39,011 nt of DNA from sequence record DRR378314_685. The stretch is one strand, 5' to 3'. The notes under the pieces are model-generated. The model made no database searches. It had not been told where the DNA came from and saw nothing but the letters and a program-made list of their open reading frames with translations. Positions 1 to 39,011 of the stretch are shown here, one piece after another (position 1 is the stretch's first letter; each line of letters starts with the position of its first letter). The position numbers were made by a program, and so were the translations under genes.

Positions 1-723
1 GAGTTTGTTGCCAGATTGCGTGATCTGTCAGGTGGCAAGCCTGTTGGTATCAAGTTCGCAGTCGGCAACCGGTGGGAAACCCTGGCGATCTGCAAGGCGA
101 TGCTGGAAACAGGTCTGCGCGTTGACTTCATGGTTGTTGACGGCGGCGAAGGTGGGACCGGCGCTGCGCCTGCGGAGTTTCTAGACCATGTTGGCGCCCC
201 CTTGCGTCAGGCACTCGTTCTGACGCGTAACGCCTTGGTTGGAACGGGGCTGAAGGATGAGGTTCGCCTTGCATGTTCGGGCAAGCAGATCAGCGCGTTC
301 TCAATGGCCTCGTCTCTGGCACTTGGCGCAGATTGGGTGAACACAGCGCGTGGCTTCATGTTTGCGCTTGGCTGTATCCAGTCCCTCAATTGTCACAACA
401 ATACGTGCCCGACGGGCATTGCGACATCGAACATGTCACGCCAGCGTGGTCTGGTCGTCGAAGACAAGGCGATCCGCGTCAGGAATTTTCATCACAATAC
501 GGTAAAGGCGCTGATGGAAGTCGTCGGTGCCGCAGGGTGCGCGCATCCTTCTGAGCTGACGCCTCGCCATGTGATGCACAGGGTCACTGAAGACATCTCC
601 TATACCGCCGAACGAGCCTACCAACTGATCTCCAACGGGCAATTGCTGGATGCGCCTGATGAGACCCAATTGGCTGAGGAATGGCGCATGGCACAGGCGG
701 CAAGTTTCCACCCAGCAATTTAG
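1..723 (+). CDS. FMN-binding glutamate synthase family protein (C-terminal part; 5' end outside window)
   Basis: Frame is open from base 1 (EFVARLRDLSGGKPVGIK). Motifs VDGGEGGTGAAP and ARGFMFALGCIQSLNCHNNTCPTGIAT (Cys cluster) are typical of the Glu_synthase FMN domain. Confidence 0.9.
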   Translation, partial: EFVARLRDLSGGKPVGIKFAVGNRWETLAICKAMLETGLRVDFMVVDGGEGGTGAAPAEFLDHVGAPLRQALVLTRNALVGTGLKDEVRLACSGKQISAFSMASSLALGADWVNTARGFMFALGCIQSLNCHNNTCPTGIATSNMSRQRGLVVEDKAIRVRNFHHNTVKALMEVVGAAGCAHPSELTPRHVMHRVTEDISYTAERAYQLISNGQLLDAPDETQLAEEWRMAQAASFHPAI

Positions 724-763
724 CGGGAATACGAGAAGGGGGCGGCCGCATCACAGTTTCACC

Positions 764-788
764 GGAACCAGCCTTGTTTCATCCGGTT
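764..788 (+). promoter_or_regulatory. Candidate EcfG/SigT (general stress response ECF sigma) promoter
   Basis: GGAAC(764-768)-N16-GGTT(785-788), ~110 nt upstream of otsA, matching the alphaproteobacterial GGAAC-N16/17-(C/G)GTT consensus. Confidence 0.55.
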
Positions 789-899
789 CTGTGCTAGTGC
801 ATAGAAAGCGGGCAGCATGATGGTTTCCGCATCCAGTCTTTGGCCGCGCGCTTTGGTCATGGCTGGACGCGGGTTAGACCAAGTGGGACAGGATGGGCA

Positions 900-2294
900 A
901 TGACTGAAACTGAGACGCCAAAGCGTAGTCGACTGATTGCGATTTCGAACAGGACCGCTGCGGGGCAGGAAAGCCGCGCCGGTGGGCTCGCTGTGGCTTT
1001 GTGGGACTCGCTTGCCGATACACGAGGACTCTGGATCGGCTGGAGCGGTCGCATTCTGGACTTTCCCAGCAATCGCGCCCGCAAATCCAGCGAGGATGGC
1101 GTGGAGTTTGCCCTGACGGACTATTCCCGCGATCAGTTCGATGGGTTTTACCTGGGCTATTCAAACAGCGTGCTGTGGCCAGTGATGCACAATCGTATCG
1201 ATCTTGCCGTCTTCGATTCTTCGTTCTTTCGCTATTATGTGGAGATCAACGAGAAATTTTCCGACATTGTGCGACGTCAGGCGACAGAGGACGACTTGAT
1301 CTGGGTGCACGATTACCACTTCCTGCTTTTGGGCGGTATATTGCGGGAAGAAGGATGGACAGGACGCTGCGGTTTCTTCCTGCATATTCCATTCCCCTCT
1401 CCAGAAGTCTTTCGCGCTATTCCGGAGCATCGCAAGCTTGCGAAAGGCCTGTGCGCTTATGATGTTGTCGGCCTGCAATGCCGGAAAGATCTGGCCAATC
1501 TGGCGCAGTACCTGGAAGAGGAATTCGGCGCCGAGGAACAGCCAGATGGCAAGTTCCTGGTTGAAGGTCGTATTGTGCATTTGCTGCATTGTCCGATCGG
1601 CATCGACAGCAAGTCATTCGCGCAGACAGCGCAGGACGAACCAGCAACGCGCGCCGCAAGCCGCCTGTCCCGGTTTCTTGGAGAGCGGGATCTGGTCATC
1701 GGTGTCGACCGAATGGATTACTCCAAGGGATTGCCACAGCGTTTCGAAGGCATGGCGGATCTGTTCGACAGATATCCCGAGCTGCACGGCAAGATCTCGT
1801 TCACGCAGATCGCGCCGCCATCGCGCTCCGTTGTAGAAGAATATGCGCAGCTTCGCGAACAGCTGGATGCCCTGTCCGGGCGCATCAATGGAGACTATGG
1901 TGATCTCGACTGGATGCCGATCAGGTATCTCGCACGCGGATATGATCGCGAGGAGATTGCCGGTCTATATAGACTTGCCACGGCGTGCCTTGTGACGCCT
2001 TTGCAGGATGGTATGAACTTGGTCGCCAAGGAGTTTGTCGCCGCGCAAGACCCTGAAGACCCCGGCGTGTTGATCTTGTCTCAGTTTGCCGGCGCAGCGG
2101 AGCAAATGAAGGAGGCTTTGATTATCAATCCTTATGACAGTTCGGCGATCGCCGAAGCCGTGAAGCAGGCGATTGAAATGCCGCGCGAGGAACGGCGGGA
2201 ACGCTGGCAAAAGCTCTACGATAACATTTCCGAACAAGACATCGGCTGGTGGCGAAGCCGCTTCATGACCGCCTTCGAGCAGGTTCCGGCATGA
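900..2294 (+). CDS. otsA: Trehalose-6-phosphate synthase (GT20)
   Basis: Motifs SNR...AGGLA, WVHDYH, GFFLHIPFP, GVDRMDYSKG, DGMNLVAKEFVA, LILSQFAGAA. ATG at 900 with an AGGA RBS is preferred to TTG at 840. Confidence 0.95.
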   Translation: MTETETPKRSRLIAISNRTAAGQESRAGGLAVALWDSLADTRGLWIGWSGRILDFPSNRARKSSEDGVEFALTDYSRDQFDGFYLGYSNSVLWPVMHNRIDLAVFDSSFFRYYVEINEKFSDIVRRQATEDDLIWVHDYHFLLLGGILREEGWTGRCGFFLHIPFPSPEVFRAIPEHRKLAKGLCAYDVVGLQCRKDLANLAQYLEEEFGAEEQPDGKFLVEGRIVHLLHCPIGIDSKSFAQTAQDEPATRAASRLSRFLGERDLVIGVDRMDYSKGLPQRFEGMADLFDRYPELHGKISFTQIAPPSRSVVEEYAQLREQLDALSGRINGDYGDLDWMPIRYLARGYDREEIAGLYRLATACLVTPLQDGMNLVAKEFVAAQDPEDPGVLILSQFAGAAEQMKEALIINPYDSSAIAEAVKQAIEMPREERRERWQKLYDNISEQDIGWWRSRFMTAFEQVPA

Positions 2295-3025
2295 GCCAGC
2301 CGGACGTCTCTCCTCCCAGGCTGGAAAACACGGTCGCATTGTTCCTTGATTTCGACGGCACATTATCACCGCTTCAGGATGATCCGGATGCCGTATTTCT
2401 GGCGCCGGGCATGGATGACGTGTTGATTCAGTTATCTGAGAAGCTGAACGGTGCGCTCGCCATCCTGTCTGGACGCGACCTGACGGATCTGTCTAGGCGC
2501 GTCCCGAATGCCTTGTGGCGTTTTGGAAATCATGGCCTTCGCTCCGCCGCTCCGGGAGAGAGGATGGCGGACACGGTGACGGAGGCTCCTGATGGGCTCA
2601 TCTGTCGGCTTCAATCTGTGATCAGCGCTTTTGACGGGGTGCGGCTGGAGAAGAAGGGGCCTGTTCTGGCTGTGCACTATCGCGCAGCGCCCGACAAGGG
2701 TGAGCAGTTGGCCTTGCAGTTGGAAAGCGCTCTTGCAGAGTATTCCGACTACGCGCTGCAATCCGGAAAGATGGTGCTTGAGGCGAAGCCGAGCGGGGCG
2801 AATAAGGGTGTCTGTCTCGAGAAGGCGATGCGCGCATTTCCCTTCGAAGGGCGGGTTCCCGTTATGATTGGGGACGACAAGACAGATGAAGACGCCATTC
2901 TTGTCGCCAATCGTCTGGGTGGATGGTCTGTCAAAGTTGGAGAAGGGGCCAGCGCTGCAGAGTATCGGCTGACGTCCCATAAGGATGTCGAAAATTACCT
3001 GAAAGAGATGTTGGGAGATTTATGA
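2291..3025 (+). CDS. otsB: Trehalose-6-phosphate phosphatase (HAD family)
   Basis: HAD motifs FLDFDGTL, LSGR, NKG, IGDDKTDEDA. ATGA overlap with the otsA stop. Confidence 0.93.
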   Translation: MSQPDVSPPRLENTVALFLDFDGTLSPLQDDPDAVFLAPGMDDVLIQLSEKLNGALAILSGRDLTDLSRRVPNALWRFGNHGLRSAAPGERMADTVTEAPDGLICRLQSVISAFDGVRLEKKGPVLAVHYRAAPDKGEQLALQLESALAEYSDYALQSGKMVLEAKPSGANKGVCLEKAMRAFPFEGRVPVMIGDDKTDEDAILVANRLGGWSVKVGEGASAAEYRLTSHKDVENYLKEMLGDL

Positions 3026-4788
3026 GCCTGGATCTTGGAGTTGTCGGAAACGGGACTGTTGCCGGCCTGATCAATTCGCGCGGAGACTATGAATGGTTCT
3101 GCCTTCCGCGATTTGATGGTGAGCCTGTGTTCAACAAGCTGTTGGGTGGCGGCGGAACGTTCACCGTCTGGATGGAGGGCTTGACCAAGCGCTCTCAGAC
3201 CTATGATCGCAACACGGCTATACTGCGCACGCGAATGGAGGCTGAAGACGGAGCAATTCTCGAGATTGTCGACTTTGCTCCCCGCTTTCAGCATAAGGGG
3301 CGCACATTTCGGCCCGCGAGCCTGGTCCGGCGTTTCGAGGTAATCTCGGGCGCGCCGCAGCTGAAGATTTCTCTCACACCGGAAACGGATTGGGGCGGAC
3401 GCCGCTTGAAGCCAATTCGAGGTGTCAATCATGTGCGCTTCGTCGATGAGGAATTGTCATTCCGGGTGACGACTGATGCGCCGGTTTCCTACATTCTGAC
3501 AGAAACCAGCTTTATTCTGGATAAGGATGTGACCTTTATTCTGGGGGCTGATGAATCCCTGACGGATTCTCCTGGCGTCATTGCCCGTGATTGGGAAGAA
3601 CGTACGCGCCAATACTGGGCGAAATGGGCGCGAAGCCTCGCCATTCCATTTGAGTGGCAGGATGAAGTTATCCGCGCTGCCATAACGCTCAAGCTGTGCG
3701 TGTTTGAGGAAACAGGCGGAATTGTTGCCGCGTTGACAACGTCCGTTCCTGAGCATGAAGGGTCTTCCCGCAACTGGGACTATCGCTTCTGCTGGATTCG
3801 TGATGCGTACTTTACTGTGACCGCGCTTAACCGACTGTCCGGAATGGGTACTTTGGAACATTATATGAGATGGGTGAGGAATATTGTTGCCCATTCGAAG
3901 GGTGGACATATTCAGCCTGTTTACGGAATCGGCCTTGAAGCGGACCTCACGGAAGACCTCGCGCCTCACTTGCCGGGATTCAGGGACTCAGGTCCGGTCC
4001 GGCGTGGCAACCAGGCTGCGGAGCACATTCAGCACGATGTGTACGGTCAGGTTGTATTGGGCGTTGCACAATCTTTCTTCGACCACAGACTGCTCGCTCA
4101 GCCCGGTATTGCGGAGTTCGAACAATTGGAGCCGGTGGGCGAACGGGCGTTTGCCGTTTACGACACACCGGATGCAGGCATCTGGGAATTCCGAACCATC
4201 GCTCATGTGCATACATCTTCCGCGATCATGTGCTGGGCCGCCTGTGATCGCCTCTCGCTGATCGCTGACAGGCTCGGACTTGAAAGTCGCGCTGCCTATT
4301 GGAGAGAGCGCGCAGACATAATTCATGCGACCATTTTGGACAAAGCCTGGAATGATGACGTCAAAGCTTTCACGGCCGCGTTCGGCGGTACGGATCTGGA
4401 CGCGTCTGTCCTGCTGATGGCGGAGATCGGATTCCTGCCCGCCACGGACGAGCGCTATGTCGCCACAGTCGATGCAGTGGACCGGGATTTGCGCATGGGC
4501 GATCATGTGTACCGTTACAAGGTTGAGGACGATTTCGGGAAACCGAAGACCGCTTTTACGGCCTGCACGTTCTGGTTCATTGACGCGCTGTATCGCGTCG
4601 GCCGAGTCGAAGAGGCACGGCGCATGTTTGAGACTGTACTGGCCACCCGCAACCATCTGGGCCTCTTGTCTGAAGACGTGGATACGGAGACCGGTGAACT
4701 CTGGGGGAACTTCCCACAAACCTATTGCATGGTCGGAATCATCAATTCTGCGGCACTGCTGAGCAAGCCTTGGGCAGCAGTCACATAA
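3022..4788 (+). CDS. Glycoside hydrolase family 15 protein (trehalase/glucoamylase-like)
   Basis: WFCLPRFD N-terminal domain, RNWDYRFCWIRDA, GIWEFR, LGLLSED...LWGNFPQ. ATGA overlap with otsB. Confidence 0.9.
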   Translation: MSLDLGVVGNGTVAGLINSRGDYEWFCLPRFDGEPVFNKLLGGGGTFTVWMEGLTKRSQTYDRNTAILRTRMEAEDGAILEIVDFAPRFQHKGRTFRPASLVRRFEVISGAPQLKISLTPETDWGGRRLKPIRGVNHVRFVDEELSFRVTTDAPVSYILTETSFILDKDVTFILGADESLTDSPGVIARDWEERTRQYWAKWARSLAIPFEWQDEVIRAAITLKLCVFEETGGIVAALTTSVPEHEGSSRNWDYRFCWIRDAYFTVTALNRLSGMGTLEHYMRWVRNIVAHSKGGHIQPVYGIGLEADLTEDLAPHLPGFRDSGPVRRGNQAAEHIQHDVYGQVVLGVAQSFFDHRLLAQPGIAEFEQLEPVGERAFAVYDTPDAGIWEFRTIAHVHTSSAIMCWAACDRLSLIADRLGLESRAAYWRERADIIHATILDKAWNDDVKAFTAAFGGTDLDASVLLMAEIGFLPATDERYVATVDAVDRDLRMGDHVYRYKVEDDFGKPKTAFTACTFWFIDALYRVGRVEEARRMFETVLATRNHLGLLSEDVDTETGELWGNFPQTYCMVGIINSAALLSKPWAAVT

Positions 4789-4878
4789 ACCTGCACAGTT
4801 TTAGCGAACTCGGTTCGATGCTGAGCGGCCGGAACTGAGTTTGTTGAACTGATTCAGCGACTGTGCGTTGCTGAAATC

Positions 4879-6309
4879 ATGGGTGAGAGTGACGACGTCT
4901 TTGATGAAATGCATGGCTTCGGGGAAGCGGTACGGTCGCCGTACGCCCGCTATTCCTCCTGGTTTGATGGCGCGACGCCGTCTGCACTGCTGAAGAAATC
5001 GCGGGAAGCGCGCACCTTTTTCCGTCGCACCGGCATTACGTTCAATGTTTACGGTGATGTTGAAGCCGATGAACGGCTGATTCCGTTTGATCTGGTGCCG
5101 CGTATTATTGGGGCCAATGAGTGGGCTTTGCTGGTCCGCGGCATTGAACAGCGGGTCCGCGCTATCAATGCATTTCTTTACGACATCTATCATCGACAGG
5201 AGATCATTCGCGCGGGCCGTTTGCCCGAACACTTGATCCGCGAGAATGATGCATTCCTGCCCAAGATGATCGGTTTCGACCCGCCGGGCGGGATCTACAC
5301 GCACATAGTTGGCATAGATCTGGTCAGAACAGGACCAAACGAATTCTTCGTGCTTGAGGATAATGCGCGGACACCATCTGGCGTTTCCTACATGCTGGAA
5401 AACCGGGAAACGATGTTGAAAATGTTTCCCGAGCTATTCGCGCAAGTGCCTGTGCAGCGTGTCTCCGGGTATCCTATGGCCCTTCGTCGATCCCTGGAAA
5501 GGTCTGCGCCGCAATCGTCAGCCGACAGGCCCACCGTGGCCGTTCTGACGCCCGGCATTCACAACTCGGCTTACTTTGAGCACGCTTTCCTTGCCGACCA
5601 GATGGGTGTCGAACTTGTTGAAGGCCACGATCTGCGCGTGGTGGACGGGCGGGTCGCGATGCGGACGACGCAAGGTTACGAGCCAATTGACGTACTCTAC
5701 CGCCGCGTGGATGATGACTTTCTGGATCCCTTGAATTTTAGACCGGACTCCATGCTGGGTGTCGCTGGAATATTCGACGTCTACCGCGCAGGCGGGATCA
5801 CCATTGCGAACGCGCCGGGTACGGGCATTTCGGATGACAAGGCGATCTACTCCTACATGCCGGAAATCGTCGAGTTCTATACAGGGCAGGCGCCGCTCCT
5901 GAAGAACGTTCCAACCTGGCGATGTGCTGAACCGGATGCGCTGGACTATGTGCTGGAGCATCTGGAAGAATTGGTGGTGAAGGAAGTGCACGGATCAGGC
6001 GGCTATGGCATGTTGGTCGGGCCAGCCGCAAGCAAGCGAGAGATCGCAGCTTTCCGAAGAAAGCTGACTGCGAAGCCAGCGAACTATATCGCGCAGCCGA
6101 CGCTTGCGCTGTCCACGGTACCTATCCTGACCAAGGCCGGATTGTCGCCCCGCCATGTAGATTTGCGTCCTTTCGTTCTGGTGTCGCCAGACGGTGTTGA
6201 TGTGACGCCCGGCGGTCTGACACGGGTGGCCATGAAAAAGGGTTCACTCGTTGTCAATTCGAGCCAGGGTGGTGGCACCAAGGACACCTGGGTTTTGAAG
6301 GAAGGCTAG
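4879..6309 (+). CDS. Circularly permuted type 2 ATP-grasp protein
   Basis: Motifs GITFNVYG, LEDNARTPSGVSYMLENR, YRRVDDDFLDP, GSGGYGM, PGGLTRVA...VVNSSQGGGTKDTW. Confidence 0.92.
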   Translation: MGESDDVFDEMHGFGEAVRSPYARYSSWFDGATPSALLKKSREARTFFRRTGITFNVYGDVEADERLIPFDLVPRIIGANEWALLVRGIEQRVRAINAFLYDIYHRQEIIRAGRLPEHLIRENDAFLPKMIGFDPPGGIYTHIVGIDLVRTGPNEFFVLEDNARTPSGVSYMLENRETMLKMFPELFAQVPVQRVSGYPMALRRSLERSAPQSSADRPTVAVLTPGIHNSAYFEHAFLADQMGVELVEGHDLRVVDGRVAMRTTQGYEPIDVLYRRVDDDFLDPLNFRPDSMLGVAGIFDVYRAGGITIANAPGTGISDDKAIYSYMPEIVEFYTGQAPLLKNVPTWRCAEPDALDYVLEHLEELVVKEVHGSGGYGMLVGPAASKREIAAFRRKLTAKPANYIAQPTLALSTVPILTKAGLSPRHVDLRPFVLVSPDGVDVTPGGLTRVAMKKGSLVVNSSQGGGTKDTWVLKEG

Positions 6310-6312
6310 GAG

Positions 6313-7254
6313 ATGCTCGGACGCACTGCATCTGGTCTGTTCTGGATGGCCCGCCTTCTGGAGCGCGCCGAGAATACCAGTCGCCTAGTGGAGGCTGGTT
6401 TCCGCATGGCGCTGACTCGGTCGCAGCCAGGGGAAGAGGAGTGGCGATCTGTTCTGGTCACGGCCGGTTGCCATGACGCCTATCGCGCGCGACATGATAT
6501 GATTGATGGGGCCAAGGTGGCAGACTTTGCGCTCCGTGACCGATCAAACCCCTCCAGTGTATTGTCGACTCTTCACGCTGCCCGTGAAAATGCCCGTATG
6601 ACCCGCACAGCCCTGACGCGGGAAATGTGGGAGGCGATCAATGATTTCTGGATGACGTTGAGAGATGCGCTCAAGCGACCCCCCTCGGAAACTGATTTGC
6701 CTGAAATCCTCACCATGATCCGGCAGCAAGGTGCGCAAGTTCGCGGCGCGACAACCGGCACGATGCTTCGCAACGACATCTATAATTTCGTCATTCTCGG
6801 CATCATGTGCGAACGAGCCGACAACACGGCGCGTATCCTTGATACCAAGTACTATGTCCTCCTGCCGACCAGTGCGTCTGTCGGCTCTCCCCTCGACAAT
6901 GTTCAGTGGGAGATGATCTTGCGGTCTGCCTCTGCGCAGCGTTCATTTCATTGGCTGAATGGCGGCAGTGTTACGCCGCGCTCCATCGCTGACTTTCTTG
7001 TTTTTGACACGCGCATGCCGCGCTCTCTGGCCTATTGCTACCAGACGATCACGCATGAGCTCGACTGTCTGTTTCGGCAGTACGGCCAACGGGTCATGGC
7101 CCACGATCTGGCAACGTCTCTGGAAGCAAGTCTGGCCGCGACGAATGTAGACAGCGTGTTTGATAGCGGCCTGCATGAGTTCCTGACGGACTTTCTCGGT
7201 CGCAACGCTGCATTATCAACCCAGATCGAACGAGACTACAGGTTTGCGGAGTGA
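6313..7254 (+). CDS. Alpha-E domain protein
   Basis: MLGRTASGLFWMARLLERAENTSR, ARENAR, ERADNTARILD and PRSLAYC. Canonical position after the ATP-grasp gene. RBS AGGAG. Confidence 0.9.
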   Translation: MLGRTASGLFWMARLLERAENTSRLVEAGFRMALTRSQPGEEEWRSVLVTAGCHDAYRARHDMIDGAKVADFALRDRSNPSSVLSTLHAARENARMTRTALTREMWEAINDFWMTLRDALKRPPSETDLPEILTMIRQQGAQVRGATTGTMLRNDIYNFVILGIMCERADNTARILDTKYYVLLPTSASVGSPLDNVQWEMILRSASAQRSFHWLNGGSVTPRSIADFLVFDTRMPRSLAYCYQTITHELDCLFRQYGQRVMAHDLATSLEASLAATNVDSVFDSGLHEFLTDFLGRNAALSTQIERDYRFAE

Positions 7255-7258
7255 TGGG

Positions 7259-8059
7259 ATGAGGCTGACAGTAGATCACACATCGACCTACACCTATGAG
7301 ACAGGCGTATCGTACGCTCTCCAACAGGTTCGTAAACGTCCTGTCAGTTTGCCCTCGCAATCGATCCTGTCATGGGATCTGTCTATTGATGGGGCGCGTC
7401 TGGAGACCAGCTACACAGATCATCACGGGAATCTTGTCGACCTGGTCCAGGTGGATCCAGACGCTTCGAGCGTGACCGTCAGCGTGAAAGGTGAGGTGGA
7501 AACGCACGACATGTCCGGCATGATGGGCGGGCATCGTCAGCTTGTACCGCTTTGGCTCTACAAGCGTCCGACAGGATTGACGGCACCTGCAAAAGGATTG
7601 CGGGCGCTTGCGGGAAAGTTCGGTAGCAACACCGCACAGGATGTGGGCGTGCTGCATGAGGTAATGGCCGAAATTGCCACTCATGTGGCTTATCAAACCA
7701 ACGAAACCGATTCCGAGACCACAGCTGAAGAAGCGCTGCAGAAGGGCCAAGGGGTGTGTCAGGATCATGCGCACATTTTCATCTCAGTTGCGCGGCTTTT
7801 GGGGTTTCCGACGCGATATGTCAGCGGCTATCTGATGATGACAGACCGCATTGATCAGGACGCGGGTCATGCGTGGGCGGAGGCGTGGGTGGATGGCCTC
7901 GGATGGACAGGGTTCGATGTGTCCAATGGCATCTGCCCAGACGCGCGCTACATTCAGGTTGCGACCGGCCTGGACTATCGGGACGCTGCGCCGATCCGCG
8001 GCATGGTGTACGGGGCAGGCGCTGAAAACCTGGTAGTATCCATTCAAGTGCAGCAGTAG
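7259..8059 (+). CDS. Transglutaminase family protein
   Basis: N-terminal HTSTYTY domain. Catalytic triad motifs GVCQDHAH, HAWAEAW and GWTGFD are intact. Confidence 0.92.
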   Translation: MRLTVDHTSTYTYETGVSYALQQVRKRPVSLPSQSILSWDLSIDGARLETSYTDHHGNLVDLVQVDPDASSVTVSVKGEVETHDMSGMMGGHRQLVPLWLYKRPTGLTAPAKGLRALAGKFGSNTAQDVGVLHEVMAEIATHVAYQTNETDSETTAEEALQKGQGVCQDHAHIFISVARLLGFPTRYVSGYLMMTDRIDQDAGHAWAEAWVDGLGWTGFDVSNGICPDARYIQVATGLDYRDAAPIRGMVYGAGAENLVVSIQVQQ

Positions 8060-8092
8060 ATTGCGAGAGCTTTTGTATCGGAGAATCACCCA

Positions 8093-8824
8093 GTGACGTA
8101 TTGCGTTGCGCTTCGGTTGAACCGGGGACTTATCTTCATGTCGGATACCCGCACAAATGCGGGCATCGACAATATCTCGAAATTTCAGAAGATGTTCACT
8201 TGGGAGAAGCCGGGTAGCCGCGTGATCACCGTCATGACGGCTGGAAACCTTGCGACAACACAAGCCGTCATCAGCCTGCTTGATGAGCGACTGAAAGCCC
8301 CGGAAGAACGTAATCCCAGCATCATGGCGGCGGATACCATGTTCCAGGTCGCAAAATTGGTGGGCGACACGCTGAAAGAGGTGATCCGCACCCAAGGGGA
8401 TGGCGGCCCGGAATCGGAGGCAGCCTTTGGCGCTACGCTTATCGTGGGTGGTCAGATCGCTGGCATGGAGCCAAGGTTGTTCCTCGTATACCCTGAAGGG
8501 AACTTCATCGAAGCGAGTGACGAGACCCCTTTCTTCCAGATCGGGGAAACCAAATATGGTCGTCCAATCATTTTGAGGGCTTTCAGTCCCGACATGACAT
8601 TCGAAGAGGCCGTGAAGCTGCTATACGTCTCGTTCGACTCGACGCTGAAGGCCAATCTGTCCGTGGGTATGCCGCTCGACCTGCAAACCATTGAGTTGGA
8701 TACCTGCAAGGTCGCTCAGAAGCGGCGGGTCGAGGAGAACGATCCTTACTTCTCGACGATCTCTTCGAAATGGGGCGACGCATTGAAGCTCGCCTTCAAT
8801 TCATTGCCTGACTACGAATTCTGA
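8093..8824 (+). CDS. Proteasome-type Ntn protease (Anbu)
   Basis: GTG start then TYCVALRL (N-terminal Thr nucleophile), SDTRTNAGIDNIS, AGNLATTQ, QIGETKYGRPI. Last gene of the ATP-grasp/alpha-E/transglutaminase operon. Confidence 0.92.
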   Translation: MTYCVALRLNRGLIFMSDTRTNAGIDNISKFQKMFTWEKPGSRVITVMTAGNLATTQAVISLLDERLKAPEERNPSIMAADTMFQVAKLVGDTLKEVIRTQGDGGPESEAAFGATLIVGGQIAGMEPRLFLVYPEGNFIEASDETPFFQIGETKYGRPIILRAFSPDMTFEEAVKLLYVSFDSTLKANLSVGMPLDLQTIELDTCKVAQKRRVEENDPYFSTISSKWGDALKLAFNSLPDYEF

Positions 8825-9784
8825 TCAGATCGGTTCGGGCACATGGCTTCGGTACAGCTTGCGGGCAAGCTCTACCCGACCGAGTGCATCCAATCCTTCG
8901 GTATCTGCTTCCAGTGTCGCCTTGAGTAGTGGGCGAATGCCGATCCGGTTCGCAATCTGAATGGCGAGCCCCGGCCGTGCATTCAGCTCCAGAAGAAGCG
9001 GTCCCTTTGTCTTGTCCAGAACAATGTCTGCGCCGAGATAACCGAGCCCCGTCACATCGTACGCCTTCGAGGCCATTTCCAGCATCGTGTCCCAATGCGG
9101 AACCGAAAAATTACGCAGCGGGTTCGCGGTATCAGGATGTATGTCTGTGGTCTTGCCGTTCTGCATACCGCTCAGCGTCTTGCCTGTGACCAGATCCAGT
9201 CCAACGCCCACGCCACCCTTGTGCAGGTTCGCTTTGCCATCCGACTCTGCGGTTGGCAGGCGCACCATCGCAACGGCAGGAATACCGCGAACGACAATGA
9301 TGCGGATGTCTGGCACACCGCCGAATGAGATCGGATTGAAGATTTCGTCGAATTTCACCCGATACTCGAACATGGCCACGTCCGGCTGGCCGCTGAGGCT
9401 ATACATGCCAGACAGGATATTGTTCACGTGGAAGCGGATGTCTTCCAGCAAGGCGCGCTGGCCGTTCGACCGGCGCCAACCGCCCCGCATCGGCTCCATC
9501 AACACCTGTATCCCGTTCCCCTGAGAGCCGTTGGCAGGCTTGATAACCACACCATCAGGCTTGTCCAGATAAGACTCCAGATGGCGCATATGGAACGGGT
9601 TGGCGATTACGCCATAAAGCTCCGGCGTGGGGATGTTTGCCGCGTTGGCGAGACGTTTGGTCTCGCGCTTGTCGTCTACCAGACGGATCAGTCGCCGCGG
9701 GTTGAGCTCATTCACGAGGCGGACATTGCGCTCGTTGATGCCGAGCAGCCCAGCCTTCCGTAGAGCCCGATACCGTCCGATCAT
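8825..9784 (-). CDS. Alpha-L-glutamate ligase-like ATP-grasp protein (RimK-related)
   Basis: GLLGINERN, VDDK, VIKPANGSQGNGI, GVPDIRII, SDGKANLHKGG, LGYLGADIVLD...LELNARPGLAIQIAN. Confidence 0.9.
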   Translation of the reverse strand: MIGRYRALRKAGLLGINERNVRLVNELNPRRLIRLVDDKRETKRLANAANIPTPELYGVIANPFHMRHLESYLDKPDGVVIKPANGSQGNGIQVLMEPMRGGWRRSNGQRALLEDIRFHVNNILSGMYSLSGQPDVAMFEYRVKFDEIFNPISFGGVPDIRIIVVRGIPAVAMVRLPTAESDGKANLHKGGVGVGLDLVTGKTLSGMQNGKTTDIHPDTANPLRNFSVPHWDTMLEMASKAYDVTGLGYLGADIVLDKTKGPLLLELNARPGLAIQIANRIGIRPLLKATLEADTEGLDALGRVELARKLYRSHVPEPI

Positions 9785-11313
9785 TTGCGTGTGTCCAACT
9801 CGCGGAACCGGATCAGTTCACTGAGGCGCAATCCGGTATATTTACCCATCAGCAGGCAGATCGCCATGATCACGAGAAGCAGTTCAGGGAAGTTGAACAT
9901 CAGATACTCGACATGCGTGTTGGTCATGACGAGGTAAGACGCCGCAGCGACCATCAGGCTGCCGATGCCTTGCTTGATGGCTTCGGTGGCCGAGTATTCT
10001 TCCCAGGCAATCGACATGCGCTCGATCGTCATCGTCAGAATGACCATTGGAAACAGCGATATTGAAAGGCCGATGCGCTGGCCGCTATTGTTCATGATCT
10101 GCGCGATAACGGCCATACAGATAACAATAAACACGACAACGGTCGCCAATCGTGGAACCAGCAGCAACTTCAACTTTTCCAGATAGAAACGCACGGCGAG
10201 TCCCAGCGCGATAAGTGCCGTGAACAGGATGACTCCGTTGACGAGCGCCGTTTCGCGGAACGCAATGCCGATCAGGACAGGCATGAATGTGCCGAGGGTC
10301 TGGAGGCCAATGAACTGGCGGAGGAAGACCAACATCAGAATGCCCACCGGAATGGTCACCAGAACCTGATAGACGAGTTGCGTGGTGATCGGCAGGCGAT
10401 TGAACGAGAACCATTGCATCGCCGAGCCTTCGTCCTTGGCGACACGTTGCACCACATCCGCGACAGCCGCATTGACGGGCTGGATGCTGACTTGCAGGTC
10501 GAGATCGGAGATGCCTTCCGCACGGATGAAATCCTTGGTGCCATGCCAGATCGTGAAGAATTCCTGCGGATCCGGACCTGGGAAGTAACGGCGGTCAACG
10601 CCATCCGCATGATATTCGAGCCAATGCCGGATTTCCGCCCGGCGGCGCGCAGAATCCAAGAATACGCCATTCGCCACGCGGGCAGGGATACCCTGACTGG
10701 TCAAGACATCGCGGGCAAGCGCAAGGCGTGCGATTGGGCGTGGCAGGGCTGGCGATAGCAGGGCGTCGACTTCATCGACATCCCCGTCCACGAAGATCTC
10801 TTCCAGAACGAGATCTGCGAGAGACTCGTCATCGGCTGAGCGCCGGCGCAAGTCCGTGGACCATACGAGGAAAGCCTGTCGCTCAAGGTCGTTTTCTGCC
10901 TCAGGCGCGGCGCGGCGCAGTTTTCGGCGCATGTCGTCGGGAAGGGGGCTTTCAACGGTCTCGCCAAGCAGGCGCGCACGGTATCGAAGCACCTTCCGGT
11001 CATTCGGATAACGATACGTCCAGATGGCGGTCCGGCCCTCATCATTGCGGCCATTCAGCCTCAATCCGAAAGCACCATTGTAGAACTGTTCCTGCGATAC
11101 GCGGCGGTTTTCGCTGTTCGAGGGAACAAAGGTTTCCAGCCGAACTGGCTGGTTGCTCGTATCGAAGTCGAGATAGATCTCGAAATCCCAAGTTGTGGTC
11201 TGCAGGCCGGGGGTCAGCGGATAATCGTGCTGAAGCACTTTCGTCGCGAAGATGCCAAGGCCAATGGCGGCCAGAACCAGGGCAAGTAATCGGGTATGGG
11301 TAAAGCTATTCAC
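9781..11313 (-). CDS. Inactive transglutaminase-like domain fused to a 7TM membrane domain
   Basis: N-terminal TM helix; transglutaminase-like remnant (GIPARVANG, HWLEY) without the catalytic Cys motif; 7TM region with RQFIGLQTLGTFMPVLI, LLLVPRL, FPMVILTMTIER and YTGLRLSELIRF. GTG at 11313 overlaps the upstream stop. Confidence 0.85.
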   Translation of the reverse strand: MNSFTHTRLLALVLAAIGLGIFATKVLQHDYPLTPGLQTTTWDFEIYLDFDTSNQPVRLETFVPSNSENRRVSQEQFYNGAFGLRLNGRNDEGRTAIWTYRYPNDRKVLRYRARLLGETVESPLPDDMRRKLRRAAPEAENDLERQAFLVWSTDLRRRSADDESLADLVLEEIFVDGDVDEVDALLSPALPRPIARLALARDVLTSQGIPARVANGVFLDSARRRAEIRHWLEYHADGVDRRYFPGPDPQEFFTIWHGTKDFIRAEGISDLDLQVSIQPVNAAVADVVQRVAKDEGSAMQWFSFNRLPITTQLVYQVLVTIPVGILMLVFLRQFIGLQTLGTFMPVLIGIAFRETALVNGVILFTALIALGLAVRFYLEKLKLLLVPRLATVVVFIVICMAVIAQIMNNSGQRIGLSISLFPMVILTMTIERMSIAWEEYSATEAIKQGIGSLMVAAASYLVMTNTHVEYLMFNFPELLLVIMAICLLMGKYTGLRLSELIRFRELDTRK

Positions 11314-11833
11314 GGTCTTCTGTTTCGCAGCTGCCAGGAGCAATGAACGTCGAGGCGGAATCGACAAGCACACGGGACGCCATGAATTCGCGTCCTACAA
11401 GGAAATCGTATTCGAATTCTTCCCGGTCAGCCAGATTGACTTCCGCCAGGCCGCTTACGCCGCCGATGCATAGCGGTAAGTGAATCACAGGGCGTCTGAT
11501 GGTTCCGCCCTTTTTCAATTTGATAAGCGCGAAACGCCGAACATTCTGATCGTATCGGACGGTGCGCCCATTCTTGCCGACAAGCCGGAAGCGAACCCAG
11601 TCGTCCTTGCCGGACTTGTTGTAGATGTGAACATCGCGTGCAAACACCGAGCTGGAATCGGCACCCGTATCCAGCTTGCCTTTCATCTCAAGGCCAAGTT
11701 TTCCGACATATACGTTCTCGACATAGCCCATGGTTACCGGGTCGTCGGTCCGGTCGCTGCTGTCAGCGGAGGCTGACATTGCGGGCAATGACAGAAGGGC
11801 CATCGCGGCCACGATAGATCTGAAATACTTCAC
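11306..11833 (-). CDS. Exported retropepsin-like aspartic peptidase (RimK-associated 'ATP-dependent zinc protease' family)
   Basis: Signal-peptide-like N-terminus (MKYFRSIVAAMALLSLPAMSASA), KLDTGADSSS, RRPVI, VNLADRE, LVGREF. GTG at 11833 with an AAGGGA RBS. Confidence 0.85.
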   Translation of the reverse strand: MKYFRSIVAAMALLSLPAMSASADSSDRTDDPVTMGYVENVYVGKLGLEMKGKLDTGADSSSVFARDVHIYNKSGKDDWVRFRLVGKNGRTVRYDQNVRRFALIKLKKGGTIRRPVIHLPLCIGGVSGLAEVNLADREEFEYDFLVGREFMASRVLVDSASTFIAPGSCETEDRE

Positions 11834-12097
11834 GTGAATTTGTCCCTTTGCCTTAATCGAGGCAGTCCTCTGCTCACCTACCATGCGAGCGGTGAAGGCG
11901 ATAGCGTTCGGATCACTTCGGCGTCCCAATTGGGGACGTGGTACAGACTGATAAGTTCCCTGACGACGCCCATTTTTGCCTCAAAAACCTGATTTCGTGT
12001 CATTTCTATGGTGAATACGAGGATCGACTGTGGCCCCGGTCTTGCATGTCAATAAACTGCACCTTCTGCGTGTATCACCCCACAAAAATTAACCAAG

Positions 12098-12122
12098 AAT
12101 AGAATTTTAAAAAAACTCTATT
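12098..12122. promoter_or_regulatory. AT-rich imperfect palindrome, candidate operator in the divergent peptidase/pfaD intergenic region
   Basis: AATAGAATTTT-AAA-AAAACTCTATT, with 10 of 11 arm positions complementary. Confidence 0.45.
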
Positions 12123-12127
12123 TCAGG

Positions 12128-12155
12128 TTGCGTTCTGTAATTGCTGCTATAGAAT
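12128..12155 (+). promoter_or_regulatory. Candidate sigma70 promoter for the pfa operon
   Basis: TTGCGT(12128-12133)-N16-TAGAAT(12150-12155). Confidence 0.45.
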
Positions 12156-12305
12156 GAACGTCGGAGGGAGAGAGCTTCGGCTGTCTCGGAGACTGTAAGA
12201 CGCTGGGGAGTGGTTCGGTTCGCAATCACAAATGCCGGGCGTCATGTTGACGTTGAGAATGGATCGAACCCCGAAGAATTCGGGGGTGATAGGCAGGAAG
12301 GCTTT

Positions 12306-13823
12306 ATGGATCGGTCGGTGGATCAGATTCTGGACTGCATTCGCGAGAATGTGGACGTGCATGTCCAGAATGGCGTGCTGGTTGCGAAGTCGGCAGATGC
12401 GCGATCTTTATCTCTGCCTGCGATCTATCCCGAATGGCTGGGAGACGCGGCGTTTGCACAGGCGCATGGTGCTCGATTCAACTATGTCGTCGGCGAAATG
12501 GCGCGGGGCATCGCCACGCCCAGGATGGTTATCGAGGCCGTTCGAGCAGGATGTGTCGGGTTCTATGGCAGCGCCGGACTGAAGCCCGACACGATCCAGG
12601 CGGGCATACAGGAAATCAAGGCAGGCATTGCGCAGGGGCAAACCTCTTGGGGTGCGAATCTGATTCATTCACCCCAACAGCCGGGCTACGAAGCAGAAGT
12701 CGTGGACTTGTTCCTGTCGATGGGCGTCAGGCGCGTTTCGGCGTCAGCCTATATGCGTTTGTCGCCAGAAGTCGTCCGATACACAGCGCTTGGCTTGTCG
12801 AGGGACGGACAAGGCGGCATCCGGCGCGCCAATCATGTTTTCGCGAAAGTATCGCGCGCTGAAGTCGCGCGGCAATTCATGCAGCCTGCGCCAGAGAAAA
12901 TTCTGCGCGCGCTGGTATCAGAAAATCGCATATCGCCGGAGCAGGCCGAACTTGCGGCGCAGGTTCCCGTCGCGCTCGACATCACGGCTGAGGCGGATAG
13001 CGGTGGTCACACCGACAACCGCGCCGCGGCGCCCTTGTTTTCATCGCTGTCTATTGCGCGTGATCAAGTGGCTGCGGAAACGGGTATCAATGCGAACATG
13101 ATCCGTATCGGCCTGGGCGGCGGCATTGCCACACCGCACGGCGTAGCGGCGGCGTTCCAGATGGGCGCAGCCTATGTCCTGACCGGATCAATCAATCAGG
13201 CGGCCATCGAGTCGGGTTTGTCCGAACCTGCGCGACAATTGCTCGCCAAGGCTGGGCCAGCCGATGTCGGGATGGCTCCGGCAGCGGACATGTTCGAACA
13301 AGGCGTCGAAGTGCAGGTGCTGAAGCGCGGAACCTTGTTCGCCATGCGGGGGCGCAAACTGCACGCGCTCTACAAGGCGGGCTTGTCGTTCGAAACGATG
13401 ACACAGAAGGATCGGGCTTGGCTGGAAGACGTATTGGGCGAGCCATTTGACGATGTCTGGCAGAAGACACGAGCCTTCATGCTGCAATCAAACCCGAAGG
13501 AAGCGGCGCGCGCTGAGGTGGATGGGAACAAGCGGCTGGCGCTGGTGGCGCGTCGCTATCTGTTCATGGGCGCACAATGGGCGCGTGAGGGTGTGGCCGA
13601 CAAGGCCTCGGACTATCAGATCTGGTGCGGGCCAGCCCAGGGCGCATTCAATGAATGGGTTGCTGGCACATTTCTGGAGCCAATCGAGAGCCGGACGGTT
13701 CGCCAGATCGCCCTGAATCTGATGGAAGGTGCGGCACGATTGACGCGAGCAGGGCAAATGCGCGCTGCAGGCATTGCTGTGCCGCCCACTGCGTTCTCCT
13801 GCACGCCAAAAAGGTTTCTCTGA
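12306..13823 (+). CDS. pfaD: PfaD-family FMN-dependent enoyl reductase (PUFA synthase/polyketide type)
   Basis: YVVGEMARGIA, WGANLIHSP, VSASAY, FAKVSRAEVA, AEADSGGHTDNR, APAADMFEQGVEVQVLKRG, DYQIWCGPAQGAFNEW. ATG at 12306 with an AGGAAG RBS. Confidence 0.92.
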   Translation: MDRSVDQILDCIRENVDVHVQNGVLVAKSADARSLSLPAIYPEWLGDAAFAQAHGARFNYVVGEMARGIATPRMVIEAVRAGCVGFYGSAGLKPDTIQAGIQEIKAGIAQGQTSWGANLIHSPQQPGYEAEVVDLFLSMGVRRVSASAYMRLSPEVVRYTALGLSRDGQGGIRRANHVFAKVSRAEVARQFMQPAPEKILRALVSENRISPEQAELAAQVPVALDITAEADSGGHTDNRAAAPLFSSLSIARDQVAAETGINANMIRIGLGGGIATPHGVAAAFQMGAAYVLTGSINQAAIESGLSEPARQLLAKAGPADVGMAPAADMFEQGVEVQVLKRGTLFAMRGRKLHALYKAGLSFETMTQKDRAWLEDVLGEPFDDVWQKTRAFMLQSNPKEAARAEVDGNKRLALVARRYLFMGAQWAREGVADKASDYQIWCGPAQGAFNEWVAGTFLEPIESRTVRQIALNLMEGAARLTRAGQMRAAGIAVPPTAFSCTPKRFL

Positions 13824-13850
13824 TATGATGTCTTACAAGGTCAGCAAGCC

Positions 13851-16800
13851 ATGAGTTCAAAAGCCGCCACACCGATTGCCATTGTAGGCATGGGCGCGAT
13901 CTTCCCAGGGCGCGGGGATGTGACCGGGTTCTGGCGTGATGTGTTCGAGGGACGCGACTTGTTGTCGGATGTGCCGTCCACGCATTGGCTGACCGAAGAC
14001 TATTATGACAGTGATCCGAGGACGAAGGACAAGACTTATGGCAGGCGGGGCGGGTTCATTGATCCTGTCGCTTTCGATCCGCTGACCTTCGGTATCCCTC
14101 CAAAGGCGATGGAGGGGACGGATACAGCACAGTTGCTGGCGCTGGTCGCGGCATATGCGACGCTTCAGGATATTGAGCGTGATAGCGAGGGTCGGATCGA
14201 CAAATCTCGTACGAGCGTGGTCTTGGGTGTAGCGTCTGCTACCGAGTTGACGGCGCATATGGCAGGTCGTCTCCAACGGCCGGTCTGGGTCAATGCCATG
14301 CGCGAAGCCGGACTGCCGGAAAGTGAAGTCACTGCGCTCGCCGAGCGGATCGAAAGCCACTATGTCGAATGGCAGGAAGCGACATTTCCGGGACTGCTCG
14401 GAAACGTCGTAGCCGGACGGATTGCCAACAGGTTTGATCTTGGCGGCAGCAACATGGTCACTGACGCGGCATGTGCCTCAAGTCTTTCTGCACTGAGCAT
14501 CGCGTTGCATGAACTGCGCTCTGGCGACAGCGACACGGTGCTGACTGGTGGCGTCGACGCGCTCAATGACATCCTGATGTATATGTGCTTTTCAAAAACG
14601 CCGGCCTTGTCGCCAACAGGTGACTGCCGGCCGTTCTCGAACGAAGCCGATGGCACCATGCTTGGCGAAGGGATCGGCATGCTGGCGCTGCGCCGGCTCG
14701 AAGATGCGGAACGCGATGGCAACACGATCCATGCTGTGATCCGGGGACTTGGCGGTGGATCGGATGGTAAAGGCACAGCCATTTATGCGCCGGTGCCAGA
14801 AGGGCAGGCGCGCGCCTTGAGGCGTGCCTATGAGCAAGCGGGGTACGGCCCGGAAGCCGTCGACCTGGTTGAAGGGCATGGCACCGGGACGAAAGCCGGT
14901 GACAAGGCTGAGCTGGATGGACTGCATCTGGTTTTCGGTGAGGTTGACTCTGAAGCCCCATGGTGTGCGCTTGGGTCCATCAAGTCCCAGATCGGACATA
15001 CGAAGGCCGCCGCCGGCGCCGCCAGTCTTGTCAAAGTCGTGAATGCGCTCAGTCGTAAAATCCTTCCGCCTACAATCAAGATCGAAGAACCTGCGGAAGT
15101 CATCAAGGATAGCCCAGCCTTCTACCTGAACACCGAGGCTCGCCCCTGGATTGCGCCCAAAAAGCGCCCGCGCCGCGCGTCTGTCAGTTCATTCGGATTT
15201 GGCGGAAGCAATTTCCATGTGACGCTGGAGGAGTATGTCGGCAAGACAGCGGCGAAGCCTTATCGGGTGATGCCAGCAGAGCTGTTTCTGTTCAGTGAAG
15301 ATTCGGGCAATGCGCTTGCCTCCGCGATTGAGGCTACCCCTGGTCAGCTAGACGAAGCCGGGCTGGCGTACGCCGCCTCGCAAACGCACGCTGCCTTCAG
15401 GGCTGACGCTCCGGCGCGCGCAGCAATCATTGCCGAGTCTCTGGCGGATCTGAAGTCAAAAGCAGAAAGCCTGTCCCAGCAGATCAGGGCTGGCGAGATC
15501 GGTGTCCGTCCGTTCAAGGCTGATTGCGTTGCCTCGCTGGACGCGCCGTTGACTGGCAAAACTGCTTTCATGTTTTCTGGCCAGGGTAGTCAGTATGTCG
15601 GCATGGGTTCTGATCTGGCTATGGCCTTCCCTCTGGCGCGTGAGGCATGGGACAGGGCGGCCGGGCACAAACATACCGGCAGGTTGCGGTTGGATCGACT
15701 GTCCTTTCCACCTGCCGCCTTTGATCAAGTCGACTTCGGCGCTCAAACGCAGACTCTGACAGAGATGCAGCATGCCCAGCCCGCCATCGCGGCGGTCGCA
15801 CTTTCGCAATTGGGACTGCTATCGCAGCTTGGCCTCAATGTAGACATGGCCGCCGGGCACAGTTTCGGGGAAATCATGGCGTTGCACCTTGGCGGCGTAA
15901 TGAATGCTGACACCGCGCTGACAGTTGCGGCAGAACGCGGCGCCCTGATGGCGAAGGCAGCTGGCAACACCAAGGGCGCGATGCTTGCGGTTCAGACGGA
16001 TGCAGAAACGATCAAACCCGTGCTGCAAACAGTGGGGCAGGGCCTGGTGCTCGCCAATGACAATGGACCGGACCAAGTCGTCCTCTCAGGCGCGCAGGAG
16101 GCAGTTGAGGCGGCCAAGGCGGAATGCGACGCGCGAGGCCTAAAGGCGCGGATGCTTCCGGTGGCCACCGCCTTCCATTCCGAGATTGTCGCAGAGGCGG
16201 TGCCGCCTTTTGAAAAGCTGCTTGCCAAGCAGAAGCTCCGCGCGCCGAAACTCGATGTCTATGCGAATGCCACCGCCCGGAAATATGATGCGAAAGTCGC
16301 CGAATTGCCGGCATTCATCGCCGACCAGCTGATCCAGCCGGTGCGTTTCCGTGAGCAGGTTGAGGCCATGTACGCGGACGGTGCAAGGGTTTTCGTCGAA
16401 GTCGGTCCTGGTGGTGTCGTGACTGGTCTCGTCGGTCATATATTGGGTGATCGGCCTCATCTCGCCATTTCGCTGGACCACAAGCGGCGCAATGGGGTGA
16501 ACCAGTTCCTGCTCGCGATTGCCACGTTGGGCGTAGCAGGAATCGAGCTCGACTATCCGGCGCTGTTTGCTGAACTTCCGCCACAACCGCCCAAACCGGC
16601 TCCGTCCAAGCATGCAGTGAAGATCACTGGCGGCAATTACAACAAGCCGTATCCGCCGGCCAAGGGCGCTGAGGGGGGCGCGACACCGAACCCCGAAAAG
16701 CCAGCGATGCCCACGAAATCCACCATGGCGGAATCATCCGCTCCTCCTTCGGTCCGGGCTGGTGTTTCACCACGACCGGCTGCTCAAGACCTTCCAGAAC

Positions 16801-17765
16801 AGACAGGCGCTTCCATGACTCAAGATCCGTCCGCACCGAGCCCGTATTTCGCTCCGTTACAAAGTTCCGCACCTGCAGTACCCGCTTCGACCACTGAGCG
16901 TATCATGCAGGAAGTTTCCCAACGCCACGCGGATTATATGGCAGCCATGTCGACGGCGCATTCGGCATTTCTGAATGTCGCGGTTCAACTTGCCGGACAA
17001 GTGCCAAGCGAGCCGGCAAAGCCAGCCGCGTTGCCAGCGCCTGCTCCAGCACCAAAGCCGGCGCCCGTTGCTGCGCCATCTCCTGTCGTTCCGTCGCAAG
17101 CCAATGGGGCCTATCATGAGGACGCGCCCGAGCCAGCACCTGAACCCGGACCGGTTCCAGAAAGTGCTCCGGCGCCGAAACCTGCCAGTCCTGCGCCCGT
17201 GGCAGCGCCTGCAGTCACGCAGCCGGTACTGGGGGCAGATTCGGTTGGCCTGGTCCGCGCGATAATTGCAGAGAAGACGGGGTATCCGGAGGATATGCTT
17301 GAACCGGACATGGATCTGGAGGGCGAACTCGGCGTCGACTCGATCAAGCAGGTGGAGATTCTTTCTACGCTGAGAGAGCGCATGCCGGACCTCCCGGAAA
17401 TCGACCCTGAACAGCTTGTTGAATTGCGCACGATTTCGGCAATTGCCGAAATGATTGATGCATCCAGCACGGGAGCGGCGGCCCCAGCTGCGGCGCCTGT
17501 GAGTGTGTCGGAGCCGGAAAGGGGCGCGGCCAATGGCGGCATTTCCGCCGATACAGTTCGGGCATTGATAGCGGAGAAGACCGGCTATCCGGAAGATATG
17601 CTGGAAGATGACATGGACCTTGAGGGCGAGCTTGGGGTCGATTCGATCAAGCAGGTGGAAATCTTGTCCGCCCTGCGCGATCAGCACCCGGAGCTGCCCG
17701 AAGTCGATCCAGAGGTTCTTGCCGACTTGCGCACGATCCGGGCGATCGCTGATTTTTTTGGGTAG
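13851..17765 (+). CDS. pfaA: PfaA-like iterative type I PKS/FAS: KS-MAT-ACP-ACP (0-frame product; KR follows in the -1 frame)
   Basis: KS triad DAACASS/HGTGT/GHTKAAAG; MAT GHSFG and TAFHS; Pro/Ala linkers; two ACPs with LGVDSIKQVEI. Ends at DFFG* directly after ACP2. Confidence 0.9.
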   Translation: MSSKAATPIAIVGMGAIFPGRGDVTGFWRDVFEGRDLLSDVPSTHWLTEDYYDSDPRTKDKTYGRRGGFIDPVAFDPLTFGIPPKAMEGTDTAQLLALVAAYATLQDIERDSEGRIDKSRTSVVLGVASATELTAHMAGRLQRPVWVNAMREAGLPESEVTALAERIESHYVEWQEATFPGLLGNVVAGRIANRFDLGGSNMVTDAACASSLSALSIALHELRSGDSDTVLTGGVDALNDILMYMCFSKTPALSPTGDCRPFSNEADGTMLGEGIGMLALRRLEDAERDGNTIHAVIRGLGGGSDGKGTAIYAPVPEGQARALRRAYEQAGYGPEAVDLVEGHGTGTKAGDKAELDGLHLVFGEVDSEAPWCALGSIKSQIGHTKAAAGAASLVKVVNALSRKILPPTIKIEEPAEVIKDSPAFYLNTEARPWIAPKKRPRRASVSSFGFGGSNFHVTLEEYVGKTAAKPYRVMPAELFLFSEDSGNALASAIEATPGQLDEAGLAYAASQTHAAFRADAPARAAIIAESLADLKSKAESLSQQIRAGEIGVRPFKADCVASLDAPLTGKTAFMFSGQGSQYVGMGSDLAMAFPLAREAWDRAAGHKHTGRLRLDRLSFPPAAFDQVDFGAQTQTLTEMQHAQPAIAAVALSQLGLLSQLGLNVDMAAGHSFGEIMALHLGGVMNADTALTVAAERGALMAKAAGNTKGAMLAVQTDAETIKPVLQTVGQGLVLANDNGPDQVVLSGAQEAVEAAKAECDARGLKARMLPVATAFHSEIVAEAVPPFEKLLAKQKLRAPKLDVYANATARKYDAKVAELPAFIADQLIQPVRFREQVEAMYADGARVFVEVGPGGVVTGLVGHILGDRPHLAISLDHKRRNGVNQFLLAIATLGVAGIELDYPALFAELPPQPPKPAPSKHAVKITGGNYNKPYPPAKGAEGGATPNPEKPAMPTKSTMAESSAPPSVRAGVSPRPAAQDLPEQTGASMTQDPSAPSPYFAPLQSSAPAVPASTTERIMQEVSQRHADYMAAMSTAHSAFLNVAVQLAGQVPSEPAKPAALPAPAPAPKPAPVAAPSPVVPSQANGAYHEDAPEPAPEPGPVPESAPAPKPASPAPVAAPAVTQPVLGADSVGLVRAIIAEKTGYPEDMLEPDMDLEGELGVDSIKQVEILSTLRERMPDLPEIDPEQLVELRTISAIAEMIDASSTGAAAPAAAPVSVSEPERGAANGGISADTVRALIAEKTGYPEDMLEDDMDLEGELGVDSIKQVEILSALRDQHPELPEVDPEVLADLRTIRAIADFFG
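17245..17760 (+). repeat. Tandem duplicated ACP domains within pfaA
   Basis: Two copies of (V)RAxIAEKTGYPEDMLExDMDLEGELGVDSIKQVEILSxLR at about 17245-17460 and 17545-17760, separated by an Ala/Pro linker. Boundaries are approximate. Confidence 0.9.
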
Positions 17766-17800
17766 GGGGCGGCGGAGCGCCAGCCGCGCTCTCCCGTCCC
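17753..17800 (+). other. Candidate programmed -1 frameshift signal (T_TTT_TTT slippery heptamer plus 3' hairpin)
   Basis: GAT TTT TTT GGG TAG. The -1 frame stop TGA at 17750-17752 and the 0-frame stop TAG at 17763-17765 bracket the T7 run. A 6-nt spacer is followed by hairpin 17766-17800 (14 of 15 positions paired including 2 G-U, loop CAGCC). Confidence 0.7.
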
Positions 17801-19216
17801 GGCCCTCAGGCCGTTTCGGTTCCGGACTATGAAAGTTCAGTACGTGTCGTTTCACTCGGCGCATCACAGCCCTTCAGCAGGGTTGTCGATATCGCTGCGC
17901 AGGGGCCGTTCGCAGTATCGGGTGCGGCGCCGGAGCTTGCATATGCCCTTGTCGAGTCCCTGCAGTCGCAAGGTGCGCAGGCAGGGATTCTGGGCGAGGC
18001 ATCTGATGACTTTCGCACTGTCATCCTCACCGAAGGGCATTCAGGTCTTCCTGTCACGGAACGGCATTGGCAGGCCTTGAATCTGTGTCGGCAGTTTCAT
18101 GACCGCGGCGTTCGGATAATCATGTTGGAGCCGTCTTCTGAGGCGGCTGCTGATCAATTGTGTGGGCTGTCTGGACTGTCGCGAACTTTGCGTCAGGAAT
18201 GGCCGAACCATGATGTGGTGACGTGGAGTTTGCCCGCTGGCGAACGCGTAACTGGGTGGGCCGAATTGGTAACGACCGCTCTGGGCACCGATTTGTCTGA
18301 CGCGGTTTTGACACGGCAAGGAGCGGCCATTCAAGCAATTCACCAAGCACCTCGATTGAGCCGAGCCGTCGCCGAAGCGTCAAATGTCTGGTTCGTTCCA
18401 GGCGGTGCGCGCGGCGTAACCGCGGCGTGTGTGAAAGAGCTCGCTCGCAGACAGTCCGGCTCAGTGTTTGTGCTCGCGGGCCGCTCAGACATTGTCCCGT
18501 GGCCAGAAGGGATGGACGTTACAAGCGACATGAAACAGTTGCGCGGGGCGCTGATTTCGGTCGCTCGTGCGAGCGGTCAGACGCCATCGCTTCCGGACGT
18601 CGATCGACAGGCGAAAGCTCTGCTGGCGGGTCAGGAGATTCGAGAGACGCTGGACGATATTTCGATGTCCGGCGCGCAAGCAGTGTATTTACGCACCGAC
18701 ATGTCAGATCGTGCGAGTATCCAGTCCGCCATTGCGAAAGTCTCACAACAGTATGGCTCCATTACAGGACTCGTCCACGGGGCAGGGGTGCTGTCGGATG
18801 GGCTGGCTCTCAAGAAATCCCGCGAAGATGTCGCGTATGTTTTCGGGCCGAAGGTTGAAGGCTTGGCCATGTTGATGGAAGCTATCGATCTATCACAGCT
18901 CCGCCATGTGGGCCTTTTCTCGTCCGCATCGGCCGTATTCGGAAATGTCGGACAGAGTGACTACGCTATGGCGAATGCCTGGTTGGGCGCGATGGCGAGA
19001 AAGCTCTCTGCCGATTTGCCTGACGCCATTGTGAAGAGCTTTTGCTGGGGACCCTGGGCTGGCGGCATGGTCGACTCGTCTCTCGCAGGTCATTTTGCTT
19101 CGCGCGGTATTTCCCTGATCGGCCTGGAAGATGGCGCACGTATCTTCGCTGATCAAATTCTACAGGGTGAACGAAGTGAAGTTGAGCTTCTGATCGGGGA
19201 TGAGTGGGCAGGATGA
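17753..19216 (+). CDS. Ketoreductase (KR/SDR) module of PfaA, encoded in the -1 frame
   Basis: Frame is open from 17753 (FFWVGGGGAPAALSRPGPQAVSVPDYESSVRVV...) but the first possible start is TTG at 18077. Motifs PGGARGVTA, LAGRS, HGAGVLSD and SSASAVFGNVGQSDYAMAN. No DH domain follows. Confidence 0.85.
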   Translation, partial: FFWVGGGGAPAALSRPGPQAVSVPDYESSVRVVSLGASQPFSRVVDIAAQGPFAVSGAAPELAYALVESLQSQGAQAGILGEASDDFRTVILTEGHSGLPVTERHWQALNLCRQFHDRGVRIIMLEPSSEAAADQLCGLSGLSRTLRQEWPNHDVVTWSLPAGERVTGWAELVTTALGTDLSDAVLTRQGAAIQAIHQAPRLSRAVAEASNVWFVPGGARGVTAACVKELARRQSGSVFVLAGRSDIVPWPEGMDVTSDMKQLRGALISVARASGQTPSLPDVDRQAKALLAGQEIRETLDDISMSGAQAVYLRTDMSDRASIQSAIAKVSQQYGSITGLVHGAGVLSDGLALKKSREDVAYVFGPKVEGLAMLMEAIDLSQLRHVGLFSSASAVFGNVGQSDYAMANAWLGAMARKLSADLPDAIVKSFCWGPWAGGMVDSSLAGHFASRGISLIGLEDGARIFADQILQGERSEVELLIGDEWAG

Positions 19217-22200
19217 GTAGGTCAGACCAGTTCGAACCGATTGCAATCGTCGGACAGGGGTGTGTTTTGCCAGGCGCAATGAGCCCGGCAGAGCTCGGCG
19301 ATATCGTGTTCAACAAGCGCATCGTGTACGGGCCAGTATCGGCCAATCATCTGGGATTGTCTGAGTCGGAAGCGCTCTCCCGCGCATATGTGTCCGGAAC
19401 CGTTGACGGGTTCGAAGCCGCCCTCCGTCCGAATGACGCCTCCGAGTCCTGGCAGGCAGCCGCCCTTGCTGATCCGGTTTGTGGGTGGACGTTGCGCGCT
19501 GCGCTGGACGCATGGTCTGACGCGCGCACACCAAAAGTTCGCAAGGGGAAGGGCGGCGTATTCGTCGCGAACCTGTCCTATCCGTCTATGGCGCACGCGG
19601 AACATGCAGCCGAATTCTGGGCCGAGCAGAAGGCCGACAATCCGCGAGCGACGTTGAACGCGTCCCTTCCGCCACACCTGATTGCTGATGTTCTGAGATT
19701 GTCAGGTCCGGCCTTTTCCCTTGATGCAGCTTGTGCCTCCTCGCTTTATGCGCTGGAGATCGCCTGCCGCAGGTTGCAGTCGGGAGCGATAGACTGCGCG
19801 CTCGTAGCGGGCGTGAACGCAGCGGACAATCTTATCCTGCATATTGGGTTCGATGCTTTGAAAGCGCTCAGTCCGACCGGGCAATCCCGTCCATTTGTGA
19901 GGGGGGCGGATGGACTGGTACCCTCTGAGGGGGCGGTGGCAGTTGTCTTAAAGCGTTTATCTGACGTTCGCAAGAAAGACCGGGTTCATGGCGTGATCCG
20001 CGGCATTGGTCTGTCCAATGATGGCCGACGCAAAGGGTTGCTGGCACCATCTGGTGATGGTCAGCGAGAAGCAATGCGCCGTGCCTATGACATGGCTGGA
20101 CTGGACCCGGCCAGTGTGTCCTATCTGGAGTGCCATGCGACCGGGACACCGACGGGTGATGGTGTCGAAGTGCAGGCATCCACCGAAATGTTCGCAGACA
20201 ATGAGAGCCTAGCCATTGGTTCATTGAAGGCAAATACCGGGCATCTGATCACGGCGGCTGGGCTGGCCAGTCTTCTGAAGCTGACCGAAGCTTTCAAACG
20301 TGAGAGCTTGCCGCCAACGCCGGTCGCCGGGGACTTGATCGGACCAGTTCAGGAGGGCGGACTCACCGTCGTCCAGAATGCCGCGCCTTGGAAAATGAAA
20401 GGCGGTGTCCGCCGAGCTGCCATCAGCAATTTTGGGTTTGGGGGCAATAATGCCCATTTGATCCTGGATCAGTATGATCCAAATGCGAAACAAAGAGAGC
20501 CGATCGATCCCGTATCCGTACGTCCACAAGTGGTGATTTGCGGCACCGGTCTCATGGCCGGAACTGATCGAGGTGCGGACGCCGTGACGCGCAGGATCAT
20601 GAATTCTCCGTTGAAACCCGTCGGGCCTTGCCGGAAGATTGGCGCGGACCCCAGAGCTGCTCGCACACCCCCAACGGATTTGCTTGAGGCCGAGCCGCAA
20701 CAGCTGGCGATATTGGATGTGGTTGAGGAGGCACTGTCCTCGGTAGCGCCTGTCGATCCTCAGCGCGTCGGCATCTTCACAGCAATGGGGTGCGCGTCGG
20801 ACTCTGCGCGTTGGTTGCTGAGAGAGCGTCTGTCTGCGCTCACAGCCTTGCGCTCGGATTCTGATGCGCTGGTGCAAGCCGAGGCTGCTGTGGCGCCGCC
20901 ATTACAAGCCTCAACAGTGCTGGGGGCGATGGCGAACATGACAGCCAATCGCGTTACCTACGCTCACGATTTTCATGGCATGGGGTTCTCGGTGTCGGCG
21001 GAAGCGGCATCCGGCCTTGCCGCGCTTGATCTCGCCCTTGAGGCGCTCGGCAGCGGGCGGCTGGATATGGTGATTGTTGCGGCGGCAGACTTCGCGGCGG
21101 AGCCGGTCAGAGCATCAGTTTTGGCTGAGCTTGGAGTCACGGTCCAGCCGGGTGATCAGGCTGCTGCGCTAGTGCTCAAGCGTGCGGATGACGCAGCGTC
21201 TGCCAAGGATCATAGTTTCGGATCAATAGAGTTCGTTGATTGGACCAGAACACAAGCCTTTACTGAAAGCGTCTTGGACGAGGTGTTTGGAGTCGCTCCG
21301 TGTGCATCTGTCGTGTTCGATCTGGCACTAAACGCGCAATTGGCCGCGCGCGGCCATATGCTGACGGCTGGCGGGGCAATTCCCGATCTGCGAAGTTCGC
21401 CAGAGGCCTTGGAAATTGTAGCACGCTCGACGCCTGCGAATTGTACAGGCGCGCTCTCCTTCTGCCCTGCAGACGCCAGGCCTGTGCCGGATGCCTTGCG
21501 ACCGACGCCATATTTGTATTGGGCTGCCGGAAAGGACAAGGCAACGCTCGCGAGTCGAACTGCATCGGGGAAGGCGGGGGGCAGAGGGAAATGCCGCATC
21601 GCAATTCTCGCGCCGACAGGAGACGCGATTCGGGAGCGGCAGGAATCCGTACAGAAACAGTTGGAGCAGGATGAAATTCCAGACGGGGAGGGCGTTCAGT
21701 TTGGGGAGGGCAAGCCCGAAGGTGAGCTGGCTTTCATGTTTACTGGATCGGCCGCCGTCTATCCGCGTATGGGGCGCGGCTTGCTTTCAGCATTTCCGGA
21801 ATTGCGTCAGCGCCTGTCAAAACTCGACAAGGCTGAAGAGATTGCACCATTGTTGGCGCGCGCCAGTCTGAGCGAGTTTGAACAATTGTGCGTCGGTACC
21901 TTGTTGAGCCAGGCACACGCGATCCTCCTGCAGGATATACTCGGCGTTAAAGCGGATGCCGCACTCGGACTGTCGCTTGGCGAGAGCAATGCCCTGTTCG
22001 CATTTGGATTCTGGCGAGATTCCGGCGCACTGCTGGACGAGATTTCTGACGCGGCCATGTACGAGCGTCACATCGGAGGAGATTTCGAGACTGCGAAAAA
22101 GGCCTGGGGACCGAACGTTCCAGCGGACTGGACGAATTGGCGGGTGCAGGCGCCGGTTGAGGCCGTAAAAGCAGAAGTCACGAAACATGACGGTGTCGAG

Positions 22201-25200
22201 ATCACGATCATTTATTCGCGGACCGACTGCATGATTGGTGGCCCAGCCGAAGCCTGCCGACAGGTTTGCGCAGCATTGCGGCCCGGCAGTGGCGCGAAGA
22301 TGCATCAACACCTCATCGTCCATGCCAAGGCGATGCAACCATTCGCAGAAACCTGGCGGCGTCTGCACACGCGCAAGCTACATAAAGGGAAAGACGTTCG
22401 TCTCTATGCCAACGCCACCAATGCAGCCTATGAGCCCACAAGCGAACTGGCCGCAGACATGCTTACCCGGCAGGCCGTCGATACGGTAAACTTTCCGCCC
22501 ACAGTCGAGCGAGCATGGAAGGATGGTGTACGAACATTCGTTGAGCTTGGTCCACGAGACACACTGACATCGGCGCTGGGAAACATTCTTGAAGGCAAGC
22601 AGTTCAAGGCTGTCGCCACAGACCGGATCGAATCTGCTGACCTGTCCCAGATTGCGGAGTTGGCGGCATTCCTGTTCGCAGACGGGCGCGCCATCAAGAT
22701 GAAGCCAGTCGCGGAGGCACTGGACGCAGCGAGGCGCAATGCGTCAAGGCGGCCCGAAGCTTGGCCACTCACTCGGCCGGTCCCCTACGCGCCGCCAATC
22801 GTTCCCCCGCTTGCATCATCCTTCAGGATGCCCGCAGCACCTGCGCTCTCTGATATTGTCTACCCTCCATCAAGTCCCGCTACGACGATGGATGAGCCAG
22901 TTCACTTTGCGCCGCCTCCGTCGGACCGGCGATTACCGCCGCCCCGCAAGGTGATTGCGGGTACAGAGCCCTTGCTGCCGCGTACGCCGGTGGGACCAAA
23001 CTGGGATTATCCGGAGATTGAGAAATCTGCTCGCGAGAAAATGTCGAAGTTTTTTGGTAAAAGCTTCAGGAAGCAGGATACGTACGACCGCCAAGTTCGG
23101 CTGCCAGCGCCGCCTTTGCTGCTTGTGGATCGGATTACCGGAATCGACGCTGAAGCAGGGGTGGAGAGTACGGGTGTCATCTGGACCGAAACGGATCTGA
23201 CTGAGGACCAGTGGTTCATCCATGACGGTCGCATCAGGCCAGGGCCGCTGATTGAAAGTGGCCAGGCGGATTTGACCTTGATTGGTTGGATGGGGGCAGA
23301 CTTCAAGAACCAGAATGACCGTGTCTACCGCCTGCTTGGGTGTGAAATTACATTCCATGACGGAGGCCTGCCGGAGCCTGGCGAAACGCTACGCTTTCAG
23401 ATCGAGATAACGGGTCACGCCACATTGGCTGGCGTGCGGATGTTCTTCTTCCAATACGATTGTTTGGCGGGTGATCGTCGCGTCTTTTCGGTGCGCAATG
23501 GACAGGCTGGTTTCTTCAGTGATGACGAACTTGCGTCCGGAAAAGGCGTCATGTGGGATGCCACAAAGGACGCGCCACCAACCGCTCAGCCTACTGAGTT
23601 CAAGGCGGAGGGCGCCAGCCGAAAGCGCGCTTTCACTGCCGAAGATATCGCAGCCTATCGGGCCGGTGATGCATGGGCCTGCTTCGGTGATGGGTTCGAA
23701 CTGGCAGCAGCCCGCTCTCGTCCGCATCGCTTGCCTGATGATCGTCTTGCCCTGTTCGATGATGTGGAGATGTTCGATCCACATGGAGGCCCATGGGGCA
23801 GGGGGTATCTCAAGGCTCGCGCGCATGTGCCGAAGGACGCCTGGTTCTACGACGGTCATTTCCACAATGATCCCTGCATGCCGGGGACCCTGATGGCAGA
23901 GGCGGCTGTTCAGACGCTGGAGTTCTACGCAGCGGCGGCGGGCCTGCTAACCGAACGGGATGGCTATGTCTTTGAGCCAATGCCGGGGCATATGGCGAAG
24001 TTCGTGTGCCGGGGGCAGGTCATTCCGGATGCAGATCATGACGTGACTTATGAAGTGTTCATCGATGAGATCGTCGATGGCGAGGCCCCCGAAATCTACG
24101 CCTCCTTTTTGGCGAGCTCCGATGGCAAGAAGGTCTTCCATTGCCCGCGCTTTGGTCTGCGCTTGCGCAGGGATTGGCCGGTGCCTCGTGTCGCTGAACA
24201 ACCGATCCGGACAGGCCCTCAGGGCGAGAGTCGTGGAGATCATGCAGCCTTGCTTGATTGCGCCAATGGTGCGCCGTCAGCAGCTTTCGGCGACATGTAT
24301 GATCGGTTCGACCGGGAAGGTATCGTGCCGCGCCTGCCTCAGGACCCCTATCATATGATGACGCGTGTTCTGGATGTGTCGACACGTCCGGGAGTTCCGG
24401 AAAAAGGCGCGCGGGTTCGTGCGGAATATGACATTCCGCCAGATGCCTGGTACTTCCACGACAATCGCAATGGCGCCATGCCTTTTGCCGTTCTGTCCGA
24501 GATCGCACTGCAGCCTTGCGGTTGGCTGGCCAGCCATTGTGGTTTCGCGCTCTCTGGGGACCTCAAATTCCGAAACCTGGAAGGCGAAGGTGTCCTTCAC
24601 CGTGAACTGAGACCAGAAGACGGCACATTGGTTGTCGACAGTGAGCTGACTGCTTTCTCCCGTGTCGGACCAATGACGATTGTTACATTTGCCGTGAAGG
24701 TAAGCTTGGCCAGCGGTGAGCCTGTCCTGGAGTTGACGACCCAGTTTGGTTTCTTCCCGGCTGCCGCACTGGCGCGGCAGGCGGGCCTGTCAGACAAACC
24801 TCATTTCCGAGACGCGTTCGAACTACCAGGCCAGAATGTGAAGACGAAGAGGATCGAGAAACGCCTGCCCAGTGGCCAGCTTCGCATGCTTGACCGCGTT
24901 GACTATTTTGATGCCGAGGGCGGCGAAGCGGGGCTTGGTCTGATAAGAGGGCGACAGGTGGTTGATCCTCATGCGTGGTATTTCAAGGCGCACTTTTATC
25001 AGGATCCAGTTCAGCCAGGCTCACTTGGTCTCGATGCCCTCTCGCAGCTTCTTGCGCGTGCCATCCTGCTCAAGGGAATGGATCAGGGGATGAGCAGTCC
25101 GCATTTCGAAACCATCGCAAGCGGCGCACCCTTCAAATGGAGCTATAGAGGTCAGGTAACGCCCGATAAGAAAGAGGTCGTAACCGTAATGGAAATCACC

Positions 25201-25317
25201 TCGATTGAAGAGCGGGGAAACGGGTATCTGGTTACGGCTCGTGGCAGTCTGTGGCGCGATGGGCTTCGGGTGTATGAAGTTGGTCCCTTCAGTCTTGCTC
25301 TGGAAGATCGGGTCTAG
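19213..25317 (+). CDS. pfaC: PfaBC-like fusion: KS-CLF-AT-(pseudoDH-DH)x2
   Basis: Active KS (LDAACASS, ECHATGT, GHL); degenerate second KS/CLF (SAEAASG); PfaB-type AT (GLSLGE); FabA-like DH motifs GHFHNDPCMPG and AHFYQDPVQPG, each preceded by a degenerate hot-dog domain. ATGA overlap with the KR stop. Confidence 0.9.
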   Translation: MSRSDQFEPIAIVGQGCVLPGAMSPAELGDIVFNKRIVYGPVSANHLGLSESEALSRAYVSGTVDGFEAALRPNDASESWQAAALADPVCGWTLRAALDAWSDARTPKVRKGKGGVFVANLSYPSMAHAEHAAEFWAEQKADNPRATLNASLPPHLIADVLRLSGPAFSLDAACASSLYALEIACRRLQSGAIDCALVAGVNAADNLILHIGFDALKALSPTGQSRPFVRGADGLVPSEGAVAVVLKRLSDVRKKDRVHGVIRGIGLSNDGRRKGLLAPSGDGQREAMRRAYDMAGLDPASVSYLECHATGTPTGDGVEVQASTEMFADNESLAIGSLKANTGHLITAAGLASLLKLTEAFKRESLPPTPVAGDLIGPVQEGGLTVVQNAAPWKMKGGVRRAAISNFGFGGNNAHLILDQYDPNAKQREPIDPVSVRPQVVICGTGLMAGTDRGADAVTRRIMNSPLKPVGPCRKIGADPRAARTPPTDLLEAEPQQLAILDVVEEALSSVAPVDPQRVGIFTAMGCASDSARWLLRERLSALTALRSDSDALVQAEAAVAPPLQASTVLGAMANMTANRVTYAHDFHGMGFSVSAEAASGLAALDLALEALGSGRLDMVIVAAADFAAEPVRASVLAELGVTVQPGDQAAALVLKRADDAASAKDHSFGSIEFVDWTRTQAFTESVLDEVFGVAPCASVVFDLALNAQLAARGHMLTAGGAIPDLRSSPEALEIVARSTPANCTGALSFCPADARPVPDALRPTPYLYWAAGKDKATLASRTASGKAGGRGKCRIAILAPTGDAIRERQESVQKQLEQDEIPDGEGVQFGEGKPEGELAFMFTGSAAVYPRMGRGLLSAFPELRQRLSKLDKAEEIAPLLARASLSEFEQLCVGTLLSQAHAILLQDILGVKADAALGLSLGESNALFAFGFWRDSGALLDEISDAAMYERHIGGDFETAKKAWGPNVPADWTNWRVQAPVEAVKAEVTKHDGVEITIIYSRTDCMIGGPAEACRQVCAALRPGSGAKMHQHLIVHAKAMQPFAETWRRLHTRKLHKGKDVRLYANATNAAYEPTSELAADMLTRQAVDTVNFPPTVERAWKDGVRTFVELGPRDTLTSALGNILEGKQFKAVATDRIESADLSQIAELAAFLFADGRAIKMKPVAEALDAARRNASRRPEAWPLTRPVPYAPPIVPPLASSFRMPAAPALSDIVYPPSSPATTMDEPVHFAPPPSDRRLPPPRKVIAGTEPLLPRTPVGPNWDYPEIEKSAREKMSKFFGKSFRKQDTYDRQVRLPAPPLLLVDRITGIDAEAGVESTGVIWTETDLTEDQWFIHDGRIRPGPLIESGQADLTLIGWMGADFKNQNDRVYRLLGCEITFHDGGLPEPGETLRFQIEITGHATLAGVRMFFFQYDCLAGDRRVFSVRNGQAGFFSDDELASGKGVMWDATKDAPPTAQPTEFKAEGASRKRAFTAEDIAAYRAGDAWACFGDGFELAAARSRPHRLPDDRLALFDDVEMFDPHGGPWGRGYLKARAHVPKDAWFYDGHFHNDPCMPGTLMAEAAVQTLEFYAAAAGLLTERDGYVFEPMPGHMAKFVCRGQVIPDADHDVTYEVFIDEIVDGEAPEIYASFLASSDGKKVFHCPRFGLRLRRDWPVPRVAEQPIRTGPQGESRGDHAALLDCANGAPSAAFGDMYDRFDREGIVPRLPQDPYHMMTRVLDVSTRPGVPEKGARVRAEYDIPPDAWYFHDNRNGAMPFAVLSEIALQPCGWLASHCGFALSGDLKFRNLEGEGVLHRELRPEDGTLVVDSELTAFSRVGPMTIVTFAVKVSLASGEPVLELTTQFGFFPAAALARQAGLSDKPHFRDAFELPGQNVKTKRIEKRLPSGQLRMLDRVDYFDAEGGEAGLGLIRGRQVVDPHAWYFKAHFYQDPVQPGSLGLDALSQLLARAILLKGMDQGMSSPHFETIASGAPFKWSYRGQVTPDKKEVVTVMEITSIEERGNGYLVTARGSLWRDGLRVYEVGPFSLALEDRV

Positions 25318-25985
25318 TCTGTGGCGGTCGCCAAACTGACCATGAGATGATCATGATGAGTGCAGCCTACGCTGAAGACTCTGTGTCCGGTCGAAATGAG
25401 AGCGTGTGGGTCTGCTCCTGTCAGGAACGCATCCGGAAGACTCAGGTTTCGCGCGCCCATACGAAATCCTTCGCCGACGGCTTTCATCACAGCTTCTTTT
25501 GCGGTCCATAGACGATAGAAGGCGGGGAGCGCATCAGCTCCCAGCCTGGACAGAAATGCCGTTTCCTCCGACGTGCACACCATGTTCTGCATAGACGTCC
25601 AGTCGACAGGACGCATATGCTCGATATCGATCCCCAAGGCATTTTGCCGCGACACTGCCACGGCCGACCAGCCTGCGGTCCTGGAAATCGAAATGTGCAT
25701 GCCGGGTGAGGATGAAAGGGCAGGGGCACCCTTGCTATCGTGCGTCACGTCTACTTGGGAGACGGATTTTCCCGTCAGATCCGCCAATTCCTGCTTTACG
25801 GCGATCAGCGAGCGTTCAAGATCGCGGCGCTTTCCCGCATCTTTGAGCATGGCAAGCCGTTGGATATCCACCGTGCTCAGCATGCCGGAGTGTGCGGCAA
25901 CATCCGCATGATCCATGATCCGAACAATCGTGTGATCCGGCACATGAGCGTCAAAATGGAAAGCGAATGGGTCGATGGAAACCAT
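25314..25985 (-). CDS. Sfp-type 4'-phosphopantetheinyl transferase (PfaE-like)
   Basis: KGAP...HISISRT, LGIDIE and FYRLWTAKEAVMKAVGEG. Convergent with pfaBC (shared CTAG). The start is uncertain. Confidence 0.85.
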   Translation of the reverse strand: MVSIDPFAFHFDAHVPDHTIVRIMDHADVAAHSGMLSTVDIQRLAMLKDAGKRRDLERSLIAVKQELADLTGKSVSQVDVTHDSKGAPALSSSPGMHISISRTAGWSAVAVSRQNALGIDIEHMRPVDWTSMQNMVCTSEETAFLSRLGADALPAFYRLWTAKEAVMKAVGEGFRMGARNLSLPDAFLTGADPHALISTGHRVFSVGCTHHDHLMVSLATATD

Positions 25986-26127
25986 GTAGAACCAGCTGCA
26001 AGCCTTGTGCCTGTGACTTTTGGAACGGTAGGGAAACGCGATTGTGCAGCGAAGAATATGCACAGGCCACTTATTTCCGCTAGAAGGCGCACTCGTTCCA
26101 ATCCGCCGCCCCCAAGTGATTTCCGCC

Positions 26128-27099
26128 ATGCCTTTGAATTATACTTTCTCCATTGCGCCGATGATGGACTGGACGGACAGGCATTGCCGCATGTTTCATC
26201 GGTGCTTGTCGAAGCGTGCGCTGCTCTGGTCAGAAATGGTGACCGCAGATGCGGTAATTCACGGCGATCGGGAGCGCTTGATTGGCTACTCGGAGGCAGA
26301 GCACCCGATCGTCCTGCAGCTCGGGGGAAATGAATCCGTCAAGCTCGCCGAGGCCGCTGCGATTGCAGAACAGTCCGGCTATGACGAGGTGAACATAAAC
26401 TGCGGATGTCCATCAGACCGGGTTCAGTCTGGGGCATTCGGCGCATGCCTGATGGCTCGGCCGCAGGAAGTTGCCGATTGTGTAAGCGCGATGCGGGCTC
26501 GCGTGTCCATTCCAGTCACAGTGAAATGTCGCATCGCGATTGACGATCTGCCAGCGGAAGAAACCCTGTTTGGCTTCGTCGAAACCGTAAGCGCCGCAGG
26601 GTGTGATGTGTTTACGGTGCATGCGCGCAAAGCCTGGCTGAAAGGGCTCAGCCCGAAAGAGAACCGGGATATTCCGCCGCTCGACTACGGACTTGTCGCG
26701 CGGCTGAAGGCTGCCCGGCCCGACCTGACCATTGTTCTGAACGGCGGCATCACGACCCTTGAAGATTGCCTAGAGCATCTGGATACGTTCGATGGTGTTA
26801 TGCTGGGGCGCGCGGCCTATCAGACGCCCGCCTTGCTCGGAGAGATCGACGCAGCCCTGTTTGGCGAAGGCGCAGCGGTATCGCCTTTCGAGGCAATCGA
26901 AGCATATCGGCCTTACATGGCGGATCGCCTGGCAGAAGGTATGGGACTGCATGGCATGACGCGGCACATGCTGGGTCTGTTCAATGGTCGCCCCGGTGCG
27001 CGTCAGTGGCGTCGTACCCTGTCTGAAAAAGCGGTGCGAAAGGGCGCGGGCCTTGAGGTTCTGGACGAAGCGCTCAGCGCTGTGATGCACGACGCCTGA
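26128..27099 (+). CDS. dusA: tRNA dihydrouridine(20/20a) synthase DusA
   Basis: FSIAPMMDWTDRHCR, NINCGCPSDRVQSGAFGACLM, HARKAWLKGLSPKENRDIPPL. Confidence 0.95.
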   Translation: MPLNYTFSIAPMMDWTDRHCRMFHRCLSKRALLWSEMVTADAVIHGDRERLIGYSEAEHPIVLQLGGNESVKLAEAAAIAEQSGYDEVNINCGCPSDRVQSGAFGACLMARPQEVADCVSAMRARVSIPVTVKCRIAIDDLPAEETLFGFVETVSAAGCDVFTVHARKAWLKGLSPKENRDIPPLDYGLVARLKAARPDLTIVLNGGITTLEDCLEHLDTFDGVMLGRAAYQTPALLGEIDAALFGEGAAVSPFEAIEAYRPYMADRLAEGMGLHGMTRHMLGLFNGRPGARQWRRTLSEKAVRKGAGLEVLDEALSAVMHDA

Positions 27100-27129
27100 T
27101 GTAAAGGCGTTTCAACTTTTCGGAATTTC

Positions 27130-27144
27130 GTTCTTTATTTGTTC
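27130..27144 (+). promoter_or_regulatory. LexA (SOS) box, alphaproteobacterial type
   Basis: Perfect GTTC-N7-GTTC (GTTCTTTATTTGTTC) 44 nt upstream of comM. Confidence 0.75.
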
Positions 27145-27188
27145 GCGGAGTTCTGTTAATCATTTCACCCAGGTTGAAGGGGTTGGAC

Positions 27189-28745
27189 ATGGTTTGCAGG
27201 GTCACGACATTTGCGTTTGAAGGCGTTGAGGCGCAACCCGTCGACGTGCAGGTGCAAATGACGGGCGGGCAACCCGCGTTTCATATTGTCGGACTTCCGG
27301 ACAAGGCCGTTGGCGAAAGCCGCGAACGTGTCAGGGCTGCTTTCGCGTCTCTTGGCCTCGCATTGCCACCAAAGCGTGTCATTGTGAACCTTGCGCCTGC
27401 GGACTTGCCCAAGGAAGGCAGCCATTACGATCTGGCAATTGCGTTGGCAATTCTCGCCATGATGGGCGTGGTCCCGCCAGATCAGCTCGAATCCTATGCA
27501 GCGATCGGCGAGTTGTCTCTCGACGGCTCATTGGGGGAGACATTAGGTGTGTTGCCTGCGGCTATGGCAGCAGAGGCAATGGATCTCCAGCTAATCTGCC
27601 CACAGATTTGTGGCGCAGAGGCGGCTTGGGCGGGCGGCAGCGTTGTCGGGGCAACCGGCCTCATCGCATTGATCAATCACTTTACGGGCCGCGCAGTAAT
27701 TTCCCCGCCTCAGCCGGGGGAGCTTGCCACACCGCCTGCGGGGCCAGACCTGCGGGATGTCAAAGGCCAGGAGGGTGCCAAGCGCGCGCTCGAAATTGCC
27801 GCTGCCGGCGGGCATAATCTCCTGTTCTGCGGGCCGCCGGGCTCAGGTAAATCCATGTTGGCGCAGCGCTTGCCGGGGATATTGCCTCCACTGTCTGCTC
27901 GGGAATTGCTGGAAGTCTCTCAGATACAATCCATAGCCGGATTGCTGGAACGAGGGCGACTGTCGCGTCGCCGGCCCTTTCGGGCACCACACCATTCTGC
28001 GTCAATGGCGGCGCTGGTCGGCGGCGGCATAAAGGCCCGGCCGGGTGAAGTGTCATTGGCGCATCATGGCGTCTTGTTCCTGGACGAGTTGCCGGAATTC
28101 ACGGCCACTGTTCTCGACAGTCTCCGTCAACCTTTGGAGGCGGGCGAAGCCGTCGTGTCGCGTGCCAACCGGCATGTGCGCTATCCAGCCCGGTTTCAAC
28201 TGATCGCCGCCATGAATCCCTGTCGTTGCGGGGGAGGACCGGGCGCGGCCGCGTGCAGGCGCGGGCCGCGTTGTGCACAGCAATATCAGGCGCGATTGTC
28301 CGGCCCGTTTCTTGACCGGATTGACCTTTACTACGACACGCCACCCGTGACAGCGGTGGACTTGGCTTTGCCGCCGCCCGCAGAAGGCTCTGCGGAAGTG
28401 AGGGAGCGTGTTGCCCGGGCGCGCGATATTCAGACCGAGCGATTGGCGCATATGGCAAGCGATACGTGCCGACCTGTAAACGCTGACACGCCGCTGCCGG
28501 AATTGGAGAAATCGGCTGCGCCCGATGAGGCGGGTGCGGCCTTGTTGTCAGATGCAGCCGCCAGGCTTCAATTGACGGCACGGGGCTATAGTCGCGTCCT
28601 CAAGGTGGCGCGCACGATTGCTGATCTGGAAGGATCGGAAGGCGTCCGCCGTATCCACATCGCGGAGGCGTTATCCTATCGGCACCGCCCGGCTGGAGGG
28701 CCGGAAGCATCAACAATCCCGGCGCAGGACGGGCTCGTCGGTTAA
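27189..28745 (+). CDS. comM: YifB/ComM Mg-chelatase-like AAA+ ATPase
   Basis: IVGLPDKAVGESRERV, NLAPADLPKEGSHYDL, Walker A GPPGSGKS, RPFRAPHHSAS, LFLDELPEF, ARTIADL. Confidence 0.93.
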   Translation: MVCRVTTFAFEGVEAQPVDVQVQMTGGQPAFHIVGLPDKAVGESRERVRAAFASLGLALPPKRVIVNLAPADLPKEGSHYDLAIALAILAMMGVVPPDQLESYAAIGELSLDGSLGETLGVLPAAMAAEAMDLQLICPQICGAEAAWAGGSVVGATGLIALINHFTGRAVISPPQPGELATPPAGPDLRDVKGQEGAKRALEIAAAGGHNLLFCGPPGSGKSMLAQRLPGILPPLSARELLEVSQIQSIAGLLERGRLSRRRPFRAPHHSASMAALVGGGIKARPGEVSLAHHGVLFLDELPEFTATVLDSLRQPLEAGEAVVSRANRHVRYPARFQLIAAMNPCRCGGGPGAAACRRGPRCAQQYQARLSGPFLDRIDLYYDTPPVTAVDLALPPPAEGSAEVRERVARARDIQTERLAHMASDTCRPVNADTPLPELEKSAAPDEAGAALLSDAAARLQLTARGYSRVLKVARTIADLEGSEGVRRIHIAEALSYRHRPAGGPEASTIPAQDGLVG

Positions 28746-28756
28746 ACGAATGCTAA
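28742..28756. promoter_or_regulatory. Candidate CtrA box upstream of the ShkA-like kinase
   Basis: TTAA-ACGAATG-CTAA, one mismatch from TTAA-N7-TTAA, 24 nt before the ATG. Confidence 0.5.
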
Positions 28757-28780
28757 AGGCTTTGCCTTATGGGGAGGTGC

Positions 28781-30271
28781 ATGACGGACGCATCAAAATC
28801 CCCCGAACAGGTCGGTAAGCCGGAAGACACATTCCTCGCTACGGCCAGCCATGAGATACGCACGCCGCTGAACGGCATTCTCGGAACTGTATCCTTGCTC
28901 CTGGAAACGGAGCTTGCGCCAGCCCAAAGAGAGTATGCTGAAGCTATCCGTATGAGCGGCGCGCGGCTTCTCGATCTTCTCAACAATGTGCTTGATTATG
29001 CCCGTCTGGATGCGTCAGCGGTTGATCTGGAAGTCGAAAATTTCTGCCCCGTCCGCCTTGGCCGCGAGGTGATTGAGCTGCTCAGTCCTCGCGCACACGC
29101 CGCCGGACTTGATCTTGCCGTCAGGGCGAATCCTCTGCCGATGCCGACCTATTCCGGGGATGCTGGTCGTATACGGCAGATCCTGTTCAATCTGGTGGGG
29201 AATGCTCTCAAATTCACCCAGCAAGGGGCGGTTCTGCTGGATGTGATCGCCCTTGAAGAGGGGCTGAAATTCCGGATCATTGATACCGGCCCGGGCATTG
29301 CCGAAGCAGATCGCAAGACCTTGTTCAGCGCGTTCACGCAGTCCACCACGCGCGATGCGTTCAATGATGGCGGCGTCGGCCTGGGGCTCGCCATTGTCAA
29401 ACGATTGACGGATTTGCTTGGAGGCAAGGTCGAGATTTCGGGCGCGCCAGGACTGGGCACGTCTTTTGATGTGTTTCTGCCGCTTGCCAAAGCTGACATG
29501 GCGCCAACCCATGATCTTCCGAAACTGGAAATGACTGTCGGACTGGTTGGGTTGCCTGCTGCCTCGACCCTCGCCGCCGCGGCTGCGCTGCACGGGGCGT
29601 CCGTGCGAACTGTCTTGATCAATCCGTCCAATCCCGATGTTCCAGCCAATGTCGATGTATTGCTCATCGGTGCAGACTTACGCGAAATGCTTGTCCGCAG
29701 TTTTGCGAGTCAGAAGCCATCTCTGGTCGTTTTGCGGCCGGAGGATCGCGGCGCAATTGATCGCTTCCGTAGTCTCGGATGTGCCGGTTGGCTTGTTCGC
29801 CCGCTTCGCGCGTCATCAATTGCAGAGCGCGTCTTTGTCGTGAGGTCGGGAGAACTGGCACCGGACGAGCCGGAACAGAAAACCGGCGCAGGTCATGTTC
29901 TGATTGCAGATGACAATCCGGTAAACGCCTTGATCGCACGTCGTGCCTTGGAATCGGCCGGTTTTAGCGTCACTGTGGCCTCTACCGGAAGCGAAGCCGT
30001 GGAGACTGTCGCCCAGATGACCCCTGACCTCGTCCTGATGGATTTGCGCATGCCTGTCATGGATGGTTTTGAAGCCATGCGGCGTATCCGCGAGCACGGC
30101 GGTCGCATGCCCATCATTGCAGTGTCCGCCGAAATGAACCCGAATATTGAACGCGAAGCCAAGGCGGTCGGCGCAGACGGGGTTGCTGCCAAGCCATTGG
30201 ATGCTGAAGCCTTGCGGACACTTGCCATCAACTGGACGATCGGCGCCGCCCGGCGCGAAGGCGCCGCATGA
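28781..30271 (+). CDS. shkA: Soluble hybrid histidine kinase (HisKA-HATPase-pseudoREC-REC), ShkA-like
   Basis: No TM or sensor domain. FLATASHEIRTPLNG, NLVGNALKFT, DTGPGI and GVGLGLAI; degenerate first REC; intact REC2 (ADDN, LMDLRMPVMDG, AKP). GGAGG RBS. ShkA orthology is inferred from architecture and from the comM/ampG neighbourhood. Confidence 0.8.
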   Translation: MTDASKSPEQVGKPEDTFLATASHEIRTPLNGILGTVSLLLETELAPAQREYAEAIRMSGARLLDLLNNVLDYARLDASAVDLEVENFCPVRLGREVIELLSPRAHAAGLDLAVRANPLPMPTYSGDAGRIRQILFNLVGNALKFTQQGAVLLDVIALEEGLKFRIIDTGPGIAEADRKTLFSAFTQSTTRDAFNDGGVGLGLAIVKRLTDLLGGKVEISGAPGLGTSFDVFLPLAKADMAPTHDLPKLEMTVGLVGLPAASTLAAAAALHGASVRTVLINPSNPDVPANVDVLLIGADLREMLVRSFASQKPSLVVLRPEDRGAIDRFRSLGCAGWLVRPLRASSIAERVFVVRSGELAPDEPEQKTGAGHVLIADDNPVNALIARRALESAGFSVTVASTGSEAVETVAQMTPDLVLMDLRMPVMDGFEAMRRIREHGGRMPIIAVSAEMNPNIEREAKAVGADGVAAKPLDAEALRTLAINWTIGAARREGAA

Positions 30272-31992
30272 GCGATACATCGGCGCCAACGCCGCCCGCG
30301 GTGAAAGAGCCCTCACGCGCTGTTCGCGCCTTCAAGGCGTTGAAGGATCGCCGTATGGCGGCGATGCTGATCCTCTCATTCGCGGCAAGTATTCCCTATG
30401 GCGCGGTTGTCGGGGTTCTCTCCGCCTGGCTGACGCAGGAAGGAATCGACACGGACACAATCGGTGTTCTGGCGCTGGTCTCGCTTGGCTATTCGTTCAA
30501 GTATTTGTGGGCCCCCATGTTTGGCCGTGCCCGGAATGTACCTTTCTTGCGTATTGGGGGGCGGCGATCCTGGCTGGTCCTGTGCCAGTCGGTGATAGCG
30601 CTGCTCCTGATCGTTCTGGCCTTCAGCAATCCGCCCGAGAACATAGGCCTCGTCGCGCTGATCTGTTTCGTGATCACCATAATTGGGCCGACGCACGATT
30701 TGATCCTCGATGCGTGGCGGATCGAGGTGGCGCGATCCGAAGAAGACAAGGATCTGATGTCGGCGCTGTATCAGTTCGGTTATAAATCAGGCGGATTCAT
30801 ATCCGGTTTCCTCGCCCTATTGGTCGCTGCGCGCGTTGGATGGACCGTTTCCTACGTCATGATGGCGGTCTTCATTGCCTTCACTGTCTTGGGCAGTCTG
30901 CTTGCGCCGGAGCCGGAATCTTCTTCAAAGCCAGATACGAGCCGGATGAGCTTCCTGCCGTCGCTGCGAAGGAAAGTGACTCTGCCTGCCGTTATCATCG
31001 TATCGCTCAGTTGGGTGGTCGGCTTCACCTTGATCGGTATCTTTGTTGTGAGAAGGCTGGCGCTTGGCGCTGACATTTCATCACGTGTTTTCGTCTCAGA
31101 GCAGGGGCCTATCATTGTCTTGCTGACGGTTGTGCTACCGGCCGTCGTGGCGGCGCTGCTTGTGTTCACGCAGAAGGCCGTTGCAACCGAAGCGCCGCTA
31201 TTTGTTGCGGGGCAGACACGTGGTGACAAGCTGCTCTCCACCCTGTTTCGGGCGATCTTTGATCCGTTGATGGAACTGATTTCCCGGCTCGGCTGGTGGA
31301 CAATTCTCGTGCTGGCTCTTGCGCTGACCTACCGGTTCACGGATGCCGTCTGGGGATCGTTCGCCTATCCCTTCTATCTGCGCACTGATCTCGATGCCCT
31401 CGGCCACACGCTGGACGATGTTGCGATTGCCTCGAAATTTTTCGGGGTCGTCGCCACAATTCTCGGATCGCTTATTGGTGCGACATTGATCGCTGTGCTG
31501 GGGCGAATGCCTGTCTTTTTCGTTGGCGGCATCGTCGCGGCGGTTACCAATCTGCTTTACGCAGACCTTGCCGCTGGCGCGGCGGCGGTTGATGGCTTCC
31601 TCGCGTTCACGCATCTCGATGCGCCGCTGATTGCTTTTGCCGAATGGGCCGCGAAATTGCAGCCGGAGGAGGTGATGATCGCGTCAGACCAGGGCCAGCG
31701 CATGGCGCGCCTGATGGTGACGATCTTTGCTGAAAACATCGCGGGCGGGTTCGCGCTTGTGGCGATGACGGCATACCTGACGTCCGTGGTGAACCCGCGT
31801 TTCGCTGCGGTTCAATATGCCCTGCTGGCGTCCCTGACGATGCTGATCGGCACGCTCGGGCGGCCATGGCTTGGCGAAATGATCGAGCAGAACGGCTTTT
31901 ATGACGTGTTCATCATCACCTTCTGGCTGGGGGGTGTTGCGGTTGCGCTGAGTGCCCTAGAATGGGCGCGTCAGGCCTATCTGAAACGGTAG
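30268..31992 (+). CDS. ampG: AmpG-family muropeptide MFS transporter
   Basis: YSFKYLWAP, GGRRSW, THDLILDAWRIE, YRFTD and AVQYALLASL; many TM helices. ATGA overlap with the kinase. Confidence 0.85.
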   Translation: MSDTSAPTPPAVKEPSRAVRAFKALKDRRMAAMLILSFAASIPYGAVVGVLSAWLTQEGIDTDTIGVLALVSLGYSFKYLWAPMFGRARNVPFLRIGGRRSWLVLCQSVIALLLIVLAFSNPPENIGLVALICFVITIIGPTHDLILDAWRIEVARSEEDKDLMSALYQFGYKSGGFISGFLALLVAARVGWTVSYVMMAVFIAFTVLGSLLAPEPESSSKPDTSRMSFLPSLRRKVTLPAVIIVSLSWVVGFTLIGIFVVRRLALGADISSRVFVSEQGPIIVLLTVVLPAVVAALLVFTQKAVATEAPLFVAGQTRGDKLLSTLFRAIFDPLMELISRLGWWTILVLALALTYRFTDAVWGSFAYPFYLRTDLDALGHTLDDVAIASKFFGVVATILGSLIGATLIAVLGRMPVFFVGGIVAAVTNLLYADLAAGAAAVDGFLAFTHLDAPLIAFAEWAAKLQPEEVMIASDQGQRMARLMVTIFAENIAGGFALVAMTAYLTSVVNPRFAAVQYALLASLTMLIGTLGRPWLGEMIEQNGFYDVFIITFWLGGVAVALSALEWARQAYLKR

Positions 31993-32039
31993 GACATTGC
32001 CCCCGCTTTTTTATGCGGGTCCGAACCGGGAGATTTGTG

Positions 32040-32510
32040 ATGCGGTCAGCTGTTTTCGCGGTCATTTTGCCGATCCTTGCTACAGGGTGCGCTACGTATT
32101 CTGAGCCATCGTCTCATCTGAGCGGCGCAGCTGAAGCGCAGGAGGCCGCCGCAATAACTGCCGTGCTGCAGGCGCAGGACGAGGCCTGGAATCGCGGGGA
32201 TATCCCGGCATTCATGGCGGGCTATTGGAAGTCGCCGAATTTGCGCTTCGCTTCAGGTGGCAACGTCGCGCGGGGGTGGGATGCGACGCTGGAGCGATAC
32301 GAAAAGCGTTATGACACGCCCGAAAAGATGGGCCAATTGATCACCTCGGACTATGAGATCGAGCTGCTTTCCCCTGATGCGGCCATCGCGCATGGCCGCT
32401 GGATGCTGGAGGTAGATGGCGACAACCCGTCCGGTCTCTACACGCTGGTCATGCGCAAGATCGCTGATGAATGGGTCATCGTGTCGGACACGACAACGTC
32501 AGCCGACTAG
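32040..32510 (+). CDS. NTF2/DUF4440-like lipoprotein
   Basis: Lipobox LATGC; AWNRGDIPAFMAGYWKS, GWDATLERY and WVIVSD. Confidence 0.8.
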   Translation: MRSAVFAVILPILATGCATYSEPSSHLSGAAEAQEAAAITAVLQAQDEAWNRGDIPAFMAGYWKSPNLRFASGGNVARGWDATLERYEKRYDTPEKMGQLITSDYEIELLSPDAAIAHGRWMLEVDGDNPSGLYTLVMRKIADEWVIVSDTTTSAD

Positions 32511-32599
32511 GGGCGATCCACATCCGATGACTTGGCATGCCGGGCAGTTGCGGGCAGAACGCCTTGTGGCCTATCGACCGGAGGGGAACGGCACAGACC

Positions 32600-33481
32600 A
32601 TGAAACGCGCAACGCTCGATTTCGACACGCATAATTCTGCTCTGGAAGCCATGGTTGAGAAGCCGTGGTTCCGACATTCGATCATCGCATTGATTATCAT
32701 CAATGCTGTGATCCTGGGTATTCTTACCTATCGCGCGAGCCTGCCGTCCGGTCTGGTACGGTCGCTGGATGTCATCGACCAGTCCATCACATACATATTT
32801 GCGGTCGAAATCCTGTTGAAGCTGATCGTCTATCGGATGCAGTTCTTCAAGCGTGGTTGGAATTGGTTCGATTTTATCGTGATTGGCGTATCGCTGGTGC
32901 CTGGCAGTGCTGCATTTGGTGTGCTGCGGGCACTCCGTGTGCTGCGCGTGCTGCGTCTCCTGCACATTGTCCCAATGATGCGGCGGATCACGGAAGCGCT
33001 GATGAAGGCGCTTCCGGGTATGGGCGCGATTTTCGCCGTGCTTGCACTGATCACGTATGTCGCCGCAGTCATGGCTACCAACATGTTCGGCAATACGGAC
33101 AATGAGGAAGTCACGGAGCTGTTCGGAGATTTGCCGCGCTCTGCCTATTCGCTGTTCCAGGTCATGACGATGGATGGTTGGCGTTTCGAAGTGGTTCAGA
33201 AAGTTATTGACGATGGCAATCCATACGCCTGGCTTTTCTTCCTGATCTTCATCTTCATTGCCAGCTTCGCCATCCTGAACCTCTTCATCGCGCTCATCGT
33301 GGATTCGCTGGCAGCAGAGCAGCAGGCCATCATTGAGGAGGGACTCGACGAGATCGAGGAGGAGCTGGAAGGCGAGTTGATGACGGCGGAGAAGGGGCGT
33401 GTTGCCGTGTTGAGCGCGATCCAGGATATGCGGTCAGAGATTGCCGCGTTGCGGGCAGTGGTCGAGTCTCAAAGGAAGTAG
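32600..33481 (+). CDS. Bacterial voltage-gated cation channel (BacNav/ion transporter family)
   Basis: 6TM architecture: WNWFDFIV (S3), S4 RALRVLRVLR, pore SLFQVMTMDGW, S6 LNLFIALIVD and a C-terminal coiled-coil-like tail. Confidence 0.9.
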   Translation: MKRATLDFDTHNSALEAMVEKPWFRHSIIALIIINAVILGILTYRASLPSGLVRSLDVIDQSITYIFAVEILLKLIVYRMQFFKRGWNWFDFIVIGVSLVPGSAAFGVLRALRVLRVLRLLHIVPMMRRITEALMKALPGMGAIFAVLALITYVAAVMATNMFGNTDNEEVTELFGDLPRSAYSLFQVMTMDGWRFEVVQKVIDDGNPYAWLFFLIFIFIASFAILNLFIALIVDSLAAEQQAIIEEGLDEIEEELEGELMTAEKGRVAVLSAIQDMRSEIAALRAVVESQRK

Positions 33482-33490
33482 CCGACCGTA

Positions 33491-33524
33491 ATAAAAGGCC
33501 CGCCAGAAGAGTTTCAGGCGGGCC
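33491..33524 (-). terminator. Rho-independent terminator between convergent genes
   Basis: Stem GGCCCGCC(33497-33504)...GGCGGGCC(33517-33524), followed by TTTTAT on the minus strand. It may act bidirectionally. Confidence 0.75.
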
Positions 33525-33549
33525 AAATTTCTAGCGCTTGAGTACAGGC

Positions 33550-34095
33550 TTAGTTGCTCGGCAGCAATACTTTGTCGATGACGTGGATCACACCATTCGA
33601 GGCCATGACATCTGCTTTCACGACGGTCGCGTCGTTCACCATCACACCATTTGTGCCGTCAATTGCGACTTCACCATTCAGCGTGTCGACGGTGAGTGTC
33701 TGTCCGGCGAGTTGATCTGACGTTACTTTGCTGCCGGCGATAACGTGCAGCTTCAGGATCCCGGCGAGTTGGTCCTTGTTTTCCGGCAGCAGCAGAGTTT
33801 CGACCGTGCCGTCAGGCAGTGCAGCGAAGGCCTCGTCGGTTGGTGCAAAAACGGTTAGCGGGCCATCACCTTTCAGGGCGTCAACCAGGCCGGCAGCGGT
33901 GGCGGCCGCCAGAAGCGTCTCGAACTGTCCGGCTTCTGCTGCGGTGTCGACAATGTCCATCTTGGTCCATTCGCCTTTGACCAGTTCGGCTTCAACCTGA
34001 TGGGCAGTCTTTTGCTTCGTGTATTGGCAGGTTTCGGCAAATGCAGGAGCTGCGGTCAGGGCAAGGGCGGCGGAAAGCGCGATGAGGTGTTTCAT
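33550..34095 (-). CDS. Secreted fasciclin (FAS1) domain protein
   Basis: Signal peptide MKHLIALSAALALTAAPAFA; DIVDTA, TVFAPTDEAF and ASNGVIHVIDKVLLP. Confidence 0.93.
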   Translation of the reverse strand: MKHLIALSAALALTAAPAFAETCQYTKQKTAHQVEAELVKGEWTKMDIVDTAAEAGQFETLLAAATAAGLVDALKGDGPLTVFAPTDEAFAALPDGTVETLLLPENKDQLAGILKLHVIAGSKVTSDQLAGQTLTVDTLNGEVAIDGTNGVMVNDATVVKADVMASNGVIHVIDKVLLPSN

Positions 34096-34150
34096 AACTG
34101 GGGGTCCAACATAATTGGCGGGTGGAACCATATCCACCTGCGCCCCTCTG

Positions 34151-34175
34151 TACGAGCCACCTGCGTGCGGGATCA
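34151..34175 (-). promoter_or_regulatory. Candidate RpoE/ChrR-type ECF promoter for the fasciclin gene
   Basis: The minus strand reads TGATCC-N15-CGTA, 55 nt upstream of the ATG. Confidence 0.5.
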
Positions 34176-34280
34176 GAATCTAAAAAATTATTCACGATTG
34201 AAATTGTGAGCAGTACTTCACGTAGCTGTCAGCATGCCGCTCTCCCAAATCTGGAAAAATGGGGTATAGATTTGCGGGAA

Positions 34281-34991
34281 ATGTCTTTGTGGACCAGACT
34301 GCTTGAAGGCGGACGTCGCCTGTTCGACCCGGATCACTCCGACGGCGATTCCGCCGATGGGGGCGATTTCGCCTGCGCGCCAGATCCGAACGATGTCGGC
34401 TTCACAGCGGCGGTTGTTGGCCTTGGCGCCAAGCTGGCCGTCGCGGATGGCAATGTGTCTGACGAAGAGATCATGACGTTTTCGCGGGTGTTCCGTGCTG
34501 CGCCGGAAGATGCCGACAGCGTGCGTCGCGTATTCAACATCGCCCGCCAGACGGTTCGCGGCTATGAAGGGTATGCCCGCAAGATTGGCCGTCGTTATCA
34601 CGACCGTCCTTGCCTGTTGGAAGGCGTGCTGGACGGTCTGTTTCAGATTGCCGGGGCAGACGGCGTTGTTACGGCCGATGAACTCGATTATTTGCGCACG
34701 GTTTCCGAGGCGTTTGGTTTCACTGAGCAAACATTCCGCCGCATCAAGGCCAGTCATCTGGGACCAGACGGGGACGATCCCTATCACATTCTCGGCGTTG
34801 CGCATGATGCCGACTTTTCCGCCATTCGCGCGGCATATCGCCAGTTGATGGCGGACAATCACCCTGACCGCGTTGTGCAGATGGGCGCGCCACGGGAATT
34901 CGAAGATGCAGCCCACGCCAAGGCTGCGTCGATCACGGCGGCCTATGCCCAGATCCGCACGGAACGCGGCCTGCTCATCCGGCCCGATTGA
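34281..34991 (+). CDS. djlA: DjlA-like co-chaperone (TerB domain plus C-terminal J domain)
   Basis: AKLAVADGNVSDEE, IAGADG, DPYHILGV and the J-domain motif NHPD. Confidence 0.85.
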   Translation: MSLWTRLLEGGRRLFDPDHSDGDSADGGDFACAPDPNDVGFTAAVVGLGAKLAVADGNVSDEEIMTFSRVFRAAPEDADSVRRVFNIARQTVRGYEGYARKIGRRYHDRPCLLEGVLDGLFQIAGADGVVTADELDYLRTVSEAFGFTEQTFRRIKASHLGPDGDDPYHILGVAHDADFSAIRAAYRQLMADNHPDRVVQMGAPREFEDAAHAKAASITAAYAQIRTERGLLIRPD

Positions 34992-35079
34992 GGCAATTGC
35001 GTGATTTCACATGGTATCGGCACTGCATTCCATTGACGGAACGCAACGCTGACGCCATGTTTGTTGTTCAGACGAGAGA

Positions 35080-35364
35080 ATGATGACCCACACCGCTTCC
35101 AGTTCCGCCCGTTTTCAGCTTGCAGGTGCCGTATCAGGTGCAATCAGCCTGGCGGCGCAATTGTGCATTGGGTTATTGCTCGTCTTGTTCGCCGGAATGC
35201 TGGCGCTGATGACCGCAATTGCGGGCGTTCTGCTTGCGGCGGCGGCTTTGGTCATGCGGTTTGCTGGTCGTAGAGGTGTACGTCGCACGGCGCCCCAGCG
35301 CCCAGATGAACAGCCCATGACACTTGATGCCCGGCGTACGCCGCGCGGCTGGACCGTCGAGTAG
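35080..35364 (+). CDS. Small hypothetical membrane protein
   Basis: Long hydrophobic segment, basic stretch and C-terminal LDARRTPRGWTVE; fills the gap between djlA and the BlaI-family gene. Confidence 0.6.
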   Translation: MMTHTASSSARFQLAGAVSGAISLAAQLCIGLLLVLFAGMLALMTAIAGVLLAAAALVMRFAGRRGVRRTAPQRPDEQPMTLDARRTPRGWTVE

Positions 35365-35436
35365 GCGCGATATTTTCCGACAATTGAGTTACGAAGCGCT
35401 GCAATACTGTTGCAAGGGATGGCGCATACGTTTCAC

Positions 35437-35465
35437 TTGACGCGGACTCGCTACAAATGTAGCGT
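35437..35465 (+). promoter_or_regulatory. Sigma70 promoter overlapped by a BlaI/MecI/CopY operator
   Basis: TTGACG(35437-35442)-N17-TAGCGT(35460-35465). The palindrome CGCTACA-AA-TGTAGCG (35449-35464) contains TACA-N2-TGTA. Confidence 0.8.
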
Positions 35466-35492
35466 TCTCGTGTCAGTGTTAGCGAGGTGCCC

Positions 35493-35876
35493 ATGTCACA
35501 GCCAAATCCTTCTGAACTCAATGTCCTGAAACACCTCTGGGCGCATGGCCGGCAGAGTGCGCGCGAAGTACATGATGTCGTTGGGCCGGGGCAGGGGTGG
35601 AAGCCGTCAACCACCCGGACCGTGATTGCCCGTATGGAAGAGAAAGGCTGGGTCACACGGCAGGATGTTCACGGAATAACCGTGTTCACTGCCGCTATTG
35701 ACCGCACGGCGACTCTGGGCGGGCTTGTTCGCCATCTTGCGCGACAGGTTCTGGATATGGACGGCCCACTGCCAGCGGCGCTTTTTGCTGAAAGTCCTCA
35801 TCTCTCTGACGCGGAACTGGACGAGCTTGACGCCATCATCAATGCAGCTGAGGGCGAACAGGAGGACAAGGCATGA
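35493..35876 (+). CDS. BlaI/MecI/CopY family transcriptional repressor
   Basis: SELNVLKHLW, WKPSTTRTVIARMEEKGWV and LSDAELDEL. Its cognate operator lies upstream and an M56 gene downstream. Confidence 0.9.
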   Translation: MSQPNPSELNVLKHLWAHGRQSAREVHDVVGPGQGWKPSTTRTVIARMEEKGWVTRQDVHGITVFTAAIDRTATLGGLVRHLARQVLDMDGPLPAALFAESPHLSDAELDELDAIINAAEGEQEDKA

Positions 35877-37741
35877 GCGTGCTCGGACTTGTTTGCCTGA
35901 CCTTTGTCTGGAGCGCCGCATTGTGGGTGCTTGCGTCGGCGCTATCATCACTTAACCCGTCGCCCAAAGCTGCGCAGGCTATCTGGCGTGGTGCAGCTGC
36001 GCTGATGTTCGCGCCGTTTGTCGCGTCTGCCTTCATGCCGGGGGTTGGTCAGGTCGCGGTTCACGCCCTGCCGGATTTGCCGATGGTTGAGGCGCTGACC
36101 ATCCTGCCAGCCGCTGAATTTCAGGATGTGACACGCCCAGCATTCCGTATGCCGCACGTTTCGACGCTTGTCGTTTGGGGGCTGGTGGCAGGTTGGTGCG
36201 CTCGGGGAGTTTGTTGGGCCGTCGGCCAGTTCCGGCTTCAGCGCTTGAAGCAACGTGCGCGCGCAGTGTTACGCCCCGTGGGTCATTGGGCCGAGGCGGT
36301 TGGATTGAGCCAGGCTCCAGACGTGCGCGTCATACCCCACGGCGCCCCGTTCCTTGCGGGAATACTCCGCCCCGTGATCTACATTCCGGCTGCCCTGATT
36401 TCGAAAAGCCACACGCCGCAGATCATCGTGCATGAAATGGTGCATCTGAAGCGAGGTGATTTGCTGACCCGCCCCTTCGACCGGGTCGTGGCAGACATCT
36501 TCTGGTTCTCACCTTTTGCCTGGGCCATGCGCGAGCGGCTTGATTACTGGCGCGAAGCCATCGTGGACGAGGAGACTGCCGACCTTACCGGGGACCGTAT
36601 CGCCTATGCCCGAGCACTCACTCAAGTCGCCCGCCATGCCCGGCCTCCCATGACCCTGCCCGTTGCAGCATTCATTCTCAAAAAGGAAGGAACCCTGAAA
36701 ATGCGCCTGACACAATTATTGACGGAGACGGATCATCGGCCGAAACGCCTCGGACTGGCGGTTGCGGCAGCGCTCGCACTGGCCGCGCCACTTGCATTGG
36801 CGCAGGGCTCCCTCATCCGTGGCGCAGCCGCGCTGCCCGCAGCCACTGTCAATTACACGCACCCGATTCTCGAAAAGGCCAAGCTGACCAGCGCTTTTGG
36901 GATGCGCACACATCCGATCACAGGCGAAGAGAAGCTGCATCGTGGGATTGATCTGGCCGAAGAGGCAGGCAAGCCAATCTATGCGCCGACGTCCGCAATT
37001 GTCACGCGCGCCGAGATGACCAAGGGGTATGGCAATCTGGTCGAGATCACCGCTGGCAACACGATTCTGCGCTTTGGTCAGTTGCAGGACATCAAGGTTG
37101 CCGTTGGTCAAACCGTATCAGGCGGAACGATTATCGGAACCTTGGGCCAGTCCGGTCAGGCAACCGGCCCGCACCTGCATCTGGAAGTCTGGCGCGACGG
37201 CTCGGCTGTTGATCCGATGGCGGAAGAGGGGCTGGAACTGGCGAAAAGTCTTTTCATAACGTCAAATTCTGGTGCAAGGCTGCCGGCACCGGCGGCTGCG
37301 CCCAAAGCTCCAAAGGCCCCCGCCGCGCCACAGCCTGCTGCGGCGCCAGAAGCGCCGGAGGGGTGTGAGGCAGACAAGGTCTGGTTTACTGAGCGCGATA
37401 TGTCTCCCGAATGGCGCGAGCGTGCAGAAGCCGCCAAGCTTGCGAACAAGTCGGCCTGGTTGAATCTGGATGCCGGATGGGTGCCGACCACGGTCAAACA
37501 TCCCGCGCCGTCTTATCCTATCGATGCCGCCAAACAACATCTCAGCGGTGCGTGTCTGGTCATGTTCGATCTCGGAGTTGACGGTCTGCCAAAGAACAAG
37601 ATCGCCGAATGCTCAGACCCGGCATTCAACACCGAAGCCGTCAAACTGAACGGTGCCGTGTTTGAGCCCGTGAAGAATGAGGCCGGCAAGGCGGTTGAAG
37701 TGAAAGGCGTGACCTATCCGCTGGAATTCTGCATCGGATAA
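35873..37741 (+). CDS. BlaR1-like M56 metallopeptidase fused to an M23 peptidase and a TonB C-terminal-like domain
   Basis: TM helices; HEMVH (HExxH) and WFSPFAW...REAIVD; M23 motifs HRGID and HLHLE; Pro/Ala linker; PAPSYP...GACLVMFDL...G. ATGA overlap with the repressor. Confidence 0.85.
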   Translation: MSVLGLVCLTFVWSAALWVLASALSSLNPSPKAAQAIWRGAAALMFAPFVASAFMPGVGQVAVHALPDLPMVEALTILPAAEFQDVTRPAFRMPHVSTLVVWGLVAGWCARGVCWAVGQFRLQRLKQRARAVLRPVGHWAEAVGLSQAPDVRVIPHGAPFLAGILRPVIYIPAALISKSHTPQIIVHEMVHLKRGDLLTRPFDRVVADIFWFSPFAWAMRERLDYWREAIVDEETADLTGDRIAYARALTQVARHARPPMTLPVAAFILKKEGTLKMRLTQLLTETDHRPKRLGLAVAAALALAAPLALAQGSLIRGAAALPAATVNYTHPILEKAKLTSAFGMRTHPITGEEKLHRGIDLAEEAGKPIYAPTSAIVTRAEMTKGYGNLVEITAGNTILRFGQLQDIKVAVGQTVSGGTIIGTLGQSGQATGPHLHLEVWRDGSAVDPMAEEGLELAKSLFITSNSGARLPAPAAAPKAPKAPAAPQPAAAPEAPEGCEADKVWFTERDMSPEWRERAEAAKLANKSAWLNLDAGWVPTTVKHPAPSYPIDAAKQHLSGACLVMFDLGVDGLPKNKIAECSDPAFNTEAVKLNGAVFEPVKNEAGKAVEVKGVTYPLEFCIG

Positions 37742-37821
37742 ATTGGTGGAACTTTCCTGGCGCGCGGCGCGTCTGGTTTCGAGAAGAGACTTTTCGCGTC
37801 GCGTGTGAGGATGTTCCAGCC

Positions 37822-38337
37822 ATGTCTGCTCCAAAACCCATCGGAAAGAGCAAACCGATCATCGGTGGTGTACTGACTTTTGTCCTGTTCGGAGTACATC
37901 GTCTGTTTGTCGGGCAGATTTACTCTCGCTCAGAAGCGATGAAACTGGTCGACAGCCTTTCAGATTCGTCGCTCTATTTTGGCTCCGCCATTGCCAGTGC
38001 ATCCGCGACGATTCTGGCCCTCATGCTCACCATGCTTGGCATGATGCACAATAGCAGCGCTGACATTGGTATCTGGCTGTTCAAGCGCGTTCGAATGATT
38101 GCCTGGTTTGCGACGATCAGCTTGTGTAGCGCGGTCGCATTGCTGACCTTTTCATCCATCCCCATCGGGGAATTTGAAGACATTCCAAAGGACTGGTTCG
38201 TGATGTCTTACTATGCCATCGCAACACTGATGGCGATCCTGGCCGGGCTCTTGGTCACCAGCATTCTGCTGATCCTTGGTGCCGTCAGGTATCTTGTGAA
38301 CCGATTGGCCCCTGAAGTGCAGGAAGACGCCGACTAG
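37822..38337 (+). CDS. Hypothetical integral membrane protein
   Basis: 171 aa with about four hydrophobic helices; GAGGA RBS; its stop overlaps the prs stop (CTAG). Confidence 0.7.
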
Positions 38338-39011
38338 CGATCGAACAGTTTCGAGACGCTCTCTTCATTTGCGATCCGACGAATAGCCTCACCCAGCAGA
38401 GGGGAAATTGGCAGGATGCGGATGGATTTCGACTTGATCGCATCCTCCGATGGCTGGATCGAGTCGGTCATCACCAATTCGTCCAGCACGGATTTCTCGA
38501 TCCGCTGAACAGCATTGTTCGACAGAACACCGTGAGTGACATAGGCCGCGACAGATTTCGCGCCATGCTCTTTCAGCGCCGCGGCTGCGTTCGCCAACGT
38601 GCCGCCGGAATCACACATGTCGTCGAGCATGATGCAGCGCTTGCCGGAAACGTCACCAATGATGTTCATCACTTCAGACTTACCAGCCTCCGGGCGACGT
38701 TTGTCGACAATGGCGAGGTCAGCCTCAAGCCGCTTTGCTAGGGACCGAGCACGAACCACGCCGCCAACGTCGGGAGAAACGACAATCAGATCCTTGCTGC
38801 CGTAGCGCTCCTTGATGTCATCCACCATGACCGGGCTGCCGAACAGGTTGTCGGTCGGGATGTCGAAGAAGCCCTGGATCTGCCCGGCATGCAGGTCCAC
38901 CGTCAGAACGCGGTCAGCCCCTGCGCTGCAGATCAGATTTGCTACAAGCTTTGCGGAGATCGGCGTGCGTCCGTCAGTTTTGCGGTCCTGACGGGCATAG
39001 CCGAAATAGGG
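38334..39011 (-). CDS. prs: Ribose-phosphate pyrophosphokinase (3' part; start outside window)
   Basis: Frame is open to the window edge: [41 protein letters not shown] and [10 protein letters not shown]. Confidence 0.96.

Follow-up and report, generated by a model that had tools for sequence, protein, structure and literature searches.

A conserved candidate −1 frameshift signal between ACP2 and the ketoreductase of a PfaA-type megasynthase gene in the family containing Hyphomonas

How does a PfaA-type (PUFA-synthase-like) megasynthase gene provide its ketoreductase (KR) when its frame closes at the end of ACP2 and the KR lies in the −1 frame? The question was raised by a 39,011-nt stretch of DNA from record DRR378314_685, called the window here. 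Comparison with related genomes indicated that a candidate frameshift signal at this junction is conserved across the family containing Hyphomonas. The gene is probably read by programmed −1 ribosomal frameshifting, which would give a 1304-aa KS-MAT-ACP2 protein and a 1788-aa KS-MAT-ACP2-KR fusion.

The cluster and the two reading frames

Five ORFs in the window showed, by Pfam, the architecture of a PfaA-type PUFA or secondary-lipid synthase cluster, namely KS-MAT-tandem ACP-KR together with a PfaD-type ER, a PfaC-type subunit and a PPTase. No publication was found that connects Hyphomonas with pfaA or PUFA synthase. The features are as follows.

12210..13823, + strand: PfaD-like enoyl reductase, 537 aa, which opens the cluster (Pfam FabD_helical_ins 4.9e-17 and weak NMO; ORF list)
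13851..17765, + strand: pfaA-like 0-frame ORF, 1304 aa, with KS, MAT, ACP1 and ACP2 (ORF and Pfam)
17550..17756, + strand: ACP2, PP-binding, residues 1234-1302 (Pfam)
17753..17759, + strand: candidate slippery heptamer U_UUU_UUU, phased as X_XXY_YYZ relative to the pfaA frame (sequence and census of 87 cassettes)
17760..17765, + strand: 6-nt spacer, the sense codon GGG and the 0-frame stop TAG at 17763-17765 (sequence)
17766..17800, + strand: predicted 3′ hairpin of 14 bp with a 1x1 internal loop, a 5-nt loop and GGG...CCC closure (folding and covariation)
17753..19216, + strand: −1 frame, 487 aa, a disordered linker of about 20-21 residues and then a complete PKS-type KR di-domain (ORF; Pfam KR 2.9e-30)
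18077..18079, + strand: TTG, the first start-capable codon of the KR frame, residue 109 (ORF list and codon scan)
19204..25317, + strand: PfaC-like gene, 2037 aa, with KS, CLF-like KS, AT and FabA-type DH repeats (ORF and Pfam)
25314..26129, − strand: PfaE-like 4′-phosphopantetheinyl transferase gene (Pfam ACPS 3.3e-15)

The pfaA-like 0-frame product matched ketoacyl-synt (8.8e-60), KS-C, Acyl_transf_1 (2.3e-41) and, in two stretches, PP-binding. It ends in ...AIADFFG, and its last codons are GAT TTT TTT GGG TAG. The letters at the junction, TGA at 17750-17752, T7 at 17753-17759, GGG at 17760-17762 and TAG at 17763-17765, were as given in a preliminary description of the locus. The T7 run and an A7 run at 12109-12115 are the only homopolymers of at least 7 nt in the window. 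The slip site lies at the extreme end of ACP2; ACP1 ends in ...AEMID, without FF, in the window translation, and FF is also absent at the ACP2-end position in the in-frame outgroups described below.

The −1 frame, which starts FFWVGGGGAPAALSRPGPQ..., is open from 17753 to a stop at 19214-19216, and this stop overlaps the PfaC-like gene by 13 nt. Its linker is encoded by the heptamer and the hairpin themselves. An AF2 model of the product had a pLDDT of 91.4, with the fold beginning at a strand of residues 30-35, and Foldseek matched the 487-aa product over its full length to the PKS KRs 5ktk and 2fr0 (TM about 0.7, about 480-510 columns). By its predicted fold, the −1 product is a complete KR di-domain. 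Only KR and SDR families were found in it by Pfam, with no PKS-type DH after the KR before the frame ends at 19216. When recomputed, the lengths proposed for the two proteins held: 1304 aa for the 0-frame product and 1301 + 487 = 1788 aa for the predicted fusion.

Conservation of the frame break, the heptamer and the hairpin

We compared 99 junctions from six genera within a single alphaproteobacterial family, that of Hyphomonas and its relatives. The KR lies at −1 in 98 of them, and KR identity across these junctions goes down to 37%. The junctions were taken from isolates, MAGs and single-contig genomes; as the genomes of a family are kin, the counts overstate independence. Within the genus, the −1 relation was found in 64 of 65 distinct junctions, window included, and all 34 further junctions agreed, one being from the same genus and 33 from five others. 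The KR frame ran back through ACP, MAT and KS in no family genome. Strong KR matches were in open frames of 286-710 aa (23 genomes), and in three longer frames of 2613-2892 aa the −1 break was still present upstream. Outside the family, both matches at class level (301 genomes) placed the KR within long frames, of 1836 aa and 1512 aa; of the 19 non-family matches at phylum level, 13 were in frames of 1512-2951 aa. In two outgroups (L105 and L103) the ACP, an Ala/Pro linker and the KR follow each other in frame without a stop. Non-family homologues are mostly in-frame ACP-linker-KR fusions, as judged from their ORFs. Among the best 120 longer proteins listed, none was a fused protein with more than 45% identity.

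The T7 run was bridged with 0 gaps by a contig of one further DNA run (X4) and by two RNA-library contigs from one sample (X14 and X15), and no indel at the T run was listed for any of the three; RNA libraries may contain DNA, and contigs are insensitive to a minority of U8 transcripts. The T8 alternative raised earlier, in which the gene would be in frame, was not borne out by these contigs. Two junctions differ from the others. In one strain (L004, with the named record L091), a 32-nt deletion removes the 3′ arm of the hairpin and places the KR behind a TAA in frame 0, and in another junction (L141) just a U_UUU tetramer is retained.

In 87 distinct cassettes the heptamer was TTTTTTT in 59, TTTTTTC in 27 and something else in 1, so that variation was confined to the Z position in 86, as the X_XXY_YYZ rule permits. 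The codon ahead of the two Phe codons ended in T in 86 of the 87 despite amino-acid changes (GAT, GGT, AAT, GCT), and the first Phe codon was TTT in 95 of 96, TTT being the minority Phe codon within the window (0.35). Third-position, synonymous diversity was 0.02 at GAT and 0.00 at the first TTT, compared to 0.19-0.70 at the 14 preceding codons. The 0-frame stop was fixed one codon past the heptamer in every cassette, with its identity free (TGA 34, TAG 32, TAA 21), and the codon between heptamer and stop took 16 different forms. The spacer between heptamer and hairpin was 6 nt in all junctions, within the range of about 5-9 nt for frameshift signals. No clear SD-like 5′ stimulator was found. 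Passages of Sharma et al. 2014 (PMC4066793) describe UUY A-site codons and homogeneous heptamers as prone to frameshifting in E. coli.

The hairpin that had been noticed six nt past the heptamer, at 17766-17800, refolded with 14 pairs, (((((((.(((((((.....))))))).))))))), and the 60-nt stretch that contains it had an energy of −34.7 kcal/mol. Compared to chance, the window hairpin alone was moderately unusual (z = −2.52; 4 of 200 dinucleotide shuffles were equally stable). The DNA is GC-rich. Strong evidence that the hairpin goes beyond chance came from the comparison of sequences rather than from the single fold. In all 99 folded junctions a stable structure (−9 to −35 kcal/mol) started immediately after the stop, and in almost all of them it was a single GGG...CCC-closed hairpin; five (L003, L034, L004, L141 and L122) gave other folds when unconstrained. 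Hairpin energies averaged −21.4 kcal/mol, whereas 2610 control positions scored in the same way averaged −8.6, and for 68 of 87 junctions the hairpin was more stable than all 30 control positions.

Across the 87 sequences, 72.5% of cells were paired compared to 65.9% when shuffled, and the covariation score was 0.290 compared to 0.192 (0 of 500 shuffles reached either value), with slid controls all at or below 0.19. An in-register class of 62 sequences gave 78.6% against 70.3% and a score of 0.313 against 0.187 (0 of 500 each), with double-sided changes in 10 of the 14 pairs. The number of pairs with change on both sides was not above shuffles, being reached by 43 and 178 of 500 in the two sets, and neither was the number of further pair types, reached by 86 of 500 in both. 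On these alignments the inner stem of the hairpin covaries, in keeping with a structure preserved by compensatory change. RNAalifold found no structure common to the model-fitted alignment A3; the inner helices vary in register and length. A covariance model of the cassette (R1) had exactly one match per genome in 4 of 4 genomes, and Rfam families had 0 matches, at E up to 1, across 17500-18000. The earlier proposal of a programmed −1 frameshift came with the suggestion to align homologues, and the comparison supports it, with the frame break, T run, stop and covarying hairpin conserved across six genera, in 98 of 99 junctions.

Alternative routes to the ketoreductase

The same fusion could be made by transcriptional slippage, in which RNA polymerase adds one U in the run of T6-7 and some of the mRNAs encode the fusion in frame. 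The product would be identical, and minor U8 transcripts are compatible with the contig data. Homopolymers at which transcription slips are usually 8-9 or more, and the known stimulatory hairpins for it lie upstream of the run. The process would go with a long, phase-independent homopolymer, whereas the runs here were T7 (59) or T6 (27) and locked in phase. In 27 of the 87 cassettes only T6 followed by C was available, and none had a longer run such as T10. Slippage by the polymerase depends neither on how the run is phased to the 0 frame, which is fixed here, nor on the wobble T of the preceding codon, which is kept even where the amino acid differs, and a conserved, covarying hairpin 6 nt downstream is ribosomal geometry. 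The RNA-library contigs showed T7 with 0 gaps. According to passages of Sharma et al. 2014 (PMC4066793), E. coli genes contain fewer U7 and A7 runs than expected, possibly from slippage. Of the preliminary remark that slippage at the T run would yield the same fusion, the identity of the product stands, but slippage as its source is disfavoured by the T6 cassettes, the position of the hairpin 3′ of the run and the T7 of the RNA library, and we consider it unlikely.

Two separate genes are a further, quite unlikely, explanation, with the KR starting at a downstream GTG, ATG or non-canonical codon and the T run, stop and hairpin serving another role. Such a role could lie in mRNA stability, in translational coupling or in a pause that lets the ACP fold. 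A GTG occurs at a conserved Val in 52 of 98 sequences and one clade has an ATG 44 nt past the stop, and in those species the KR may be initiated on its own; an unrelated lineage (G560) has an ordinary split with a GTG 11 nt past the stop. However, no start codon was common to all KR sequences: the conserved Val was the best column, and the position of the first start-capable codon varied between codons 3 and 109. In the window and in its nearest relative, no start comes before codon 76, which is inside the predicted fold. A codon scan of the window agreed with the earlier statement that the KR frame has no ATG, GTG or TTG before 18077. The TTG at that position is not plausible as the KR start; it sits within a predicted helix (101-114), past four strands and two helices of the AF2 model, and downstream of KR motifs conserved in the family, and no SD-like run precedes it. 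The third-position excess of the −1 frame was already seen between the hairpin and the conserved Val (0.48/0.45/0.64), upstream of where a GTG start would lie, and was absent within the hairpin itself (0.37/0.33/0.39). Two genes would also leave the conservation of the heptamer wobble positions unexplained, and the −1 offset persists in 98 of 99 junctions though the linker between hairpin and KR fold varies in length.

We regard it as very unlikely that termination-reinitiation, a hop or another recoding event triggered by the stop and hairpin takes the place of tandem slippage at this site. The stop is positioned as strictly as the heptamer, and the junction that retains only U_UUU would fit. 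However, the P-site codon before the stop takes 16 forms, and with such variability no re-pairing is on offer; the window has no start codon for reinitiation, and the conserved letters match X_XXY_YYZ exactly. Lastly, a sequencing error in the homopolymer or a pseudogenised pfaA is exceedingly unlikely: a T7 run is a classical site of indel errors and one strain has a disruptive deletion, but the break recurs in 98 of 99 junctions, whether from isolates, MAGs or single-contig genomes, and in the contigs of the further DNA run and the single RNA-library sample, the KR retains invariant catalytic-type residues and a confident predicted fold, and the heptamer and hairpin signals are under selection. 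Error and decay are refuted as far as comparison allows by the junction census and the independent contigs. Assembly error and phase variation, both mentioned earlier as possible sources of the fusion, were refuted by the presence of the break in every examined family genome, including single-contig ones, by the T7 of the independent contigs and by the lack of a close in-frame relative among the homologues compared.

Proposed mechanism and comparison with known systems

In the programmed frameshift that we favour, ribosomes on pfaA would arrive at GAU UUU UUY at the end of ACP2 with the GC-rich hairpin, 6 nt downstream, positioned at the mRNA entrance. Two tRNA-Phe would slip one base back on U_UUU_UUY, and translation would continue through the linker of about 20 residues encoded by the hairpin into the KR di-domain, giving the 1788-aa KS-MAT-ACP2-KR protein. 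For the window strain, slippage at the heptamer predicts the junction peptide ...AIADFF-WVGGGGAPAALSR. Ribosomes that do not slip would terminate two codons on and release the 1304-aa KS-MAT-ACP2 protein, ending one residue past ACP2, and the efficiency of frameshifting would set the ratio of KR-bearing to KR-less subunits. We infer the ribosomal shifting itself, its efficiency and the purpose of the ratio from sequence comparison. Because there is no conserved start codon for the KR, frameshifting would be the route to it, and for the same reason the frameshift is more likely the sole route to an essential KR than a means of making the KR dispensable. The preliminary description had the KR as optional, with its stoichiometry or the reduction state tuned by the ratio, which may be so. 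A tentative and rather doubtful extension is a set-point device with the logic of gag-pol, in which KR-less and KR-bearing PfaA are both needed in a fixed or regulated ratio and the stability of the hairpin would make this ratio responsive to temperature or translation rate, coupling lipid synthesis to physical conditions via decoding. Mixed KS dimers with sub-stoichiometric KR would be an example, and the lipid concerned would be membrane-active.

Viruses and insertion sequences often use programmed −1 frameshifting. To our knowledge, only a handful of ordinary bacterial genes do so (dnaX, csoS2, copA and a few more). No description of frameshifting in a polyketide, fatty-acid or PUFA megasynthase was found in the literature, the main texts of recoding surveys included. 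In Hyphomonas and its marine relatives the KR appears to be made only via the slip, which among bacterial metabolic enzymes would be an uncommon use of programmed frameshifting, and a complete catalytic domain of a megasynthase appears to be attached by recoding. If so, U_UUU_UUY, a hairpin and, between them, a 6-nt spacer with the stop in it would form a clean bacterial frameshift cassette, and decoding could set the domain stoichiometry of an assembly-line enzyme. Annotation would be fixed in about 100 genomes, in which the KR would be listed as a separate, truncated gene or pfaA would look broken, and heterologous expression of the cluster would depend on the host reproducing the frameshift.

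The junction resembles E. coli dnaX (tau/gamma), which is also a chromosomal, non-mobile gene in which a short spacer separates a homopolymeric heptamer from a 3′ stem-loop, and from which two products are made at a set ratio. The dnaX shift gives the shorter product, and its signal consists of A_AAA_AAG with an upstream SD-like element, whereas in pfaA-KR the shifted product would be longer by a whole enzyme domain and U_UUU_UUY has no clear SD-like element. CsoS2 of alpha-carboxysomes and E. coli copA are likewise cellular bacterial genes that give two isoforms via −1 frameshifting, but there the shift truncates, whereas here it would add a catalytic domain. In orfA-orfB of the IS3 family (IS911) and retroviral gag-pol, as we propose for this locus, the upstream ORF ends right past the heptamer, the downstream ORF is startless and made only as a fusion, and a 3′ structure stimulates the shift; these are mobile elements and viruses, whereas pfaA-KR is a host lipid/polyketide megasynthase gene, vertically conserved in six genera. 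Transcriptional slippage sites (IS elements, Thermus dnaX, Shigella mxiE) share the homopolymer at a frame junction and the same fusion product, but have the hairpin before a long A/T run, in contrast to a run of 6-7 locked to the codon phase with the hairpin after it. Compared to the canonical gammaproteobacterial PfaA, the order KS, MAT, tandem ACP, KR is the same, as are the partners of the canonical PUFA synthase, a PfaD-like ER, a PfaC-like KS/CLF/AT/FabA-type DH protein and a PPTase. The window PfaA differs in having only two ACPs and no DH after the KR, and the canonical PfaA is a single KS-MAT-ACPn-KR-DH polypeptide, whereas in the window the KR is reached only across the frame break.

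Layout of the pfaA/KR junction

The window holds a PfaA-type gene cluster in which the ketoreductase (KR) is encoded in the -1 frame relative to the PfaA-like ORF (frame 0). The domains of the cluster genes listed below were assigned with Pfam, and the genes at 840-11929 look unconnected with the cluster.

840-11929, upstream of the cluster: a GT20 (trehalose-phosphate-synthase-like) gene and a GH15 gene; an operon of circularly permuted ATP-grasp, alpha-E, transglutaminase and proteasome-type subunit genes; on the opposite strand to that operon, ATP-grasp, 7TM-transglutaminase and Zn-protease genes
12210-13823, + strand: PfaD-like enoyl reductase gene
13851-17765, + strand: PfaA-like ORF, 1304 aa, with KS, KS-C, MAT and two phosphopantetheine-binding (ACP) domains
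17753 to the stop at 19214-19216, + strand: KR frame (-1), PKS-type KR (Pfam KR, 2.9e-30)
19204-25317, + strand: PfaC-like gene with KS, CLF-like, AT and FabA-DH domains
25314-26129, - strand: PPTase gene

The junction (17748-17800) reads ...GCT GAT TTT TTT GGG TAG GGGGCGGCGGAGCGCCAGCCGCGCTCTCCCGTCCC... and the window sequence bore out the preliminary description, according to which pfaA ends just after ACP2, the -1 KR frame is closed upstream by TGA at 17750-17752, and its earliest ATG, GTG or TTG is the TTG at 18077. The T7 run, the 6-nt spacer and the hairpin at 17766-17800 were likewise recovered from sequence and RNA folding, with 14 pairs in the hairpin, which lies 6 nt 3′ of the heptamer. 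Apart from this T7, the window has just one homopolymer of 7, an intergenic A7 run at 12109-12115, 5′ of the PfaD-like gene.

Distribution of the cassette

Comparisons were started from G001, the genome nearest to the window, and its relatives. Strong KR matches were found in 23 of 41 relatives, where the KR frame was open for 286-710 aa and never for about 1800. Junction DNA was matched in 64 of 80 genomes of the window's genus. All junctions were fetched and duplicates dropped, and locus L020 was omitted since its contig ends before the ACP; this left 65 distinct junctions, the window included. Of these, 64 had the KR at -1 relative to the ACP frame, and all 65 had GAT TTT TT(T/C) NNN stop GGG. 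In the wider family, the KR was found in 77 of 201 genomes, spread over six genera, and in no genome of the twelve other genera searched. A further 34 junctions fetched in this survey all showed the KR at -1 and the same cassette of slippery heptamer, stop-containing spacer and hairpin, which was also present in the named isolates H. atlantica, H. beringensis and H. pacifica. The comparison of homologues proposed in the preliminary description showed the frame break (98 of 99 junctions at -1), T run, stop and a covarying hairpin to be retained.

KR-bearing genomes per genus of the family (KR-bearing/searched)
g1: 43/46
g263: 3/15
g265: 18/45
g272: 11/19
g273: 1/2
g279: 1/2

The sole exception among the 99 junctions was locus L004 (1456-1510, genome G008), where a 32-nt deletion takes out the hairpin 3′ arm and the start of the linker. 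There the KR lies in frame 0 behind a TAA and the -1 frame meets a stop at once. The same junction was found in the named record L091 (Hyphomonas sp. L-53-1-40), and in this strain the KR may be unmade or made by read-through only. In genus g272, locus L141 (1541-1595, minus strand, genome G453) reads CAT TTT CAC TAG, so that the heptamer is reduced to a U_UUU tetramer with the stop, hairpin and -1 offset all retained; this may be a single-tRNA slip site of lower efficiency. In three g272 genomes (G404, G453 and G458; loci L143, L141 and L142), the KR frame was open for 2613-2892 aa with the upstream -1 break still present, and the KR and the downstream PfaC-like protein there appear to form one in-frame fusion.

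Outside the family, the class-level search gave a KR match in 2 of 301 genomes besides G001, with frames of 1836 and 1512 aa. At the phylum level, 19 non-family genomes matched, 13 of them with frames of 1512-2951 aa, and in the outgroup locus L105 and the planctomycete locus L103 the ACP, an Ala/Pro linker and the KR share one frame. Three of the six short non-family KR frames were at contig ends, a fourth (G609) had the KR in frame with its own ACPs, and a fifth (G560) was an ordinary split with a GTG 11 nt past the stop. In the genome G590 (L148:2690-2770), whose family belongs to the same phylum but is unrelated, the ACP sequence closes with an A10 run, the KR follows at -1 and an ATG lies 41 nt past the stop. 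No second genome of its genus was in the set, and the KR frames of two matched relatives are long (2105 and 2153 aa); the A10 run may be a homopolymer error in the MAG or a slippage site that arose independently at this boundary between the two domains. Among longer proteins in a large database, the best 120 listed were 32-45% identical and all from other phyla.

Heptamer, stop and hairpin

The signal was surveyed in 87 distinct 55-nt cassettes. The heptamer was TTTTTTT in 59, TTTTTTC in 27 and another sequence in 1; the 0-frame stop was TGA in 34, TAG in 32 and TAA in 21, and the codon between heptamer and stop took 16 forms. In 86 of 87, the codon before the heptamer ended in T regardless of the amino acid (GAT 82, GGT 2, AAT 1, GCT 1). 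Third-position diversity was 0.02 in this GAT and 0.00 in the first TTT, compared to 0.19-0.70 over the 14 preceding codons, and TTT is the minority Phe codon (0.35) in the genes of the window. Phe-Phe was absent at the equivalent position in ACP1 of the same protein and in the ACPs of in-frame outgroups. Taken together, the letters required by X_XXY_YYZ are fixed and the free letters vary; what is conserved of the stop is its position, not its sequence. Upstream of the heptamer, no Shine-Dalgarno (SD) consensus that could act as a 5′ stimulator was found. What was observed there was lowered synonymous variation at ATC CGG (17736-17741 in the window, 11-16 nt 5′ of the heptamer), with diversities of 0.24 and 0.19 compared to 0.38-0.70 in other codons 5′ of the GAT belonging to the heptamer, and this may reflect a 5′ stimulator or simply codon preference.

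A stable structure started at the first post-stop base in 99 of 99 folded junctions. In almost all it was a single hairpin closed by GGG...CCC, and a few differed in the unconstrained fold. The inner stems were very diverse (GGAGCGC/GCGCUCU, GGAACGC/GCGUUCU, GGUGAGG.../...CUCACC, GGGGAGGC/GCUUCCC, CGCC/GGCG, GCGCC.GGCG....). Across the 87 sequences, paired cells amounted to 72.5% compared to 65.9% after shuffling, and the covariation score was 0.290 compared to 0.192 (0 of 500 shuffles reached either value); slid controls were all at or below 0.19. Two covariation measures based on type counts showed no excess over shuffles, and RNAalifold predicted no consensus structure on alignment A3. The hairpins vary in length (32, 35 or other) and inner register, and realignment with Infernal remained gapless; 12 weak antisense or off-target matches that came with it were removed by a tighter threshold. 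Because of this variation and the RNAalifold result, a positional energy control and an in-register subset were added. The mean energy at the post-stop position was -21.4 kcal/mol compared to -8.6 kcal/mol at 2610 random positions in the same loci with the same scoring, and for 68 of the 87 junctions the post-stop position was more stable than each of 30 control positions. Against shuffled sequence, the window hairpin by itself was only moderately unusual (z = -2.52). The subset of 62 junctions with a 35-nt hairpin, selected only on where the closing CCC lies, had 78.6% paired cells compared to 70.3% and a score of 0.313 compared to 0.187 (0 of 500 shuffles each), with double-sided changes in 10 of 14 pairs (for example AU 28, GC 16 and GU 13 at pair 19-47; GC 26 and CG 11 at pair 24-42; CG 13 and AU 12 at pair 28-38).

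A covariance model of the cassette found one site per genome in four of four genomes, each time the pfaA junction. Rfam had no match to the window junction region (17500-18000, E up to 1). In the lineage of the window, the helix can be lengthened by pairing between the GGG spacer codon and GGCC 3′ of the hairpin (17760-17812), and a second small hairpin (GGCCCUCAGGCC) adjoins the main one in the window; both features lack conservation across the family. In the -1 frame, the main hairpin also encodes the ACP-KR linker, and its conserved 3′ arm CCGUCCC encodes Arg-Pro, with R15 and P16 almost invariant in the protein alignment. RNA and peptide constraints thus overlap in the hairpin.

Origin of the KR protein

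Whether the KR has its own start was explored by aligning 98 translations of the KR frame, each beginning at the heptamer. In no column did all 98 sequences have a start-capable codon; the best column, a conserved Val that is frequently GTG, had one in 52, and the first start-capable codon fell anywhere from codon 3 to 109. The first 170 KR-frame codons were stop-free in every sequence. With an alignment guided by the -1 frame, which somewhat favors such a pattern, the stretch from hairpin to Val showed a third-position excess in that frame (0.48/0.45/0.64 in the genus), as did the sequence further on (0.49/0.45/0.69), and the hairpin showed no periodicity (0.37/0.33/0.39). An AlphaFold model of the KR (49 sequences, pLDDT 91.4) has residues 1-21 disordered and opens its fold with a strand at 30-35. 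Foldseek matched the entire model to PKS KR di-domains such as 5ktk and 2fr0 (about 480-510 columns, TM about 0.7), and a PDB sequence search agreed. The TTG at 18077 is residue 109 and lies within helix 101-114, so a KR begun there would, on this model, lack much of the structural sub-domain. Independent initiation of the KR, an unlikely reading overall, may occur in species with a nearby GTG or ATG, but it is untenable for the window and gives no reason for the heptamer.

Transcriptional slippage in the T run would yield a protein identical to that from ribosomal frameshifting. It leaves unexplained the T6C heptamers (27 of 87), the lock to the codon phase, the hairpin 3′ of the run and the T7 seen in contigs from RNA libraries, and we consider it unlikely. 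The run evidence came from Logan contigs, and runs from 14 studies contain the stretch. The RNA-library contigs X14 (17300-17908) and X15 (17300-17884), from one sample, had 13 substitutions, no gaps and T7, with the proviso that such contigs may miss rare variants such as a minor U8 and that RNA libraries may contain DNA. The DNA contig X4 covered 17300-18300 with no gaps and no indels listed; contig X16 consisted of two pieces (17300-17577 and 17763-18131) and left the T run unbridged. Across the junction, G001 was 98% identical to the window and shared T7, and Hyphomonas atlantica (L088) was also 98% identical to the window. A sequencing or assembly artefact was rejected, given the same T7 in G001, X4, X14 and X15 and the family-wide -1 break.

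Judging from the sequence comparisons, ribosomal -1 frameshifting at the pfaA/KR junction is the probable explanation. Two tRNA-Phe would slip in tandem on U_UUU_UUY, aided by the 6-nt spacer and the stable 3′ hairpin, and the KR would be produced solely as a fusion to the upstream PfaA part. The predicted trans-frame junction in the window strain is ...AIADFF-WVGGGGAPAALSR, and the unshifted C-terminus would be ...AIADFFG. UUY codons and homogeneous heptamers were reported to be shift-prone in E. coli (Sharma et al. 2014, PMC4066793).

The preliminary description knew of no recoding in PUFA synthases, and the literature listings agreed: they contained nothing relevant on frameshifting in PUFA synthase, pfaA, polyketide synthase, ketoreductase/ACP or Hyphomonas, or on Hyphomonas in connection with pfaA or PUFA synthase. 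In Antonov et al. 2013, the main text names a polyketide cyclase alone, under translational coupling, and the supplementary tables may list the cluster; the first 300,000 of the 449,034 characters of Atkins et al. 2016 do not mention polyketide, PUFA or Hyphomonas. The junction would then represent a recoding signal of a known type, previously undescribed, in a gene family without a prior example. Its anatomy of heptamer, short spacer and 3′ hairpin is that of classical -1 ribosomal frameshift sites, and the logic by which the downstream part would be made as a fusion only is that of gag-pol and IS3 orfAB.
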